A stretch of 64,000 nt of DNA. It comes from a virus. Its lineage: Duplodnaviria > Caudoviricetes. Positions 1 to 64,000 of the stretch are shown piece after piece; position 1 is the first letter of the stretch, and every line of letters starts with the position of its first letter. The stretch lies in IMG/VR virus record IMGVR_UViG_3300037400_001134, positions 1 through 64,000 of that record; one strand, written 5' to 3'. A program made the translations under genes and the position numbers. The notes beneath the pieces were generated by a model. The model had not been told where the DNA came from, made no database searches, and was given only the letters and a program-made list of their open reading frames with translations.

Positions 1-8
1 TGCAAATT

Positions 9-221
9 ATGTATATAAAGGAGATAATAATGAGTAATTCAAACAACAATTCAACATCAGGTGGAGTAACATTTTTGGGGCTTCTTGCTATAGCATTTAT
101 AGTATTGAAGTTAATGGGTGTGATTAAGTGGTCATGGGTATGGGTATTATGCCCAATATGGATATCGCCACTCATAATTATAGCCATATTAGTTTTTATA
201 ATATTTATATCAAGGAGATGA
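9..221 (+). CDS. Small two-TM membrane protein, hypothetical
   Basis: Hydrophobic segments FLGLLAIAFIVLKL and WVWVLCPIWISPLIIIAILVFIIF. Confidence 0.75.
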   Translation: MYIKEIIMSNSNNNSTSGGVTFLGLLAIAFIVLKLMGVIKWSWVWVLCPIWISPLIIIAILVFIIFISRR

Positions 222-224
222 ATA

Positions 225-446
225 ATGAATGATAACAATTTAAGAATTTCATTTGATTACAAATATCCAGATGACGCCGCACTTGTAGTGTGTAATGTTT
301 CTGGTGGTAGCTATTTTGGAAATCCAGAGCTTCATATAAAGAAAGTCATTACTGGTGAAAAAGCGGTTAAATTATATTCAGAGCTTACTGGTAAATCTGT
401 AGAAGATATTAGAAAAGAAGCTGGATATACTAAGTACGATATGTGA
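225..446 (+). CDS. Hypothetical protein
   Basis: 73-aa ORF in operon context with upstream GGAG. Confidence 0.65.
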   Translation: MNDNNLRISFDYKYPDDAALVVCNVSGGSYFGNPELHIKKVITGEKAVKLYSELTGKSVEDIRKEAGYTKYDM

Positions 447-460
447 TAAGGAGATAAGTA

Positions 461-2437
461 ATGGAAAAGTCATTAGCAGTCAAATATCGTCCCAAGACAT
501 TTGATGATGTAATTGAACAGGACGCAGTAAAGATTATTTTAAAACAGCAGTTAGAAAGTGGTACAATTCATCAAGCTATGTTATTCTGTGGACCATCTGG
601 TGATGGTAAGACAACAACAGCAAGAATATTGGCAAATGAGCTTAATAAAGGATTAGGTAATCCGATTGAGATGGATGCCGCAAGTCATAATGGTGTAGAT
701 GATGTAAGAGATATCATAAAGATGGCGAGTTCAAAGACTATTGATGGAGCTACATATAAAGTATTCATCATTGATGAGTGCATGACAGGTGATACAGAGT
801 TGCTTACAGATAAAGGCTTTGTGAGATTTGATGCTCTTAAAGGAGATGAGCTTGTAGCTCAATATAATAAAGGTGATATTGAGTTTGTTAAGCCGATTAG
901 ATTTATAAAACAACACTACAATGACGAACTTGTTAAATGGAGTCCACGAAATTGGTGTAATGTGCGCATGACAAAGCATCATGTTCAGCCTTTACATTAT
1001 AGTAAGTCTGGTGATATAAAGGAAAAATATATACAGGACGTTAAGTTTAATCAACACAATAATTTAATTGTGTCAGGTAGAGGTATTGGAATAGATAACA
1101 CATTTTCTCCGATTGATAGATTAGCAATAGCTTGTCAGGCAGATTGTGTATTTCAAAACAACAATTCAACAGGCACAAGATGGACAATTCAAGTGAAGAA
1201 GCAGAGAAAGATTGACCGTTTGCTGAAATTGTTTGAAGAAGGAAATGTAAATTTTAGCGAAATTAAGTCAACACGACCTGATGATGCTGAGGTGAGAAGA
1301 TTTGGATTTGATATGCCTGAGAATGTTAGTAAAAGATTTAGTACTTATTTCTCACTAAAAGATATGGGAGCATTTAGAGCAAAGTCGTTTATAGAAGAAT
1401 TACAATATTGGGATGGAAGTAATGGTGGTAACTATATTTATTATGGTTCTATGGTAAAAGAAAATACAGATTTTGTGTCAGCAGTGGCACCACTTGCTGG
1501 ATATAGCGCAAGACAAACAGTTAAGCCAGATAATCGTAGTGAGAACTATAGTGATATTCATGCGGTAAGATTGTACGAGACTCCATATAGTAATTGTCAA
1601 CATATAGGTAAGACAGTTGAATATGAGTCATATGACGGAGAAGTTTACTGTGTTGAAGTGCCTTCACATCAGATAATCATTAGAGCTGAGGGATTTGTGT
1701 TTATGACAGGTAATTGTCATTCACTATCCAACACAGGCTGGCAAGCATTTCTGAAATGTATTGAAGAGCCTCCAGCAAAAGTAGTATTTATCTTTTGTAC
1801 TACGGATCCACAGCGTCTTCCGGCTACAATTTTATCAAGAGTGCAGAGATTTCAGTTTCAGAAAGTAAGTACAAAGGGTATAGCTGATAGGCTTGACTAT
1901 ATTCTTTCACAGGAAATGACAGATAGCATGACTGCTGATAGGGATGCCATTGAATATATAGCCAAACTTGCTGATGGGGGAATGCGACTTGCCATTCAGT
2001 ATTTAGAGAAATGCTTGGCATATAGTGATGACCTCACTACAGAAAATGTGGTGAAAGCTCTTAATGTTACCGATTACTCTGATTTTATGATATTATCGGA
2101 TTTAATATTGTCAGAGAATAAAGCAGAATTGATAAAGAAATTAGATGAAATTTATGCGTCCGGAGTCGATTTTAAGCAGTTTTTAAAGCAGTATATATCA
2201 TTTATATTAGATGTAAATAAAACTCTTATCCTGGACGATTTAAACGAAGCATTTAAGTACATAGACTTGCCTAGAACTAAAGAGATAGAGAAGTGGTTGT
2301 CAGATACATTACAGTTTGCCGTATTAAATACCTATAACAATCTATTACGCCATTTAGTAAAATTAGATGCAGATGTGAAATATAGTCAGAATCCTAAAGT
2401 TGATATCATTTCAGGGTTGTTACTATTTGAGGTATGA
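461..2437 (+). CDS. dnaX: DNA polymerase III gamma/tau clamp-loader subunit, intein-interrupted
   Basis: LAVKYRPKTFDDV N-terminus, Walker A GPSGDGKTT, EMDAASHNGVDDVR, Walker B VFIIDE-CH, FLKCIEEPP, TILSR. Confidence 0.95.
   Translation: MEKSLAVKYRPKTFDDVIEQDAVKIILKQQLESGTIHQAMLFCGPSGDGKTTTARILANELNKGLGNPIEMDAASHNGVDDVRDIIKMASSKTIDGATYKVFIIDECMTGDTELLTDKGFVRFDALKGDELVAQYNKGDIEFVKPIRFIKQHYNDELVKWSPRNWCNVRMTKHHVQPLHYSKSGDIKEKYIQDVKFNQHNNLIVSGRGIGIDNTFSPIDRLAIACQADCVFQNNNSTGTRWTIQVKKQRKIDRLLKLFEEGNVNFSEIKSTRPDDAEVRRFGFDMPENVSKRFSTYFSLKDMGAFRAKSFIEELQYWDGSNGGNYIYYGSMVKENTDFVSAVAPLAGYSARQTVKPDNRSENYSDIHAVRLYETPYSNCQHIGKTVEYESYDGEVYCVEVPSHQIIIRAEGFVFMTGNCHSLSNTGWQAFLKCIEEPPAKVVFIFCTTDPQRLPATILSRVQRFQFQKVSTKGIADRLDYILSQEMTDSMTADRDAIEYIAKLADGGMRLAIQYLEKCLAYSDDLTTENVVKALNVTDYSDFMILSDLILSENKAELIKKLDEIYASGVDFKQFLKQYISFILDVNKTLILDDLNEAFKYIDLPRTKEIEKWLSDTLQFAVLNTYNNLLRHLVKLDADVKYSQNPKVDIISGLLLFEV
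779..1714 (+). mobile_element. Intein (312 aa) with LAGLIDADG-like endonuclease region in dnaX
   Basis: Begins CMTGDTELLT after IIDE and ends VYCVEVPSHQIIIRAEGFVFMTGN before +1 Cys; removal restores IIDE-CHSLS; central QADC and YWDGS blocks. Confidence 0.95.
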
Positions 2438-2466
2438 TACGTCAAAATCAGAAAAGAGGTAGAGAT

Positions 2467-3069
2467 ATGACAAAGAGAGATTTAGTAAAGTGGTTAGAAA
2501 GAAAACAGTCAGAAGCCAAAGAGAAAGCTATAGAAGCTAAAGATAAAAAGATTGCTGAGATTAAAGAGGCATTCTATAAAGAGTTAGGTATTGATGACTT
2601 TGTTGATAAAGTCGTACCTATCTTTGAAAAAGCCTTTGCCGAATACAAAAGTTTTTATGGTAAAGTAAGTAATATAGAAGGAGTGAATATATCAAAATAT
2701 GGCTATAGAAGAGGTTATTATGATATAGAGGCACTCACTGAAAAAAGTAATGTTAGAGATTCCATTATAGAAGTCCTTCGTTATAGTGATACTCCGACAC
2801 AGACAAAGATATATGAGGTGAGTGCAGAGTACAAAAAGGTAGAGAGGGCTTATATCACTGTTATAGAGACCGTAAAGAATCTGCCTACAGCGAAAGATGG
2901 TATTGAATATCTAAAGAAGTTAGGATTTGATATTTCAGAAATTCAGCCAGTAGAGCAGAAGAAACAACTTCCCGCAACCATTAGTGTTAATGTAGATGTT
3001 AAATATCTTTTATTAAATAAGGAGAAAGAAGATGCTGGGACAAGCGAAGCTGATAGCACAGATAGATGA
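2467..3069 (+). CDS. Hypothetical protein
   Basis: ORF track 2434..3069; ATG 2467 follows GAGG. Confidence 0.7.
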   Translation: MTKRDLVKWLERKQSEAKEKAIEAKDKKIAEIKEAFYKELGIDDFVDKVVPIFEKAFAEYKSFYGKVSNIEGVNISKYGYRRGYYDIEALTEKSNVRDSIIEVLRYSDTPTQTKIYEVSAEYKKVERAYITVIETVKNLPTAKDGIEYLKKLGFDISEIQPVEQKKQLPATISVNVDVKYLLLNKEKEDAGTSEADSTDR

Positions 3070-3904
3070 CCTTATAGCAGAAGATAAGTTTCCCCGATTT
3101 TCAATAGTAGTTGGGGAAAGAGGTATGGAACATGAAGATGTTGCCAGATACATAGCTAATAAGTTTCAAGGAGCTGACTACATCCAATTACCAGATGTTA
3201 AAGTAGATACAGTCAGGACTATGATTAAGCAGGCATATTCTTTGCGCCATCTCACCGTTTACTGCATCCCTCATGCAGATGATATGTCGGTTAATGCAAA
3301 GAATGCCCTGCTGAAAGTAGTAGAGGACACACCCAATAAAGCATATTTTGTTATGTGTTTAGAGGACTTGAATAATACTCTGGCTACAATACAGAGCAGA
3401 GGTATTGTATTTCAAATGTATCATCCTAGTGTGGGTGAATTAAAAGATTTTGCCAGAGAGCTTCACGTTAATAAGGACGATATAGATGAAAAAGAGATAG
3501 AGCTTTATGGAGAGCTTTGTAGTACGCCTGGTGATGTTGTTTACTTCACTAAACATAACATCATCAACTTTTATAAGTATGCAGAGTATGTGGCACATAA
3601 TATATGTGAAGTAAGCGGTGCAGAAGTGTTTAAATTTTCAGATAAGCTGGCATTAAAAGATGAGGAAGAAAAATACGATTGCCGACTATTTTTACGAGCA
3701 TTACAATTACAGTTTTGGGAAATGTGTACTTGTGCATTTAAAGGGGTACATGATAGTTCAAAATGTAATTACCTATGTAGTTGTAATATCGCAAGATGTA
3801 TAGGCAGATATATGCAAGATTTGAGAATAAAGGGTATAAATCGTGGGATGCTCATGGATGCTCTTTATTTGGAAATGAGGAAGATATGGAAATCGCAGAC
3901 TTAA
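3032..3904 (+). CDS. holB: DNA polymerase III delta-prime-like clamp-loader subunit
   Basis: IPHADDMSVNAKNALLKVVEDTP and LATIQSRG match delta-prime motifs; degenerate Walker A; sits next to dnaX. Confidence 0.8.
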   Translation: MLGQAKLIAQIDDLIAEDKFPRFSIVVGERGMEHEDVARYIANKFQGADYIQLPDVKVDTVRTMIKQAYSLRHLTVYCIPHADDMSVNAKNALLKVVEDTPNKAYFVMCLEDLNNTLATIQSRGIVFQMYHPSVGELKDFARELHVNKDDIDEKEIELYGELCSTPGDVVYFTKHNIINFYKYAEYVAHNICEVSGAEVFKFSDKLALKDEEEKYDCRLFLRALQLQFWEMCTCAFKGVHDSSKCNYLCSCNIARCIGRYMQDLRIKGINRGMLMDALYLEMRKIWKSQT

Positions 3905-4806
3905 AGAAGCAGATAAAATCAGGTGAGTTTGATAAGACATACATATTCTGTGGTGAAGAGCATACCATTATGAAGATATATCTAAATATGATAGCAGATA
4001 AGGGCGGATATGAGATATCATATGTAGATAGTCTTATGGATTTAATGACAGGTGCAAAGACAAAATCATTAGTTCCAGTACACCATTTATATGTCATAAT
4101 GGATGATAAAGAATATCTCACAAATGAAAAGATGTGGGACAAATTCAAGGGGCTTAAAGATGACGTAGTGGTATTTTATTATACCACTACAGATAAAAGA
4201 TTGAAGTTCTGGAAACAGAATAAAGATAAAGCCGTAGAGTTTGGAAAGCTAGATAATAGGATATTGACAAAATATATCCAGAAAGAAGCACCATTCTTTA
4301 CAGATGATATGTGTGATGAATTGATAACTGCCTGTGAAAATGATTATGGGCGCATCTTATTGGAGATTGATAAGATGAAACATTATTGTAGGGCAGAAAA
4401 AGTAAAGGGAGATAATGTATTTAGAAAGTTTATGGATGAGGGAGTAATATATAGAAATCCACAAGATGCAATATTTGATTTTGTAGCCGCAGTTTTAGAA
4501 AGAAGCCCAGCTAAAGCATACGACTTACTACAACAATCTAAAGCTATCGGAGAAGCTAATCTGACACTCCTATCTGTGCTTTATACTAATATTAAAACAT
4601 TATTACAAGTACAGTCAGGAAAGAGCTGGAAAGAGCTAGGATTAAATGGATTTGCAGTAAAGAATGTAGCACCATTTAAGAATAATTATAGTAATGGCGA
4701 ATTGGTAAATGCTATGAAGATAATACGAGAAGTAGAAACTGGCATAAAGACAGGTAAGATACCTGATGAGTTAGCAGTGGAGTATTTCTTGATACAAGTG
4801 ATTTAA
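3886..4806 (+). CDS. holA: DNA polymerase III delta-like clamp-loader subunit
   Basis: YIFCGEE N-terminus, ENDYGRILLEIDKM, IFDFVAAV, C-terminal ETGIKTG; operon context. Confidence 0.8.
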   Translation: MEIADLKKQIKSGEFDKTYIFCGEEHTIMKIYLNMIADKGGYEISYVDSLMDLMTGAKTKSLVPVHHLYVIMDDKEYLTNEKMWDKFKGLKDDVVVFYYTTTDKRLKFWKQNKDKAVEFGKLDNRILTKYIQKEAPFFTDDMCDELITACENDYGRILLEIDKMKHYCRAEKVKGDNVFRKFMDEGVIYRNPQDAIFDFVAAVLERSPAKAYDLLQQSKAIGEANLTLLSVLYTNIKTLLQVQSGKSWKELGLNGFAVKNVAPFKNNYSNGELVNAMKIIREVETGIKTGKIPDELAVEYFLIQVI

Positions 4807-4826
4807 AAGAGAGAGGAGAATAAAAT

Positions 4827-5108
4827 ATGCTATGTCCAAGTTGTAATGGGAGTATCTCTGTATTAGAGACCATTAACCAGCAGAGAGCTACATACAGACA
4901 GAAGAAATGCGATGTATGTGGTATGAAATTCTACACAAAGGAAGAGGTTGCAAGTGTAGACGAAGCTAAACCATTATTTGATGAATGGATTAGAGAAAGA
5001 AGCCGTAAGTGTAGAGCAAAGAAGAAAGGATTAGAGTATGAGCCGACATTCCAAGATGGTAGAGAACAGCCAGTTATTCCAAAGAAACCAACATCACCTC
5101 TGTTTTAG
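4827..5108 (+). CDS. Zinc-ribbon protein resembling the NrdR N-terminal domain
   Basis: MLCPSC...VLET...YRQKKCDVCGMKFYTKE. Confidence 0.65.
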   Translation: MLCPSCNGSISVLETINQQRATYRQKKCDVCGMKFYTKEEVASVDEAKPLFDEWIRERSRKCRAKKKGLEYEPTFQDGREQPVIPKKPTSPLF

Positions 5109-5211
5109 ATGTGGTCGTAAGCTCAAATCTGAGCAGTCGAAATTATTAGGTATGGGCCCTACTTGTTTTAAGAAGTGGCAGAATGAGCAGAATACCAAAC
5201 CATTGATATAG
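5056..5211 (+). CDS. Small zinc-finger protein (DUF6011-like), absent from the ORF track
   Basis: 51-aa ORF containing CFRCGRKLKSEQSKLLGMGPTCFKKW. Confidence 0.6.
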   Translation: MVENSQLFQRNQHHLCFRCGRKLKSEQSKLLGMGPTCFKKWQNEQNTKPLI

Positions 5212-5220
5212 GAGTGTAAT

Positions 5221-5529
5221 ATGCAAAGAAGACCTAGAAGAAAACTATACCCATATATGTGTCCTTTCTGTGATGAACTGTCTTATCCTAATAGGAGTAG
5301 GCCCCCATTGATACTGCATAATAGGTCCATTACATTATGGACTTGCCCTAATAATCATACATTCTATACATATGAAAGGGTATGTACACATCAAGATTGG
5401 GCTGATAAGGTATTTAACGGTGTAGAACAGTGTTGGAGAAAAGATTCCAATAAGTGGTTAAAAGAGCTAATAAAGAGAAAGTTTGGTGTAGAGGAATATA
5501 ATAATTCATTGGAAGATTATGATGATTGA
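5221..5529 (+). CDS. Zinc-ribbon hypothetical protein
   Basis: CPFC...WTCPNNHTFYTYE. Confidence 0.6.
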   Translation: MQRRPRRKLYPYMCPFCDELSYPNRSRPPLILHNRSITLWTCPNNHTFYTYERVCTHQDWADKVFNGVEQCWRKDSNKWLKELIKRKFGVEEYNNSLEDYDD

Positions 5530-5673
5530 ACCTCTACATATTAAATGCGACAAAATCGACTAGAGAAATCTGGTCGATTTTTTTTGTTTTTACATTCCTG
5601 TTGAATCTATATATAGGATATATTACCTTATACTTACAAACAACAACACAGAGTTCTGAAAGGAGAACACACT

Positions 5674-5886
5674 ATGGTAAAGATTACAAAAAGATGTTTC
5701 TGCTGTGGCAAAGAATCGTCATTGGAAATTACAGAAGAGGTTAATAAAATTTATCAGCAGTATTTACGAGGAGTAGGTTACATTCAAGATATTCCTCTTG
5801 ATGCAGATAAGAGGGAGTTCTTAAAGACTGGTATGTGTGTGCCTTGTCAGGAGATGATTTTTGCAGAGCCTGATGAAGATTTTTGA
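5674..5886 (+). CDS. Cys-motif hypothetical protein
   Basis: CFCCG...CVPC; AGGAG Shine-Dalgarno. Confidence 0.7.
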   Translation: MVKITKRCFCCGKESSLEITEEVNKIYQQYLRGVGYIQDIPLDADKREFLKTGMCVPCQEMIFAEPDEDF

Positions 5887-5887
5887 T

Positions 5888-5944
5888 ATTCCAGTTGATA
5901 AGATAGCATAGTCTGTGCTACCTTATCATTGTGAACAACAACAC
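5888..5944 (+). promoter_or_regulatory. Early promoter/leader cassette P1
   Basis: ATTCCAG-TTGATA-18 nt-(TG)TACCTT-ATCATTGTGAACAACAAC, then GAAAGGAG. Confidence 0.8.
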
Positions 5945-5968
5945 GCTATATGCGAAAGGAGAATTGAG

Positions 5969-6286
5969 ATGGAAATGTTATTTAGTGAAAGAGATTATGA
6001 GCCACTAAAAGAAGGAGAAACATACGAAGGTAAGTTCGTTATTATAGACCCTGCGTTCTTCAAACCCGAGTTCAGAAGTGCCAAGTATCAGTTGTTTTTA
6101 GCACAAGCTGGATTTGGATGTGACCCTAGTAAAATGGGGAATGCTGTGTTTGGCAAAGATTGTGAGGAGACTTATAGACAGGAGAGATACAACATTCTCG
6201 GTGTAGCTACAGATGAAGCCATAGAACAGTGGGAGAAAGTATATGGTATGAGTCGTGAAGTATTTAATAGAAAGGATGAGTATTGA
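5969..6286 (+). CDS. Hypothetical early protein
   Basis: True start ATG 5969 after GAAAGGAG; the track start at 5915 lies inside the promoter. Confidence 0.75.
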   Translation: MEMLFSERDYEPLKEGETYEGKFVIIDPAFFKPEFRSAKYQLFLAQAGFGCDPSKMGNAVFGKDCEETYRQERYNILGVATDEAIEQWEKVYGMSREVFNRKDEY

Positions 6287-6576
6287 TAATGGAAGAGTTT
6301 ACCACTACATTTAAACAGGACTTTGCAATAGCTGATGCATTTGGTGCATCAGCTATCAGAGATACCTATAATAGAGCATTTAATGAGTGGAAAGATGATT
6401 ACAGATATCTTACAGACCTCGCTATTGTATTAAATTATGCTTGCTGGAGATGGTATGAGAGAGGTAATAGTGAACTGAGTATGTTGTATGAGGAATTATT
6501 TTATAAGACACAGGATTATGCCTATGATACATTAAAAGGCGAAGAGTTTGACTATTATTGGAGAATGACTGATTGA
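6283..6576 (+). CDS. Hypothetical early protein
   Basis: ORF overlapping the upstream stop. Confidence 0.75.
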   Translation: MIMEEFTTTFKQDFAIADAFGASAIRDTYNRAFNEWKDDYRYLTDLAIVLNYACWRWYERGNSELSMLYEELFYKTQDYAYDTLKGEEFDYYWRMTD

Positions 6577-6588
6577 AAGGAGAACACC

Positions 6589-6759
6589 ATGAATACCGTA
6601 ATGTTTACAGATAGAAATGGAATAGAAAGAGAAGGTAAAATCCTCAGAGACTATATATCTTTTGAAGGCGAAATACGATATAGTATTGAGGATATCAATA
6701 CCCTTAGAGATTATAGATGTGTTAAGAAAAACGGTAAGTTTGTAGAGCTTGTGGTGTGA
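6589..6759 (+). CDS. Hypothetical early protein (56 aa), absent from the track
   Basis: GAAAGGAG then ATG; MNTVMFTDRNGIEREG...VELVV. Confidence 0.65.
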   Translation: MNTVMFTDRNGIEREGKILRDYISFEGEIRYSIEDINTLRDYRCVKKNGKFVELVV

Positions 6760-6772
6760 AAGGAGAATAAAA

Positions 6773-6940
6773 ATGGGAAGACCATATTCAAGAGATTATG
6801 AGAGCGAGTTATTGGATAAGTTAAGAGAGAATGGCATAACAGATGAGGATTTAGTATCTGTATTCCTGAACTATTTCAGTTCAGATGAAACTTGTGCGGC
6901 ATTGGAAGATGCTTGTGATACATATGATGTGGAATATTGA
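6773..6940 (+). CDS. Acidic hypothetical early protein
   Basis: GAAAGGAG then ATG 6773. Confidence 0.65.
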   Translation: MGRPYSRDYESELLDKLRENGITDEDLVSVFLNYFSSDETCAALEDACDTYDVEY

Positions 6941-6941
6941 T

Positions 6942-6996
6942 ACTCCTATTGTAAGGTAGCATTTTATATGCTACCTTATTTTTGTAAACAACAACA
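6942..6996 (+). promoter_or_regulatory. Early promoter/leader cassette P2 overlapped by a hairpin
   Basis: ACTCCTATTGTAA..TGCTACCTTATTTTTGTAAACAACAAC; inverted repeat AAGGTAGCAT/ATGCTACCTT. Confidence 0.8.
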
Positions 6997-7018
6997 CATA
7001 GAAGTGAAAGGAGAACAT

Positions 7019-7321
7019 ATGAGAAGAGTGGTTTATATTCCAGATGATATCGGTAATAACAGAAAATATGTAATAAAGGAAGAGTATAAAAAGTACGGTG
7101 TTTATGAGGAGATTAGCCCCAGCGGTTATAGAGTACACCAGTCTTGGCTAATACTTACTACCGAAGAGCATAAAATTCAGATACGGTCATTTATGAATCT
7201 ATGCTATGAAGAGGTATTGGATTATATTGATTTGAATGAACGTACTGGCAAATTTGAACTTAGAGCATTCCTTAGAAATGGAGTATTTGTAGTACATAAA
7301 AATGGAGATATGCGGATATGA
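7019..7321 (+). CDS. Hypothetical early protein
   Basis: ATG 7019 after GAAAGGAG. Confidence 0.7.
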   Translation: MRRVVYIPDDIGNNRKYVIKEEYKKYGVYEEISPSGYRVHQSWLILTTEEHKIQIRSFMNLCYEEVLDYIDLNERTGKFELRAFLRNGVFVVHKNGDMRI

Positions 7322-7662
7322 GTGATTTACATACAATGGAACTAAAAGATGGCAGAGTATTTACACCATTGAGTGATTATGATGTGCTTAATGAAATCTA
7401 TGATTATATGGGCAAGGATGTTCACGATTATATTGCCAGTCTCATCTTAGATACCAATGTAGAAAGAGAGATACAGGAGAAGAAGCTAAACTCTGATTTT
7501 AGGGCAATAGAATCAGAGAATGAGAGTTGGCATCAGTTTGTAGATGACCTGTCAGAAGAGGTGGAGCAGTTAAGGGAGAAGATTGAGGATAATAAGCTGA
7601 CAAAGGCTAAAATATCCATAGAACTATATAAAATACATGAAAAGATGAGAAAGGAGCTTTAA
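7318..7662 (+). CDS. Hypothetical early protein (coiled coil)
   Basis: ORF track; ATGA overlap. Confidence 0.7.
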   Translation: MSDLHTMELKDGRVFTPLSDYDVLNEIYDYMGKDVHDYIASLILDTNVEREIQEKKLNSDFRAIESENESWHQFVDDLSEEVEQLREKIEDNKLTKAKISIELYKIHEKMRKEL

Positions 7663-7663
7663 C

Positions 7664-7861
7664 ATGGAAGAATTACAACTTATGATACAGGCATTAGCCG
7701 GTACAATCGAGAATGAGATGGAAGTATTGAGAAAGATGAAGAGGGAGGGCAAAGAAGATACCAAGATGTATGCTCATAAGCTAGGAGAGATATCAGCATA
7801 TGAGGACACACTTAACATGGTGATGTTCAGGATCAACCAGCTTAATAAGAAAGGAGAATGA
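7664..7861 (+). CDS. Hypothetical early protein
   Basis: AAAGGAG Shine-Dalgarno. Confidence 0.7.
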   Translation: MEELQLMIQALAGTIENEMEVLRKMKREGKEDTKMYAHKLGEISAYEDTLNMVMFRINQLNKKGE

Positions 7862-7862
7862 T

Positions 7863-7910
7863 ATGTGGTTTCTGATATTATTTATCCTCTTTTGTGCAAT
7901 TATGCTGTGA
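7863..7910 (+). CDS. 15-aa hydrophobic micropeptide MWFLILFILFCAIML
   Basis: AAAGGAG Shine-Dalgarno directly upstream; fills the gap before P3. Confidence 0.4.
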   Translation: MWFLILFILFCAIML

Positions 7911-7912
7911 AC

Positions 7913-7966
7913 ATTCCTATTGAAGTGTCGTAAATCGTGTGTTACCTTATATTTGTAAACAACAAC
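7913..7966 (+). promoter_or_regulatory. Early promoter/leader cassette P3
   Basis: ATTCCTA-TTGAAG-17 nt-TACCTT-ATATTTGTAAACAACAAC. Confidence 0.82.
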
Positions 7967-7993
7967 AGACACGATTTATGAAAGGAGATACCT

Positions 7994-8236
7994 ATGAATA
8001 AGAAAGAGCAGGAGAAGTACAAAGATGCCAGACCACTTGGAGTGATGTGTCTCAGTAATTGGGGTGGCATAGAAGTTCTCGATATTGAGCATGGAATTGA
8101 TGACCATGTGATATGGAGAGAGAACTACGGTGAACCTAAGAAAGCTCACCGCTCAAAGATAGATTACAAACCCGAAAGACCCTGTTTCAGAGCTGGCAGA
8201 ATGACAGTTCATTTTGATGAGGTGATGAGAGTATGA
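7994..8236 (+). CDS. Hypothetical early protein
   Basis: GAAAGGAG Shine-Dalgarno. Confidence 0.75.
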   Translation: MNKKEQEKYKDARPLGVMCLSNWGGIEVLDIEHGIDDHVIWRENYGEPKKAHRSKIDYKPERPCFRAGRMTVHFDEVMRV

Positions 8237-8451
8237 CCGAATACATTATAGTAGGAGATATAAAGTCTTATAAGGATTGCCTCGTTACAGTAGTACATGG
8301 CAGTAGAAGTGATGCAGAGAAAGTGTTGGAGCGTATGCTTTACGCTCCAACAGATAATGACCTTATTCTTATGAAAGGTCATAAGAATCTGAGAATCAAA
8401 GAGGTAGAAGAAAAAGAACAGTGGTGGAATGACCCATTTTTAGCAACCTGA
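8233..8451 (+). CDS. Hypothetical early protein
   Basis: ORF track; coupled start. Confidence 0.7.
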   Translation: MTEYIIVGDIKSYKDCLVTVVHGSRSDAEKVLERMLYAPTDNDLILMKGHKNLRIKEVEEKEQWWNDPFLAT

Positions 8452-8466
8452 AAGGAGAAAGAGGTT

Positions 8467-8658
8467 ATGAAGTACAGAGTTATTTTCAAGGTAAGTTACA
8501 ATGAGGCATGGTTTGATTTTGACAACATTGAAGATGCTGGAGAGTTTGCAAAGACCATTCTCACACATCAGGCAGAAAGTCCTGATAGTAGGAAGAAGTC
8601 AACAGTAAGGATAGATGTTATAGACCCATCAGCAGAGGAGGAAAATGAAGATGACTAA
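8467..8658 (+). CDS. Hypothetical early protein
   Basis: GAGG Shine-Dalgarno. Confidence 0.7.
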   Translation: MKYRVIFKVSYNEAWFDFDNIEDAGEFAKTILTHQAESPDSRKKSTVRIDVIDPSAEEENEDD

Positions 8659-8821
8659 TCAGGAGTATATATGTTGTATCTGTGGAGAGAAGTTTACAGG
8701 ATGGGGTAATAACCCCTATCCTGTTGTAGATGATGAGACAGCCAGATGCTGTGATATGTGCAATCAGACAAGGGTATTACCAGCAAGATTGGCACAGATG
8801 TTTGGTAAGAAAGGAGAATAA
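8651..8821 (+). CDS. Cys-rich zinc-binding protein (56 aa), absent from the track
   Basis: CCICGEKFTGWGNNPYP...CCDMCNQTRVLPAR. Confidence 0.75.
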   Translation: MTNQEYICCICGEKFTGWGNNPYPVVDDETARCCDMCNQTRVLPARLAQMFGKKGE

Positions 8822-8824
8822 TTG

Positions 8825-9085
8825 ATGGCAGAATATAGTGTAGTAGGAAGTAGTAGTCGTGATAAGCTGGAGAAGATGGTAAAAGATGCGGGATATGTAA
8901 GTATGCGAGAGTTCGCCAGAGATGTAGGTATAAACATCTCTAACATTTACTCAAATCTTAATGGTAGATGGGATATATCCATTAAAAGAATGTTTAAGAT
9001 AGCCAATACTCTGAATGTGCCTATATTACAAGTCATAGAGGTATTTTATCCTGAAGAGTTGTCTGATAATATGGGAAGATTCTGA
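8825..9085 (+). CDS. XRE/Cro-type helix-turn-helix protein
   Basis: SMREFARDVGINISNIYSNLNG...FKIANTLNV. Confidence 0.8.
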   Translation: MAEYSVVGSSSRDKLEKMVKDAGYVSMREFARDVGINISNIYSNLNGRWDISIKRMFKIANTLNVPILQVIEVFYPEELSDNMGRF

Positions 9086-9140
9086 TTCCTGTTGAAATCA
9101 GCTAATGGCAATGTTACCTTATATTTGTAAACAACAACAC
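9085..9140 (+). promoter_or_regulatory. Early promoter/leader cassette P4
   Basis: ATTCCTG-TTGAAA-17 nt-(TG)TACCTT-ATATTTGTAAACAACAACAC. Confidence 0.85.
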
Positions 9141-9164
9141 GTTATATGTGAAAGGAGAACCAAA

Positions 9165-9485
9165 ATGAAAGCAACTAATGGAGAAATCAGAGAGTGGCTA
9201 AATAAACAGATTGAAGCCCTCAGAGTTATCAACGAAACCCTTGTTTTAGAAGAACATGAGGATAGTATTGATGACCTACTCAAAAATTTATCACGCAGAG
9301 AAAATATCCAGCTTGCCGCAGAGGCAGTAAGAGGTGTAGCTGACCGTCTTGACCTTGACTTGTATGTATCACATGATACAGGTAATACTGAAAACCCTTA
9401 TGAAGTAGCATTTATGTGGAAAGGCATTATGTTCTTTGGGTTAGAATCTGATGAAGAATATCATACAAGAGGACCAGTAGCATAA
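9165..9485 (+). CDS. Hypothetical early protein
   Basis: ATG 9165 after GAAAGGAG. Confidence 0.75.
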   Translation: MKATNGEIREWLNKQIEALRVINETLVLEEHEDSIDDLLKNLSRRENIQLAAEAVRGVADRLDLDLYVSHDTGNTENPYEVAFMWKGIMFFGLESDEEYHTRGPVA

Positions 9486-9501
9486 GCTACTGGTCTTTTT
9501 T
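9472..9501 (+). terminator. Intrinsic terminator
   Basis: GACCAGTAG-CATAAG-CTACTGGTC followed by a T-run. Confidence 0.8.
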
Positions 9502-9514
9502 AAGAGGTGAGATT

Positions 9515-9796
9515 ATGATGAAGTTTGTAACGACCTGTATAGATGAAAAGACTGGCTATACAATGGTGCTATCAGAAGTAAGCTATAATGTAGCTATGGA
9601 CTGGTTACAAAGGCAGTGCGAAAAGTATTTCAAGGAGATATTCAGAACCGAGAATAATGGTACAGATGATGTGTGGATATATGTAGGCACACCTAAGAAA
9701 GATATAAATCCTATGACAGGAGAGGTAGATGTGTGGTATACAAATCAAGTTGTATTCCACTATGATGAGTCAAGAGGATATTTGATGGAAGAATAA
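9515..9796 (+). CDS. Hypothetical early protein
   Basis: GAGGTG Shine-Dalgarno. Confidence 0.7.
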   Translation: MMKFVTTCIDEKTGYTMVLSEVSYNVAMDWLQRQCEKYFKEIFRTENNGTDDVWIYVGTPKKDINPMTGEVDVWYTNQVVFHYDESRGYLMEE

Positions 9797-9803
9797 TAAA
9801 GAT

Positions 9804-9844
9804 AAGCACTAGGAACTTTAACATTCCTAGTGCTTTTTCTTTTT
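9804..9844 (+). terminator. Intrinsic terminator whose 3' arm is also the upstream element of P5
   Basis: AAGCACTAGGAA-8 nt-TTCCTAGTGCTT followed by a T-run. Confidence 0.8.
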
Positions 9845-9874
9845 GGATATGTTACCTTATAATTGTAAACAACA
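9823..9874 (+). promoter_or_regulatory. Early promoter/leader cassette P5
   Basis: ATTCC begins 30 nt before (TG)TACCTT-ATAATTGTAAACAAC; weak -35. Confidence 0.7.
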
Positions 9875-9951
9875 GCAGAGAGTAAGTTTTACACCGCTGT
9901 GTATATCACCAGTGTAGATGCTGAAATCGCCACATATTGAAAGGAGAAGAT

Positions 9952-10269
9952 ATGATACTGAATGATGGATTTTACCCGTCAAAAGAGAGTGGGGTTGTGC
10001 TAGAGATGTTTGAGCATGAATGGACAAAACACCCAATGTCCGATAAATATGCGAAGGATATCGTTACTACCAGTAACAGTAATATTCAGACCTACTCTGA
10101 TGCCTTTATGTCAGAAATGGCGGGTGATGAAATATTTTTTGCAGACTGGATAAGATATAATGAGGGATTACTACCTTACATTAAGAAAGCCGCTGACACA
10201 GTGCATTGGCTACACAATGAAGGATATACAGATTACAAAGTAAATATGCAATCCGGGATAATCAAATGA
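9952..10269 (+). CDS. Hypothetical early protein
   Basis: ATG 9952 after GAAAGGAG. Confidence 0.7.
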   Translation: MILNDGFYPSKESGVVLEMFEHEWTKHPMSDKYAKDIVTTSNSNIQTYSDAFMSEMAGDEIFFADWIRYNEGLLPYIKKAADTVHWLHNEGYTDYKVNMQSGIIK

Positions 10270-10664
10270 TTATCCCTTATAATGGAAGGAGAATAGATAT
10301 GTCAACTATTATTAGATATGGAACAAAAGCAGGAGAAGAACTTGTAAGGGATATGAATTATAGACATCCTAAAGGAGAGACTCTTTATGATGTGTACGGT
10401 AAAGTTTCTTCAAAGAAGGCGAAAAGTTGGGAGAAAATCAGAGATGATTGCAACTACCTCAAAGGTAGACGCCTTCATATCATAGGAGCATCAAGTTATG
10501 GGTATTCCTGCATATATGCTTATCCTATATATGACCATAGAGATGAGAGCATTATATCCATGATGATTAGAAAGGAAACAAAGGCGAATACATACGAGAT
10601 GGAGATGCCTATAGAAGAGTACGATAAGAGGATAATACATAGTAGTACAAGGCGAATAAGATGA
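10266..10664 (+). CDS. Hypothetical early protein
   Basis: ORF track; ATGA overlap. Confidence 0.7.
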   Translation: MIIPYNGRRIDMSTIIRYGTKAGEELVRDMNYRHPKGETLYDVYGKVSSKKAKSWEKIRDDCNYLKGRRLHIIGASSYGYSCIYAYPIYDHRDESIISMMIRKETKANTYEMEMPIEEYDKRIIHSSTRRIR

Positions 10665-10671
10665 AATGTAG

Positions 10672-10707
10672 GCTACAGGAATTAAATGTTCCTGTAGCTA
10701 TTCTTTT
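10672..10707 (+). terminator. Intrinsic terminator whose 3' arm is also the upstream element of P6
   Basis: GCTACAGGAA-TTAAATG-TTCCTGTAGC-TATTCTTTT. Confidence 0.75.
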
Positions 10708-10740
10708 ACCTGTATGCTACCTTATTATTGTAAACAACAA
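10688..10740 (+). promoter_or_regulatory. Early promoter/leader cassette P6
   Basis: GTTCC begins 30 nt before (TG)TACCTT-ATTATTGTAAACAACAA. Confidence 0.75.
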
Positions 10741-10769
10741 ATACACATATGTACTGAAAGGAGTACCTT

Positions 10770-11051
10770 ATGAAGATTCAGATTATGGAAACAACAAACC
10801 CTATTTACAGAGTAGTTTTAGAGCATCCTGAGTATGGGATAGAGCGTCACGAAGTGGCTGTAGGGGGATATGACTATAACCCGTTTGATGGTGAAGATGC
10901 TTATGATGAGTATGTGGACACATTACTTACAATGTTAGAGGAGAAATACAACCCATATCATATTTGGCATGAGATGCACGTATACGCCGACTATTATATA
11001 GACGGTAAGATGTATACATCAGAGATTGTGCGAAAGGAAGATGAGGAATGA
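10770..11051 (+). CDS. Acidic hypothetical early protein
   Basis: GAAAGGAG Shine-Dalgarno. Confidence 0.75.
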   Translation: MKIQIMETTNPIYRVVLEHPEYGIERHEVAVGGYDYNPFDGEDAYDEYVDTLLTMLEEKYNPYHIWHEMHVYADYYIDGKMYTSEIVRKEDEE

Positions 11052-11347
11052 CCATATTTGATTATATCATAGAACATACTGCAACCGCATTAGAGGAAAG
11101 AAAAGAGCGGCTGATTAAGATGGATGCACCAGATATCCTTATAGATAATATAGTGGATGAGCTTATTCGCCTGTATCAAGGGGAGTTAATCTGTTTCGGT
11201 GATACCGAATTACTTGATGCAGAATTTAAAACCGTCATTCAGAAGAAAGGGCGAGGTGGTATACTGTACTACACATTTAATGGAGATATCAACTATTTCC
11301 CAAAAGCTAAATATGGTAGATTTGTAGCGAAAGGAGAAGTAAGATGA
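11048..11347 (+). CDS. Hypothetical early protein
   Basis: ORF track; coupled start. Confidence 0.7.
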   Translation: MTIFDYIIEHTATALEERKERLIKMDAPDILIDNIVDELIRLYQGELICFGDTELLDAEFKTVIQKKGRGGILYYTFNGDINYFPKAKYGRFVAKGEVR

Positions 11348-11556
11348 AAACTTATTTGGTAGCTATTAGAGATGTAAGAGGATTCACCATTATAGATAAT
11401 GAGGGATATGAATTAGAGTTTGACCTTAAAGAAGGCAGCCGTGTAAAGATATATGAACACGTAGAGACCTATAAAGACGAGATTACGGTTAAGTTGTTCA
11501 ATAATGAAGATATCGGAATAGTCAGCGCACAGGACTTCAAAATCGTTCAGGAGTAA
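11344..11556 (+). CDS. Hypothetical early protein
   Basis: ORF track; coupled start. Confidence 0.7.
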   Translation: MKTYLVAIRDVRGFTIIDNEGYELEFDLKEGSRVKIYEHVETYKDEITVKLFNNEDIGIVSAQDFKIVQE

Positions 11557-11570
11557 AGGAGAGAAGAGAT

Positions 11571-12083
11571 ATGATGAGGAAAGATGTAAGAAAAGTTAAT
11601 GGCAAGTTTCAGTTATTATTAGGTAAAAAGAATGATGCTACATATTGGCTGCAGAGAGCCCCATTCGACTGTGAATGGTATTGGGGTATAGGATATGTAG
11701 AGGGCTATAGAGGTAAAGGAAGTTCAGATAAGAACTGGAGAAGTCACCAACACTTTGATAGATTATTCTTTAATGGACCATCTGACTATAAAACCATGTT
11801 TGATAACTTCTTTGATGAGACCCCATTTACAGATAGAGAGGAGTGGCAGATATTAGAGCTTATGAAATCAGCATACACCTGCCGTGAATATTCAGATATG
11901 TTATATACAGGTGGGTCACATATATCAAGCACAGTAAAGGTTGAGGCGATAAAGAATGATACAGAGTATGAGAGAATAAATAAACAGGTAATTCCATCAA
12001 TACTCAATGAGCTATATAAAGTAATGTCGCCAGAAGATGTAAACATAGATATATTTCATAAAGTAAATCCCGTAGTGAGGTGA
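11571..12083 (+). CDS. Hypothetical early protein
   Basis: 170-aa ORF, AAGGAG Shine-Dalgarno. Confidence 0.8.
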   Translation: MMRKDVRKVNGKFQLLLGKKNDATYWLQRAPFDCEWYWGIGYVEGYRGKGSSDKNWRSHQHFDRLFFNGPSDYKTMFDNFFDETPFTDREEWQILELMKSAYTCREYSDMLYTGGSHISSTVKVEAIKNDTEYERINKQVIPSILNELYKVMSPEDVNIDIFHKVNPVVR

Positions 12084-12087
12084 GATT

Positions 12088-12243
12088 ATGATACACTGTG
12101 AGAACTGCCGCTATTATACCGAGAAATTCGACATAGATGATTGGACTGGTGAGTATTTTGATTTCTGTGAGTGCTCCGCATACTGTGAACCTATTGATGA
12201 TACAAATAAAACAGATTGTCCTGAATATATAGCATTGGGATAA
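12088..12243 (+). CDS. Cys-rich small protein (51 aa), absent from the track
   Basis: GAGGTG Shine-Dalgarno; MIHCENCRYY...CECSAYCE...CPEY. Confidence 0.6.
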   Translation: MIHCENCRYYTEKFDIDDWTGEYFDFCECSAYCEPIDDTNKTDCPEYIALG

Positions 12244-12340
12244 CAAATATGGCGACTTTCCAGCGTTTCCACTACATTTAATGATAAAAATATCAAGCGC
12301 ACAAGTGGAAGCGCTGGAATCGTCTGTAAATGAGTTGATT

Positions 12341-12397
12341 ATTCCTGTTGAATCACAGTAGCGGATATATTACCTTATTAGTGTAGAGAACAACAAC
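12341..12397 (+). promoter_or_regulatory. Early promoter/leader cassette P7
   Basis: ATTCCTG-TTGAAT-17 nt-TACCTT-ATTAGTGTAGAGAACAACAAC. Confidence 0.78.
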
Positions 12398-12423
12398 AGT
12401 TAGTTGAAAGGAGAAAACCTAAT

Positions 12424-12792
12424 ATGAAGAAGTTAACATATGAGAGTTCCGTAGCAGAGGTAAATAGAGTAGTAGCAGAGATTCGCCAGATTTGTGAGAG
12501 ATACAACTTCTGGAACAGAGAAATACGCCCTTACTCTTGGAGAATGACAGTCCGTGAGCTAGTAGAGAGTGAAGGATGGAATAAATATAAGGCTTATACC
12601 TTATCATCAAAAGCCGTCATTCGCCAAGAGATAAACGGTTTTGTAGATATTCTTGAACACTGGGTAGCATATGAGAATGAACCTATGGTCAAGATTCACT
12701 ATATAGCTGGTAGTAAAGTTGATATGATAGAGGAAGTACATGAAAGCCTTGCAGAGATATTCATTCAGGCACAGATGGCAGAGCTGGTGTAA
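12424..12792 (+). CDS. Hypothetical early protein
   Basis: GAAAGGAG Shine-Dalgarno. Confidence 0.75.
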   Translation: MKKLTYESSVAEVNRVVAEIRQICERYNFWNREIRPYSWRMTVRELVESEGWNKYKAYTLSSKAVIRQEINGFVDILEHWVAYENEPMVKIHYIAGSKVDMIEEVHESLAEIFIQAQMAELV

Positions 12793-12804
12793 ACCAGCTC
12801 TTTT
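12780..12804 (+). terminator. Intrinsic terminator
   Basis: GAGCTGGT-GTAA-ACCAGCTC-TTTT. Confidence 0.75.
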
Positions 12805-12806
12805 AC

Positions 12807-12860
12807 ATTCCTGTTGATAAGGTACTGCCTGTGCAGTACCTTATTATTGTAAACAGAAAC
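12807..12860 (+). promoter_or_regulatory. Early promoter/leader cassette P8 with a 12-bp inverted repeat
   Basis: ATTCCTG-TTGATA-17 nt-TACCTT; ATAAGGTACTGC-CTGT-GCAGTACCTTAT. Confidence 0.82.
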
Positions 12861-12886
12861 ACACATATGAAAGAGAGGACCCACAA

Positions 12887-13126
12887 ATGTTAATGATGTT
12901 AGAAGAAGTATTCCCGAGGCAGAATAGAATGAATGAGTATCCCATGGGGGAAGAGCAAGAGTTCCAGAGCATGAAAGAGTTTATAGACTGGAACATAGAG
13001 CAGATTGATGAAATCCTGAAAGATGCTCCAGAGGAGCAGATAACGAAAGACAAGCTGACCAGCGGTGAATATACAGTCTATGAAAAAGATGGAATAATCT
13101 ATGTAAGAGTGGAGGTAGAAGCATGA
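12887..13126 (+). CDS. Acidic hypothetical early protein
   Basis: GAGAGGA Shine-Dalgarno. Confidence 0.7.
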   Translation: MLMMLEEVFPRQNRMNEYPMGEEQEFQSMKEFIDWNIEQIDEILKDAPEEQITKDKLTSGEYTVYEKDGIIYVRVEVEA

Positions 13127-13308
13127 AAGTTGCAGAATTACTTGGAGCCATAGGAGAAAATCAAGATTACTATATTGTGACCGCTGATAGAAGGCCTGAA
13201 GTAATAGATGTGAAAACGGCGGTAGAACATGATGCGAATGTTTTAGGAATTGTAGCAGTAAGAGAAAACCTTATAAGGATAGAAACTAATTTCAAGTGGT
13301 ATTTATGA
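13123..13308 (+). CDS. Hypothetical early protein
   Basis: GGAGG Shine-Dalgarno. Confidence 0.65.
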   Translation: MKVAELLGAIGENQDYYIVTADRRPEVIDVKTAVEHDANVLGIVAVRENLIRIETNFKWYL

Positions 13309-13322
13309 GAGGAGAATAGCAA

Positions 13323-13532
13323 ATGATAGTAGTAAAGCCAGTAAGAGGAAATCATGTTATAGAGGTCACCGATTTTGGTAAATCAATGTATGGGGGTTGG
13401 TACTTAAACTTCTATGACCCTACATACGATAAGTATGACGGCATAAGAAGAGATACACTCCGTGAATTATGTGCGTGGTTAGGTGTAAGTAGGACAGCCT
13501 TAACTAGAGATGTAAGGAGATTAGATAACTAA
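13323..13532 (+). CDS. Hypothetical early protein
   Basis: GAGGAG Shine-Dalgarno. Confidence 0.7.
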   Translation: MIVVKPVRGNHVIEVTDFGKSMYGGWYLNFYDPTYDKYDGIRRDTLRELCAWLGVSRTALTRDVRRLDN

Positions 13533-13533
13533 T

Positions 13534-13588
13534 ATTCCAGTTGAAAGGGTACTGCATGAGCAGTACCCTATAATTGTAGACAACAACA
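13534..13588 (+). promoter_or_regulatory. Early promoter/leader cassette P9 with an inverted repeat
   Basis: ATTCCAG-TTGAAA-17 nt-TACCCT; AGGGTACTGC-ATGA-GCAGTACCCT. Confidence 0.8.
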
Positions 13589-13615
13589 CACACATATGCG
13601 AAAGGAGATACCGAT

Positions 13616-13876
13616 ATGCAGAGAAGAAAATCATTATCCGAGAAGGATATCAGAACAGTTTTAGCCATCATTGAGAGCTAACGTGAACAGAACCATTATA
13701 ACTATGAGGAGATGAACAGAAATATGGGCAGCCTTACAATCGAAGAGATGATGGCGCTAAATAAAAAGCTAGAAGATTGGTACCATAAAGATGATGTAGT
13801 AGATGAACTTGAGGATGTAGATATGGATGAATATAGGGAATCCTATAATGATTACATCCATTCATATATCTATTGA
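13616..13876 (+). pseudogene. Early ORF interrupted by an in-frame TAA at 13679-13681
   Basis: Strong Shine-Dalgarno and ATG 13616; the frame stays open after the TAA until TGA 13874-13876. Confidence 0.55.
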
Positions 13877-13893
13877 TAGAAAGGAGAACCGAT

Positions 13894-14193
13894 ATGAAAC
13901 TTTACAGAGACAAGGAAACAGGAAAGAAGTTATATCCAGTTTGTTCATGGGAAAAGAATCAGCACAAGTTATACAATGCCATAGATAGGGCACATAATGC
14001 AGTATCGGACCTTCTTGAAGATAAGAATGCCTCATATGAGGATATAGACAAAGCAGAAGAGTGGGTGACAGAGATAGAAAGGCTAACGAGTATATTCGAT
14101 AGCCATGTAGCCCCAAATGGTATAGTCTATGCGTTATGGGAAGATGCACAGAAAATAAAAGATGTAATATGGGCATACAATGCCAGACATTGA
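13894..14193 (+). CDS. Hypothetical early protein
   Basis: ATG 13894 after GAAAGGAG. Confidence 0.75.
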   Translation: MKLYRDKETGKKLYPVCSWEKNQHKLYNAIDRAHNAVSDLLEDKNASYEDIDKAEEWVTEIERLTSIFDSHVAPNGIVYALWEDAQKIKDVIWAYNARH

Positions 14194-14209
14194 GAAAGGA
14201 GAACCAATA

Positions 14210-14431
14210 ATGACAAAAGCATACGCAATAGGGGATTACAGTTACAAAATGGTAAGTGAGGCCATAGAGATGGTCAATCAGAACTGCGACAATGAGGGCG
14301 AAAAGAGGATACCCATGAAGTTCTACCATCTATATAATGCAGATGATAATGGGTGGTATGTAGAGTGTCTGCATGAAGAGGATGAACCAAGATTAGAGAG
14401 ACACCTTAACTATATATTTGGTATAGAGTGA
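14210..14431 (+). CDS. Hypothetical early protein
   Basis: ATG 14210 after GAAAGGAG. Confidence 0.7.
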   Translation: MTKAYAIGDYSYKMVSEAIEMVNQNCDNEGEKRIPMKFYHLYNADDNGWYVECLHEEDEPRLERHLNYIFGIE

Positions 14432-14465
14432 CTGGAAAATAAGGCGGGCGAAAAGACAACCTAAT

Positions 14466-14980
14466 CCATTTAAAAATCAATATATAGAACTAGGCAAATA
14501 TAAACCATCACCATAATATAGAAATCAATCTAAATCATAGAGGCCATGTAGCAATACATGACCTTTTAGTGTATACCATATGTCAATCTGTAGAAATCAA
14601 AAAGAGGGCGGTATAAGAGTCCTGTCCATCTATACCAATTATTATAACCAAATACACTACCATATATAATATCTAAAGAAACCATCTAAATACCATTGTT
14701 TAGCCATTTATGCCATGCCTTTATTTGGCTCGTATCTAGTGCCATTCAGTAGCCATCTAGCCATTTCGCTATTTCCATTCTTAGACCATATGCCCTACAA
14801 CCCTAATCATATAGACTATCACTAGCCTATCACCCTGGTGCCGTCCGACAAGATTTGCAAGCTATTTTTCAATTTTTTAGTAAAAGGTTGCATTTTTTGT
14901 CATGCCTTTATAGGCCATTAGGGGCTATCCCAAACTCCCTCATTCCCTTTATGCATTTTGCACAAATGGCACCAGGCCAT
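14466..14980 (+). repeat. CCAT-rich non-coding block 1
   Basis: About 18 top-strand CCAT (often GCCATT) in ~515 bp, counted by eye. Confidence 0.75.
14541..14567 (+). terminator. Intrinsic terminator
   Basis: AGGCCATGTA-GCAA-TACATGACCT-TTT. Confidence 0.6.
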
Positions 14981-15102
14981 TAGCTTTGCAGTCCTCTTAG
15001 AGGTTTTAGCGGGCGTCCTTATGAGGGAAAAGTGCCGAAAAAAAGGGGGTTGGTATCCGACTGGAAAAAGCCCGCCAAAATTTGTTCGTCAAATTGCACA
15101 AT

Positions 15103-15155
15103 AAACCTGTTGAATGGTTATAGGGGCTAGAGTACCATAAAATAAAAAACAGCAC
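15103..15155 (+). promoter_or_regulatory. Early promoter/leader cassette P10 (variant)
   Basis: AAACCTG-TTGAAT-17 nt-TACCAT; leader CAGCACACACATGAAAGAGAGG. Confidence 0.7.
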
Positions 15156-15179
15156 ACACATGAAAGAGAGGAAACCAAA

Positions 15180-15401
15180 ATGACAAAAGCACAGAGATGG
15201 GACCATTTAGTAAAGAGATTTGAGAGCTTCACCGAATTACAGAGAAGGGACCTAGATGTAGAGAAGTGGGATGATGCTATAAACAAGATGTACGGATGGA
15301 TAATCGCCGCATCAGAGTTCAATCCTGATTTAGAAGATGATATATCAACCCTTTGGACAGAGACTTATAATAGGGAGTTTAAGCAGAGGTATATGAAGTA
15401 A
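15180..15401 (+). CDS. Hypothetical early protein
   Basis: GAGAGGA Shine-Dalgarno; own promoter and terminator. Confidence 0.75.
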   Translation: MTKAQRWDHLVKRFESFTELQRRDLDVEKWDDAINKMYGWIIAASEFNPDLEDDISTLWTETYNREFKQRYMK

Positions 15402-15403
15402 TA

Positions 15404-15583
15404 TCCATCTACCCCATTTATATAGAAGAAACAGGGTTGCCATTAGTGGCAGCCCTTTTTATTGCATATTTTGACCTATGGCCATTAGAGGCCTATGGCC
15501 ATTATCCATTTCGCCCATTGCCCCATTGGCCCATTCCTCTACAGGCCCTTTGCTGACGTAGGCCATTGCAGTCCCCTGGCCCC
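15404..15583 (+). repeat. CCAT-rich non-coding block 2
   Basis: About 10 CCAT, six of them within 15481-15535. Confidence 0.7.
15433..15460 (+). terminator. Intrinsic terminator
   Basis: AGGGTTGCCA-TTAG-TGGCAGCCCT-TTTT. Confidence 0.8.
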
Positions 15584-15646
15584 ACACACAGGTGGTGTGG
15601 TGGTATGTGAGCTTCGCTCACAGAGGATCTGCTTGCACACAATGTA

Positions 15647-15673
15647 ATTGTAAACAATAACATTGTTTACAAT
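15647..15673. promoter_or_regulatory. Perfect 12-bp inverted repeat of the TTGTAAACAA motif (operator-like)
   Basis: ATTGTAAACAAT-AAC-ATTGTTTACAAT. Confidence 0.65.
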
Positions 15674-15915
15674 GAATATACATAAAAATGATAGATTTAT
15701 GTAAAAAGTGTATATCTACTATATAATGCAAAAAATTGAAAACTTTTTAAATTTGTTGTTGTAAACAATATCAAGTTATGATAATATGATATTGAGCTTC
15801 AATGAAGCGTGAGCTTTGAAGCGTGTTCTACATATTGCACTTTGACAAACATAGACACTTACGTGTCTATCATATGGAAACGTAAATATCACAATATGAA
15901 ACGGAGACAAGTATC

Positions 15916-16497
15916 ATGGAAAAAACAACTATTTTTAGCAACTATTCACTCAAGCAAGCAACATTCGATAACACAAACAAGCGTGTTGCAATGACAGACA
16001 AAGAGCTTGCAACGCTCAAAGCACTTTGCAAGACAAAAACGTTTGGTCTTGTATCGCTAATTGATGATATCGACAATATTGCAACGTTCAATGGTGACTA
16101 CGATTGTAAACTAGCTCAAAGCGGAAACGCAAAAGAGCACACATTAGTTTCGATATGGAGTCGTAACGCTGTAAAGCACGTTACAAAAAAGAGCGATTAT
16201 CGTGATTTTGGGGTTCGTTTTCACGTAGACAAGCTAGCAAAGCTTTATAGCAATAAAGACTTTGCAAAGCTGATAAAAGATAGCAGCGTGCAAGTATACT
16301 CACATAAAGATGGATTAGAAATCAGATTTACGTTTAACACGTTGTCAGATGCTATCAAGTTTATAGCTGATATCGACAACGCAACAAAAGAGACTAGCAA
16401 AGCAAAAGAGCAAAAGAGCAAAGCAAAAGAGACTAAAGCAAAGCAAAGCAAAACAAAGTCTAAAGAGACTACAACAGAAAAGAGCATCACAGCATGA
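15916..16497 (+). CDS. Proline-free 193-aa protein with a Lys/Ala-rich C-terminal tail, function unknown
   Basis: CGGAG Shine-Dalgarno, own terminator, no Pro, tail KETSKAKEQKSKAKETKAKQSKTKSKE. Confidence 0.85.
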   Translation: MEKTTIFSNYSLKQATFDNTNKRVAMTDKELATLKALCKTKTFGLVSLIDDIDNIATFNGDYDCKLAQSGNAKEHTLVSIWSRNAVKHVTKKSDYRDFGVRFHVDKLAKLYSNKDFAKLIKDSSVQVYSHKDGLEIRFTFNTLSDAIKFIADIDNATKETSKAKEQKSKAKETKAKQSKTKSKETTTEKSITA

Positions 16498-16561
16498 TAA
16501 TAACTTTTCTAGTCATCACTTTTCTAATCTTTTTTGCAATTGCTAGATTGACTCGATAAAG

Positions 16562-16597
16562 AAAAAGAGCTACTCAAAAAAGAGTAGCTCTTTTTTT
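16562..16597 (+). terminator. Intrinsic terminator built without GG or CC
   Basis: AAAAAGAGCTACTC-AAAAAA-GAGTAGCTC-TTTTTTT. Confidence 0.85.
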
Positions 16598-16933
16598 GTG
16601 CTTGTAAAACGTGTTCACTATAATGCTATTTTATGCGATTTTTCGATTTAAGACGTTTTTGCGTTGCACCTGATAAAATGTTCGATAGTGATATTTACGT
16701 TGCTAAAATCGCTAAATTTTACGATTTAAGACTATTGACAAAAATGCATTTATATGTTACACCACCCCCTACCCGTACATACGTTCGATTGCTACGCAAG
16801 CTCTGATGTGAGCTTGGACACACAGGTTAGGGGTTTTCATAAGACCGTCACAAGTCATTGAGGAACTTACCATACGTGCAGGTCGTGGATTTTCTACCAG
16901 GACAGATTTTCTAAATACCGTGGGCGCTCAAAG

Positions 16934-16967
16934 TTGTAAAAATGACCGACTTTATGTTATAGTATGT
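16934..16967 (+). promoter_or_regulatory. Class-2 promoter (ATGTTATAGTATGT motif)
   Basis: TTGTAA-18 nt-TATAGT with extended TG; the same 14-mer occurs at 50705 and 55638. Confidence 0.65.
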
Positions 16968-16991
16968 TTACAGAAAGCGAGGAAGGATTTT

Positions 16992-17363
16992 ATGTCGCCG
17001 ACACCTATTACAAAAGCTAGAACAATAGCAAATGCACTGAATCAGATATATGGAACTCATATAGTGATAAATACGTCACAGTTCTTTGGAGGCGAAGGTA
17101 AACTTGTCAGGATGTATGTTATTAAAGATGCGTACTATTATGGGGGTAAGAGTGCGTATTCTGACAAGGAGCTGTTTAAAACGGCTTCGGGGATATATGC
17201 ACTGATGTTTATGGTGGATATGCTTGATGCCTTCAAAGGAAAAGAGGTTACTGACAGAGGTAATGAAGGTTATCAGAATGTTTTAGCTAGGAAGAATGGG
17301 TTGGCTAACATAGATTACATGGTTAAAACTTATTTAGTAGGAGGACAGGAAGATGACGATTAA
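16992..17363 (+). CDS. Hypothetical protein
   Basis: ATG 16992 after GAGGAAGGA; the track start at 16920 lies upstream of the promoter. Confidence 0.7.
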   Translation: MSPTPITKARTIANALNQIYGTHIVINTSQFFGGEGKLVRMYVIKDAYYYGGKSAYSDKELFKTASGIYALMFMVDMLDAFKGKEVTDRGNEGYQNVLARKNGLANIDYMVKTYLVGGQEDDD

Positions 17364-17850
17364 CTCACAGATACCAGATGATGCTTCACCGAGAACGCTG
17401 GATAAATTGCTTACAGGAACTTGCATTACACATGATGGCTCAAGAATCTCACCTAAACAGGATAAATTCATCAACTTGTACATCAAGTATTCTGACCCGG
17501 CGCAGGCTGCAGAAGAAGCAGGGTACATGGTACGCAATACTCGTAAAGACAAGAGGGCGGCCTATGCTCGTAAGGGCAAAGAGTTGCTTAGGGATGACAC
17601 TATTAGAAATGAAATTGCCGCAAGGATGGATGACATTAGGGGAGCTGAAATTGCGGATGCTAAAGAGGTGCTCATCTATCTCACAAGAGTTATGAGAGGA
17701 GAAATTAAAGACCAGTTTGATTTAGATGCTCCGTTACAGGAAAGAACTGCGGCGGCTAAGGAGTTGAATCGCAGACTCAGAGAATTAGAGCAGGATAAAG
17801 AAATGGGTGGAACTGGTAAAGAAGTTCATCTCATACTAAGGAGAGAGTGA
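17353..17850 (+). CDS. terS: Terminase small subunit
   Basis: KQDKFINLY..DPAQAAEEAGY, EVLIYLTRVMRGE, ERTAAAKEL; immediately upstream of terL. Confidence 0.9.
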   Translation: MTINSQIPDDASPRTLDKLLTGTCITHDGSRISPKQDKFINLYIKYSDPAQAAEEAGYMVRNTRKDKRAAYARKGKELLRDDTIRNEIAARMDDIRGAEIADAKEVLIYLTRVMRGEIKDQFDLDAPLQERTAAAKELNRRLRELEQDKEMGGTGKEVHLILRRE

Positions 17851-17853
17851 TTT

Positions 17854-19161
17854 ATGAGCAGACCTAAAAAAGCGAAGGAGCATAACGGCGAGATTATCTT
17901 GGATGTTAATGAAGCCGTTGCTCCTTGTTATTTTAAAGCTATGGATGACATTTTAGACCATGGGCATGTGCATTATGTATTTAAGGGCGGTAGAGGTAGT
18001 GCTAAATCTTCTTTTATCAGTGAGATGCTACCACTAATACTTATCAATAACCCTAAAGTGCACGCAGTAGTGTTTAGAAAAGTAGGTAATACTATTAAGA
18101 ACTCTGTGTGGTCACAGGTAGTTTGGGGAATAGATAAATGGGGATTAAGAGAGTATTTTCAGATACCGAAGACTATAGCTAATCCTATTGTTTATAAACC
18201 CACAGGTCAGCAGATTCTTTTTATGGGATTAGATGACCCTAATAAAGTCAAGTCTGTAAAGCTACCTTTTGGATATATCGGAGTTACTTGGTTCGAGGAG
18301 CTTGACCAGTTTGCAGGCGAAAAAGAGATACGAAAAGTATTACAGTCAACAATGCGTGGTGGCTTAAACTTCTGGGACTTCCGTTCATTCAACCCACCTA
18401 TATCTAATCTTAACTGGGCTAATCAATATGCTACGGATGCTCTTTCAAGAGAGAATACCCTAGTAACATCAACTAACTATATAGACATTCCATCAGAGTG
18501 GTTAGGACAAGCATTTATAGATGAAGCTGAGGACCTTAAAGAGACTAATCCAAGAGCTTATGAGCATGAGTATTTAGGTATACCTGTAGGTACTGGTGGT
18601 AATGTCTTTGAAAATGTAGAGCCTATGTACATGAATGATGACTTTATACTTGGCTTTGAGAGATGGTTAAGAGGAGTCGATTGGGGATGGTTCCCAGACC
18701 CGTTCTCATTTACATTGAGCCACTTTGAGCCTTCTACTAGAAATCTCTATATATTTGGAGAGTTCAGATGCAATAAAATGTCCAATAAGGCTACGTTTGA
18801 TAAGGTATTCAATGAATTAAGAATAGCTAATCGACCTTTTGCTTCGCCTGATGATATCATCATATGTGATAGTGCAGAGCCTAAGTCTATCTCTGACTGG
18901 AAGAGTTATGGCGCATACGGCGCTAGACCTGCAAAGAAAGAGCCTGATAGTGTCAACTACTCAATGAAGTGGTTACAGTCCTTAAAGCACATCTATATAG
19001 ACCCTAAGAGATGTCCTGAGACTTATAAAGAATTTATCGAGTATGAATATGACAGAGATAAGGATGACGAGGTTATCAGTGGATATCCTGATGCAAATAA
19101 CCACTCTATAGACTCAATTCGTTATGCCACATCAAAGTATTGGGTAAGAAGAGGTCAGTAA
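17854..19161 (+). CDS. terL: Terminase large subunit (PBSX family)
   Basis: KGGRGSAKS Walker A, WFEE Walker B, SFNPP, GVDWG, NHSIDSIRY nuclease motifs. Confidence 0.97.
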   Translation: MSRPKKAKEHNGEIILDVNEAVAPCYFKAMDDILDHGHVHYVFKGGRGSAKSSFISEMLPLILINNPKVHAVVFRKVGNTIKNSVWSQVVWGIDKWGLREYFQIPKTIANPIVYKPTGQQILFMGLDDPNKVKSVKLPFGYIGVTWFEELDQFAGEKEIRKVLQSTMRGGLNFWDFRSFNPPISNLNWANQYATDALSRENTLVTSTNYIDIPSEWLGQAFIDEAEDLKETNPRAYEHEYLGIPVGTGGNVFENVEPMYMNDDFILGFERWLRGVDWGWFPDPFSFTLSHFEPSTRNLYIFGEFRCNKMSNKATFDKVFNELRIANRPFASPDDIIICDSAEPKSISDWKSYGAYGARPAKKEPDSVNYSMKWLQSLKHIYIDPKRCPETYKEFIEYEYDRDKDDEVISGYPDANNHSIDSIRYATSKYWVRRGQ

Positions 19162-19165
19162 TTTA

Positions 19166-19194
19166 TTGAAGGCATGAAGGCTTAATGATATACT
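19166..19194 (+). promoter_or_regulatory. Sigma-A-like promoter upstream of the portal gene
   Basis: TTGAAG-17 nt-TATACT. Confidence 0.55.
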
Positions 19195-19230
19195 ACATAT
19201 ATAAAGGTATTATTCATAAGGAGAGTAAAA

Positions 19231-21030
19231 ATGAGCTTATGGGATAAATTGAAAGGAGTATGGTATAAGATGACTGGCAGGGAGGTAGTAGAGAAAATAT
19301 TATCAGTTAAGCCCGCTATATCCGCAGATATGCAGAATAATATAATGCTGTGGTCGGATATGTATGAGGGTAGAGCCCCATGGCTAAAAGAGCCAGATTT
19401 AGCTAACGGAGAGTATGAAAGAGTTGTATCACTTGGACTTCCTGCTCTTATCGCTAGTGAAAAAGCTAGAATGGCTACACTTGAAATGGAGAGTGAAATT
19501 ACTCCTCCAATGAAAGATGTAGAGAAAGAGAATCCAGATTATCAGCCACCTGGTATTGATGCAGAGGGTAACCCTACAATGGGACAGGGTGCTATGACTA
19601 TTACAGAGCCTGAGCCAGATGGTCCTACAGAAAGGGCTAATTTTTTAAATGATACTTACCAGAAGAAGCTGATTAAACATATTCGTAGACAGGTTGAATA
19701 TGGTATAGCTAAAGGTGGACTTATTATTAAACCTTATGTGTTGCAGTATGACGAAGGCTCACCTACAATAGAGGATGAGACAAAAGAGGAGAGCGAAAGA
19801 CTTTCATCAGAGAAGCCTTTGCCTAAATACGAAGTAGAATATGACTTTGTACAGGCAGACAGATTCTACCCTCTATCTTTCGATAACAATGGAAAGATTA
19901 CAGAAGCTGCCTTTATGCAGACAAAAGTTGATAACGATAAGATTTACACACGAATAGAGCATCATAAGCTAGAAGGCAGAACAATCACAATAAAGAACTA
20001 TGCTTTTGTGAACACAAACAACTCTAATTTAAGAGGTATATTGAGAGATGTAAACAATATAGGAAAGCCTTGTAACTTATCAGAAGTTCCAGAATGGGCT
20101 AATATTCAGGAAGAAGTCCAGATAAAGAATGTAGACAGACTTTTGTTTGGATATTTCAAAATGCCTGAAGCTAACACTATCGACCCATATTCACCACTTG
20201 GTGTATCAGCATACAGTAGGGTTGTATCACTTATAAGGGATGCAGATGAACAGTATTCAAGACTTTTATGGGAGTTTGAAGGTGGTGAACTTGCTATTGA
20301 TGTAGACCGTGATGCTATGAAGATACAGGAGTACCAGAATGGACAGCATCAGACAAGACTTCCAGCTAAACAGGAAAGATTGTTCAGAAAGGTTGACTTA
20401 AATAGTGAGGAAACTTATGAAGTATTCTCACCAGCATTAAGAGATGAGTCTATAGCACATGGTCTTGACTTGATACTTACAAGAATAGAGGATGTTGTAG
20501 GATTCAGTAGAGGTACAATATCAGAAGATACTGATGTTGCAATAAAGACTGCTACAGAGCTTAAAATCAACAAACAGAGAAGTTATTCAGCTAATAGAGA
20601 TATCCAGCTTGCATTGGAAGACGCCTTAAGAGATGCAGTCTACGCAACTGATGTACTTTGCACACTATATCAGATTACTCCTTCTGGCGAGTACCAAATG
20701 TCATTTGAATGGGATGATTCCATTATAGTAGATATGGACACAGAGCTTGAAAAAAGAATGTCCATGATAAATGCAGGTATTACATCTAAACTTGAAACAA
20801 GGATGTGGTACTTTGGCGAGACTGAAAATCAGGCTAAAGCCGCATTACAAAAAGTTGATGATGAGAAAAAGCATAGCATGGAAACAAACATTCAGGCACA
20901 GGCTCAACTTGGAGATATGGCTCAAGGTAAAGACTTTTCTGGAGACAACAATAATCCTGAAGGTAAGTTGAAACAGAAAACTTTTAATTCTGCTGAACAG
21001 ACAGCGGCAAGTAAAGGAGGTCAAAAATGA
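19231..21030 (+). CDS. Portal protein (A118/SPP1-like)
   Basis: Follows terL; DPYSPLGVSAY, YSRLLWEFEGG, SFEWDDSI motifs. Confidence 0.9.
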   Translation: MSLWDKLKGVWYKMTGREVVEKILSVKPAISADMQNNIMLWSDMYEGRAPWLKEPDLANGEYERVVSLGLPALIASEKARMATLEMESEITPPMKDVEKENPDYQPPGIDAEGNPTMGQGAMTITEPEPDGPTERANFLNDTYQKKLIKHIRRQVEYGIAKGGLIIKPYVLQYDEGSPTIEDETKEESERLSSEKPLPKYEVEYDFVQADRFYPLSFDNNGKITEAAFMQTKVDNDKIYTRIEHHKLEGRTITIKNYAFVNTNNSNLRGILRDVNNIGKPCNLSEVPEWANIQEEVQIKNVDRLLFGYFKMPEANTIDPYSPLGVSAYSRVVSLIRDADEQYSRLLWEFEGGELAIDVDRDAMKIQEYQNGQHQTRLPAKQERLFRKVDLNSEETYEVFSPALRDESIAHGLDLILTRIEDVVGFSRGTISEDTDVAIKTATELKINKQRSYSANRDIQLALEDALRDAVYATDVLCTLYQITPSGEYQMSFEWDDSIIVDMDTELEKRMSMINAGITSKLETRMWYFGETENQAKAALQKVDDEKKHSMETNIQAQAQLGDMAQGKDFSGDNNNPEGKLKQKTFNSAEQTAASKGGQK

Positions 21031-21233
21031 TAAGAGTCCTTAGTGTAGATTATTTAGATGAAGGAAAGAAACAGGCTAAAGTATTCATGGAGGCAGATAC
21101 TAAAGCAGAGGTTACAGATGGAGCTGAGTTTATAGGTATGCCTAAAGGCTATACTCCTGCCCCATTTAGTAGAATTTTTACTGCTTCAAAAGAACTAGCA
21201 ATCATGCAGTCCGATGGCACATGGGTATGGTAA
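21027..21233 (+). CDS. Hypothetical protein
   Basis: AAGGAGG Shine-Dalgarno; coupled start. Confidence 0.65.
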   Translation: MIRVLSVDYLDEGKKQAKVFMEADTKAEVTDGAEFIGMPKGYTPAPFSRIFTASKELAIMQSDGTWVW

Positions 21234-21242
21234 AGGAGGAGT

Positions 21243-23096
21243 ATGATGAGTAAAATTGACATGAGCGCCGTATCTATGGCATATGGTATGTCACAAAAGA
21301 GTGCTGAAAATTTAGTTAGGGGTGCTGGAGCTATACAGGGTAAATCTGCTTACACTATTGCCGTTGAAAATGGATTCAGCGGCACTGAAACAGAGTGGCT
21401 AGCCTCCCTTAAAGGCGAAAAGGGAGATAAAGGAGATGCTGGCACAAATGGTACAGCCGGCTCAATGACTGATTTTGAGAAGTTTTGTGAAAATATGCAC
21501 CTGGATTATGCCTATGATGCTGATACAAATGCAAATTATACTGTAATGAGAATATATAAGACTAAAACAGATGGCTCTAAGCAATATCCATTCGTAAGAA
21601 CTTTAGACCAAAATCTTTCCGCATTAGAGTTATCTGAAAATGAAGATTGGTTCGTTATTATAAATGCTGGGCTCGGTGTACCTGGTGGAGCAAGATACGA
21701 TGGAGTGGTCATAGAGAATGGAAATATCATCAACAATGAGCCAGCAGTATATCATGCAGGAGCGCAACCCTTAACAATAGATGCTAATGGGGATTTGAAC
21801 TATGCAGAGGCAGACACAAAAGGTCATGAGTTTTTAGAAGATGGTATAGTATCTGTGACATGTGGTTTTTGCCCAATCATAATAAATTATACTCCAGTAT
21901 CAAGTTTTCCAAGTGTTTCAAATGTATCACATTTTGGTCAAAACGCTCAAAGACAGATAATCGGACAATTTGGAAATGGTGACTATGCAATCATTACTTG
22001 TGAAGGCAGAAATTTTGACCATTCAGATGGGTGGACTTTGGCAGAAGCTCAGACTATATGCCAAAAGTTAGGGCTTAAATTTGCTTACAATCTTGATGGC
22101 GGTGGTAGTACAGAAACAGTTCTTGGTAAGAAACAATTAAATTCAATCTATGAAAATGCAAAAGGACGAAAAATTGCATCATTTATTGTGTTCAATGGTA
22201 AGACTACTATGGATATAACACCAGTTGCTAAAAAACTTGTCGGATTATCTGCTACTAAAGTTATTACCAACTATGAGATTGGTGATAGCTTTGATACCAC
22301 TGATATTGTAGTAAACGCTGTTTATTCGGATGGAACTACAGAGGATGTAACTTCAAATGCGACTATTGATACCAACAATATCAATATGAACGCAGAGGGT
22401 CAATATCTGATAACAATTAGCTATACACAATCTGGCAAAGTAGTTTCTACAAGTATATCCATTAGTGTTATAGGTACTGAACCTGATACTCCAAGTGTTC
22501 TGCCGGAAGGATATACTCAGCTCAAATATGTTTCAGCAAATGGTAATCAGTATGTAAATACTGAGGTTAATGAAACTCAAAGTGTTCACGCAAAATATGA
22601 AGTAAGTATATCAGATATGCCAGCAGCCAATGGTAATCACATACTATCTAGTGCCAATACATTCTTCCCATTCTTAAAAGCAAACTACGGTAATGCAGAT
22701 GTACATATACTCGGTACAAAGTTAAAGGGTGGAGAATCTATTACAGATGGAAGTATGTCATATGATTGGCAATTTAACACAAAATATTTAATTGAAGGAT
22801 ATATTGATGGAAAAATCTTCATCAATGACATACAATGTGCAACAGTAGGTGCGGCTAATTACGCATCAGCATCAAATATGTTATATCTATTTGCATATGG
22901 TGGTAATGTAGGCAATGGCACATATCGTTTTCATGGAAATCTATATAGTTGTAAGATATATAATATGGATGACCAACTTATACGAGATTTTGTTCCATGT
23001 GTTAATGGAAATGGTGTTGCTGGACTGTATGACCTTGTAAGTCAAAAATTCTATCATAGCGACTCAGGCACAGAATTGATTGCTGGCACAACTTGA
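21243..23096 (+). CDS. Phosphodiester glycosidase (NAGPA-like) with Ig-like and lectin-like domains
   Basis: AYNLDGGGST, RQIIGQ, AIITCEGR; N-terminal collagen-like GEKGDKGDAG; Big_3-like YEIGDSFDTTDIVVNAVYSDG. Confidence 0.8.
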   Translation: MMSKIDMSAVSMAYGMSQKSAENLVRGAGAIQGKSAYTIAVENGFSGTETEWLASLKGEKGDKGDAGTNGTAGSMTDFEKFCENMHLDYAYDADTNANYTVMRIYKTKTDGSKQYPFVRTLDQNLSALELSENEDWFVIINAGLGVPGGARYDGVVIENGNIINNEPAVYHAGAQPLTIDANGDLNYAEADTKGHEFLEDGIVSVTCGFCPIIINYTPVSSFPSVSNVSHFGQNAQRQIIGQFGNGDYAIITCEGRNFDHSDGWTLAEAQTICQKLGLKFAYNLDGGGSTETVLGKKQLNSIYENAKGRKIASFIVFNGKTTMDITPVAKKLVGLSATKVITNYEIGDSFDTTDIVVNAVYSDGTTEDVTSNATIDTNNINMNAEGQYLITISYTQSGKVVSTSISISVIGTEPDTPSVLPEGYTQLKYVSANGNQYVNTEVNETQSVHAKYEVSISDMPAANGNHILSSANTFFPFLKANYGNADVHILGTKLKGGESITDGSMSYDWQFNTKYLIEGYIDGKIFINDIQCATVGAANYASASNMLYLFAYGGNVGNGTYRFHGNLYSCKIYNMDDQLIRDFVPCVNGNGVAGLYDLVSQKFYHSDSGTELIAGTT

Positions 23097-23128
23097 CATA
23101 ATATTATTAAAAATATGCCTACATTCTG

Positions 23129-23157
23129 TTTACAGTAGCGAAAATATGTTCTATAAT
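23129..23157 (+). promoter_or_regulatory. Promoter for the scaffold/capsid operon
   Basis: ATTCTG-TTTACA-17 nt-TATAAT. Confidence 0.75.
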
Positions 23158-23163
23158 GATTTT

Positions 23164-23370
23164 GGGTGAGATGTTGATTTTGTCAATTCTGCCCTCCTAC
23201 TGCCCACAGTAGTACACCCCGTTCTATTGTGGGCGCTAGATAATAACTCGATATGAGATTATTATAAATAAGTCTTGTAGTCGGACATTTAAACGGCTAC
23301 ACATTCCAGTGTAGAAAGTGACTACACATTTAAACAATAAACTGATATAAGAATGTAGAAGGAGAAAAGT
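23164..23370 (+). ncRNA. Structured 5' leader upstream of the GP20 scaffold gene
   Basis: Four tandem hairpins at about 23202-34, 23240-66, 23276-302 and 23309-27; ATTTAAAC occurs twice. Confidence 0.5.
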
Positions 23371-24042
23371 ATGTTACTAAAAGAAATTTTTGACAAGGCT
23401 ACTTCCGAGAACAAGTCTTTAACTTGGGAGGAGTTTGAAGCACTTGCGAAAGAAAACAAGGCAAAGTTTACTGACTTATCAGAAGGTAAGTATGTAGACA
23501 GACAGAAGTATGAGGATGACCTTGCAAAGAAGGACACAGAGATTACCACTCTGAATGACACAATCACAACTAGAAACAATGATTTAGAATCATTGAAGGT
23601 CAAATTAGCTGATGCAGGTAATGATGCAGGGAAGTTGGAAGAACTCAACAGTAATCTAACTGCTCTACAGGCCAAATATGATGCTGACACCGCAGCATTA
23701 CAGACCAAGTTATCAGCACAGGCATATGAATTTGCGGTTCGTGATTTTGCCGGTAAACAGAAATTCTCTAGTGAAGCCGCTAAACGTGATTTCACACACT
23801 CTATGATAAAGAAAAATCTTCCTATGGAAGATGGTGTAATAATGGGAGCAGATGATTATATGAAAGTATATGCTAAAGCAAATGCCGATGCATTTATTCA
23901 GAAAGATACTACTCCAAAGACACCTGCTCCAGAGTTTTCAGGACCAACACCTGGTGGAAAACAGACTGGTGCTAAAATGTCATTATCAGAGATGATGGCA
24001 AAGAAAAATGAAAATCCAGATTTTGTAATAAGTTTTGACTAA
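23371..24042 (+). CDS. Capsid scaffolding protein (Phage_GP20-like)
   Basis: DLSEGKYVDRQKY, coiled coil, position before the capsid gene. Confidence 0.88.
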   Translation: MLLKEIFDKATSENKSLTWEEFEALAKENKAKFTDLSEGKYVDRQKYEDDLAKKDTEITTLNDTITTRNNDLESLKVKLADAGNDAGKLEELNSNLTALQAKYDADTAALQTKLSAQAYEFAVRDFAGKQKFSSEAAKRDFTHSMIKKNLPMEDGVIMGADDYMKVYAKANADAFIQKDTTPKTPAPEFSGPTPGGKQTGAKMSLSEMMAKKNENPDFVISFD

Positions 24043-24060
24043 CTGAAAGGAGATTAAATT

Positions 24061-25128
24061 ATGCCATTTTTTGATGCGAAATTATTTAATGGTGAAGTAT
24101 TTCAGAAATACGTAGACAGAATCCCAAATATGCACCTCAACACACTCATTAAGTCTGGTGCAATCGTTGGAAGACCTGAGCTTGCTGGCTCAATGTCAGA
24201 CCAGGTTGGTGGAAACTACCTCACAACCCCATTGAAGGGTCTTATCGGTGGAACACCACTTAACTATGATGGTGTAACAAACATCACATCAACTGGCACA
24301 CAGACATACTCACACAGCAGAGTTGTTGTTGGTCGTGCTAAAGCATGGACAGAGAAGGACTTCTCATACGATATCACAGGCGGAGTAGACTTCATGCAGA
24401 ATGTTGCAGAGCAGGTCGCTGAATATTGGGATGAGCAGGACCAGGCACTTCTTATCAAGATTCTTGATGGTGTGTTCTCAATGACAGATGATGCAGGAGC
24501 AGAGTTTGTAGAGGAACATACACATGATGTATCTGGTGTAACAAATAGTGAGGGCGTTCTTGGATATATGGATGCTACAACACTTAACACTGGTATGCAG
24601 AAAGCTATGGGCGACCATAAGCAGAAGTTCAGCCTTACTCTTATGCATTCCGCAGTAGCTACACATCTTGAAAATCTCAAGGTACTTGTTTACCTTAAGT
24701 ACAATGATGCAAATGGTATTGAGAGAGACCTCAATATTGCTACACTCAACGGACGTATGGTAATCGTTGATGACGATATGCCTGTAATTACAGAAGGCAC
24801 TGGCACATCAGCAGTTAAGAAGTATGTAACTTATGTCTTTGGACAGGGTGCAGTAGAGTACACAAACTGTGGTGCTAAAGTTCCTGCTGAAATGGCAAGA
24901 GACCCTTATAAGAATGGTGGTGAAGATACACTCATCACAAGAAACAGAAAGTGCTTTGCACCTTATGGTATCTCATTCAAGGGTATCGGTGATATCGCTA
25001 CACTTTCTCCTACAGATGCCGAGCTTGCAACTGGCGCTAACTGGGAGATTGTTAATACTGGTGGTACTAACAAGATTTATCTTCCTCACAAGGCTATTCC
25101 TATTGGAAGAATCATTTCTCTTGGTTGA
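24061..25128 (+). CDS. Major capsid protein
   Basis: FDAKLFNGEVF, VVGRAKAWTEKDF, TLNGRMVIVDD, GGEDTLITR, PTDAELATGANWE. Confidence 0.92.
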   Translation: MPFFDAKLFNGEVFQKYVDRIPNMHLNTLIKSGAIVGRPELAGSMSDQVGGNYLTTPLKGLIGGTPLNYDGVTNITSTGTQTYSHSRVVVGRAKAWTEKDFSYDITGGVDFMQNVAEQVAEYWDEQDQALLIKILDGVFSMTDDAGAEFVEEHTHDVSGVTNSEGVLGYMDATTLNTGMQKAMGDHKQKFSLTLMHSAVATHLENLKVLVYLKYNDANGIERDLNIATLNGRMVIVDDDMPVITEGTGTSAVKKYVTYVFGQGAVEYTNCGAKVPAEMARDPYKNGGEDTLITRNRKCFAPYGISFKGIGDIATLSPTDAELATGANWEIVNTGGTNKIYLPHKAIPIGRIISLG

Positions 25129-25175
25129 TAGTTCCTCCTATCATACCATATAAATCAAGAAAGGCGGTAGAGTCT

Positions 25176-25622
25176 ATGTATCTAAATTATGATGAATATT
25201 CAGAATATGGTGGTACCTTAGATGAAACCGCCTTCAATGATTTAGAATTTGATGCAGAAGCTACAATAAACTGGTATACATTTAACAGATTGAAGAGACC
25301 TGAATGGGCATATGTTTTAGAGACTCAGGAACTTAAAAGATGTATGTACCAGCTTATCAGAATCAAGCGGATTGAGAATGAACTTTTAGCATCTAGTGTT
25401 GGAGGAGTTGGTCTTGATACAGCTTGGAAGAAAGAAGCTGGCATAACACAAGAAACAAATGATGGTGTATCAGTAAGTTACAACACTATGAGTTCTGGTG
25501 ATATTATGGCTTATGTCAACGGAGATAAGACAAAGCAAGATTTAATCAAAAAATATCTCGGTAGTATGGTCAACGATTTAGGTAGACAATTACTATATCG
25601 CGGAATCTATAGAGGGGAATAA
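25176..25622 (+). CDS. Head-tail connector/adaptor
   Basis: MYLNYDEYSEYGG, ETNDGVSVSY, LLYRGI. Confidence 0.8.
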   Translation: MYLNYDEYSEYGGTLDETAFNDLEFDAEATINWYTFNRLKRPEWAYVLETQELKRCMYQLIRIKRIENELLASSVGGVGLDTAWKKEAGITQETNDGVSVSYNTMSSGDIMAYVNGDKTKQDLIKKYLGSMVNDLGRQLLYRGIYRGE

Positions 25623-25624
25623 GT

Positions 25625-25975
25625 ATGATTGGATATATATTCTGTGCTGAAAACACAGTGACACACAAGAAATATATTGGTAAATATTTAAGTGTGAAGT
25701 TTGATAAGAAATTCATTGGTAACGATTCTGACGTCCTGGCTGACGCTGGAAAGTACGGTGCAGATAAGTTTATAGTTAATATGCTAAAGGCTTGTGAAAC
25801 CGTTAAGGAATGCGATTATATGTATGATGAAATTGTTAAGCAGTTCCATGCTGAATCAGATGTTAACTACTATAATTGCAAGAAAGCTGTTAAATCAGTT
25901 GAAGTTACAGAAGATATTGAACAGGAAGATAAACCAAAGAAATCTCGTAAGAAGAAAGCGATTGTAGAGGAATGA
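25625..25975 (+). CDS. GIY-YIG-like small protein
   Basis: GYIFCAENTVTHKKYIGK; YGADKFIVNML. Confidence 0.55.
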   Translation: MIGYIFCAENTVTHKKYIGKYLSVKFDKKFIGNDSDVLADAGKYGADKFIVNMLKACETVKECDYMYDEIVKQFHAESDVNYYNCKKAVKSVEVTEDIEQEDKPKKSRKKKAIVEE

Positions 25976-26418
25976 ATACATACGCATCATGGTGGGATGA
26001 TACAGTAACTTTATACAATAAATATGTAGACCCTACTACAAAGAAGGTTAAGTGGTATCGTCATGTTCTCAAGGATTGTTTCTATAAACATACACTTGAA
26101 AAAGTTACAGTAGGGAAAACTACTATTGATGCTAATTCATCTCTTTGCCGCATACGTGTTTCTGATGATTTTGTAGATAAGAAATCATGGATGAAACTTG
26201 ATGAATCTGATAGAGCAGAGAAATTTACTTTATCAGGCGGCGATATAATCGTAGCGGATGAAATTGAGTTTGAAATAGATGAGTATACACAGGGTAAAAG
26301 GTCATCCGATTTAATCAAAGAAAATAAAGATTGGCCTGGATGTTTCACTATTGAGATAGTAAATATCAATGTAGGTGGTGGAAGAGGTAATGAGCATTAT
26401 CATGTAAGAGGTACATAA
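25972..26418 (+). CDS. Head closure/stopper protein
   Basis: DTVTLYN...WYRHVL...FTLSGGDIIV...HYHVRG; position. Confidence 0.7.
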   Translation: MNTYASWWDDTVTLYNKYVDPTTKKVKWYRHVLKDCFYKHTLEKVTVGKTTIDANSSLCRIRVSDDFVDKKSWMKLDESDRAEKFTLSGGDIIVADEIEFEIDEYTQGKRSSDLIKENKDWPGCFTIEIVNINVGGGRGNEHYHVRGT

Positions 26419-26419
26419 T

Positions 26420-26815
26420 ATGGCAGTTGAACTTAAAATACGTGTACATACAGAAACTCTCGAAGCTAACCTCAAAAAACGAATTGAAGGATTTAAAAAA
26501 GAATTACTGTCTGATGACATAAAACGTCAGGCTGCAGATATATATAAAGATTGTATTGAGCCACTTGTACCTAAAGATGTAGGAAATTTAAGAGATACCG
26601 CTGAAATTTTAAAGTATAAAGGCACATATGGAGTATATTATCCTGTTAAATATGCAAATGCACAATATAGAGGATATAACGGTAAAGGTGTTATACGAGA
26701 TTACACTACTCCAGGTACAATAGACCATTGGAACCATCATATGTCAACAGCAGATAGACAGGCATACTATGATTTAGTGAAAGAAATGATTTTAGAGAGG
26801 ATGAATAATGGATAA
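26420..26815 (+). CDS. Neck/tail completion protein
   Basis: VPKDVGNLRDTA, YANAQY, TPGTIDHW. Confidence 0.75.
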   Translation: MAVELKIRVHTETLEANLKKRIEGFKKELLSDDIKRQAADIYKDCIEPLVPKDVGNLRDTAEILKYKGTYGVYYPVKYANAQYRGYNGKGVIRDYTTPGTIDHWNHHMSTADRQAYYDLVKEMILERMNNG

Positions 26816-27287
26816 GAATGTAGCTATGATAAAATTTTTAATGCAATGTCCAACTATTCAAGAAAATCCTCTGTTTTTCAATTTTGCTGATGAAGAAGAT
26901 GGTAACAATCATCTTATCACTGGCAGAGATTCTATAAAGAAGTCATATATTGACGGAAGTGTACTAAAACAGTATACTTTTACTATAGCCAGTTATTATT
27001 CGGTTTCTCATAATGCGATAATAAATGATGAAGATTTACCATATATCACAGATGAAAACATTGAAAACATGGCTAAAATCCAAGAGATTTTAGATTGGAT
27101 AGATGAGCAAGCTGATAATTACAATTTTCCCGATTTTGGTACAGAGTGTGTTGTGGAAGAAATGAAAACACTCACTACTGACCCAGACATTGATGGAATA
27201 GATACTTCTGTAAATCCTCCCATAGCAAGGTACTCAATCGGTGTAAAAGTGAGTTACCAAGATAATTCAAGAGTGATTTGGAAATAA
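26808..27287 (+). CDS. Putative tail terminator
   Basis: Position before the major tail gene; YIDGSVLKQYTF. Confidence 0.65.
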   Translation: MDKNVAMIKFLMQCPTIQENPLFFNFADEEDGNNHLITGRDSIKKSYIDGSVLKQYTFTIASYYSVSHNAIINDEDLPYITDENIENMAKIQEILDWIDEQADNYNFPDFGTECVVEEMKTLTTDPDIDGIDTSVNPPIARYSIGVKVSYQDNSRVIWK

Positions 27288-27302
27288 TGAAAGGAGAAAA
27301 AT

Positions 27303-27821
27303 ATGGCAGACAATTTCAACCTTAAGCCCGGTCAGAGAGCAGAAAGAAAAATGCTCATCACTGTAGCCGAGTGGACAGAAGGAACCTCTACTGTAAGAGA
27401 GTTTCTTGGCACAAGAACAGAGGACTCATCTATTGAGTACAATTCAGAGGTAACAACAACCACTGATATTCTTGGTCATAACTATACAGACCTTGAAAGA
27501 ACTCAGCCTCAGCAGACATTTGATGAGTCACCTATCATTGGCGGAGATAAGCTCAAAGCTAAACTTAATGATATCAGAAGAAGAAATGCAATCTCTGAAT
27601 TGCAGGGCTTCACAATCTATATCATTACAGCTTTCGTTGGAGATTCTACAAACGGTTATGCCGCTGAAAAGCACGTTGATTGCTCAATCACATATGATTC
27701 AATCGGTGGTGATACAAAGGTTAACTTCCCTTATACCGTTCACTTCTCTAACAAGATTACTACTGGAACAGTTGATGTTCTTTCAGAGGACTTCAAGTTC
27801 ACAGCAGATGTAACTGTTTAA
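27303..27821 (+). CDS. Major tail (tube) protein
   Basis: Position; SIEYNSEVTTTTDILG, DSIGGD. Confidence 0.8.
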   Translation: MADNFNLKPGQRAERKMLITVAEWTEGTSTVREFLGTRTEDSSIEYNSEVTTTTDILGHNYTDLERTQPQQTFDESPIIGGDKLKAKLNDIRRRNAISELQGFTIYIITAFVGDSTNGYAAEKHVDCSITYDSIGGDTKVNFPYTVHFSNKITTGTVDVLSEDFKFTADVTV

Positions 27822-27840
27822 AAATTAGGAGGGTAATAAA

Positions 27841-28473
27841 ATGGCAAAATCAACATCAAAACTCTTTAAAGAGGAAGAACCAAAACCAATGCAGGAAGAC
27901 GCTATGAATCTTCCAGAAGAAGTAAATGAGATGTTACCACAGGAAACAATTCCTGCTGAACAGTCAGAAGTAGTTGATACTCCTGCACCATCAAATGATG
28001 ATATTCAGGATATCGACCTTTCTGCTATCAAGAAAAAGAGATTCAGAATCAATGGCGACCCTAATAAGATTCTTGAACTCAACACAAGTGATTTGAGCAT
28101 TACATCTCGTCTTTCAAAATCTTACGAAAAACTTAACAAGTACATGGATGAAGTTGGTAAAGAACTTCAGGCAGTACCTGATAGTGGAGAAGAGGAGCTT
28201 TCAGAAGACCAGGAAAGACTTGTTGAGGAAAATCTCGCAAAGATTGATGCAAAGATGAGAGAGGAAATAGACTACATCTTTGATGCTCCTGTTAGTGAAG
28301 TATGTGCAGATGAGGGTTCAATGTATGACCCATTCAATGGAATGTTTAGATTTGAACATATCATTGACGCCATCACAAAACTCTATGAGAACAACCTCAA
28401 TAGTGAGTTTAACAAGATGAAGCGTAGAGTGTCAGCAAAGACCTCAAAGTATACAAAGCACTATCACAACTAA
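27841..28473 (+). CDS. Tail assembly chaperone
   Basis: Position between tail tube and Gp15. Confidence 0.6.
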   Translation: MAKSTSKLFKEEEPKPMQEDAMNLPEEVNEMLPQETIPAEQSEVVDTPAPSNDDIQDIDLSAIKKKRFRINGDPNKILELNTSDLSITSRLSKSYEKLNKYMDEVGKELQAVPDSGEEELSEDQERLVEENLAKIDAKMREEIDYIFDAPVSEVCADEGSMYDPFNGMFRFEHIIDAITKLYENNLNSEFNKMKRRVSAKTSKYTKHYHN

Positions 28474-28494
28474 ACTGAATAAGGAGCTCCGTGT

Positions 28495-29082
28495 ATGTAT
28501 GAATTACCTACGGAGATAATTATTGAAGGCATTCCGTATCGTATACGAAATCAAGGAGATTTTCGCATGATATTGGATGCCTTTTCTGTTTTAGAGGATG
28601 AAGAACTTGACCAACAGGAAAGAATTATCTCTGCTTTAATGATATTTTATGATGACCTCAATGAGATTGAGGATGTATTTAATGATAAACACCTCGAAGA
28701 GAGAGTGAAACAGATGTACTGGTTCTTTAGAGGCGGTAAAGAAGAAGATTCTAGTAATACAAATGGGCAAAAACTTATAGATTGGGAGGGAGATAGTGCT
28801 ATAATAATATCAGCGATAAATAATGTTGCCGGGAGAGAAGTTAGAGCTCCAGAGTATACTCATTGGTGGACATTTCTAGCTTATTATATGGCAATAGGAG
28901 AAAGTACATTAGCTACAGTCGTTGGTATCAGAAATAAAATCGTTAAAGGTAAATCTCTTGAAAAGTGGGAGAAAGAATATAGACAGCACAATCCCCAATA
29001 TTTCCACTGGAATCATAAGTCAATAGATGAGATAGAAGCTGAACAATGGCTAGCAAGTGTATGGAATAAAAGTAAGGAGTAA
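28495..29082 (+). CDS. Bacteriophage Gp15-like tail chaperone
   Basis: LPTEI...DFRMIL...LIDWEGDSAII...HWWTFLAYY. Confidence 0.8.
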   Translation: MYELPTEIIIEGIPYRIRNQGDFRMILDAFSVLEDEELDQQERIISALMIFYDDLNEIEDVFNDKHLEERVKQMYWFFRGGKEEDSSNTNGQKLIDWEGDSAIIISAINNVAGREVRAPEYTHWWTFLAYYMAIGESTLATVVGIRNKIVKGKSLEKWEKEYRQHNPQYFHWNHKSIDEIEAEQWLASVWNKSKE

Positions 29083-29085
29083 ACT

Positions 29086-32000
29086 ATGGGCGAAGAAGAT
29101 GTAATCATCCCTATAAAAGTAGAGGTACAAGATTCAGATTCTACCACCTCATATTTAGCTAAACTAAAGTCACATCTCGACAGTATCCAAAAGTCTCTTT
29201 CCGCAGATTCTAAAGGAAATACTACTCTTGAAAATGTTAAAAATGCAGCCCAGCAGTCTATAGAACATATAGAGCAGTTGAAAGAGGAATTGGGCAGTAT
29301 TACACAAGAGTCCGCAGAGAATAATGAATTTGTCAAAGAGTTGTTTAATCTCTATATGCAGGTTAAAAGAGGTGTTGGCGAGTATGCGGGAGCTTCTGAT
29401 AACGTAATAGCAACACAAAAAGAAATGTGGCAAGAAGCTAAAGACTATAATGCGTCTTATCAAAAAGAGTCTCAGGAACGAGCTGATGCCGCAGTAGCTA
29501 GTATAGATGCGGAATTAAAAGAATTATATCAACTTATTAGAGCATATCAAGTTTTGGCACATAATATATCACAAACTGGAGATATACGCACGTTAGGTGC
29601 TAAAGCTACTGACCCTGATTATCAGAGCAATAAGGACAGACTTAATGACACAGGAACTCCATTTCAAGCTAGAGCTGTGATAGAAGCTAAGAGAATGGAA
29701 GAAGAATTAGCTAGAGCTGAAGAGGAACGAGCTAAGGCCGAAGAAGAGGCCGAAAGGGAAGCTCAAAGGGCCACACAAGCACAAATAGCATCACTTAACA
29801 AAGAAAGAGCGGCAGTACAACAGTCTACAGCTCAGTATTATTACAAACTACGTTCGGTTAAGATGTTACAACACACTGTTGGTGAAATATCTGGTGTGTT
29901 AAATAAGTTTGGAGCTACCTCTTTAAGAGTTGCTAGTAAATCATTAAGTGCATACTTAAAATTGATTCCTGGCGTATCCAGACTGCAAAAGGCTATGTCT
30001 AAAACACATAGAACACAAAAGAGCTTTAATAATGAGTTAAAGAATACAAATAAACATTCTGAAGGATTTAATTTCTCCCTCAAAGATTTAATAAAGAACC
30101 TGTTGAAATATACTCTAGGTATAAGGTCATTATTTGTACTATTTAACAAGTTAAGAACCGCTATGGTTAATGGCTTTAATGATATGGTTAAAGTCTATGA
30201 CCCTGTAAACCAGCAGTTATCTTCTATATCAACGTCCCTTTTACAGATGAGGAATGCTATAGCGGCTGCAGTTGAGCCAATGTTATCTGTTTTAGCACCA
30301 GCATTAGAGAGAATAGCTAATCTTGTAGCAGATGTGGCATATAAAGTAGCATCATTTATTGCCGCACTTACTGGAAGAAACATGGTAATAAAAGCTACAA
30401 GGGCACAAGTTAACTATGCTAAATCTCTTGATAAGACTGCTGGCTCTGCTAAAAAAGCAAAGAATGAATTAGCCGCTTTTGATGACCTTGATGTTTTACA
30501 GAAGCATGATAGCGGTGATGATGGAATGCCTGATGCAGGAGCTATGTTTGAAGAGGTTCCTATTGATGAGACAATGAAAGATTGGGCTGAAAAGTTTAAA
30601 GAGTTTTTGGATAAACTCATGGCACCAATTATGAAAGCATGGGATAGAGTCAAGGACTATGTAATAAATGGTTGGAAATATATGTGCCAACAGCTCAAAG
30701 CATTGTGGGCAGATGTTGCTAGAGATTTCTGGAGAGTATGGGGCGAGTTCAAAACAGAAGAGATGTTCAGATATATCTTCTTGTCAATAGGAGATATATT
30801 ACTCATTATTGGTGAACTTGCGGCTAAGATACGAGAAGCATGGAACTACGCTGAAAATGGATATAGGATACTTGCATCCATAAGAGATATTTGTTATGAA
30901 ATTGCTAAACATTTCCATGACATAACCAGTTATACAAGAGATTGGGTACAGGAACAGTTAAATCTTAAACCTCTATTTACTGCTATAGCTGATGTTATGC
31001 AGAATCAAGTTGTGCCCGCAGTAAGAAGAGTATTAGATTTAGTAGTTCTTATAGCTACTCAAGGTGTATTAGAGTTAGCAAGGGACTTCATCAACACCAA
31101 TCTGCCAGTACTTGTTAGGGCAGTAGGATATTTTATTGAAGGCTTCGGTCTTATAGCCAGAAGATTGCAGACTGCATTAGAAACTGGTACAAAAGCTGGT
31201 GACCATATTGAATATACAAGAAGTAGATTACAACAGTTACTTGACAAGGTAGAGCATTTCTCCCACCTAATCTCAGAAACATTTAAACAGATGGGAGAAG
31301 ATTTCAAAGACTGGGCAGATAAACTTAATTTTAGACCACTTATAGACTCTTGTATCGAATTACTGAATAATCTTACACCTTTGTTTGAGTTCTTGTTTGG
31401 CAAGTTTGAGTGGTTAGATGGTCAGTTTGTACATACAGAAGGCGCTGTAGGAAAACTTTGGAATGAAACTATATTACCATTTTGGGAGTATCTCATAGAA
31501 GATGGTGGTCCAAGACTTTTAGATATACTTGGTCAAATATTCGGGGAGTATGATGAAGAGACAGGATTAGGTATAGATTGGGAACACTTCACAGAAACAT
31601 TCAATACATTTGTAGATGCACTTGAGCCATTTTTTGAACTAGCTTGGGAAGTATTGCTACAGATAATTGAAGATTTAGGTAAAGCATTTGATGATTTTGT
31701 AAACTCAGGCTCACTTGATTGGATTGTTAAGCATTTCAAAGATTGGGTAGATAATGCAGACCCTGAGGAAATAGCCCATAAACTTGAAAAATTTGTAGAG
31801 ATATTTATTGGTGCTGTGGCCGCATTCAATCTTGCTAATACAGTGATATTACCATTTGTTGAAAACTGGATGACATTCCATAACTTTGCCAACAACATAG
31901 CGATGAATAAGAAGATAGACGAGATTACAAAGTCTATAAAACTATTAAGTGGAGAGATGGTAGTATCAACCACAACTACCGATCCTCTAATTACAGCATT

Positions 32001-34230
32001 AGATGGACTAGCTGGAGCATTTAATACTACAGGCTCACCATTATATATACTCACTACTAAAGTAGAAGATTTTATAACAAAACTTTCACCGCTTGCTAAA
32101 CCTGCAGGAATAATTACTGTAATCATTGGCTTATTTGAGGCATTCAGTAGCGCCGCTGAGATGATGGAGAATGGATTTAGTTTAGCTGGAGAAGCTGGTG
32201 TAATATTCGGTGGAGCACTTACTACAGTAGGGTTAATTATAGCAGGAGTCACAGCATGGCCAGCAGTCATAGTTGGAGCATTAGTTGCAATTATAGCTAA
32301 TCTCGGAGCATTTGGAGATGACATACTCAGATGGGTATGGGAAACAGGTAATTCAATACGAGAGAAAATTGGAGAATTTTTCCATAATATAGGATTTTAT
32401 CTTGGTGCTGCCATTCACACTGTCATAGCATTAGTGATAGAGAAGTTAGGCGCTTTACCTGGAGAAATATCTAATTTTATCACTAATACAGATTGGAAAC
32501 AATTTGGTATAAATATACTTAAAGGTATATTTGCTATATTCTTAGCTGTAGGTGAACTGATTTCTTGGTTAGGTACTGCAATTGCTAATCTTGTATCTGG
32601 ATTTATTGAAGGGTTATGTACTGGGTTTGATATGCACTCACCTTCAAAACTCATGGAGCCATATGGTCAGAATATTCTAAAGGGCATACTTGAAGGTATA
32701 ATAAGCGCAGTTACAGGTATAGGTGATTGGATAAAAGAACATATCTTTGAGCCTATGATTGAGGGTGTAAGGGCTGCATTTGGTATAGTTGGTGGCGTAG
32801 CTAACACATTTAAAGAAATTGGTGGTAATATAATCGAAGGTTTAAAGACTGGTATATCTGATGCTTGGGAAAAAGGTAAAGATTTTGTTGGTGGAATATT
32901 CCAGAAAGTAACTGACAAAGCACATGATACTTATGATGAACATTCTCCATCAAGAGTATTCCAGACAATCGGTGGATTCTTGATTGAAGGCATGAAGATT
33001 GGTATAGATAATGCTATGAATCTTGTAAGTGAATCTCTTAACACAGTATTTGAAAGCATCATTAAACCATTCTTCGCACCAGAAGCTTGGTCTGAATTAG
33101 GTACAGGTATAACAGAAGGATTGCAGTTATCATTTGATAATATGTTCATCATGTTTGAAGAGACATTGAATACATTATGGGAAACATATATTGTTCCGTT
33201 CTTTTCAGCAGATAAGTGGATGGGAGAATTACTTACACCATTTATTGAGATGTTACACACCGTCTGGCAAGAATTTTTAGCTATGTTCAATACTGCCACA
33301 GCTAATTTATTCAATAGCATTAAAACAAAGTGGACAACTTTAAGTACATGGTTTACAAATACGTGGAATAAGTTTACTGCCAACTGGTTCGCTCAGTTCA
33401 AAGTAAAGTGGACAACACTCAGTACATGGTTCACAAATACGTGGAATAAATACACATCAGATTGGTTTACAGAGTTTAAGCGTAAGTGGACAACGGCAAG
33501 CACATGGTTCACAACTACATGGAACAAATATACATCAGATTGGTTCACTGAGTTGAAAAATAAGTGGAATAAATTAGATACTTGGTTCAATACCACTTGG
33601 GATAAAGCAATAACTACATGGTTCGCCAATACACAGAAACATTGGCAAAATCTTCTTGATTGGTGGGATAAGTCAATGAATATATGGTGGATAAATCATG
33701 TAGAGCCGTGGTTCAAGGAAGATAAATGGCTACCTCAGTTTGAGAACATATATAAAGTTGCAGTAAAAGTATTTACTGCAATCAAGGAGTTCATATCTCA
33801 AAAGATGCAGGAAGCCAGAGATTTCTGTGTTGAAATGTGTGAGGATATGTCAGAGTCTTTAAGAAGTACAATATCACTTGTTGAGGAACTCATTGAAAAA
33901 CTGGAACAGCTTGCATCTATGGGTGGCGCAGATATAGACGTAAGTTTTGCAGGTAATGCCCCTCACCTTGCGCAAGGCGCAGTAATTCCTCCAAACAGAG
34001 AGTTTATGGCAGTTCTTGGTGACCAGACAAGTGGCACTAACATTGAGACTCCACTTAATACTATGCTTGAAGCATTTAGAACGGTTATGGACGAGTATAG
34101 TTCGCCAAGAGGTGCACAAAATGCTACAATGGAAGTAGATGGAGAAACATTTGCTAGACTTATGTTACCATATGTAATGAACGAAATGCATAGGCAAGGT
34201 TATAATACAGAAATTATAGAGGGTACATGA
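29086..34230 (+). CDS. Tape measure protein
   Basis: 1714 aa, helical, LAAFDDLDVL, MHSPSK/EHSPSR, Trp-periodic repeats, HLAQGAVIPPN. Confidence 0.95.
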   Translation: MGEEDVIIPIKVEVQDSDSTTSYLAKLKSHLDSIQKSLSADSKGNTTLENVKNAAQQSIEHIEQLKEELGSITQESAENNEFVKELFNLYMQVKRGVGEYAGASDNVIATQKEMWQEAKDYNASYQKESQERADAAVASIDAELKELYQLIRAYQVLAHNISQTGDIRTLGAKATDPDYQSNKDRLNDTGTPFQARAVIEAKRMEEELARAEEERAKAEEEAEREAQRATQAQIASLNKERAAVQQSTAQYYYKLRSVKMLQHTVGEISGVLNKFGATSLRVASKSLSAYLKLIPGVSRLQKAMSKTHRTQKSFNNELKNTNKHSEGFNFSLKDLIKNLLKYTLGIRSLFVLFNKLRTAMVNGFNDMVKVYDPVNQQLSSISTSLLQMRNAIAAAVEPMLSVLAPALERIANLVADVAYKVASFIAALTGRNMVIKATRAQVNYAKSLDKTAGSAKKAKNELAAFDDLDVLQKHDSGDDGMPDAGAMFEEVPIDETMKDWAEKFKEFLDKLMAPIMKAWDRVKDYVINGWKYMCQQLKALWADVARDFWRVWGEFKTEEMFRYIFLSIGDILLIIGELAAKIREAWNYAENGYRILASIRDICYEIAKHFHDITSYTRDWVQEQLNLKPLFTAIADVMQNQVVPAVRRVLDLVVLIATQGVLELARDFINTNLPVLVRAVGYFIEGFGLIARRLQTALETGTKAGDHIEYTRSRLQQLLDKVEHFSHLISETFKQMGEDFKDWADKLNFRPLIDSCIELLNNLTPLFEFLFGKFEWLDGQFVHTEGAVGKLWNETILPFWEYLIEDGGPRLLDILGQIFGEYDEETGLGIDWEHFTETFNTFVDALEPFFELAWEVLLQIIEDLGKAFDDFVNSGSLDWIVKHFKDWVDNADPEEIAHKLEKFVEIFIGAVAAFNLANTVILPFVENWMTFHNFANNIAMNKKIDEITKSIKLLSGEMVVSTTTTDPLITALDGLAGAFNTTGSPLYILTTKVEDFITKLSPLAKPAGIITVIIGLFEAFSSAAEMMENGFSLAGEAGVIFGGALTTVGLIIAGVTAWPAVIVGALVAIIANLGAFGDDILRWVWETGNSIREKIGEFFHNIGFYLGAAIHTVIALVIEKLGALPGEISNFITNTDWKQFGINILKGIFAIFLAVGELISWLGTAIANLVSGFIEGLCTGFDMHSPSKLMEPYGQNILKGILEGIISAVTGIGDWIKEHIFEPMIEGVRAAFGIVGGVANTFKEIGGNIIEGLKTGISDAWEKGKDFVGGIFQKVTDKAHDTYDEHSPSRVFQTIGGFLIEGMKIGIDNAMNLVSESLNTVFESIIKPFFAPEAWSELGTGITEGLQLSFDNMFIMFEETLNTLWETYIVPFFSADKWMGELLTPFIEMLHTVWQEFLAMFNTATANLFNSIKTKWTTLSTWFTNTWNKFTANWFAQFKVKWTTLSTWFTNTWNKYTSDWFTEFKRKWTTASTWFTTTWNKYTSDWFTELKNKWNKLDTWFNTTWDKAITTWFANTQKHWQNLLDWWDKSMNIWWINHVEPWFKEDKWLPQFENIYKVAVKVFTAIKEFISQKMQEARDFCVEMCEDMSESLRSTISLVEELIEKLEQLASMGGADIDVSFAGNAPHLAQGAVIPPNREFMAVLGDQTSGTNIETPLNTMLEAFRTVMDEYSSPRGAQNATMEVDGETFARLMLPYVMNEMHRQGYNTEIIEGT
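33325..33640 (+). repeat. Trp-periodic 11/22-aa repeats within the tape measure protein
   Basis: KWTTLSTWFTNTWNKxTxxWF repeated. Confidence 0.8.
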
Positions 34231-34231
34231 T

Positions 34232-34624
34232 ATGGGTAAATACTTAATCATTGATGGAAAAGAATATCCTGTAGCATTGGCAGAAGTAAAAAGGCGTGCT
34301 GATATATTAGATAAGTACGCCTACAGGTCAGAAGATGGAAACTTACACAGAGAAGTAATAGGTACATATCACAATTATGACCTACAAATTGGAATTACAC
34401 ATAATAAAGCATTATATAACGAGTTGTTTGATGTCCTTTCTGAGCCTACTGCTTATCACGAAATATGCTTACCACATGATGGAATCACTTATAAGGCATA
34501 TTGTTCTAGTGTAAATGATACTATTCTTAGAATAGAGAATGATGGTACACTCTATAAGGGACTGTCATGTAAGTTCACTGCCATTGAGCCTAGACGTAGA
34601 CCATCAAGACGAGCATCTATTTAA
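34232..34624 (+). CDS. Distal tail (Dit)-like protein
   Basis: Directly after TMP; RSEDGNLHREVIG. Confidence 0.7.
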   Translation: MGKYLIIDGKEYPVALAEVKRRADILDKYAYRSEDGNLHREVIGTYHNYDLQIGITHNKALYNELFDVLSEPTAYHEICLPHDGITYKAYCSSVNDTILRIENDGTLYKGLSCKFTAIEPRRRPSRRASI

Positions 34625-34634
34625 GGAGTTATAT

Positions 34635-36422
34635 ATGGACGAAAGATTCACCAACTTTTATTTAGATTATGATTTACAGGACGTAACTGCTTCTAGGGAT
34701 GCATCATTTCCTACTCCAGCAAATCAGCAATCATTTACACATATTCAAGATGTAGTGGATAAGGACAGTATTGAGCTGTCCTTTCCACGATTTACATTTG
34801 AACATAACTTTAATGTATTAGATGGCTCATTAAGACCTTTGGAAGTTGAAGGAAGTGTACCTATAACAGTTCCTTATTTTAACAAGACATTATCAGATGC
34901 TAATGGAGATTATGACTCTGTACCTACACTTACCTTAACATTCAGTCGCACTCATTCATCATTCGGCTTTATGTTCTACTTCATAGAGGATTATCCTCTT
35001 GAAATGGAACTTATGTTTTGGGATAAGTTTGGTGAGCCTATTACTAGATTCACTTGTAAAGTAGATAAACTAGCATATACAACATTCCATGATGTTTATG
35101 GCTATGCTAGGATGCAAGTAAGATTCACCAAAACACTTCCTAAACGATATGTTAAACTAAAATACATTAAGTTTGGAGTGGTGCTTACATGGGACGAAAC
35201 TAATGTACAGAATGGTACAATAGTTCAACAGTCTGATAGAATGTCAAAACAGTTGGCAATCGATACTCTTTCATTCACGGTTGTTGATGTTGCTGGCAAA
35301 TTAAATCTTGGCAATACTGCTGGTATGCACAGATATTTTCAGCGTGACCAGATTATGTATCCATATGAAACAATCCAGATATTACAGAATGATGGCACAT
35401 ATACTGAGCAAAGAATAAACTTGGGTAAGTATTATCTCAATACATTCTCAGAACAAACTAATCTTGGCAAAATGACTTGTCAAAGTTATTTAGGACTTAT
35501 GGACTCTATCATGTTTTATGGTGGTGAGATATACAATGGTAAGAAAGCAGGACTTATTATTGAGGCTATATTCACTACAATGGGATTAGAGCCTGAGGAG
35601 TATTCTATTGATAGTGAAACATATAATCATCCATTGTATGGAACCATTACTCCAAAGAAATGTAGAGAAGCATTAAAGGAAGTTCTGTTTGCTACACATT
35701 CTGTTATTAACAGCCATAATCTTGAAAGAATTGAAATTAAGAAGTCTACTGCAATACAGAAACCGGATATTTATAAAGGTCGTAAATTTAGCACCAAGAC
35801 AAAGAAAAATGATTACTGTTATCAAGTAGATGTTAAATATACAACCTACACCAAAGAGAGTGCTACTAAAGAAATATCAAAAGGTGTATATGATGCTGGT
35901 ACTCATACAGTCTACTTTACTGCTCCATGTACAGAACTTACAATTAACAGAGGCACTATAAATAGCCAGTCAACATACTCATGTACATTTACAGTTCCTA
36001 GTGCAGGAGAAGTAATATTAACTGGCTATGCATATTCAACAGCCACAAGTATTGCATCCAATATGCAGGAGAATCTTGAAGCTGGTCAGGTTGCATCTGT
36101 ACAGACATTCACTACCAACTTACTTAATGCTAAACAGGCATTAGAACTTGCCCAGAAATTATTAAAATATCTCAATTATGACCTCACTATTACAGTCAAG
36201 GCATTAGCAGATGATAACGATATGGAAGATTTCCACATAGTTGAAAATCCTGTTGATAGATTCAGCAATTACTATGGAATGTACACTAAGCGAAGTATAG
36301 ATTTAACTGGCGGATTTATAAGTACAGACACATTGATAGGAACAACTATTGAAGAACCTATAACACCATTTGCTAGAGAAGATAGGTTTGAGCTTTATGC
36401 CGGTGGGGAGACAATTATATGA
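34635..36422 (+). CDS. Baseplate/tail hub protein
   Basis: Position after Dit; NLGKYYL; CREALKEVLFA. Confidence 0.7.
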   Translation: MDERFTNFYLDYDLQDVTASRDASFPTPANQQSFTHIQDVVDKDSIELSFPRFTFEHNFNVLDGSLRPLEVEGSVPITVPYFNKTLSDANGDYDSVPTLTLTFSRTHSSFGFMFYFIEDYPLEMELMFWDKFGEPITRFTCKVDKLAYTTFHDVYGYARMQVRFTKTLPKRYVKLKYIKFGVVLTWDETNVQNGTIVQQSDRMSKQLAIDTLSFTVVDVAGKLNLGNTAGMHRYFQRDQIMYPYETIQILQNDGTYTEQRINLGKYYLNTFSEQTNLGKMTCQSYLGLMDSIMFYGGEIYNGKKAGLIIEAIFTTMGLEPEEYSIDSETYNHPLYGTITPKKCREALKEVLFATHSVINSHNLERIEIKKSTAIQKPDIYKGRKFSTKTKKNDYCYQVDVKYTTYTKESATKEISKGVYDAGTHTVYFTAPCTELTINRGTINSQSTYSCTFTVPSAGEVILTGYAYSTATSIASNMQENLEAGQVASVQTFTTNLLNAKQALELAQKLLKYLNYDLTITVKALADDNDMEDFHIVENPVDRFSNYYGMYTKRSIDLTGGFISTDTLIGTTIEEPITPFAREDRFELYAGGETII

Positions 36423-36988
36423 GATTTAAGCCAAATTATACAACAGAACAAGAGCCTAATATACTACGTAATACCGAAGGCGCCATGCGCATGGAAATTA
36501 AGTCGAATGACCCTGATGTTGGCGGCATAGACTGTATATTAGACAGGACGCAGGAAGATGTTGACAGAGTAAAAGAGCTGACAAAGAAAATAGGTGATAG
36601 AACTATTACAGAGAAAGAGTGGGCAGAGTATGCTAAAAGCATGAAAGGAGCATTAAACTATGCTGATTTAGATAGAATAGAATTTAATTTGATTACTCTT
36701 CAGGAATTATTTGCTCCATATATTACAATCAATTATTATAGTATGGCTAGAGATTATATACCTCGTATACCTTACTTCGTGAATCTCTTGAAAAATGTAC
36801 AGATGTTAAGAGATACAATGTATATACTGAGTACAACTCCAAGAGTTCCAGCACTTCCGTTATCTCACTATAAGAATTGGAATGATATAGAGCAGATAAT
36901 CTATGATGTATATTGGATGTTTAGAAGATTTGAGCGAAGTTTCTACTATTGCGGTGAAATTTATGCTAGTGGAAATGCCTTAATATAG
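36419..36988 (+). CDS. Tail-associated protein
   Basis: DRTQEDV, KGALNYADLDRIE, NDIEQII. Confidence 0.6.
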   Translation: MRFKPNYTTEQEPNILRNTEGAMRMEIKSNDPDVGGIDCILDRTQEDVDRVKELTKKIGDRTITEKEWAEYAKSMKGALNYADLDRIEFNLITLQELFAPYITINYYSMARDYIPRIPYFVNLLKNVQMLRDTMYILSTTPRVPALPLSHYKNWNDIEQIIYDVYWMFRRFERSFYYCGEIYASGNALI

Positions 36989-37021
36989 TATAATTAAAAC
37001 ATAAGAGAAAGGAGTTAAAAC

Positions 37022-38086
37022 ATGGCTTTTAACAAGAAAATCTGGAAAGACCGAGTAAGTGAGCAACCACAAAGACGAATACTTACCAATGTTGACAGCA
37101 ACGAGGAAATGACCGTTGATGTTACTCGATTTGAGGGAATAGTAGTACAAGAAGGTGATGCTTTCTCTGCTCAGAATATGAATGACCTTGAAACTAGAAT
37201 AAAAAATTCTTTTGATAGTAATGAGGCAACGATAAATACTGTAAATACTAAAGCAAATACAAATGCCGCTAATATTACATCTTTACAGTCAAGTGTAACA
37301 TCTGTTTCCAATCGAGTTACTACTAATACCAATAATATATCTTCATTGAGCAGTAGAATGACTACTGTTGAAGGTAAAGCTAATACCAATGCCAATAATA
37401 TTTCTAACCTTACAACTAGAATGGGTAATGTAGAAACTAAAGCTACCACTAATGCCAACAATATTGCATCACTTGGTAATTCTATGACGGGTAAAGCTCC
37501 TACTAACCACGCATCTACTACAGCAGAATATGGTAAAGGCAGTACCTCACATTTTGGGCATTTAAAAATTAGTGATAATTATACTTCTAGTGCAGGTAAT
37601 GCAAACGATGGTGTGGCAGCATCCAGTAAAGCAGTTTTTAGCTTAAAGCAGCGGATAGAATCGTCTTTACAAGCTATAAATGATGGAGTAATTGGTATTC
37701 GTAATCAATTAAAAGCAAATAACAACAGTTTCTATTTTGACTATAGAGATGGAAAATATGGCTATAATACAGCAGCCAATCGAGGTGCTGATACATTCCA
37801 CCCTTTTAAGCAAGCATATGAATTATTAGGGTCAGCAGATTTTAATATTTCAATTGGTGCGACAACTCAAGTAAGTATAAACCTTTCAAAAGTGCCTGAT
37901 TATTACTATGCAAGTTTTTCAAGAATACAAGCTACTGCAGGTCATCATAGTGAAGACACCAGAGGGGTTTCAATAATGAACTATAGCATTTCTGGGAATA
38001 CTTGTACTGTAACACTTGCGCATGATTCCAAAACTGATGGATATGACCTAAACATATCTGGCACAGTTGTGGTATATGGATGCTAA
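37022..38086 (+). CDS. Tail fibre protein 1
   Basis: N/T-rich coiled-coil repeats; HAST..YG.G....GHLKISD fibre repeat. Confidence 0.75.
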   Translation: MAFNKKIWKDRVSEQPQRRILTNVDSNEEMTVDVTRFEGIVVQEGDAFSAQNMNDLETRIKNSFDSNEATINTVNTKANTNAANITSLQSSVTSVSNRVTTNTNNISSLSSRMTTVEGKANTNANNISNLTTRMGNVETKATTNANNIASLGNSMTGKAPTNHASTTAEYGKGSTSHFGHLKISDNYTSSAGNANDGVAASSKAVFSLKQRIESSLQAINDGVIGIRNQLKANNNSFYFDYRDGKYGYNTAANRGADTFHPFKQAYELLGSADFNISIGATTQVSINLSKVPDYYYASFSRIQATAGHHSEDTRGVSIMNYSISGNTCTVTLAHDSKTDGYDLNISGTVVVYGC

Positions 38087-38103
38087 TAGAAAGGAGCTAA
38101 TTC

Positions 38104-40650
38104 ATGGGATATTCTAAGAAAACATGGGTCAATAGAGCTTCACAATATCCAAATAGATATAGAATGACTTCCCAAAATGGTAATGTTGCGGATGTTGCTA
38201 TTGTGCCTAATGAAGGAAACATTACTGAGGAAGGTGATAGATTTGATGCTGCCACCATGAATGACATGGAATCACGTATCAATAATGCCTTTAATTCGAC
38301 AGACTCTTCAATGTCAACATTAAATACTACACTTAGAGGACTTATTACTGCTGAACAGACTAGAGCAGTTGGTGAAGAAAATCTTTTAAGGCATGATGTT
38401 GACGAAAACACTACTAATATAGCGGCAGAAACTACTAGGGCTGAAAGTGCAGAGTCAGCATTGGGCACACGTATTACTAATGAAACAACCAGAGCCCAAG
38501 GCATAGAAGCAGGATTAAGACAGGATGTTAATGTACTACAGAATGATATGGATAATGCTGAGTCAGATATTGGCACTCTTACCACTCGTATCGCCACACT
38601 TGAACAGGATATTGAACTTGAAACTGACAGAGCGAAGGATGCTGAAACTGAATTAACTGGCAATATAGCAAGTGAAGTTACAAGAGCTGAGGGTGCTGAA
38701 ACTGTACTACAGACCAACATCACTAATGAAGTCGATAGAGCCACAAGTGCTGAAAACACTTTAGGAACAAGGATTACCAATGAGATTGCCCGAGCAACAG
38801 AAACAGAGGCAGCTATAACAGCTAGTCTAAATGAGGAGTCCTCAAGGGCACAACAGGCTGAAAGTGATTTACATGATTATGTAGACCAGAAGATAGCGAC
38901 CACATATAAGCCTAGTGGAAGTATATATTTCGCTGATTTACCCGCATTAACAGAAAGTAGAGTAGGGAATGTCTATAATATTAAGGATGCATTTACTACT
39001 ACCGCAGACTTTGTTGAGGGGGCAGGCCATAAGTACCCTATTGGAACTAATATAGGAATACAGCGAATTGAAAAAGTCAACTATACAGAAGTTGAGCCTA
39101 CAGGTGAAGAAAACCCAACAGAAGAAGTATGGTATGAATTGGTAAATGACGAATATGTATTAAGTGAAGATACAGAGGTAGATGAAGCCAAGACATATTA
39201 TGTTCGTACAGATTATGTATATTACTATGATGTAATGGCAGGATTCATTGACACTTCACATTTTGTAACAGACACAGATTATGCCACTCTTACTAATGCA
39301 GGAATAGTAAAACCGGATGGAACTACAGTTGTAGTGGATGAAAATGGAGTACTTAGTAGTTTAGGTGGTGGACAAGGAAGTGCAGAAGCAGCCGAAAGAA
39401 TGATTGCACCTATTGAACCTGATGCCAGTGCTAGTACAAGGGCATATACAGTAGGTAAAAGGCTAATACTTAATGAAGTATTGTATAAAGCCAAAACCGC
39501 AATAGCTATTGGAGATGAACTTGTAGTAGGCACTAATATAGAGTTGGCAGACAATGTATCAACTCAATTAGATTTAAAAGCTGATTCAACAAGAGCATTT
39601 CTGATTGATGATACTACAGAAAATACACTTGCTGATGATGATACAGTACCATTTTATGATACAAGTGCATCAAGTAAAAGAAATACCACATGGAGTAATA
39701 TCGTAGCAAAGATAAAGTCAGCACTTGCTACTGTAGCTACGAGTGGTAGTTATAATGACCTTTCAAATAAACCAACTATTCCAACAAAGACATCACAGCT
39801 TACAAATGATAGTGGATTTAAGACAACTGATAATAATACTACGTATAGTTTAGGTTCTGACGGAGAAAATGTAAAGCTTACTCCATCAAGTGGAAATGCA
39901 CAATCTGTAGGACTTAGTACGCTCATAAATGGCCTTTCAACTGGTTCTGACGTCCCAGCAGATAATGATTACTATGTATCTCAATATGCAAATGGTGGAA
40001 CAACAACAACATCTTATCATAGACGTCCTATGGTCAAAATATGGCAATATGTAAAAAGCAAACTTGCCACAGTTGCTACAAGCGGTAGTTATAATGATTT
40101 AACTAATAAGCCATCATCATTTACACCATCATCTCATGCTAGTACCGGAACTGGTTATGGGGCAGGTAATGCAAGTAACTATGGGCATATTAAACTATCA
40201 GATACTTATACATCAAATGTAGGTGCAGCCGCAAACTCCATTGGAGCATCACAAACTGCATTGTATAATGTATATCAAAAGCTCTTAGATATTACTACTG
40301 TAAGATGGAAAGGCACACCTGTTACTCAAAACAATTCAACAACCTTGTTACACTTTAATAGTGATATTACGAGTGTGTGCGGCGTAGCATTTTTACAATA
40401 CGAGTTTTCAACAGCTATACAGTATAATGCTTATAGTAATTATATAGTTGGAACATTACCTAGCGGCTGGTACGTAACTCAATCAGATATTTTCTGTGTT
40501 GGGACAGCTACTATAGATGACCACCCAGAAATTACTACTAGATGTGTAATAAAATCTAATGGAGGTATCCAACTTGAAGTGAGGAATGTTGCAATACCTA
40601 AAAATGCTCGTGTTTGCCTTAGGGTTTGTTACAGACTTAAAAATGATTAA
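38104..40650 (+). CDS. Tail fibre/receptor-binding protein 2
   Basis: ETxRA heptad repeats, AGIVKPDGTT, duplicated KSxLATVATSGSYNDL, C-terminal beta domain. Confidence 0.8.
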   Translation: MGYSKKTWVNRASQYPNRYRMTSQNGNVADVAIVPNEGNITEEGDRFDAATMNDMESRINNAFNSTDSSMSTLNTTLRGLITAEQTRAVGEENLLRHDVDENTTNIAAETTRAESAESALGTRITNETTRAQGIEAGLRQDVNVLQNDMDNAESDIGTLTTRIATLEQDIELETDRAKDAETELTGNIASEVTRAEGAETVLQTNITNEVDRATSAENTLGTRITNEIARATETEAAITASLNEESSRAQQAESDLHDYVDQKIATTYKPSGSIYFADLPALTESRVGNVYNIKDAFTTTADFVEGAGHKYPIGTNIGIQRIEKVNYTEVEPTGEENPTEEVWYELVNDEYVLSEDTEVDEAKTYYVRTDYVYYYDVMAGFIDTSHFVTDTDYATLTNAGIVKPDGTTVVVDENGVLSSLGGGQGSAEAAERMIAPIEPDASASTRAYTVGKRLILNEVLYKAKTAIAIGDELVVGTNIELADNVSTQLDLKADSTRAFLIDDTTENTLADDDTVPFYDTSASSKRNTTWSNIVAKIKSALATVATSGSYNDLSNKPTIPTKTSQLTNDSGFKTTDNNTTYSLGSDGENVKLTPSSGNAQSVGLSTLINGLSTGSDVPADNDYYVSQYANGGTTTTSYHRRPMVKIWQYVKSKLATVATSGSYNDLTNKPSSFTPSSHASTGTGYGAGNASNYGHIKLSDTYTSNVGAAANSIGASQTALYNVYQKLLDITTVRWKGTPVTQNNSTTLLHFNSDITSVCGVAFLQYEFSTAIQYNAYSNYIVGTLPSGWYVTQSDIFCVGTATIDDHPEITTRCVIKSNGGIQLEVRNVAIPKNARVCLRVCYRLKND

Positions 40651-40666
40651 GAAAGGAAAAAACATT

Positions 40667-41113
40667 ATGAAAACAATAGCATTTAATGAAACAGAATATA
40701 AACTTGTCTATACAGTATTTGAAGGAGCCTCAAAGTTACGTATAGTAATATTAAAGGAAGAAAATGATATACCTTCAGTTTCCACTGATGTAGATGGTTG
40801 TGATAAAATCACCATTAAAGAAAATGACGATATAGTTGCTCAGTATACTGGCTTCTCTTCTTTAGAAGGCATTCAGATTTTTTCAGACTATCCAGTATAT
40901 GACAGAACAGATAAAGTAATCTGCATTGATACTGTTAATGCAGATGTACAAGCTCAAATAGCTACCCTTACTTCACAAGTACAATCACAGGAAGAAGCTA
41001 TAGCTGAATTAGGTGATACAGTTAATACAGTATCAGAAACTAATGATACACAAGACCAAGCTATTATTGATTTGTCAGATGCAGTATCAGCTTTAACACC
41101 AGAGGAGGGATAA
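40667..41113 (+). CDS. Hypothetical tail-module protein
   Basis: ATG 40667 after GAAAGGA; C-terminal coiled coil. Confidence 0.65.
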   Translation: MKTIAFNETEYKLVYTVFEGASKLRIVILKEENDIPSVSTDVDGCDKITIKENDDIVAQYTGFSSLEGIQIFSDYPVYDRTDKVICIDTVNADVQAQIATLTSQVQSQEEAIAELGDTVNTVSETNDTQDQAIIDLSDAVSALTPEEG

Positions 41114-41116
41114 AAG

Positions 41117-41260
41117 ATGGGTGAATTTTATGGTAAAAAGATTTTAAGAGGTGAAATTAACAGAAAAACAGGTGAAGCATGGACTATTGATGATGTACCT
41201 AGACTTTGGAAAACTAGAACTATTAAGTGGTTAGAAGAACATACTTCAACTGAAAATTAA
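41117..41260 (+). CDS. Small basic protein (47 aa) typical of tail-module ends, absent from the track
   Basis: GGAGGG Shine-Dalgarno; MGEFYGKKIL...WTIDDVPRLWK. Confidence 0.7.
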   Translation: MGEFYGKKILRGEINRKTGEAWTIDDVPRLWKTRTIKWLEEHTSTEN

Positions 41261-41448
41261 CAGATGGAAGCCCTTAGTTATCTTAGGATAGACTTATGAA
41301 AGCTCGCTATTCCTACGGGAATGAATGAGAAAGGCAAAGTATATTATAATTTAGATTGTTTTTAATTGCCTATATGTTACAATATTCATATATGAGGGAA
41401 ACTTACTATTAGTGGGGGAGGAAAAATTGTATATGAAGGGGTCATATT

Positions 41449-42036
41449 ATGAACGAAACAACAAAAACAATCTTAACAATCTTAGGTAGTGGAGCATTTC
41501 TCACATTTTTACAATTTCTTATTACACGGTTTGATAATAAAAATAACAAGTTTAAGGAATTAGAGAAACGAATTGATGATGGTCTTGAAGAGAGGGAAAA
41601 GACTGGCAAAAATCGTTATGATGAACATAAGATAGCCATAGAGAAGATGACAGTTGAGCATCAGAAAGACTTTCAGGCATTACAGGATGCTATACAAAGA
41701 CTAGCACAGAATGATTCTAAATTAACTGAAAGTATTCAGCAGATTGCAGAGAAACAAGATATAATGGCTGATGCTAATGTTGGGATGATTCATAATACGT
41801 TGATTCGATTCTCCGACCCAATAATTGAACGGGGAGCAGTTACTTATGATGAGTTATCCACACTGGACAGTCTATATGTGCCTTATTCAAAACTAGGTGG
41901 TAATGGTGCTTGCAAAAGACGTTATGAAGATATAAATAAGTTGGAGAAAGTTTCAGATGAGAAAGCGATTATGCTTGACAGAGACCTCACAAAGCGAAAA
42001 CGCCAAGAGGAAGAAGAATATTTCAGGACTGGATAA
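41449..42036 (+). CDS. Holin-associated membrane/coiled-coil protein
   Basis: N-terminal TM ILGSGAFLTFLQFLI; LYVPYSKLGGNG. Confidence 0.7.
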   Translation: MNETTKTILTILGSGAFLTFLQFLITRFDNKNNKFKELEKRIDDGLEEREKTGKNRYDEHKIAIEKMTVEHQKDFQALQDAIQRLAQNDSKLTESIQQIAEKQDIMADANVGMIHNTLIRFSDPIIERGAVTYDELSTLDSLYVPYSKLGGNGACKRRYEDINKLEKVSDEKAIMLDRDLTKRKRQEEEEYFRTG

Positions 42037-42223
42037 ATATATCATCTTTTCCTTTTCTATATTGATTTTGTATTCTATTGCAGAATTTATATTTTCCACC
42101 TTAACTACAATAGCACACGATACATTAACAACGGCGGTGTATGGTGCATTTGGTGGAGAATTGTTATTATGTGCAATCATTAAAAAATATAAATTAAGAA
42201 AAGAGGATAATATAAATGGATGA
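41957..42223 (+). CDS. Two-TM membrane protein in the lysis module
   Basis: YIIFSFSILILYSIAEFIF; AFGGELLLCAIIK. Confidence 0.6.
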   Translation: MRKRLCLTETSQSENAKRKKNISGLDKYIIFSFSILILYSIAEFIFSTLTTIAHDTLTTAVYGAFGGELLLCAIIKKYKLRKEDNING

Positions 42224-42533
42224 GTTTGTGTTTGCAATTTTAGAAGGACTTGTTGGTGTATGTATAATATATATAATGCGATATGTTATTCCATTTCTCC
42301 GCATTAAATTACAGAGTGTAATTGATGTTGTTACATGGGATGCAATCGTAAAGGAAGTAAAGTCTGTAGAGCAGACAATGAAAGGTAAAGGTCTTGGTGT
42401 AGCAAAGAAAGAGGAAGTTCTTGTAAGAATAACAGCTTGGGCTAATAAACATGGTATAGCTATTACACAGGAACAGATTTCACAGCTTATTGAAACCGCT
42501 GTGTTTGTTATGAATAATGAGGATAAGAAATGA
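42216..42533 (+). CDS. Holin (LL-H-like)
   Basis: N-terminal TM, VKSVEQ..G.G..KKEEV, LIETAV; directly before the endolysin. Confidence 0.8.
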   Translation: MDEFVFAILEGLVGVCIIYIMRYVIPFLRIKLQSVIDVVTWDAIVKEVKSVEQTMKGKGLGVAKKEEVLVRITAWANKHGIAITQEQISQLIETAVFVMNNEDKK

Positions 42534-43234
42534 ATACTCCAGATAAAGTAATTAAGATAGCAACCAATGAAGTTGGTTATCTTGAAAAGTCTAAAATCTC
42601 TTATCAGAAAAATCCCGAAATAATATATGAAAAGACTGCAGGTGCAGGTCAAGACAATTACACTAAATACGGAAAAGATATGCATGATATTTACCCGAGT
42701 GTAATGGACTTTCCGGCTGCTTGGTGTGATGCTTTTGTTGATTGGTGCTTCTACAAAGCATATGGAGTAACAACTGCGAAGTCTTTGCTTCATGGTAATT
42801 TTGATGATTATACAGTATCTTCATGCGATATGTACCGCAGACATAATGCTTTATATAGTACACCTGAAATTGGTGACCAGGTCTTTTTTACAAAGACAGG
42901 AACTTATAAGGGGTGTTATCACACAGGTCTTGTCTATAAAGTAGATTCAAACTATTTTTACACAATAGAAGGCAATACTTCTAATGCTGATAAAGTAGTA
43001 GCCAATGGTGGGGGTGTAGCTAAAAAGAAGTATTCTATATCGTATTATAAGAATAAAGCTCTATTTGGTCGCCCTAAATATGATGTGGCACAAAAATCTT
43101 TAGATGAAATAGCGCAAGAAGTAAAAGCAGGAAAATGGGGTAATAACCCTGAGAGAGCTAACAGACTTAGAGTTGCAGGATATAACCCATCTATTGTACA
43201 AGCAAAAGTGAATGAACTGCTAAAGAAAGGTTAA
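42530..43234 (+). CDS. Endolysin (CHAP domain with a Cpl-7 cell-wall-binding repeat)
   Basis: AWCDAFVDW, HTGLV, TIEGNTS; LDEIAQEVKAGKWGNNPERANRLRVAGYN. Confidence 0.92.
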   Translation: MNTPDKVIKIATNEVGYLEKSKISYQKNPEIIYEKTAGAGQDNYTKYGKDMHDIYPSVMDFPAAWCDAFVDWCFYKAYGVTTAKSLLHGNFDDYTVSSCDMYRRHNALYSTPEIGDQVFFTKTGTYKGCYHTGLVYKVDSNYFYTIEGNTSNADKVVANGGGVAKKKYSISYYKNKALFGRPKYDVAQKSLDEIAQEVKAGKWGNNPERANRLRVAGYNPSIVQAKVNELLKKG

Positions 43235-43242
43235 TTGACATA

Positions 43243-43518
43243 ATGGAAGATAAACGAGACGTACTATCATACTTTGCAGTGGAAGGTATAATGACACATT
43301 TTACATTTGTCATAAGAAGGCTAATTGTTACAATTATTGTAATATTAGTTTTATGGGCAGCTACGATAGCCGGGTTTATCTGGTATCTGAGTTTACCAGT
43401 TGAGGTAACTTCTGATATATCAGTAGAGAATCAGGACGGAAATGCAAATTACATTGGAAATGATATGAATGGAGACTTTAACTATGGCGAAAGTGCGAAA
43501 AACAACCAGAATCCGTAG
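43243..43518 (+). CDS. Single-TM membrane protein
   Basis: RRLIVTIIVILVLWAATIAGFIWYL. Confidence 0.7.
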   Translation: MEDKRDVLSYFAVEGIMTHFTFVIRRLIVTIIVILVLWAATIAGFIWYLSLPVEVTSDISVENQDGNANYIGNDMNGDFNYGESAKNNQNP

Positions 43519-43561
43519 AGCAGTAAGAAGTAGAAACTCAGGCAAAAGGCGTAAAAGATGA
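43484..43561 (+). CDS. 25-aa Arg/Lys-rich (protamine-like) peptide, absent from the track
   Basis: GGAGA Shine-Dalgarno; MAKVRKTTRIRRAVRSRNSGKRRKR; stop overlaps the next ATG (ATGA). Confidence 0.55.
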   Translation: MAKVRKTTRIRRAVRSRNSGKRRKR

Positions 43562-43770
43562 AACTAGATGATATGGATAATTATGAGATTGCAGAAGCCA
43601 TAGATAGATATGTTCGTGGTGAAAGAGCTAGAGCCATACTAAAGCGCAGATTACTTGATGAGATATGCTATGAACCTCTTGCTGAGGAATTTGAAATATC
43701 TGTTTCTCAGCTTAAAAGGATATTGAGCAAAGCTCAGGAACAATTATTCAAACACTTAGAAAGGAGGTAA
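43558..43770 (+). CDS. Sigma-70 region-4-like HTH protein
   Basis: RAILKRRLLDEICYEPLAEEFEISVSQLKRIL. Confidence 0.7.
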   Translation: MKLDDMDNYEIAEAIDRYVRGERARAILKRRLLDEICYEPLAEEFEISVSQLKRILSKAQEQLFKHLERR

Positions 43771-43775
43771 CTAAG

Positions 43776-44015
43776 ATGACACTATTGGCATTTATGTCAG
43801 CACTAAAGACGGAGGGTGTAAAAGTAACTCTGATAGATAGTGACGGTAAAGAGATAATTAAATTCTATTCAAATGGATATGCTGGAGTAGAGTCTGAGAT
43901 TTTAGCATTGACAGTTAAGAAGTTTGAACTGCCAGCTAATAACACTCTCAATATAACTCTTAATGATGCACCATCTGGTTCAGGTACATCATCTTCAACA
44001 CCATATAATCCATGA
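43776..44015 (+). CDS. Hypothetical protein
   Basis: GGAGG Shine-Dalgarno. Confidence 0.65.
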   Translation: MTLLAFMSALKTEGVKVTLIDSDGKEIIKFYSNGYAGVESEILALTVKKFELPANNTLNITLNDAPSGSGTSSSTPYNP

Positions 44016-44061
44016 TTTATTTCTGAACTAAATATTGATTCTAAATGAGCTTAATATGACA

Positions 44062-44113
44062 CTTCCTATTGAATAGTCTATATTATCACATTATAATGAT
44101 AGTATAGACTATT
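44062..44113 (+). promoter_or_regulatory. Promoter overlapped by a 17-bp hairpin/terminator
   Basis: CTTCCTA-TTGAAT-17 nt-TATAAT; AATAGTCTATATTATCA/TGATAGTATAGACTATT. Confidence 0.7.
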
Positions 44114-44132
44114 TTTTAAGGAGGTTATTTAT

Positions 44133-44717
44133 ATGTATTATGTGTATATGCACAAGGCGCCAAATGGAAAGATTTATGTAGGTCAGTCAAGACATCCAGT
44201 ATCAAGATGGGGTGATGGAGGCGGGTATTATCAAAACGAAGAATTTACAAGAGATATAGAAATTTATGGATGGAACGCCATCGAACATTATATATTGAAA
44301 GCCTGTCAGACTTTAGAAGAGGCACTACTTTATGAGGCGTTGTTTATTGTACACTTCGATAGTGAAGAAAACGGTTATAACTTCACACAATATAAGAAAA
44401 ATGTTATAGAGGGTGATAGCAATAGAAAGCCTATTAGTGATTATCAGTCGATTCTAAATTCAAATTATTCTGATTTAGAGCTTGACCTTGAAGATTCCCA
44501 GTCAAAAAATATCTTTGTAAAGAACGGCATACCTATATCAGAGGCGAAACACTTAATAAATGAATGGATATATAGTGATAGAGACCGCAATATCTTGATA
44601 GACAGATTTTTAAATGGCATAGACCTTGCTGAGTTGGCGAATAAATATGAGATGTCTTTATCTCAGATTAAGCGAGTGATTGCGTCTGGTCAAAGTGATT
44701 TAGAGAAACATATTTGA
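44133..44717 (+). CDS. GIY-YIG domain fused to a sigma region-4-like HTH
   Basis: YYVYMHKAPNGKIYVGQS, GYNFT; C-terminal DRDRNILIDRFLNG..LAELANKYEMSLSQIKRVI. Confidence 0.75.
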   Translation: MYYVYMHKAPNGKIYVGQSRHPVSRWGDGGGYYQNEEFTRDIEIYGWNAIEHYILKACQTLEEALLYEALFIVHFDSEENGYNFTQYKKNVIEGDSNRKPISDYQSILNSNYSDLELDLEDSQSKNIFVKNGIPISEAKHLINEWIYSDRDRNILIDRFLNGIDLAELANKYEMSLSQIKRVIASGQSDLEKHI

Positions 44718-44759
44718 ACCTAATGTGATATAAAAGTTAATTAAATAAAGTCTAAAATA

Positions 44760-44796
44760 GAGACTCTAACGGACTCGTTAGAGTCTCTTTCTTTTT
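44760..44796 (+). terminator. Intrinsic terminator
   Basis: GAGACTCTAACG-GACT-CGTTAGAGTCTC-TTTCTTTTT. Confidence 0.85.
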
Positions 44797-44809
44797 CTAT
44801 CATTTAAGT

Positions 44810-45187
44810 ATGTACAAATACTTCAATCCAAACCCAGATAAAAAGAATATTGGAGACTGTGTTATAAGGGCAGTATGTGTGGCAACAGATTGTGATTGGG
44901 AAACAGCTTATACAAAAGTTGTTGCAAGAGGTTTTGTGATGCACGATATGCCATCTTCTGATGATGTGTGGGGGACACAGCTATATTATGAGGGGTTCAT
45001 TAGAGAGATTATACCTAATACTTGCCCTTATTGTTACACAGTAAAAGATTTCTGTAAAGAACATCCCGAGGGAGTTTATGTTCTAGGTACCGGTACTCAT
45101 GCAGTATGTGTAAAAGATGGAGATTACTATGATGCGTGGGATAGCGGAGATAAAGTACCACTATTTTATTGGCGAAAGGAGAGATAG
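44810..45187 (+). CDS. Papain/C39-like cysteine peptidase-fold protein
   Basis: GDCVIRA (Cys), GTHAVCV (His), DAWDS (Asp). Confidence 0.6.
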   Translation: MYKYFNPNPDKKNIGDCVIRAVCVATDCDWETAYTKVVARGFVMHDMPSSDDVWGTQLYYEGFIREIIPNTCPYCYTVKDFCKEHPEGVYVLGTGTHAVCVKDGDYYDAWDSGDKVPLFYWRKER

Positions 45188-45189
45188 AT

Positions 45190-45672
45190 ATGCCATACTT
45201 TAATAACAATCCATATCAGCAGAGTTACAACACTTCTTATGGTCAGGGTATGGGACAGCAAAGCTATAATCAAGGCAATAGCTATGGTCAGCAGTCTTAT
45301 AACCCACCTCAGATGCAGATGGCTCAGCCATCACAGTCATCAACAATCAATTGGGTTCAAGGTGATGTAGGTGCGAGAGCTTATCCTATTCAGCCTGGAA
45401 TGTCTGTGTTATTGATGGACTCAGAGGGGCAGAACTTCTACATTAAGTCAGCAGATACAATGGGTATGCCTAATTTAAAGAAGTACGCATATTCAGAAGT
45501 TGTAGAAGAACCTATGAGACTAGAATCTCACGAGGCTAAACAGATTGACACAGCATTTAGTGCCACAAGAGAAGAAGTAAAACAGTTACATGAGGAAATC
45601 AGAAGTCTTAAAGAACAGATAGCAAGAATGGAAAGCGAGTCAAAACCAAGTGGAGGCAGAAAGAATGGCTAA
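45190..45672 (+). CDS. Q/Y/G-rich N-terminus plus small domain and coiled coil, hypothetical
   Basis: YQQSYN repeats; WVQG, LMDSE, FYIKSAD. Confidence 0.75.
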   Translation: MPYFNNNPYQQSYNTSYGQGMGQQSYNQGNSYGQQSYNPPQMQMAQPSQSSTINWVQGDVGARAYPIQPGMSVLLMDSEGQNFYIKSADTMGMPNLKKYAYSEVVEEPMRLESHEAKQIDTAFSATREEVKQLHEEIRSLKEQIARMESESKPSGGRKNG

Positions 45673-45928
45673 TTCAGTATTCCAACAACTGAATGGAAAC
45701 TTGCAACCTACTCAACAAAACTTGCAATCAGATGATATGCAGGCACAATTTGCAAGATTTAAACAAAACCCATTGCAATTCCTGTCACAGAGAAATCTTA
45801 ATATCCCGACTGAATATCAGAATGACCCTCGTTCGGCAGTCAATTACTTAATACAGAATGGTCAGATGAATGGCAGGGCTATGCAAAGATTGATGGGAAC
45901 TTTACAGAGAATGGGATTTAAATTCTAA
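45665..45928 (+). CDS. Q/N/M-rich hypothetical protein
   Basis: GGAGG Shine-Dalgarno; NPLQFL...DPRSAVNYL. Confidence 0.7.
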   Translation: MANSVFQQLNGNLQPTQQNLQSDDMQAQFARFKQNPLQFLSQRNLNIPTEYQNDPRSAVNYLIQNGQMNGRAMQRLMGTLQRMGFKF

Positions 45929-45980
45929 GGTTTCAATCCTTGCAAGGGAAACAATACAAATATTTAGAAAGGAGAATACT

Positions 45981-46913
45981 ATGGATAGCAGTACAAATAT
46001 GTATATGCCAGTAGCTCCAGCCTATGGCTACGGAAACAACGGTTTCGGTGGCAGTTGGGGAGGTGATGGATGGTGGATTATACTATTCCTCTTCGCTCTC
46101 ATGGGCAATAGCTTTGGCGGATGGGGAGGATTTGGTAATGGATTTGGAGGCTATGGAAACATGGCACTAAGTTACGACTTCCCATGGTTAATGAACGGTC
46201 AGCAGGGCATCAATAGTAATGTCAATGATGGTTTTAGAGATGCACAGTTAGCTTCTCAGCTTTCAGGCATTCAGAGTGCTGTAACAAGTGGATTTGGTGA
46301 TACTGCTCTTGGTATTGCTGGTATCAATCAGAACATCTGTCAGACAGGTAATGGCATAACTGCAGCCGTAACAAATGGTTTTGCTAATGCAGAAGTAGCT
46401 AATAATGCTAGACAGATTGCTAATATGCAACAGGCATTCAATGCTCAGACCTCAGTTACTAATGGACTGAATACAGTAGGTATGTCTTTACAGAATTGTT
46501 GCTGTGAGAACAGGCAGAATATAGCAGACCTTAAGTACACCGTAGCAACTGAAAATTGTGCAGATAGAGCCGCTTCTTATCAGAATACAAGAGATATTAT
46601 TGATTCTCAGACAAGGGGCACACAGGCAGTATTGGATAAACTCTGTCAGCTTGAACTTGATAATGTTAAAGCACAGGTTGAAGCGAAGAATGACCAGATT
46701 AGAGGATTACAGAGCCAGCTCAACATGGCAGCTCTTAGAGAAAGTCAGAATGCCCAGAACGCATTTATTCAGCAGGGCTTCTCAGATGAGGTAGACCAGC
46801 TCTACAACAGACTCAACAACTGTCCTGTTCCTTCAACTCCTGTATATGGCAGAACCCCTATCTTCACTTGCAATCAGAATATGGGATGTGGTTGTGGATG
46901 CGGTGTAGCATAA
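45981..46913 (+). CDS. Gly-rich TM, long coiled-coil protein with NCCC and GCGCGC motifs
   Basis: GGDGWWIILFLFALMG, QNCCCENR, C-terminal MGCGCGCGVA. Confidence 0.85.
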   Translation: MDSSTNMYMPVAPAYGYGNNGFGGSWGGDGWWIILFLFALMGNSFGGWGGFGNGFGGYGNMALSYDFPWLMNGQQGINSNVNDGFRDAQLASQLSGIQSAVTSGFGDTALGIAGINQNICQTGNGITAAVTNGFANAEVANNARQIANMQQAFNAQTSVTNGLNTVGMSLQNCCCENRQNIADLKYTVATENCADRAASYQNTRDIIDSQTRGTQAVLDKLCQLELDNVKAQVEAKNDQIRGLQSQLNMAALRESQNAQNAFIQQGFSDEVDQLYNRLNNCPVPSTPVYGRTPIFTCNQNMGCGCGCGVA

Positions 46914-46927
46914 AGTGAGGTGATACT

Positions 46928-47383
46928 ATGGCAGAGTTTACAAATAATCCTGTACAGTTGGTTAATCCTAATCAGCCTGTTATTTTAAATACCTCTATCA
47001 GATGCCCTAAAGGATATGTTCTGCATAGAAATGAATCTGGAATAGTAACTCTTCGTGGTATCGTTAATAATAATCTTGGATGTTTTGCCCGTTATCAGGT
47101 TACCTTCAATGGAAACATTGCAGTACCTGAGGGCGGAACACCTGGACCTATTGCGATAGCACTTACTCTTGGTGGAGAACCTATTCTCACATCAAGAGCA
47201 ATAGTTACACCTGCAGCCGCTGATGAATACTTTAATGTAACCTCTACTGCAATTATTACAGTTCCTAGAGGATGTTGTTTCAATGTCTCTGTAGACAATA
47301 TTTCAGAGCCAACTTCACCTACGGCAGTAGCTCCACAGATAAATGTTCAAAATGCAAACCTTGTAGTTAGCCGCATAGCATGA
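46928..47383 (+). CDS. Beta-sandwich protein (BclA C-terminal/C1q-like)
   Basis: YQVTFNGNI, FNVTSTAIITVPRGCCFNVSV, ANLVVSRIA. Confidence 0.55.
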   Translation: MAEFTNNPVQLVNPNQPVILNTSIRCPKGYVLHRNESGIVTLRGIVNNNLGCFARYQVTFNGNIAVPEGGTPGPIAIALTLGGEPILTSRAIVTPAAADEYFNVTSTAIITVPRGCCFNVSVDNISEPTSPTAVAPQINVQNANLVVSRIA

Positions 47384-47396
47384 AAGGAGATAGCTT

Positions 47397-47792
47397 ATGT
47401 CAAAGAAATTAGAGAGTCTCCGTGATACTCTTTGCGGAGAACTAGAAAAGGTAGCAAGGAAAGAAGAAATCAATATGTCTGACCTTGATGTTATAGACAA
47501 GCTCACACACTCAATCAAGAACCTCGATAAAGTAATGCTTGGTAATGAAATGATAGAAGAATACGGGTATGACTTTCCCAGTTACAGTGGTGCTAGAAGA
47601 GGACGAGATGGAGATAGTGACGGGAGATATAACGAAGGAAGAAGAGGAAGAAGCCGTGACAGCTACGACAGAGACGGAAGAAGCTATGAAAGAGATTATT
47701 CCAGAGAAGTCGGTTATAGTGGGCACGACCATGAACGTTCGGACATTGAACGTTTTAAACACATGATGCAAGATGCAGTAAATCAACTTTAA
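47397..47792 (+). CDS. Protein with an R/G/D-rich disordered C-terminus
   Basis: IDKLTHSIKNLDKV followed by RRGRDGDSDGRY low-complexity sequence. Confidence 0.75.
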   Translation: MSKKLESLRDTLCGELEKVARKEEINMSDLDVIDKLTHSIKNLDKVMLGNEMIEEYGYDFPSYSGARRGRDGDSDGRYNEGRRGRSRDSYDRDGRSYERDYSREVGYSGHDHERSDIERFKHMMQDAVNQL

Positions 47793-47806
47793 ATAAGAAG
47801 TAATTC

Positions 47807-47839
47807 AGAGCCAGCTAATTATAGCTGGCTCTTTCTTTT
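47807..47839 (+). terminator. Intrinsic terminator
   Basis: AGAGCCAGCTA-ATTA-TAGCTGGCTCT-TTCTTTT. Confidence 0.85.
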
Positions 47840-47845
47840 GCAGTA

Positions 47846-47874
47846 TTGACAAGCAATTAAATATGTTATAGAAT
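47846..47874 (+). promoter_or_regulatory. Sigma-A-like promoter
   Basis: TTGACA-17 nt-TAGAAT. Confidence 0.8.
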
Positions 47875-47923
47875 GTTTAGCGTAAAGAAAAATTTGCAAT
47901 AAAACGATAAAAACGGAGAAACT

Positions 47924-49621
47924 ATGATAACGGTAAGAATTAAGAAATCAAAGTTTATGCCTGATGATTATTCAGCGTATCTCTCTTTTCCTTTCAATCA
48001 AGATGTGATTGATACTATTAAAGAGTTGAAACATAGAAGCTGGATAAAAGGGTCAAAAGAATGGGAAATAAGAATTGAAGATTTACCACATATGTTTGAG
48101 ACATTTCCTAATATGGATTTTGATGTGAGTGGCAGATATGTAGAACTATCCCCTACTACTAATTTTAATCTTGATAACTTCTCATTTAAAACTGACTGCT
48201 ATAAACATCAGAAAGAAGGGTTTAAATATGGTCTGATGCATAATAGATGGTTATTAGGTGATGACCAAGGGTTAGGCAAGACAAAACAAGTTATAGACAT
48301 AGCAGTTGCAAGGAAACTTGCATTTGGTTATAGTCATTGTCTTATAATCTGCGGAGTAAATGGATTAAAGTGGAACTGGATGAATGAGATTAAAAGACAT
48401 TCAGATGAGACAGGTTATATTCTCGGTCAGAGAGTTAGAAAGAAAACAGGTGAGCTATATATCGGCACTTCTAAAGATAAGCTACATGATATAGAGCATT
48501 TGGATGAGATTGACAGTTACTTCATTATTACTAATGTAGAGACACTACGAGATGATGATATTAACAGCCAGATAATAAAGTGGTTACACTCTGATACTGA
48601 CTGTAAGATAAATATGATTGCGGCTGATGAGGTACATAAGATGAAGAATCCATCTAGTCAGCAAGGTAAAGCATTTATCAAGTTAGATGCTGATTGTAGA
48701 ATTGCTATGACTGGTACACCTCTTATGAACTCACCTCTTGATTTGTATATCATATTGAGATGGTTAGGATTTGAGAAACACGCTTTCTATACATTTAAAA
48801 ACTATTATGCAGTATTTGGTGGATATGGGGGATATCAGATAGTAGGCTATAAACATTTAGATGAATTAGAAGAACAGCTACAATCTATAATGTTAAGGCG
48901 ATTGAAAAAGAATGTCTTAGATTTGCCAGAAAAGACATACATAGATGAATATGTGGATATGACTGCTAAACAGTCAGTCATCTATAAAGAGATTAAAGCA
49001 GAAATAAAATCTAATATAGATATGATTTCTGTTTCGCCCAATCCTTTAGCAGAGATGATAAGACTAAGACAAGCTACAGGTTATACTGGTATTTTATCAA
49101 GTCAAGTACAAGAGAGTGCGAAGCTCGATAGGATGATGGAGATTGTAGCAGATGCAATAAGTAATGGAAATAAAGTAGTTATATTTAGCAACTGGTCACA
49201 AATTGTAGATATAACATATGACAGACTGTACGATAAACAGTACGGCATAATGCGTATAACAGGAGATACTGCTGATAGTCAGAGGCAGGGTATAGTTGAT
49301 GCTTTTCAAAATACTGATATGTGCAGAGTTCTTATAGGAACTACTGGTGCTATGGGTACTGGACTAACTCTTACTGCCGCGAGTGTTGTAATATTTTTAG
49401 ACCATCCATGGAACAAAGCCAACTATGACCAGTGTGTTGATAGATGCCACAGAATAGGTCAAAATAAAAATATCACTATATATAATTTATTAGCTAAAAA
49501 TACTATCGACGAGAGGGTATGGGAATTAGTTAAACATAAAGGTGAACTTAGTGACCAGATTGTAGACAAAGCAGGTAAAGTAATGACAAATAAAGATATT
49601 GCAGAATATCTATTAAGTTAA
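47924..49621 (+). CDS. SNF2/SWI2-family helicase with a HARP-like N-terminus
   Basis: DDQGLGKT, ADEVH, MTGTP, LLRQATG-like motif, TGLTLT, QCVDRCHRIGQ. Confidence 0.93.
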   Translation: MITVRIKKSKFMPDDYSAYLSFPFNQDVIDTIKELKHRSWIKGSKEWEIRIEDLPHMFETFPNMDFDVSGRYVELSPTTNFNLDNFSFKTDCYKHQKEGFKYGLMHNRWLLGDDQGLGKTKQVIDIAVARKLAFGYSHCLIICGVNGLKWNWMNEIKRHSDETGYILGQRVRKKTGELYIGTSKDKLHDIEHLDEIDSYFIITNVETLRDDDINSQIIKWLHSDTDCKINMIAADEVHKMKNPSSQQGKAFIKLDADCRIAMTGTPLMNSPLDLYIILRWLGFEKHAFYTFKNYYAVFGGYGGYQIVGYKHLDELEEQLQSIMLRRLKKNVLDLPEKTYIDEYVDMTAKQSVIYKEIKAEIKSNIDMISVSPNPLAEMIRLRQATGYTGILSSQVQESAKLDRMMEIVADAISNGNKVVIFSNWSQIVDITYDRLYDKQYGIMRITGDTADSQRQGIVDAFQNTDMCRVLIGTTGAMGTGLTLTAASVVIFLDHPWNKANYDQCVDRCHRIGQNKNITIYNLLAKNTIDERVWELVKHKGELSDQIVDKAGKVMTNKDIAEYLLS

Positions 49622-49632
49622 AGGAGAAATTT

Positions 49633-49896
49633 ATGGAGAATAAGATTAAAATAGAGGAACTTGCTATGCGCATTGATTCCTCTACACAGACAATCAATAA
49701 CTGGTATAAGTGGAAGAGAGAGAATCCAGACAATGAGCTTGCATCTCTTTTACCCGACTATGTTCAAGAAGGTAATAGACAGACAAGATATTGGAATACA
49801 AAAGACATTTGGAAGTTCATTGAGTTTAAAACTGCTATTGTTCATGGCAGAAATGGAATAATGGGACAATCCCGTAGAAAGAAGGTAGAGAAATGA
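49633..49896 (+). CDS. MerR/excisionase-like winged HTH protein
   Basis: IEELAMRIDSSTQTINNWY...RYWNTKDI. Confidence 0.6.
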   Translation: MENKIKIEELAMRIDSSTQTINNWYKWKRENPDNELASLLPDYVQEGNRQTRYWNTKDIWKFIEFKTAIVHGRNGIMGQSRRKKVEK

Positions 49897-50342
49897 GAAA
49901 GAATTTAACAGAAGCAATCGACAACACCAATGTATCAGGAAGTGAAAATTTGACGCCTTCCTCAGCTTTAAAAAAGTTAGTTGACAGTTATATCGTCAAC
50001 AAACAGAATGAAGCTGATTTCAAAAAGCAGGCGTCAGCAGAGAATACACAGATAAAAGAACTGATGCATGAGTACAACCTTACAGAAGTAGAGGGCAACA
50101 ATGGTACAGCAACTATTAAAGAACAGGAGAGCGTAACATTTATAGAGGATAAACTCATTGAGTTCCTTAAAGCTAACAATATCGCTAATGATATTGTTAA
50201 GACTAAAGAGTATGTGGATTATGATGCTCTTGAATCCGCAATCTATCACGACAAAATATCAAAAGATTTGCAGAGAGAAATGGCATCTTGTCAGGAAAAG
50301 AAAGTAACCACAGTATTAAGAATCAAAGCAAAGAAAGGATAA
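49893..50342 (+). CDS. Hypothetical protein (coiled coil followed by a beta region)
   Basis: ORF track; ATGA overlap. Confidence 0.7.
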   Translation: MRKNLTEAIDNTNVSGSENLTPSSALKKLVDSYIVNKQNEADFKKQASAENTQIKELMHEYNLTEVEGNNGTATIKEQESVTFIEDKLIEFLKANNIANDIVKTKEYVDYDALESAIYHDKISKDLQREMASCQEKKVTTVLRIKAKKG

Positions 50343-50450
50343 TAATATGTTGATACATCCATTTGCAGCCGGTGTTTTAGCTACTCTCTTTATAGAGATG
50401 GCTTTTATACTTATTTATGCTTATATCACTTATAGAGGAGGAAAAAGATA

Positions 50451-50678
50451 ATGGCTAAATATGAAGTTAAAGGAAAAACTACAAAGATTATTGCTACTTC
50501 AAGATGTGCAGTAAAGATTAAGGATAATTATTACACAACCGAACTTTCAGCAGAAAGAGTATTACCAGAGAGTGATGATGTAGACCTCAATAAGGAGTAT
50601 GAAGATTTATTCAACTCCATAAATGATGAGGTTGATAGACAGATGACAGATATTATAAACACATTTGCAAGGAAATAA
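50451..50678 (+). CDS. Hypothetical protein
   Basis: GAGGAGG Shine-Dalgarno. Confidence 0.7.
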   Translation: MAKYEVKGKTTKIIATSRCAVKIKDNYYTTELSAERVLPESDDVDLNKEYEDLFNSINDEVDRQMTDIINTFARK

Positions 50679-50718
50679 GTTCCTGTTTACACGCTAATCT
50701 AATCATGTTATAGTATGT
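50679..50718 (+). promoter_or_regulatory. Promoter of the candidate sRNA
   Basis: GTTCCTG-TTTACA-17 nt-(TG)TATAGT-ATGT. Confidence 0.8.
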
Positions 50719-50720
50719 AT

Positions 50721-50829
50721 TGTAAAGAGCAAACAAGTTCTCATGTTTCTTGTTTTTACTTCTTTCATATTGTGTATGTTGTTTCTGTTGTTAGAAAGTA
50801 GCGTGAGCCTAGTGCTTGCGCTTCTTTCT
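50721..50829 (+). ncRNA. Candidate trans-acting antisense sRNA targeting early mRNA leaders
   Basis: Own promoter, 5' hairpin, 33-nt U/G-rich core complementary to AACAAC..ATATGAAAG leaders, 3' terminator hairpin, no + strand ORF. Confidence 0.62.
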
Positions 50830-50832
50830 GTA

Positions 50833-50861
50833 TTGACAAATGTATATAAATATGTTAATGT
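50833..50861 (+). promoter_or_regulatory. Promoter for the replication initiator leader
   Basis: TTGACA-17 nt-(TG)TAATGT. Confidence 0.6.
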
Positions 50862-50993
50862 ATATTTAGTCATTAAGACTTGATGCACATATTGAAAAGG
50901 AGTAGCTACCTTTAAAAATTTGTGCTACAATGAATAAGCCAGTTAATGTGCGCATACGTTGACTGACAATGTATAAACACATAATAACTGGCA

Positions 50994-51041
50994 AAGAGCT
51001 TGATATGATGAAGATGCGCCTTCTGAGTATCGAGCTTTTTT
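50994..51041 (+). terminator. Terminator/attenuator in the leader of the replication initiator gene
   Basis: AAGAGCTTGATA...TATCGAGCTTTT-TT. Confidence 0.6.
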
Positions 51042-51077
51042 ATTGCAAGAAAAGAAGATTGTTGGGAGGATAATAAA

Positions 51078-52004
51078 ATGAAGGACACTAATTATTTTTC
51101 TGTTCAAGCTTGGATGGTTACAAAATTAAATCTAAAGGGTGCAGAGCGTGATATCTACGCTATTCTATATGGATTCACACAGGATAATGAAAGCGAATGT
51201 AAATGTAGTTATACATATATGTCCACTATAACAGGGTATACAAAACGAGCAATAATGGATGCTATGGACAGATTATTAGCTAAAAATCTTATAGTAAAGT
51301 CTGGTTCAGATTCAGATAGAGATATGAGAAACATCTATAAATGTAACTTTGATTATATTGATGGAGTATTAAGAGGGGGTGAAGTAACTTCACCACTAGG
51401 GGGTGAAGTAACTTCACCACTTGATGCACTAGGGGGTGAAGTAACTTCACCACATAATATAAGATATATAAATAATATCCATAATAAAAGCACCGGAGAC
51501 GGTGCTCTTTCTAAAAATCATTCTCAGGTTTATAAGAAAAGAGAAAGTCTAAATGATGATTTAGAGAGTGGAAAAGATATAGACAAACAAAAGTCTGATA
51601 AAAGAAAATCTCCTAAAGACAAATTCAAAGATGAATGTTTAGATATTATAGAAAAAGAGTATTCAGATGAAACAAAGGATTTACTTATAGAATATTTTGA
51701 TTTTGTTACGGCAGTTCCAGAAGATAAAAGTAATTTGTGTAAGCGTGTAAAAACAGTAAAGCAGTGGAGACATAAACTAGATAGATTAGATGATTTAGTT
51801 AAAGACGGCTATGATTGTAGAAAACTCATACAACAGAGTTTAGATAAAAAGCAGTATGTATTTTATCCATTACAATCAGTTCAGCAATATAAAGCAAAAA
51901 GAGGAGGCGAAACTTTATGTGATGAAATAGTTACTACAAATGTTGAAGAAGCACAAAGATTATGGGATGAAGCTAAAAATAGCGGAAAAGGAGAATATTG
52001 CTGA
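51078..52004 (+). CDS. Phage replication initiator (N-terminal winged HTH)
   Basis: LKGAERDIYAILYGFTQ...YMSTITGYTKRAIMDAMDRLLAKNLI; internal iterons; upstream of a DnaC-like gene. Confidence 0.85.
   Translation: MKDTNYFSVQAWMVTKLNLKGAERDIYAILYGFTQDNESECKCSYTYMSTITGYTKRAIMDAMDRLLAKNLIVKSGSDSDRDMRNIYKCNFDYIDGVLRGGEVTSPLGGEVTSPLDALGGEVTSPHNIRYINNIHNKSTGDGALSKNHSQVYKKRESLNDDLESGKDIDKQKSDKRKSPKDKFKDECLDIIEKEYSDETKDLLIEYFDFVTAVPEDKSNLCKRVKTVKQWRHKLDRLDDLVKDGYDCRKLIQQSLDKKQYVFYPLQSVQQYKAKRGGETLCDEIVTTNVEEAQRLWDEAKNSGKGEYC
51374..51453 (+). repeat. Three 23-bp palindromic iterons (probable origin)
   Basis: AGGGGGTGAAGTAACTTCACCAC at 51374, 51398 and 51431. Confidence 0.9.
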
Positions 52005-52669
52005 TGTTTACAGTATGGACAAGTGAAAAGTTAAAAGAGCTTTCAATTACAGAGAAGTTTATGTTAGAAAATAGTGGTATGCCTAAGATAAGATGGACAG
52101 ATGAGGAATTGCTTGTTACTGATGATAATAGAGAGGCATATAGTAGACTTACTCAAATTAGAAATAGCTTATATTCGTTTGTGCGCTCCAGCACAAATAA
52201 TTTAGTAATTTGTGGGAAGAGTACAGGTAATGGTAAAACAACTTGGGCAAATAAGTTGATGCTCACATATATAGAGCAGAATTGTCATAGGTTAGATAAT
52301 GTGCCTATCGAAGATTTGACTGTTGATAAACATGATATGTGTTTATTTTGTCTTTTAGTTCCATTTCTCGTTGAGCTAAAGATGTTTGGTAATAATAGTG
52401 AAAGTACAAATTTATACCACCGATTATGTAAATCAGAATTTGTGGTGCTTGACGATTTAGGTGCAGTACCTATGACACAATATGACTATAATGCAGTATA
52501 TGGCATTATTGAACATAGACTTGATAAGGGCTTACCTACAGTGATTACAACAAACTTTACCTCACTAGATAGTTTACAGAGCGAGATAGGACCAAGATTA
52601 GCAGAGAGAATATGGAGTAATTCTGAAATAGTGAATATCAAATCAAGTGGTTTTAGGGGTGTAAGATGA
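51998..52669 (+). CDS. DnaC/IstB-like helicase loader ATPase
   Basis: GKSTGNGKTT, VVLDDLG, IEHRLDKGLPTVITTN, GPRLAERI. Confidence 0.9.
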   Translation: MLMFTVWTSEKLKELSITEKFMLENSGMPKIRWTDEELLVTDDNREAYSRLTQIRNSLYSFVRSSTNNLVICGKSTGNGKTTWANKLMLTYIEQNCHRLDNVPIEDLTVDKHDMCLFCLLVPFLVELKMFGNNSESTNLYHRLCKSEFVVLDDLGAVPMTQYDYNAVYGIIEHRLDKGLPTVITTNFTSLDSLQSEIGPRLAERIWSNSEIVNIKSSGFRGVR

Positions 52670-54021
52670 GTGCTATTTATCTACAAGTATTGACACGAAT
52701 AGTTGATGGGAAAGACTATTCATTTATAGAGGACAATAACCTCACAAGTAATATGTTTGATGCATATTCAGATGTATTTGATTTTATAGTTGACCACTAT
52801 AATCAATACAAAGTAATTCCAGAAGATACAACAATTCAGCAGAAGTTTCCAGATATTGAATTTGTTGAGGTGAATGAGAGTGATGAGTACCTATTAGATG
52901 CATTAAGGAGTGAAAATGTAACTAATAGATTACAAAGTATATTCAGACACGCTAATGAGATAGCCAATAAAGACGGTAGCTTTGCTACATTAGATTATTT
53001 AAAAGATGCAATTACTCATATTGAGATAGAAAATCATATAGCGTCCACAGAGATTATAAGCTCATTTAATGACAGATTACAACACTCCACAGATGTAACA
53101 CTTAATCATTCTGATTGGTTTATACCTACAGGTTTTGATGAGCTTGATGGTGATATAAATGGTTTTCAGAGAGGAGATGAGCTTGTAGTTTTATATGCTC
53201 GTACCAATCAAGGTAAATCATGGATATCTGAAAAGATAGCTACATATATGGCAGAGATAGGATTTAGAGTAGGCTATTTCTCTCCTGAAATGGGTGAACT
53301 TGATGTTGGTTATAGATTTGATACATTACATGGTCATATCTCAAACAATGCTATGAGATTGGGTAGAGAAGATGATGATTTCAGTCTTGAATCTTATAAA
53401 GAATACGGAGACACATTAAGTAAATTAACTGGTAAATTGTTTGTTACACGACCTAAGACATTTAACAGAAAAGTTACAGTATCAAAGTTAAGACAGTGGA
53501 TAAAGTCTGATAAATTAGATGCATTATTCATAGATGGTATTACATATCTTACTGATGAGAGATTTAAGAGAGGCGACAGTAAAACAATATCATTAACTAA
53601 TATTTCAGAAGATTTGATGGAATTATCAGCAGAACTGAAACTTCCAATAATAGTTGTAGTACAGGCTAATAGAGGTGGTGTAGTTGATAAAAATTCTTTA
53701 GATACACCTGAGCTAGAAAATATCAGAGATAGTGATGGTATAGCACAAAATGCCAGTATTGTATACGCTATTCGACAAGTGAAAACAGGTAGTGGTGATA
53801 CATTTCTTATTTTCGATAATAAAAAGATGAGAGGTGGAGAAGTAGGTAAATCATATAAGTATAGATGGGATATTAACTATGGTAAGTTTGTAACTGTTGC
53901 TGATAATGAGATACAACTAAATCAAGATACAGATGAAGCTCCAGTAAGAGAAAAGAAAGAGCCTACTGTAGGTAAACGCACAAGAGCAAAACGAGAGAGT
54001 GTGGCAGAAGATGATTATTGA
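52666..54021 (+). CDS. dnaB: Replicative DnaB-like helicase
   Basis: IPTGFDELD, ARTNQGKS, FSPEM, FIDGITYL, VQANR, SDGIAQNAS. Confidence 0.93.
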   Translation: MSAIYLQVLTRIVDGKDYSFIEDNNLTSNMFDAYSDVFDFIVDHYNQYKVIPEDTTIQQKFPDIEFVEVNESDEYLLDALRSENVTNRLQSIFRHANEIANKDGSFATLDYLKDAITHIEIENHIASTEIISSFNDRLQHSTDVTLNHSDWFIPTGFDELDGDINGFQRGDELVVLYARTNQGKSWISEKIATYMAEIGFRVGYFSPEMGELDVGYRFDTLHGHISNNAMRLGREDDDFSLESYKEYGDTLSKLTGKLFVTRPKTFNRKVTVSKLRQWIKSDKLDALFIDGITYLTDERFKRGDSKTISLTNISEDLMELSAELKLPIIVVVQANRGGVVDKNSLDTPELENIRDSDGIAQNASIVYAIRQVKTGSGDTFLIFDNKKMRGGEVGKSYKYRWDINYGKFVTVADNEIQLNQDTDEAPVREKKEPTVGKRTRAKRESVAEDDY

Positions 54022-54970
54022 TAATACAGAATACTTAATGGACTCAATAGATATAATCAATCTGTTAAAAGTAGATTTAGCACAACATAACATTGATTAT
54101 CTGAAAGATGTGAAAGATGGTCCTAAGAATATACAGATTACTTGCCCTTATCACGCTAATGGTCAAGAGCGTAAACCATCAGCGGGTATAAGAAAGTCAG
54201 ATGGAATTACTCATTGTTTTGCTTGCGGAGCTACACATACATTACCCGAAGTAATATCATACTGCTTCGGGTATGATGGGGGTAGTTATGGTAAAAGATG
54301 GTTAGATACTCATATACAAGATAGAATCCACACAAATGGCAGAGCTAGATATAAAGAGAGTCAGAAAGAAGTAGTAACAAATAATTTTGTTTCAGAAGAA
54401 GAGTTGGATGAATACCGATGGACACATCCTTATTGGGCAAAGAGAGGTATAGTAAATGAAAAGATTATCGAGTTGTTCGACCTCGGGTATGACAGAAAAA
54501 CTCAATGTATTACCTTCCCAGTTAGAGATATGCAAGGGAACTGTGAATTTGTTGCGAAGCGTTCGGTCAATACAAAGTTCTTCAAATACCCACAAGGAGT
54601 CTCAAAGCCATTGTATGGACTCTATGAGTTATGCTCTTTGGGCTTACAAGATGAGGAAATAATTGTATGTGAGTCAATGATAGATTGTATTCTTTTATGG
54701 CAATCTGACCACTATGCCGTAGCATTGAATGGATTAGGTAATGAACGTCAGTTTAAGCAGTTGAGAGATTTACCTTGCAAGAATCTTATATTAGCTACAG
54801 ATAATGATAAAGCTGGCAGAGATGCTAGAGAAAGAATAAGAAAGAAGGTGACTAATAAATGGATATCTGAAATAGTTTTTCCAAAAGGAATAAAAGATAT
54901 AGGGGAATGCTCTAAAGAGCAGATAAATAATATTTTAGATTGGAGAGAATTTATAGTATTTAGGGGGTAA
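54011..54970 (+). CDS. DNA primase (CHC2 zinc finger and TOPRIM)
   Basis: CPYH...HCFAC; VCESMIDC, ATDNDKAG. Confidence 0.92.
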   Translation: MIIDNTEYLMDSIDIINLLKVDLAQHNIDYLKDVKDGPKNIQITCPYHANGQERKPSAGIRKSDGITHCFACGATHTLPEVISYCFGYDGGSYGKRWLDTHIQDRIHTNGRARYKESQKEVVTNNFVSEEELDEYRWTHPYWAKRGIVNEKIIELFDLGYDRKTQCITFPVRDMQGNCEFVAKRSVNTKFFKYPQGVSKPLYGLYELCSLGLQDEEIIVCESMIDCILLWQSDHYAVALNGLGNERQFKQLRDLPCKNLILATDNDKAGRDARERIRKKVTNKWISEIVFPKGIKDIGECSKEQINNILDWREFIVFRG

Positions 54971-54972
54971 GT

Positions 54973-55635
54973 ATGAGCAAATATTTAATTCACACCTGTG
55001 AGAAGAGGAAGTGGTATGTTGATGAATATTTAGTGCCATCCATGATTAAACAAGGTATAGATAACACAAACATACTAATCTATAATGATGAACACAAGGA
55101 AGGCTGTTTAAAATCATTTATCTCATCATCTGAAATGATAACTACTTTAAGACAAGGGGTGTGGCATTTACAAGATGATATTATTATAAGCTCAAATTTT
55201 AAAAAGGTGACAGAAGAGTTTGATAAGGGTATAGTATGTGGCTTCTGTAGCTATTATAGTGAGGATGCTCCTATAGGAATTAGACCGATAAATGATATGT
55301 GGTATTCATTTCCGTGCATAAGGATACCGAATGTAGTTCTTAAAGGATTTGTGAAATGGATAAATTCTCAGAATACACAAAATAAATACAGGGTATATAT
55401 AGAACAGAACAAGTTTGTGGATTTATTGTTTAGAGAATATGTTACTACTATATATGAAGATAAACTAATACATAATCTGTGCCCTAATATCGTAGATAAT
55501 GTTGATTACTTATTAGGTGGCTCAACTATAAATTATATAAGAGACAAACAGCCTGTATCATTATATTTTCAAGAGAAAAATCTTATAGAGGAATTAAAAC
55601 ATTCCTTAGAAAATACTATTTACAACAAAAAATAA
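54973..55635 (+). CDS. GT-A fold glycosyltransferase
   Basis: VWHLQDDIII acidic motif; WYSFPCIRIP. Confidence 0.65.
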   Translation: MSKYLIHTCEKRKWYVDEYLVPSMIKQGIDNTNILIYNDEHKEGCLKSFISSSEMITTLRQGVWHLQDDIIISSNFKKVTEEFDKGIVCGFCSYYSEDAPIGIRPINDMWYSFPCIRIPNVVLKGFVKWINSQNTQNKYRVYIEQNKFVDLLFREYVTTIYEDKLIHNLCPNIVDNVDYLLGGSTINYIRDKQPVSLYFQEKNLIEELKHSLENTIYNKK

Positions 55636-55651
55636 ATATGTTATAGTATGT
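55619..55651 (+). promoter_or_regulatory. Class-2 promoter (ATGTTATAGTATGT motif)
   Basis: TTTACA-17 nt-(TG)TATAGT. Confidence 0.75.
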
Positions 55652-55708
55652 TTGTAGTTGAGCAACACAAAACATTTTAAACGTCTAAACGACAGAAAGG
55701 TAAAAACG

Positions 55709-56428
55709 ATGGCAACAAAAGAAACAAAGAAATCAGTAAACGAAGTTGGTATTATCGGTCAGATGTACGAGGAGCGAAAGTCTAAAAAGCTCGGTGTTCT
55801 TGAAAGCAGAAATGAGAAGTTTAAAACTCTTATGATGCGAGATAATAACGGAACATCATTCACAGTACAGTATTCCACATTCAGAAGTAATTGGAGAAAG
55901 TATCAGGGCGAAGAAGTTATTCAGACTTCCGAACAAAAAGAAGAAGTCAAGCAGGCTGCTAAAGAGGAACTCAAGGAAGCAAAGAAAGAGATGGCAAAGT
56001 CTACAGAGACTACAATTAAGTTTAGTAGACAGGAAAGAATTGATGCTATAAAAGCATTAAGGACAGTTCTTAAAGATGCTATCAAAGATGCTAAGTATCC
56101 TCTTGAGCTTGTGAATCTTGCAAAGGGTGGCACAGTAGTGAAGCTCAAAGGCAAGAGAAGAACAATGTTTGAGATATGGTTACCTCTGAGATATCCGGAT
56201 GTATATTCATTCAGAATGAGAGAGGACATTGCCAAGTATGTAGATATTCCTGAAGAGAAAGAATATCTTGAAAAGGATGTAAACTGCATCAGATTTAGAC
56301 CTAAGAGAGAAAGATTTGATGACGTACTTAAAGTAGTATTAACAGCGGTAGAAAAGTTTGTAGAAGATACAGACTTTTTACATAAAGACGAAGAAAACGA
56401 AAAAACGAAAGAAAAGGAGAAAAACTAA
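55709..56428 (+). CDS. Hypothetical protein
   Basis: ATG 55709 after GAAAGG. Confidence 0.75.
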   Translation: MATKETKKSVNEVGIIGQMYEERKSKKLGVLESRNEKFKTLMMRDNNGTSFTVQYSTFRSNWRKYQGEEVIQTSEQKEEVKQAAKEELKEAKKEMAKSTETTIKFSRQERIDAIKALRTVLKDAIKDAKYPLELVNLAKGGTVVKLKGKRRTMFEIWLPLRYPDVYSFRMREDIAKYVDIPEEKEYLEKDVNCIRFRPKRERFDDVLKVVLTAVEKFVEDTDFLHKDEENEKTKEKEKN

Positions 56429-56460
56429 TGGCAAGATTTTCGTATGAGGCAATATTGTGA
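56428..56460 (+). pseudogene. Orphaned original 5' end of the SSB gene (MARFSYEAIL)
   Basis: Strong AAGGAG Shine-Dalgarno; ATGGCAAGATTTTCGTATGAG resembles the SSB start ATGCGATTTGCGTATGAA. Confidence 0.6.
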
Positions 56461-57169
56461 GATACGCTGATAAGAAATATAAAGAAAAATCTTATACAGT
56501 ATTATGCATAAGTGCCCAAATAATAAAATCTATGTTGGTTTAACTTGTCAATCTGTTGATGGTAGATGGAATAGAGGTTCTGGTTATAAAACTCAAAAGC
56601 TATTTTACAGAGCCATTCAAAAATATGGGTGGGATAATATTGAACACATTATTGTGCAGGATAAATTAACATTAGATGAAGCTTGTAAAATGGAGCGCAG
56701 TTTAATAACTCAGTATCAATCAAATAATTCTAAATATGGATATAATCTTACTGATGGTGGTGAGGGAATATCGGGCTATCATCTTAATGCTGAACAATTA
56801 GAACATCATAGGCAAGTTTCTTTAGGTAGAAAACATACACAAGCCACTAAAGATAAGATTTCAAAATTAAATAAAGGCAGAAAATTAAATCTTACTGATG
56901 AACAAAGAAAAGCTTGTGCCGAAAGAGCTAGGAAATTGCCACATTATAAAAAGACTGATGAGCAAAGACAACAGATGTCAGAGGCATATGAAAAGCGTAG
57001 AGATAGACCTGGTCATACTAAACCACATTCAGAAGAGGCTAAACGAAAAATAAGCGAAGCAATGAAGAAAAGACATCCTATTTCAGAAGAAACGAGACGA
57101 AGATTGAGTGAGGCTGCAAAGCGACAGTGGGAACGACAAAAACAAAATAAAAATAAAGGAGATATATAA
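56457..57169 (+). mobile_element. Free-standing GIY-YIG homing endonuclease with NUMOD3-like repeats, probable 5' frameshift
   Basis: MHKCPNNKIYVGLT, GYNLTDGGEG, KHTQATKDKISK, HSEEAKRKISEA; the YTV-Y motif is broken by a 1-nt gap near 56502. Confidence 0.8.
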
Positions 57170-57170
57170 T

Positions 57171-57860
57171 ATGCGATTTGCGTATGAAGATGCAGACAAA
57201 TTTGGGGGCGGTAGTGGAAACAGAATCAATTACCTCTCATTAAAAAATGATGGAGACAAAGCATTTGTGCATATTTTAGGAAATGATATGAATGATTTTC
57301 CTGGATATGCAGTACATAGAGTACCTATCGGAGATGGTCATAGATATGTGAACTGTTTGAGAGAAGCTGGTGCACCAATCACAGACTGTCCATTCTGTGC
57401 TGAAGGTAAGCATAATCCTGAAGTTAGCAGAGTTTATGCTAAACTCTTCTTACCTGTATATGATTGTGATACAGATGAAGTAAAGATTTGGGAAAGAGGA
57501 AAGACATTCTTTAGAGACCTCGCAAGTTATTGTTCTCATAACCCTAATGTATCAGAAGTAGTTACAGAGATTGAACGTAGAGGTAAAGCAGGTGACACAT
57601 CTACAACATATGGCCTCTATGCTACAAAAGAAGAGGATAACTTCAATATCGAGAATGTTAAGGAAGATATTCCAAATATTCTTGGTGATGTTGTTCTTGA
57701 TAAGTCAGTAGAAGATATGGAATATTACCTTAGAAGAGGTGATTTCCCTAAAGATGACTCTAACAATGATGGAGGTGTAACAAGAAGAGGCTCATCTGAT
57801 AGAGATGATAGACGTACTCCTTCAAGAAGAGAAAGAAGAAGTGCGGAAGACGATTATTAA
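57171..57860 (+). CDS. ssb: Single-stranded DNA-binding protein (gp32-like)
   Basis: YLSLKNDGD, CLRE....CPFC, KIWERGKTF, RRGKAGDTSTTY; acidic tail ending EDDY. Confidence 0.8.
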   Translation: MRFAYEDADKFGGGSGNRINYLSLKNDGDKAFVHILGNDMNDFPGYAVHRVPIGDGHRYVNCLREAGAPITDCPFCAEGKHNPEVSRVYAKLFLPVYDCDTDEVKIWERGKTFFRDLASYCSHNPNVSEVVTEIERRGKAGDTSTTYGLYATKEEDNFNIENVKEDIPNILGDVVLDKSVEDMEYYLRRGDFPKDDSNNDGGVTRRGSSDRDDRRTPSRRERRSAEDDY

Positions 57861-58085
57861 GTTTCCCCCCTTAATATTACCTTATAGTATTATTTTTCTA
57901 TGATATAATTAACGCTATGGAAAAACTTATCTGTATCAATTTCCTATTACATATCAGATAGGAATGTAACTGTAAATTATTCTGTTACAAAGACAACTCC
58001 CGATACAGATTTTGTATCAAAGTTTATAGTCGGTATACTGAGTGCCAGACAAAGGTTTATAAGATACAAGTAAAAGGAGAATATA

Positions 58086-60383
58086 ATGCCGTTATTTGAT
58101 ATATCTGAGACAAGCTCTAAAGCTAAAGATGTGGAGCTATTAAAGAAATCAAAGACAAGGGCGAAAGCAATTACCACTACTAAATCTAGTAGTGGTAATC
58201 TTGTCAATAAGATAAAATCCATTGTCGCAATGGTAGAAACACATCTCGGTAAATATAGAGATGAGACATTACTGATACAAGATGAGGAGACATTACATAG
58301 CTATATAGATAAATGTATAGAAAATGGCATATATGCAATAGATACTGAAACAACAGGATTAGACCCACTACTTGATATGTTAGTAGGTGTTGGTATATAT
58401 ACCCCTGGTGAGAAAACTACATATATACCTATAAATCATTTATCTTATATCACAGGTCAGAAAGTAAAGAATCAGTTGCCTGCAGAAATAGTTGGTAAAG
58501 AGCTTGCAAGACTTGATGGTATAGACAGTGATATGTTTAATGCTACATTCGATATCAGAGTGTTAAAGCATGGTACTGGCACAAGATTAAAATGTACATG
58601 GGATTCATATTTAGCTTCAAGATGTTTAAATGAGAATGAGCCTAATAAAGGTCTTAAAAAACTTCATCTGAAATATGTATTAAGGGGTGAAGAGGATGCT
58701 TTTAAGTTTGATGAGTTGTTTAAAGGCATAAACTTTGCATATATACCTATAAACACAGCCGCATTATATGCCGCTCATGACCCTAAGATTACATATGAAT
58801 ATGCAGATTATCAGCGAGAGGTATTCAGAACAAGGGAGAATTTGAAAGATGTGTATTGGGTATTCAAGAATATAGAAATGCCTTGTGTTGATGCAGTAGT
58901 AGATTTGGAAGATACCGGTGTAGCTTTTGATATCGAGTATAATGAGGAACTTAAAAGAAAATATCATGCGATACTTGATGAGAAAGAAGCAAACTTCCAT
59001 AAGCTCTGTGAGATGTACAAAGATGAAATTGATAATTATAGTGGTACAGTAAAACTAGATACCCCTATAAATATTCAATCAGTACCTCAGTTACAAGCTC
59101 TACTATATGATATAGCAAAGATAGAACCAGTTATAGATAAAAAGACAAAGAAACCAACAAGAAGCACATCAGAAGAGACTCTACAGAAACTAAAGAATCC
59201 TTTAGCAGATGCAATACTGGAATATCGTTCATTCTCAACATTAGTAAGTACATTTATAGATAAACTTCCAGAGTGTATAAACCCTAATGATGGTCGAATA
59301 CATTGTAAGTTTAATCAGTATGGTGCAGATACAGGACGATTTAGTTCACAAGACCCAAACTTGCAGAACATTCCATCACACAATAAAGATATCAGAAAAA
59401 TGTTCAAAGCTACAGATGGCTACATAATGATGAGTGCTGACTACTCACAGCAGGAAATCAAAGGTATGGCACAGATGTGCGGAGATGAGGGTATGATAGA
59501 AGCATTTAGACAAGGTAAAGACTTCTATGCTGAGATTGCATCAGTAGCATTTGGATATCCTTATGAAGAGTGTCGAGAGTTCAGACCTGATGGTACAACT
59601 AATCCTGATGGTAAAGCAAGACGAGCCCAAGCAAAGAGTATTCTGTTAGGTATAAACTATGGTAGAGGTGCTGCCAGTATTGCTGAACAGATAGGTTGTA
59701 CTAAAGCAGAAGCGGAGAAGATAAAAGATGATGTATTTACAGGATTCCCTGCTATAGCAGAGTTTGAACGTCAGAGTATAGAGATGGCTGAAACTGTAGG
59801 ATATGTCACAACTCTTTGGGGTAGAAAAAGAAGATTGCCGTCAATGATGTTACCTGACTATGAGTTTCAATGGGAAGAAAGTAAATTACCTTTTAATGAT
59901 GACCCTCTTGATTTTGATGATGAGGAAGAAGCTCCAGAGATTCCTGATAGTGTTATCAATAAGTATCTCAGAAAGCTATCTAAATGTTGGGGTAGTCAAA
60001 AACGAAAGGTGTTTGAAGAAGCTAGAGCCGATGGCATAATGATTATAGACCATACGAAAGATAAAGACTACACAAAGATAGTTAATGCTAGAGTGCAAGG
60101 TACCGCAGCGGATATGTCAAAGTTGGCTATGATAGCTCTCAATAAAAATGAGAGATTGAAAGAGCTAGGATTTAGAATGTTGATACCTATACATGATGAG
60201 ATACTAGCAGAATGTCCTGAAGAAAATGCGGCAGAAGTCATACCACTATTTGCAAAAATAATGTCAGAAGCCCCAGGTGAAAGATTTGTAGTGCCTATTT
60301 CCTGCGACGTTGAAGTGACACACCGTTGGTATGGTAAGAAGTATCATCTTGTAGATGGAAAGTTAGTTGAGGAGACAGAATGA
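58086..60383 (+). CDS. polA: Family A DNA polymerase with 3'-5' exonuclease
   Basis: AIDTETTG, FNATFD, YAAHD, TGRFSSQDPNLQN, DYSQQE, AKSILLGINYG, IHDE. Confidence 0.97.
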   Translation: MPLFDISETSSKAKDVELLKKSKTRAKAITTTKSSSGNLVNKIKSIVAMVETHLGKYRDETLLIQDEETLHSYIDKCIENGIYAIDTETTGLDPLLDMLVGVGIYTPGEKTTYIPINHLSYITGQKVKNQLPAEIVGKELARLDGIDSDMFNATFDIRVLKHGTGTRLKCTWDSYLASRCLNENEPNKGLKKLHLKYVLRGEEDAFKFDELFKGINFAYIPINTAALYAAHDPKITYEYADYQREVFRTRENLKDVYWVFKNIEMPCVDAVVDLEDTGVAFDIEYNEELKRKYHAILDEKEANFHKLCEMYKDEIDNYSGTVKLDTPINIQSVPQLQALLYDIAKIEPVIDKKTKKPTRSTSEETLQKLKNPLADAILEYRSFSTLVSTFIDKLPECINPNDGRIHCKFNQYGADTGRFSSQDPNLQNIPSHNKDIRKMFKATDGYIMMSADYSQQEIKGMAQMCGDEGMIEAFRQGKDFYAEIASVAFGYPYEECREFRPDGTTNPDGKARRAQAKSILLGINYGRGAASIAEQIGCTKAEAEKIKDDVFTGFPAIAEFERQSIEMAETVGYVTTLWGRKRRLPSMMLPDYEFQWEESKLPFNDDPLDFDDEEEAPEIPDSVINKYLRKLSKCWGSQKRKVFEEARADGIMIIDHTKDKDYTKIVNARVQGTAADMSKLAMIALNKNERLKELGFRMLIPIHDEILAECPEENAAEVIPLFAKIMSEAPGERFVVPISCDVEVTHRWYGKKYHLVDGKLVEETE

Positions 60384-61237
60384 ATTTTGCAGTATTTATA
60401 TTATCACATAAAAGAGTCGAAAGAGTTGAGACATTAGATACTTTACAGAAAGCAGGATATACAGGTAAAATATATATTGTAGTTGATGATGAAGACCCTC
60501 AGCTTGATATGTATAAGTCAAGATTCAATGATAGGGAAGATGTTGAGTTATTAGTATTTGGCAAACAACCTATGATTGATATTGCTGACACTGTATATCC
60601 TGAAAAGAAAAGAAGTTCAGCATTATATGCCCGTAACTTTATAGAGAGCATGGCAAATATATTTAGATTAGATATATTTGCCATGATGGATGATGATATA
60701 ACATCATTAAGATTTAGATGGGTAGAAAATAATTCTGTAAAGTCACAAGTTGTAAATTCTACAATGGATGAAGTGTTTGAATATTATGGGCAGTATATGT
60801 TAGATGCAGATATTGCCACAACATCTTTTCCATTCAGTATGTTCTATATTTCAGGTACAAGTGGATTAGATAAAAAGATTACAGAAAGCAGACATACATA
60901 CCAGATACACATAAGAAATACAAATTTTCCTGTTGATTGGGTGTCTGTAATAAATCAAGATACAATTACACAGTTACAGACAATGCAAGTAGGATATATA
61001 TGGTGGTCAATTCCTTATTTAGTGTTTGACGCAGAACCAATGAATAGTAAACCAGGTGGATTAAAGTCTGTATATGATAGTATAAAAGATTTTGATATGG
61101 CATTTCTCGCAGTAATTTCTAATCCTAGTTGTTGTAAAGTAGCTTATTCTAGTGGTCCTAGAAGTACAATGCAGATAAAAGAAGATAAGCACACAAGTTA
61201 TCCTATGATTGTTAGTGAAAGGTATATGAAACTATGA
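60380..61237 (+). CDS. GT-A glycosyltransferase (TET-associated/GREB1-like family)
   Basis: FILSHKR, IVVDDED, YARNF, MMDDDI, NQDTIT, KPGGL. Confidence 0.8.
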   Translation: MNFAVFILSHKRVERVETLDTLQKAGYTGKIYIVVDDEDPQLDMYKSRFNDREDVELLVFGKQPMIDIADTVYPEKKRSSALYARNFIESMANIFRLDIFAMMDDDITSLRFRWVENNSVKSQVVNSTMDEVFEYYGQYMLDADIATTSFPFSMFYISGTSGLDKKITESRHTYQIHIRNTNFPVDWVSVINQDTITQLQTMQVGYIWWSIPYLVFDAEPMNSKPGGLKSVYDSIKDFDMAFLAVISNPSCCKVAYSSGPRSTMQIKEDKHTSYPMIVSERYMKL

Positions 61238-62073
61238 TTGTGTATATAAAAACACATGGCAGACCAGGTAATCAGTTGACTTACAATACTCTACGAGAAG
61301 CTGGCTACACAGGAGATATAGTCTTAGTCATAGATAATGAAGATGAGTGTGGTGCAGGATATTTAGAGTTCGTGAAACATGATGACAGACTATGGTTGCA
61401 CATCTTTGATAAACAAAAATTGGTAGATGAAATAGATAGTGGCACAAATATTCCTAAAAGAGATGTGAATTTATATGCTTGGGTTGCTTGTGAGAGATTT
61501 GCAAAACAAGATGGTAATGATTTCTTCATAATGGCAGATGACGATATAACAAGATTTAGGTACAGATATCTTGAAGATAATCATTTAAAGTCAACACCTA
61601 TAACACAGAATCTTGACAGAGTATTTGAGCATATTCAGAATTATATGGAATGCTCCAATATAGCCGCTGCCAGCACAGGAATACCTCAAATGTACTTCTC
61701 TAAAGAGTTAGACGAAAATCTGTGGAAATACAGAGTGGTGTATCAATTCGTATTCAGAAATCCTAAATTTGATATGAATTGGGTGTCTGAATATGAAGAG
61801 GATATAATAACATCCATCAATATGTCAAAAGAGGGTAAGTATGTCACTTGTCTACCAATGATTCAGCATGATGCAATAGCTTTAGGTAAAGCATCTGGTG
61901 GTATGAAGGATATGTATGATGAGAATAATACTAGATTTAGATTAGCTGAATATGGTCACATATTTAATCCTTCATGCGAGATAATGAATTTCTATAAAGG
62001 TAAGTGGATAACGAATATCAAGAGAAATAATGCTTTTCAGAAATTAGTGAGTTCCAGTCGTAAAAAGAAATAA
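61234..62073 (+). CDS. GT-A glycosyltransferase (same family)
   Basis: IKTHGRP, VIDNED, MADDDI, EEDII, SGGMKDMY. Confidence 0.8.
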   Translation: MIVYIKTHGRPGNQLTYNTLREAGYTGDIVLVIDNEDECGAGYLEFVKHDDRLWLHIFDKQKLVDEIDSGTNIPKRDVNLYAWVACERFAKQDGNDFFIMADDDITRFRYRYLEDNHLKSTPITQNLDRVFEHIQNYMECSNIAAASTGIPQMYFSKELDENLWKYRVVYQFVFRNPKFDMNWVSEYEEDIITSINMSKEGKYVTCLPMIQHDAIALGKASGGMKDMYDENNTRFRLAEYGHIFNPSCEIMNFYKGKWITNIKRNNAFQKLVSSSRKKK

Positions 62074-62126
62074 GATGTTATATAATATTTAAGTACGAGA
62101 GATTTAAAAAACGAGAGGAGAAACAC

Positions 62127-62621
62127 ATGAAACAATTATTTGCTGATGACAGCGCAAAGAAAAATCCTATGGGGGATGACACAAAGTATTCTAGGGCAAT
62201 ACGAGTTCCACAGTATGAACCTAAGAGTGAGAAACCCAGTCTTGAATCAGTTTATGACCTTACGAAGTATAGTAAGCTCATGGCTAGAATCAACAAATCT
62301 AATGTATCAGAAGAAGAAAAGAAATTCTTAAAATTCGCCGCTACAAGACATATTGTATTCACTTATAGCAAGATAGCAGATTATTATGCCCATGCAAGTA
62401 AGGAGATGCAGGAGCTGATGGAAGAGTCAGCATTAGTAATTATTGATATTGATGATGCAATAGCTAATGGTTATGTAGCTCTTTCAGAGAAGATGCAACA
62501 ACTTATTGATGAGGAAAAAGCTAGAGATGCAAAGGCAAAAGAGGCAAGTAATATTCTGAAAGCTCAAAGAGAATTAGCAGAGAAGAAGGCTAAGGAGAAG
62601 AAGGATGAGCAGAAGTCTTGA
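62127..62621 (+). CDS. Helical partner protein of the glycosyltransferase cluster
   Basis: PQYEP, FAATRHIVFTYSKIADYYAHASKEMQELMEESALVIID; N-terminal KQLF. Confidence 0.7.
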   Translation: MKQLFADDSAKKNPMGDDTKYSRAIRVPQYEPKSEKPSLESVYDLTKYSKLMARINKSNVSEEEKKFLKFAATRHIVFTYSKIADYYAHASKEMQELMEESALVIIDIDDAIANGYVALSEKMQQLIDEEKARDAKAKEASNILKAQRELAEKKAKEKKDEQKS

Positions 62622-63477
62622 TGATTTTGCAGTATTAGTTTTAACTCATGGCAGAGCAGAGAATGTTCCTACATATGGCACATTAAGAAAATATGGATAT
62701 ACTGGCAGAATAATAATGGTAGTAGATGATGAAGACCCAGATTTAGAAAATTATATGTCAGTATATGGTAAAGATAATGTGGCAGTATTCTCTAAAGATG
62801 AAGTTGTAAAGAAATTTGATACAATGGATATTCCTAAGCACCGTAAATGTATCGTGTATGCTAGAAATGCGAGCTATGATATTGCAGAACGACTTGGTCT
62901 AAAGTATTTTGCACAGTATGATGATGACTATGTGACAAATCCTTATAGATGGCAAGAGGGAGAAACTTTATACAGAAGTACACTAGCAAATCTTGATGAA
63001 GTATTTAAGGCACACATAGATTTTCTTGAAACTAACCCTAACATATATACTGTAGCGTTTGGTCAAGCAGGAGATTTTATAGGCGGGGTAGGTAGTAATC
63101 TTGTGAAACATAAGTGGTTGAGAAAGGCCATGAATAGCTTTATATGCAAGACTGATAGGAGAATACAGTTTAATGGCACTATAAATGAAGATGTGAATGC
63201 CTATGTATTAAATGGTTCAAGAGGACAGATATACTTAACATTTGATTTTATGATGATTGACCAAGCTGAAACACAGACTCAAAAAGGTGGTATGGCAGAC
63301 TTATATTTAGGTGTAGGTACATATCAAAAATCATTTTATACAGTCTTATGTAGTCCATCATGCGTTAAAGTAGGTATGATGGGAGATAGACATTATCGTA
63401 TGCATCACAACATTGATTGGGATAATGCAGTTCCAAAAATAATATCAGATAGATATAAATTAAAGGAGGAAAAGTGA
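62605..63477 (+). CDS. GT-A glycosyltransferase (same family)
   Basis: LTHGRA, VVDDED, YARNA, QYDDDY, RKAMNSF, INEDVN, QKGGMADLY. Confidence 0.85.
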   Translation: MSRSLDDFAVLVLTHGRAENVPTYGTLRKYGYTGRIIMVVDDEDPDLENYMSVYGKDNVAVFSKDEVVKKFDTMDIPKHRKCIVYARNASYDIAERLGLKYFAQYDDDYVTNPYRWQEGETLYRSTLANLDEVFKAHIDFLETNPNIYTVAFGQAGDFIGGVGSNLVKHKWLRKAMNSFICKTDRRIQFNGTINEDVNAYVLNGSRGQIYLTFDFMMIDQAETQTQKGGMADLYLGVGTYQKSFYTVLCSPSCVKVGMMGDRHYRMHHNIDWDNAVPKIISDRYKLKEEK

Positions 63478-64000
63478 TGAAATTCACAACAAACACAGCC
63501 CAGTTTCAGAACATGGTAGCAAAAGCAGTAAAGGGAGCAGGTATGAGTAATGATTTATTTATCACTCAGCTTATGTCAATTTCATTAAGTGATAACAGAT
63601 TGACATTGACAACTACAGATAACAATAACTATCTGTATGTAAGACAGGAGAAAGTGGCAGGAGATGACTTCAATGTAGTAGTTCCTGTAGATAAGTTCTC
63701 TAAACTCATTTCTAAACTTACTTGCCCAGAGGTGACATTAGAAGTGCAGTCAAAAGATGGTGAGTTAGATAAGCTCGTAATCAAAGGTAATGGTAGATAT
63801 GTGATTGAATTACCTTATGATGAGAGCGGTGAGCTTATTGATTATCCTGACCCATTATCAGATACAGATGGAGATTTCTGGAGTAGTGGAGAAGTTCAGT
63901 TGACTACTATCAGACACATACTCAATACAGCAAAGGCAGCACTTCTTGTAGGAAGAGATGATATGTGCTATTCAGATTATTACTGTGGAGAAAGAGTAGT
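63477..64000 (+). CDS. dnaN: DNA polymerase III beta sliding clamp (5' part, truncated by the window end)
   Basis: ATG overlaps the upstream TGA; MKFTTNT...LTLTTTDNNNYL...VVPVDKFSKLISKL..EVTLE. Confidence 0.8.
   Translation, partial: MKFTTNTAQFQNMVAKAVKGAGMSNDLFITQLMSISLSDNRLTLTTTDNNNYLYVRQEKVAGDDFNVVVPVDKFSKLISKLTCPEVTLEVQSKDGELDKLVIKGNGRYVIELPYDESGELIDYPDPLSDTDGDFWSSGEVQLTTIRHILNTAKAALLVGRDDMCYSDYYCGERV

What the first reader, a model, noticed from the sequence alone, without database searches (positions are those of the whole stretch)
15584..16760. A 1.1-kb island purged of CC/GG dinucleotides
Seen: no CC on the top strand for 1,085 nt (15584-16668), where roughly 25-30 would be expected at about 16% C (estimate). 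About 11 GG occur in 15626-16760. Of these, nine lie in the ORF at Gly, Trp or Met-Glu positions, one is in the RBS and one lies just upstream. There are no AGG/CGG Arg codons, Lys-Glu is always AAA GAG, and even the terminator avoids GG/CC. CG is visibly enriched relative to the rest of the window. Known: CC/GG underlies common PAMs (type I-F CC, C. difficile type I-B CCW, Cas9 NGG) and many restriction sites (GGCC, CCGG, CCWGG, GGNCC). Inference: this DNA is either exposed first or unprotected and has shed a defence target, or it must stay free of a bulky CC-directed modification so host RNA polymerase can read it.
Basis: partly seen in the sequence, partly recalled or inferred. Interest (0 to 1): 0.85.

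Follow-up and report, generated by a model that had tools for sequence, protein, structure and literature searches.

The report
CC/GG-free early operon in phage
A 75-kb rumen phage and most of its relatives keep one small operon beside the packaging genes almost free of the DNA steps CC and GG, through ongoing natural selection, so something in the infected cell must read that two-letter step, and it has not been identified.

Summary
There is no CC on the + strand from 15583 to 16668, a gap of 1087 nt. The next-longest gap in the genome is 386 nt and the largest in 60 Markov-simulated genomes was 584. Positions 15627-16760 hold 12 CC+GG, against at least 40 in any other window of that length.

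Nine diverged relatives carry the same syntenic island with 0-2 CC where 24-40 are expected. Their GG is almost confined to six invariant Gly/Trp codons and the RBS. Synonymous sites are saturated (dS>1, dN/dS 0.03-0.1), so the ban is actively selected at the DNA level. Two distant homologues have lost it.

The island is one cassette: host-type promoters, an operator shared only with the early promoter cassettes, a Pro-free 193-aa protein, an overlapping membrane micropeptide and a terminator. It lies just upstream of terS.

What reads CC/GG is unknown. I favour evasion of a host DNA reader such as a CRISPR PAM at early-entering DNA (0.3). Next come exclusion of the phage's own TAGT glycosylation (0.17) and a CC-cutting RNase (0.12).

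Notes from this scan describe similar GG/CC-free cassettes in at least six other phages. I did not check those notes.

The parts
14458..15583 (+). Left flank: a mostly non-coding block saturated with CCAT(T)/GGCC. It also holds the last early cassette (ORF73, 15180-15401) and its terminator (15433-15456). It is not part of the purge and marks its sharp left edge.
   Evidence: 11 of the genome's 26 GGCC and 9 CCATT lie at 14260-15578. Terminator-like site found. CC density is 11-13 per 150 nt.
15584..15626 (+). Left border: a CC-free, G-rich tract holding GGTGGTGT (15591-15598), the hairpin GTGAGC-TTC-GCTCAC (15607-15621) and the conserved CAGAGGAT motif.
   Evidence: Sequence. Alignment of borders. 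GGTGGTGT occurs only twice on the + strand of the genome, and its reverse complement occurs once, at the right border.
15627..15915 (+). Regulatory region, CC-free with 2 GG. It holds the operator palindrome TTGTAAACAAT-AAC-ATTGTTTACAA (15648-15672). It also holds sigma-A-like promoters: a -10 TATAAT at 15722-15727; TTGTAA (15759-15764), 17 nt, then TGnTAATAT (15779-15787); and a conserved TTGACA at 15842-15847. The RBS GGAG is at 15903-15906.
   Evidence: Read from the sequence and from the alignment of nine lineages. TTGTAAACAA occurs elsewhere only in five early promoter-leader cassettes. The consensus promoter scan was not informative, so the promoters are inferred.
15916..16497 (+). ORF193: a Pro-free protein with a conserved domain of about 160 aa and a Lys/Ser/Glu/Thr-rich basic tail. 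Function unknown.
   Evidence: ORF list. 19 homologues at 49-100% identity, aligned. dN/dS is 0.03-0.1 with dS above 1. No Pfam or PHROG family. AF2 model has mean pLDDT 73, with no significant fold match. Only 4 clusters among 1.8 billion representatives.
16494..16559 (+). Overlapping 21-aa hydrophobic micropeptide gene (ATGA start/stop overlap with ORF193). A single-helix peptide gene sits at this position in all lineages.
   Evidence: Sequence. Alignment of 3' regions. A sub-threshold Rfam match to SpF25 (35.9 bits against a gathering score of 48) covers it.
16562..16600 (+). Intrinsic terminator: a 14-bp perfect stem, AAAAAGAGCTACTC / GAGTAGCTCTTTTT, followed by a T run. It contains no CC or GG.
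   Evidence: Inverted repeat I9. Sequence.
16601..16758 (+). Post-terminator segment, still CC-poor (one CC at 16669, no GG). It is present in WIN, L013 and L005 and absent in L001, L003, L004 and L014, where the purge ends about 25-30 nt after the terminator.
16759..16766 (+). Right border motif ACACCACC, the inverted copy of GGTGGTGT at the left border. (T/C)A(T/C)ACCACC is conserved at the right edge of the seven lineages aligned there that have a right edge (L011 does not align there).
16767..16919 (+). Right flank: CC/GG-rich repeats of the type ATAAGACCGTCAC (TATAATGACCGTG in relatives), upstream of ORF147, terS (17353) and terL (17854). Outside the purge.

Best explanation
Shown: the island is one self-contained operon. 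It has host-type promoters, an operator, ORF193, a membrane micropeptide gene and a terminator, and in one relative an extra small gene. Natural selection keeps its DNA free of the CC/GG step on both strands. GG survives only where Gly or Trp codons, the RBS or the start context force it.

Inferred: this makes the operon invisible to a DNA-level reader of the dinucleotide. That means the PAM of CRISPR interference and spacer capture (NGG of type II, CCN/CC of types I-A, I-B and I-F).

The island lies immediately upstream of terS, where the packaging cut is expected. It would therefore be among the first DNA to enter a cell, together with the adjacent early genes. Free, first-injected ends are the preferred substrate for spacer capture.

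A PAM-free leading operon would be captured and cut less often while its products are made. Repeated escape sweeps would erase every dispensable PAM there.
For: The purge is real and unique in the genome.

It is conserved with 0-2 CC against 24-40 expected in nine lineages. An extra 83-aa gene inserted in the island of L013 is also CC-free.

Synonymous sites are saturated while the protein is conserved. Replaying the observed substitutions at random on 270 nt gives 3.4-7.6 new CC for seven of the eight lineages, where 0-1 are seen. For the closest relative, L013, the simulation gives 1.6, which is not significant.

The purge works on dinucleotides, not on words. Non-forced GG number 0-3 per ORF, and the non-coding parts have about 2 GG and 1 CC. 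Apart from modification enzymes, the short DNA reader known in defence is a PAM. Cas9 reads the GG dinucleotide with two arginines and takes spacers from free DNA ends (PMC10415147). First-injected ends are the preferred source (PMC6546361, citing Modell 2017).

The island sits between the last early cassette and terS.

The island evolves faster than its neighbours in the closest pair: dS 0.44 against 0.15-0.20, and dN 0.047 against 0.003. Cargo also turns over. Both are expected of an arms-race locus.

This phage visibly uses motif avoidance against hosts: GATC 5 seen for about 230 expected, CGCG 2 for about 70, GGCC about fourfold low.

Against: A PAM-free 1.1 kb does not protect the other 74 kb unless entry is staged or capture is strongly end-biased. 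Neither is shown here.

Physical ends are unknown. The assembly is circularly permuted, and the Terminase_2/Terminase_3 pair suggests headful packaging with scattered ends (my knowledge of those families).

Nine to eleven GG remain, so targets persist.

The host and its CRISPR type are unknown, and no spacer match was looked for.

One study of S. thermophilus cos phages saw no enrichment of new spacers at the termini (PMC13575424).

The island tolerates ACGT and TCGA (11 and 7 copies), which the rest of the genome avoids. That is odd for the most exposed DNA.

Scan notes report the same purge in phages of very different hosts (unchecked). That argues for a more universal reader than any single PAM.
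Confidence: 0.3

Rival explanations
1. Modification-free zone. The phage decorates its own DNA using three TAGT glycosyltransferases, a fourth GT-like protein and a ParB-like partner inside the replisome cluster. The adduct, or two adjacent adducts, depends on CC/GG. The operon is kept free of that step so that it is read or bound in the same way whether or not the DNA is modified.
For: Three TAGT genes score above Pfam's cut-off (81, 75 and 123 bits) between the polA and clamp genes, with a ParB-like gene among them. The relative G001, which has the island, has the same three.

Phage C5-MT/TET/GT systems are known to write at very short motifs such as GpC[C/T] (PMC8256090). T-dioxygenases prefer NTC or NTG, and some need a ParB partner (PMC13229309).

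The ten early promoters carry invariant CC in the -10 element (TGnTACCTT) and in ATTCC, so CC is a functional letter elsewhere in this genome.

Scan notes place similar islands in a T4-like phage and a DpdA phage (unchecked).
Against: No C5-methyltransferase, TET/JBP or thymidylate-synthase-like hydroxymethylase was found in six-frame searches. The modified base and its context are therefore unknown.

GGCC is about fourfold depleted outside one block, and CCGG is also depleted though CG depletion accounts for much of that. This implies that CC cytosines are not protected.

The early genes, which must be read from incoming DNA, are CC-enriched (rho 1.3-1.5). CC-borne adducts therefore cannot block the host polymerase in general.

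Under the known GpC[C/T] specificity the island would be modified more, not less, because its GC rho is 1.86 and GCT/AGC are frequent.
Confidence: 0.17
2. RNase-proof or lesion-proof transcript. The sense strand lacks CC, which means the template strand lacks GG. This lets the mRNA survive a CC-cutting collateral ribonuclease of the Csx1/HEPN type. Alternatively it lets the template escape a toxin that modifies G in a GG context. Either way the operon's products are still made while defence is active.
For: A defence RNase that cuts specifically between two cytidines exists: SisCsx1 (PMC6754442). Type III systems preferentially take spacers from early-expressed phage genes (PMC13575424).

Sense-strand CC is the strictest rule, at 0 in most lineages. 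L010 is CC-free for its first 677 nt and holds 10 CC against 29 expected over the whole contig, with normal GG (49 against 46 expected). GG in the ORF of L012 is only mildly low.

In four lineages the purge ends about 25-30 nt after the terminator.

Codon usage points to a highly expressed gene read by host machinery: CGT, AAC, CAC, GAC and AGC are favoured.
Against: In the main clade GG is purged almost as strictly as CC at synonymous, junction and non-coding positions. A CC-specific RNase does not explain that.

The CC-only pattern of L010 can be explained otherwise. If the ban is relaxed, GG returns faster than CC on a G-rich strand (G 21.6%, C 14.4%).

The CC-free zone starts about 65-150 nt upstream of the first recognisable promoter. 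In three lineages it continues 160-290 nt past the terminator.

No transcript data were available.
Confidence: 0.12
3. By-product without a dedicated reader. On this view the cassette was recently acquired from a source with a different composition. Alternatively, its amino-acid and codon choices for fast translation (few Gly, no Pro, no internal SD-like GG, no CC that could pair with the SD) produce the pattern by themselves.
For: Codon usage and dinucleotide signature differ from the rest of the phage: CG rho 1.09 against 0.46, AGC 0.41 against 0.08, CGT 0.45 against 0.09. The one retained non-coding GG cluster is the RBS.
Against: The pattern holds in non-coding DNA, at codon junctions and in an unrelated inserted gene. 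It persists through saturated synonymous divergence in nine lineages.

SD-like avoidance would remove GGAG, GAGG and AGGA, not every GG and every CC. Foreign origin cannot keep CC at zero for that long.
Confidence: 0.05

Closest known systems
Motif avoidance in phage genomes (restriction-site avoidance, CRISPR PAM depletion)
   Same: Selection removes short DNA words that a host defence must read. This genome shows the classical genome-wide form for GATC, CGCG and GGCC.
   Different: Here a whole dinucleotide step is banned rather than a 4-6-bp word. The ban covers only one 1.1-kb operon and reshapes the protein, which has no Pro. The other 74 kb have normal CC/GG. I found no published description of a local, complete dinucleotide purge. 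My paper searches were limited.
Phage T5 first-step-transfer (pre-early) DNA, and the T7 leading region with gene 0.3
   Same: These are small terminal regions with host-type promoters. They enter first, are expressed alone and (T5, from my own knowledge) naturally lack sites for a restriction enzyme that the rest of the genome carries. The repeat-rich block beside the island recalls the T5 injection-stop region.
   Different: No terminal position, terminal repeat or two-step entry is shown here. The assembly is circularly permuted and the terminase type suggests headful packaging. ORF193 is unrelated to A1/A2 or Ocr.
Phage C5-MT / 5mYOX (TET) / glycosyltransferase hypermodification with short target motifs (PMC8256090, PMC13229309)
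   Same: The phage carries three TAGT-family glycosyltransferases and a ParB-like protein. Known systems write at 2-3-nt contexts, so a sequence free of the context would stay unmodified.
   Different: No methyltransferase or dioxygenase gene was found. The known contexts are GpC[C/T], NTC and NTG, not CC. No modification-free island has been described for these systems in the papers I read.
Transcripts that escape a sequence-specific RNase (C-C-specific SisCsx1, PMC6754442; mRNAs without ACA that resist MazF, from my own knowledge)
   Same: Removing every copy of a 2-3-nt cleavage motif makes one message immune while the others are destroyed.
   Different: That logic concerns one strand only. 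In the main clade here GG is purged as well, and so is DNA that is probably not transcribed.

Membership tests
Classical restriction-site avoidance | Depletion is confined to specific, mostly palindromic 4-6-bp words. The dinucleotides inside them stay normal in other contexts. | tested here: not met
   All CC and all dispensable GG are gone whatever their context. Only about 4 CC-containing restriction words would be expected in 1.1 kb, against about 65 missing dinucleotides. ACGT and TCGA are not avoided in the island.
T5-type first-step-transfer / leading-end early region | Lies at a physical genome end, or in a terminal repeat, that enters the cell first. | not testable with these tools
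   Only assembled contigs were available, with no raw reads. Our contig's ends are adjacent in relative G001, so they are arbitrary. The position upstream of terS is compatible with this feature but proves nothing.
T5-type first-step-transfer / leading-end early region | A self-contained transcription unit with host-type promoters and a terminator. | tested here: inconclusive
   Conserved TTGTAA-17-TGnTAATAT, TATAAT and TTGACA boxes and a perfect 14-bp terminator stem are seen by eye and in alignments. The consensus scan found no excess of promoters. There are no transcript data.
C5-MT / TET(5mYOX) / TAGT DNA hypermodification system | TAGT-family glycosyltransferase. | tested here: met
   Three ORFs (60380-61237, 61234-62073, 62605-63477) score 81, 75 and 123 bits against a cut-off of 27.5. 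The relative G001 has the same three.
C5-MT / TET(5mYOX) / TAGT DNA hypermodification system | A writer of the hydroxymethyl group: C5-methyltransferase plus TET/JBP dioxygenase, or a dCMP/dUMP hydroxymethylase. | tested here: not met
   Six-frame searches of the whole genome with PF00145, PF12851 and PF00303 gave no candidate at E <= 1. Divergent enzymes cannot be excluded.
Anti-CRISPR operon with Aca-type autoregulation | A strong promoter with a palindromic operator, plus an HTH regulator gene in the operon. | tested here: inconclusive
   A perfect palindrome lies at 15648-15672. No HTH or any other Pfam/PHROG domain was found in ORF193, and there was no significant fold match.
Type I toxin-antitoxin / SpF25-like sRNA | Match to the RNA family at or above its gathering score. 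| tested here: not met
   RF02432 scores 35.9 bits against a gathering score of 48 over 16492-16598. The hydrophobic peptide gene is translationally coupled to ORF193 and does not stand alone.

The most novel reading that the evidence does not exclude
Phages of unrelated hosts keep one 'pioneer' operon (a regulator or early control genes near the packaging site) written without the CC/GG step. They do so because a widespread, still undescribed factor reads exactly that dinucleotide. The factor could belong to the host or to the phage. It could be a nuclease, a nucleic-acid-modifying toxin, or a consequence of C/G hypermodification. This island would then be one well-documented member of a general class of dinucleotide-stealth cassettes that is not in the literature.
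Probability: 0.35. Interest if true: 0.9.

Novelty: new variant of a known kind. Interest (0 to 1): 0.8.

Why it matters
A complete, selection-maintained ban on one dinucleotide step confined to one operon is a sequence footprint of a molecular reader that has not been identified. The footprint is strong enough to remove proline from the protein and to persist through saturated synonymous change.

The footprint is easy to scan for. If it recurs across phages, as this scan's notes suggest, it could serve as a general marker for the first-acting or master-control genes of uncultured phages. It would also make the question testable by simple recoding experiments.

Tried and rejected
Chance: rejected.

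Assembly or synthetic artefact: rejected. The same syntenic island occurs in independent assemblies from ENA, JGI, Logan and IMG/VR. Parts of the region are held by runs of 14 studies, mostly ruminant gut.

Known RNA family: only sub-threshold Rfam hits.

DNA similarity to deposited phages: none.

Function of ORF193:
- No Pfam or PHROG family.
- Foldseek against the PDB gave nothing at E <= 0.001.
- VIA-align gave a best Z of 4.7, with T4 MotA C-terminal domain at Z about 4. That is noise level.
- The profile search found only 4 clusters.

Search for a hidden dioxygenase: the protein-atlas search with the 256-aa ORF and the PDB sequence search with the 221-aa ORF gave nothing.

'Only the island sequences or assembles because the rest is hypermodified': not supported. 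Laid contigs of four runs cover the flanks as well, at similar depth. Only contigs could be laid, so nothing can be said about depth, ends or expression.

No RNA holder listed.

Terminal-repeat idea: contig depths of island against flanks were 1.7x in one run and about 1x in another, which is inconclusive.

APOBEC-like CC hypermutation: rejected. C content is not lowered, CT, TC and AG are not raised, and the protein is under strong purifying selection.

A gradient of CC depletion around the island: none. The early region is CC-enriched.

Chi-like reading of GGTGG: its strand skew is about what base skew predicts.

Bacterial genomes: no homologue found, so the host was not identified. Kin cannot be drawn for a virus record.

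Modell 2017 could not be read. It is cited only through PMC6546361.

Full report
**1.

- On the + strand there is no CC between 15582/3 and 16669, a gap of 1087 nt. The next-longest CC-free gap in the whole 75,058-bp genome is 386 nt.
- The island's own base composition predicts 28.5 CC.
- Sixty first-order Markov genomes gave longest gaps with a mean of 409 nt and a maximum of 584.
- Between 15627 and 16760 there are 11 GG and one CC. Every other window of that length has at least 40 CC+GG, with a median of 69.
- CG rho is 1.09 in the island against 0.46 elsewhere, and GC rho is 1.86 against 1.12. Renormalising after a CC/GG ban explains most of the GC rise and part of the CG rise (my arithmetic).

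**2. The ban is maintained by selection**

ORF193 has 19 homologues at 49-100% identity. A profile search of 1.8 billion representatives found only four clusters, so the family is narrow. I fetched the DNA of eleven further loci.

- In nine lineages the island has 0-2 CC where 24-40 are expected.
- In eight of them GG is 11-18 where 36-48 are expected. Six of these are the same invariant Gly/Trp codons, and only 0-3 are other GG inside the ORF. L012 is the exception, with 37 GG against 43.5 expected, mostly in its G-rich left border.
- In the six lineages with long enough contigs the island sits in the same place, between the small early genes and terS, terL and portal.
- Against the window copy, synonymous sites are saturated in seven lineages (dS 1.2-1.9 or not computable). 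dN/dS is about 0.03-0.1.
- Replaying the observed substitutions at random on just 270 nt creates 3.4-7.6 new CC for seven of the eight lineages, where 0-1 are seen. For the closest relative, L013, it creates 1.6, which is not significant.
- L013 carries an extra 83-aa gene inside its island, and that gene is also CC-free.

Two distant homologues break the rule. L021 has normal CC and GG and one Pro. L010 is CC-free for 677 nt but has normal GG. The protein can therefore be encoded with CC; the ban belongs to a lineage or context.

L010's asymmetry may show a strand-specific reader. It may equally show decay of the ban, because GG returns faster than CC on a G-rich strand.

**3. Anatomy of the island**

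The phage is a 75-kb siphovirus-type genome. All large genes lie on one strand. It has an SPP1-type portal, Terminase_2 and Terminase_3, and its own replisome. It comes from ruminant gut samples. The assembly is circularly permuted, because our contig's two ends are adjacent in relative G001.

The island follows the last of ten early promoter-leader cassettes and a CCATT/GGCC-saturated block. From left to right it contains:
- a G-rich border with GGTGGTGT;
- a perfect operator palindrome built from TTGTAAACAA, a motif found elsewhere only just downstream of five early promoters;
- conserved sigma-A-like boxes;
- the RBS and ORF193;
- a 21-aa hydrophobic peptide gene overlapping the stop codon, found in all lineages;
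- a GG/CC-free terminator;
- the conserved right-border motif ACACCACC, the inverted copy of the left-border octamer.

ORF193 uses codons quite unlike the phage's other genes:

| Codon | Island | Rest of phage |
|---|---|---|
| AGC | 0.41 | 0.08 |
| CGT | 0.45 | 0.09 |
| ACG | 0.20 | 0.03 |
| AAC | 0.72 | 0.25 |
| CAC | 0.80 | 0.25 |

ORF193 has no recognisable family or fold. In the closest pair of phages the island evolves faster than terS and terL: dS 0.44 against 0.15-0.20, and dN 0.047 against 0.003.

**4. Genome context that bears on the reason**

- The phage carries three TAGT DNA glycosyltransferases and a ParB-like gene between polA and the clamp gene. No C5-methyltransferase, TET/JBP or hydroxymethylase gene was found.
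- It avoids GATC almost completely (5 copies, where composition predicts about 230). It avoids CGCG (2, where about 70 are predicted). Outside the block beside the island it avoids GGCC about fourfold.
- Overall CC/GG frequency outside the island is normal. The early region is even CC-enriched.

**5. Weighing the explanations**

The purge acts on the dinucleotide. In the main clade it acts on both strands and in non-coding DNA. A DNA-level reader of CC/GG is therefore the most economical assumption.

- *Restriction words.* These are too few to explain about 65 missing dinucleotides.
- *Host PAM reader (0.3).* A PAM (NGG, CCN or CC) is the known defence element of that size, and first-injected free ends are the preferred source of spacers (PMC10415147, PMC6546361). 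Position beside terS, faster evolution, cargo turnover and lineage-dependent loss all fit. Against it: the ends are unknown, targets remain, and the effect is local.
- *Exclusion of the phage's own glycosylation (0.17).* The TAGT genes make this attractive. It lacks a writer and a CC context, and it conflicts with GGCC avoidance and with the CC-rich early genes.
- *A CC-cutting RNase (0.12).* There is a real precedent in SisCsx1 (PMC6754442). It does not explain the GG purge.
- *Composition or translation by-product (0.05).* Essentially excluded by the divergence test.
- About a third of the probability remains with a reader that nobody has described.

**6. Earlier notes of this scan**

The notes report GG/CC-free early or terminal cassettes in at least six other, unrelated phages and phage-plasmids. 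They also report the same island in a relative. I could not check those. They lowered my weight on an explanation specific to TAGT and raised it for a general, unidentified reader.

**7. Verdict**

This is a real, selected and unusual feature. It is a local, complete dinucleotide ban on one early operon. It is closest to motif avoidance and to T5/T7-type leading regions, but it is a proven member of neither. The mechanism is unresolved, and the experiments that would decide it are straightforward.

Noticed in passing
window 54973-63477: Three TAGT-family DNA glycosyltransferase paralogues, a possible fourth GT and a ParB-like helical protein sit inside the replisome cluster. No methyltransferase, TET/JBP or hydroxymethylase gene is detectable anywhere in the genome. 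The base they glycosylate is unknown.
   Followed up: partly
whole genome (G000): GATC is nearly absent (5 copies in 75 kb, about 230 expected) and so is CGCG (2, about 70 expected). CG rho is 0.46 everywhere except the island. This is a strong signature of restriction avoidance.
   Followed up: partly
window 14260-15583: A block with 11 of the genome's 26 GGCC and a run of CCATT at 7-9-nt spacing, in a genome that otherwise avoids GGCC about fourfold. It may be a protein-binding array such as a pac site or an entry-stop signal.
   Followed up: partly
window 5888-15180: Ten near-identical promoter-leader cassettes of the form ATTCCTGTTGAAA, 17 nt, TGnTACCTT, then a TTGTAAACAAC leader and GAAAGGAGA. 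The CC in the -10 element is invariant. The operator-like TTGTAAACAA is shared with the island.
   Followed up: partly
L013:1930-2181: An extra 83-aa gene inserted between the micropeptide gene and the terminator of a relative's island. It is also CC-free and has only a marginal PHROG hit (E 0.007).
   Followed up: partly
window 15591-15598 and 16759-16766: An inverted octamer, GGTGGTGT / ACACCACC, sits exactly at the two borders of the purge. GGTGGTGT occurs only once more on the + strand of the genome and ACACCACC nowhere else. A 10-nt direct repeat, ACACACAGGT, lies at 15585 and 16820.
   Followed up: partly
window 16767-16919, and L001:10760-11090: Two to three repeats of a TATAAT-like box followed by GACCGTG lie upstream of ORF147 and terS. 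They may be late promoters or a packaging signal.
   Followed up: no
window 44133-44717, 56504-57169; L015:2495-3421: Three GIY-YIG proteins that look like homing endonucleases. Two carry NUMOD3 motifs and one a sigma-70 region-4-like HTH.
   Followed up: no
window 2001-16000: The early region is enriched in top-strand CC (rho 1.3-1.5) relative to the structural and replication regions (0.7-1.2). This is the opposite of the island.
   Followed up: partly

Follow-up and report, generated by a model that had tools for sequence, protein, structure and literature searches.

The question raised by the locus studied here is whether an ORF-less stretch in an intergenic gap of an uncultured phage encodes a small RNA (sRNA) antisense to the leader that is common to many of the phage's own operons, as was proposed in a first-pass annotation of the sequence. 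The window, i.e., the whole stretch of DNA that was analysed, has a length of 64,000 nucleotides and is the first 64 kb of an IMG/VR record of 75,058 bp (IMGVR_UViG_3300037400_001134) that is rated complete. Of the public runs listed with this DNA none is recorded as RNA, and the only one containing the complete stretch is a bovine gut metagenome, from which the phage may originate. All the genes in the window are on the + strand and have strong Firmicutes-type ribosome-binding sites, and the portal protein shows 30-39% identity to those of Clostridium, Faecalibacterium and other Firmicutes siphophages. Neither a tyrosine integrase nor a serine recombinase or integrase was found in this genome rated complete, and thus the phage, a siphophage of the Firmicutes type, is probably virulent. 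For the same reason the immunity or carrier-state role that had been offered as one function of the sRNA is unlikely.

The unit is situated in a 400-nt intergenic gap, with all the flanking genes on the + strand. Immediately on its 5' side is the gene of a 75-aa protein (50451-50678, +), which serves as the synteny anchor in alignment A3, the unit following its stop codon in the relatives. On the 3' side is a 308-aa replication-initiator gene (51078-52004), followed by DnaC-like, DnaB and primase genes. It is noted that the 75-aa protein has no Pfam family; its structural model, consisting of a beta-hairpin and a long helix, is confident (pLDDT 85) but gives no significant fold match in the PDB, and a role as RNA chaperone was rejected.

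The whole unit, from promoter to terminator, spans 50686-50835 on the + strand, as delimited by promoter scores, per-sequence folds and an ORF check, and its four parts are found where the first-pass annotation had placed them. The promoter (50686-50714) has the -35 element TTTACA (50686-91), a 17-nt spacer and the extended -10 element TGTTATAGT, in which the TG-extended TATAGT occupies 50709-14; in the promoter scan of the window it scores 10/12. It is followed by a 5' stem-loop (50721-50758) and then by a U/G-rich, conserved core of about 34 nt (50759-50792), which was taken to be single-stranded on the basis of the folds and was characterized by its conservation, its pairing statistics and its duplexes. 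The 5' end of the core is the anti-Shine-Dalgarno-like block CTTCTTTCA, and the remainder is the complement of the A/C-rich leader body of the cassettes described below. At the 3' end is an intrinsic terminator (50792-50835), having a hairpin of 7+9 bp (50792-50830) and a T-rich tail, within which the terminator scan separately flags 50800-50822 as terminator-like. In the window the U tract of this terminator is interrupted, so that some transcripts could continue into the next unit. One detail departs from the description of the core as unpaired: in the fold computed for the window, the 8 nt at the start of the core are able to pair with the outer stem of the 5' hairpin, and the anti-Shine-Dalgarno block can partly pair intramolecularly both in this fold and in those of three relatives; the accessibility expected of a seed region is therefore only partial in the window's own fold.

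The unit contains no credible ORF, the short frames being either non-conserved or beginning 5' of the likely transcription start, and among the relatives compared no conserved ORF is present on either strand. This agrees with the original description of an ORF-less unit on the + strand with its own promoter and terminator. The core 33-mer has no second copy at up to 3 mismatches, and thus the complementarity between the core and the leaders is a gapped one. A blastn search of the sRNA region against GenBank phages gave no match. In the scan of the window with Rfam 15 at gathering scores the only match is the GP20-a RNA motif (23268-23368, +, 68 bits, above its gathering score), which is located in the structural module just 5' of the gene at 23371, and a permissive Rfam scan of 50600-51150 gave only chance-level matches to unrelated families.

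Relatives of the locus were gathered via the flanking proteins, by a profile search, by a pattern scan of IMG/VR (which gave 22 matches, with 17 by chance) and by a stepwise walk on one ENA contig. The unit was found in 11 contigs of related phages, each time immediately 3' of the 75-aa gene and 5' of the replication-initiator gene. The promoter (the -35, the 17-nt spacing and the extended -10; alignment A1) and the core are kept in 11/11 homologs. The 5' hairpin is formed in every relative, with folding free energies of -4 to -15 kcal/mol and with differing stem sequences, and the terminator stems are fully paired in the 11 homologs despite the turnover of their sequences (dG -19 to -27), with T runs on the + strand; in most relatives the terminator is strong, with stems of 12-18 bp and T5-T8. 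A profile built from the 11 units detects a single copy in each genome (E 1e-12 to 1e-17). It is noted that MAFFT followed by RNAalifold, applied to four whole units, yielded no consensus structure, the divergence of the hairpins being too great for an alignment, and the per-sequence folds were used instead. A conserved core between two hairpins that have both turned over and yet still pair is the hallmark of a structured non-coding element that is transcribed. The possibility that the locus is a degenerate cassette read from the minus strand was discarded: on the minus strand neither a conserved ORF nor the -35/-10 arrangement of a cassette is present, and in 11/11 homologs it is the + strand that bears the promoter and the long T-run. 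In a more distant relative (L035) the gap after the homolog of the 75-aa gene has no recognisable sRNA unit; ARAGORN detects a tRNA-Met gene there, at 673-747.

The proposed targets belong to ten repeated promoter-leader cassettes of the window, which are 35-45 kb away from the sRNA unit. The cassette promoter has a -35 context resembling TTCCTGTTGA, a 17-nt spacer and an unusual -10 element, TACCTT, and the leader of about 35 nt begins with TGTAAAC, continues with an A/C-rich body and ends with GAAAGGAG. The cassettes are visibly homogenised inside one genome, and five other genomes (G001, G002, G003, G7, which is an ENA contig, and G8) each possess a set of cassettes with genome-specific variants of the leader. 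The -10 element differs among the genomes, being TACCTT in the window (5624-13564), TATCCT or TAACCT in G003, TACCAT or TACCCT in G8 and TATAGT-like in G002, and the -35 context is constant across the genomes and common to the cassettes and the sRNA promoter; such differing -10 elements with a constant -35 context may point to a phage-specific promoter-recognition factor.

The core can pair with almost the entire leader, from about +3 through the Shine-Dalgarno sequence, forming 23-28 pairs with energies of -21.9 to -27.3 kcal/mol, as computed with a duplex method that ignores the accessibility of the target. This bears out the claim that the core is antisense to the common cassette leader, and the individual matches that had been pointed out in the leaders termed P3 and P8 and in that of the 'island' gene are present. 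The predicted target sites, all on the + strand, are as follows. In cassette 1 the site is 5637-5666 (start codon at 5674; -22.7 kcal/mol, 23 pairs, reaching the Shine-Dalgarno sequence), in cassette 2 it is 5932-5962 (start 5969; -21.9, 24 pairs), in cassette 3 it is 6985-7014 (start 7019; -24.0, 23 pairs) and in cassette 4, the top-ranked of 168 start regions, it is 7957-7988 (start 7994; -27.3, 27 pairs). The sites at 9128-9158 in cassette 5 (start 9165; -25.5, 25 pairs), 10731-10764 in cassette 7 (start 10770; -23.0, 26 pairs), 12383-12414 in cassette 8 (start 12424; -21.9, 23 pairs) and 12851-12876 in cassette 9 (start 12887; -25.9, 24 pairs) are of the same kind, as is that at 13576-13608 in cassette 10 (-26.7, 27 pairs), which precedes a first ORF of 21 codons with its start at 13616. 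Two further sites are in the cassette-like leader of the gene starting at 15180 (15140-15169; -21.9, 26 pairs) and in the leader of a monocistronic gene encoding a 193-aa protein (15916-16497), where the site 15873-15907 (-26.5, 28 pairs) ranks 2/168.

For the approximately 30 small genes of the cassettes no function was recognised, and the labels 'early' and 'host takeover' that had been attached to them are therefore guesses. Two observations on individual cassettes are added here. The first ORF of cassette 10 (13616-13681, +, MQRRKSLSEKD...) has opening codons that are identical in G003, and its product may be a micropeptide or else a leader peptide. Per genome, one cassette shows in place of the short leader a far longer one, which is conserved across the phages, begins with ...AGAGTAAG... 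and has no nearby Shine-Dalgarno sequence (9853-9940, +, in the window; 46591 in G001; 4605 in G002, flipped; 6944 in G8, flipped); this long leader may be a further structured RNA or contain a small ORF.

Now the point to be decided is whether the complementarity exceeds what a U/G-rich RNA would show with any message. When a sliding duplex scan is run over the entire + strand, several sites in coding sequence equal the leaders in score, since a U/G-rich RNA pairs widely via G-U, and hence a ranking by raw energy over all positions is uninformative and the specificity must rest on position and on controls. In the window genome the cassette leaders rank 1, 3, 5, 7, 9, 10, 12 and 13 of 168 start regions; the ranks are 1-4, 8-10 and 35 of 172 in G001, 2-6, 8-10 and 12 of 179 in G8, and 1, 2, 3, 5, 6, 11 and 15 of 129 in the distant bioreactor phage G7. 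Altogether, the leaders hold most of the top ranks among the start regions in six genomes, and in four genomes their difference from the other start regions has Mann-Whitney p values of 1e-4 to 1e-6, with the other start regions still reaching about -14 to -15 kcal/mol with the core.

The control with shuffled cores that the first-pass annotation had suggested gives a clear result. In four genomes the mean energies with the own leaders are -24.3, -27.1, -22.4 and -18.0, compared with -15.7, -10.5, -14.5 and -7.3 for dinucleotide-shuffled cores, and the observed mean is reached by 0/300 shuffled cores in each genome, meaning that the pairing with the leaders is highly non-random. With the anti-Shine-Dalgarno block kept fixed and only the remainder shuffled, at most 5/500 cores match the observed value, and the same is true when the leader body without the Shine-Dalgarno sequence is used as the target. 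The core of G7 has diverged, yet 0/500 shuffled cores equal its pairing with its own leaders. The relation is also detected by searches that contain no pairing model: in G001 a leader HMM reaches the sRNA core on the opposite strand over its full length (E 0.004-0.03), while it fails to reach the core in G000 and G002, and the sRNA HMM has, after the sRNA itself, its best matches in the opposite-strand sequence of leaders (E 0.005 and 0.028).

If the sRNA acts on the leaders, it would be expected that the two change together from phage to phage. With four genomes, a comparison of own with swapped combinations shows no diagonal preference, and with five genomes the effect is weak (7/120). With six genomes, in the 6x6 matrix of sRNAs and leader sets from which the row and column effects were removed, the true pairing is equalled by 7/720 permutations, the comparison resting on related genomes, each with paralogous leaders, and hence on few independent observations. 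The co-variation of core and leaders, put forward originally as a check, is thus clear only in the largest comparison and, because the genomes are related and the leaders paralogous, is supportive rather than decisive. Two particular cases illustrate it. The leaders of G8 begin differently from the others, and the matching complement is present in the G8 core. Between G000 and G001 the sRNA has changed in step with the leader of the 193-aa gene, with energies of -26.5 and -28.1 for the own combinations and of -22.4 and -18.4 for the swapped ones. A homolog of the 193-aa gene in L045, a short contig from the sample of G002, was set aside, its leader being different and having no link to any sRNA.

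Based on these results, it is reasonably probable that the unit encodes a trans-acting antisense sRNA that blocks the translation of the first gene in about ten operons and of one monocistronic gene. This reading has its basis in the computed anatomy, conservation, non-random complementarity in six genomes and genome-specific fit, against which the other explanations of the locus have to be weighed. It could be argued that the RNA is real and acts in another way, i.e., by processing or stabilising the leaders (for example through cleavage by a double-strand RNase), as a general mimic of the anti-Shine-Dalgarno sequence, or in the control of the replication region. Indeed, the block with the strongest conservation is like the 3' end of the 16S rRNA in its pairing partner, the same Shine-Dalgarno sequence is present on most of the phage genes, whose start regions reach the above-mentioned -14 to -15 kcal/mol, and the unit always adjoins a structured leader and a replication-initiator gene with iterons. 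By contrast, the part of the core outside the anti-Shine-Dalgarno block is also specifically ordered to fit the leader bodies, the leaders outrank the other start regions in the six genomes, and the core's complementarity to the RNA next to it has not been kept among the relatives. We therefore regard such another action of the RNA as rather unlikely.

The locus might also be thought to matter only as DNA, being an inverted copy of a cassette leader that is kept similar by gene conversion or through a DNA-binding protein recognising both places, with the promoter and the terminator serving the flanking genes. The homogenisation of the cassettes within a genome implies some concerted evolution, which could in principle include an inverted copy, and the sRNA promoter has the -35 context and the first transcribed bases of the cassettes. 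If this explanation were true, however, it would be difficult to see why the similarity takes in the Shine-Dalgarno sequence, which is a signal at the level of RNA, why the minus strand shows neither the -35/-10 arrangement of a cassette nor a conserved ORF, and why the core has been kept while the flanking hairpins have wholly turned over and still pair, as for a transcript. Moreover, the terminator is directly 5' of a second full promoter, so that the sole product of the first promoter would be the sRNA unit itself. A DNA-level origin is thus improbable. Still more improbable in our estimate is a purely cis-acting 5' leader or attenuator with no target in trans, for which transcripts would pass a weak terminator and enter the second unit as well as the replication genes. 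The interrupted U tract in the window is in its favour, as are the facts that the next unit is likewise a leader ending in a terminator and that tandem promoters are common before replication genes; but the terminator of most relatives is, as described above, a strong one, an independent promoter is present 3' of the terminator, and the match to leaders 35-45 kb away, which tracks each genome, would be left unexplained.

With the trans-acting antisense sRNA as the preferred reading, the following course of events can be proposed. The host RNA polymerase would start at the strong extended -10 promoter and stop at the intrinsic terminator, giving an RNA of about 110 nt, the two hairpins of which would protect its ends and hold the unpaired core of about 34 nt between them. 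By covering nearly the whole leader including the ribosome-binding site, the core would prevent each operon's first gene from being translated. We infer that the candidate sRNA is made and that it represses rather than activates its targets. The first-pass annotation spoke of about 30 genes being shut off; the direct pairing extends to the first genes of about ten operons and to the gene at 15916, and the rest could be reached only indirectly, because the pairing is limited to these first genes and translational coupling or mRNA decay would be needed. Many of the downstream genes in the cassette operons overlap stop-to-start, and their expression, together with the stability of the mRNA, would probably follow that of the first gene, by translational coupling or by the decay of the untranslated mRNA, so that about 30 small genes could be affected. 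In this way one RNA would probably turn down many phage genes at once.

As to the timing, the assignment of the sRNA promoter to a second class is in keeping with the recurrence of its -10 type 5' of genes of the replication module, at 50833 (the replication-initiator leader) and at 55619. The common promoter type suggests that the sRNA would accumulate together with the products of the replication genes and would then shut the cassettes down, from which we infer an action at the transition from early to middle expression.

Temporal control in virulent phages is usually attributed to proteins such as sigma factors, anti-sigma factors, modifiers of the RNA polymerase and nucleases. If the above reading is true, a whole temporal class of genes would be shut off, or put under a threshold control, post-transcriptionally and with no protein repressor. 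A single sRNA reading the common leader of about ten operons would be a cheap, protein-free off-switch for the class, and would explain why the leaders stay so uniform. It is quite conceivable, and is suggested here tentatively, that in some phages the 5' leaders of a whole block of operons have been made uniform and are matched by a single sRNA that co-evolves with them; the family studied here would then be the representative from Firmicutes phages of a wider class that has not been described. Such an sRNA would also represent a natural design for the knock-down of multiple genes, would provide a handle for annotating the 'early' regulons of uncultured phages, and would give reason to seek anti-leader RNAs wherever phage genomes have cloned promoter-leader cassettes.

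It is useful to compare the unit with known systems. The OOP RNA of lambda and the sar RNA of P22 are short cis-encoded antisense RNAs, each with a promoter of its own and an intrinsic terminator at its end, which down-regulate a phage message by pairing; they are transcribed opposite to the target and are perfectly complementary to it. Here, by contrast, the unit and all the genes are on the + strand, the unit overlaps no target, lying within the 400-nt intergenic region, and the predicted pairing is imperfect and in trans. RNAIII of S. aureus and RoxS of B. subtilis are trans-acting sRNAs of Firmicutes that occlude the Shine-Dalgarno sequence via pyrimidine-rich loops. The unit resembles them in having its own promoter, an intrinsic terminator, an exposed pyrimidine-rich seed and predicted pairing with the Shine-Dalgarno sequences of several messages, whereas those RNAs are cellular and use short seeds on unrelated targets and the core studied here is the complement of nearly a whole leader, directed at the phage's own paralogous cassettes. 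Among the types compared, it is the trans-encoded sRNAs to which this candidate sRNA corresponds, being non-coding with its own promoter and terminator and with a conserved seed that is complementary to its predicted targets beyond chance.

Of the known systems, the c4 RNA of phages P1 and P7 comes nearest; it pairs around the ribosome-binding site of ant and blocks its translation (reviewed in PMC12197685). The likeness consists in a phage-encoded small RNA having exposed complementary segments and a predicted pairing at the ribosome-binding site of a phage message. The differences are that c4 acts on a single message, ant, in its own immunity operon in a temperate phage, while the unit studied here has its own promoter and terminator in a genome with no integrase, and its predicted targets are about eleven transcripts with a standardised leader at a distance of 35-45 kb. 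Being transcribed from its own promoter, remote from its targets and outside any temperate immunity region, it also differs from the C4 type as defined by location in the same operon as a single target, and the C4 family model gave no match in the two Rfam scans, that of the window at gathering scores and the permissive one of 50600-51150. A search of the full-text literature found no paper on a phage sRNA directed against a shared leader of the phage's own operons.

Finally, we note that the gap contains a second RNA, separate from the sRNA. A second promoter (TTGACA-17-TGTTAATGT, 50833-61) is followed by a conserved, pseudoknotted RNA of 183 nt, the two together spanning 50833-51044 on the + strand, and the RNA ends in an intrinsic terminator 30 nt 5' of the ribosome-binding site of the replication-initiator gene. 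In eight homologs it has five helices and a pseudoknot, comprising 44 pairs with 91% of the cells paired; 18 pairs have changed on both sides, and the covariation is 0.41 versus 0.25 for shuffled alignments (0/500). The 6-bp pseudoknot connects an internal loop (about 50956-63) with the apical loop of the terminator (about 51027-32), and 6/6 of its pairs co-vary. This RNA, which has no Rfam match, is a candidate for a new cis-regulatory leader of the phage replication genes. Within the 308-aa initiator-like gene downstream of it there are three direct repeats of about 24-32 nt (51370-51458, +), each of which includes a short inverted repeat and which encode a recurring GGEVTSP motif; these repeats look like the iterons of a replication origin.
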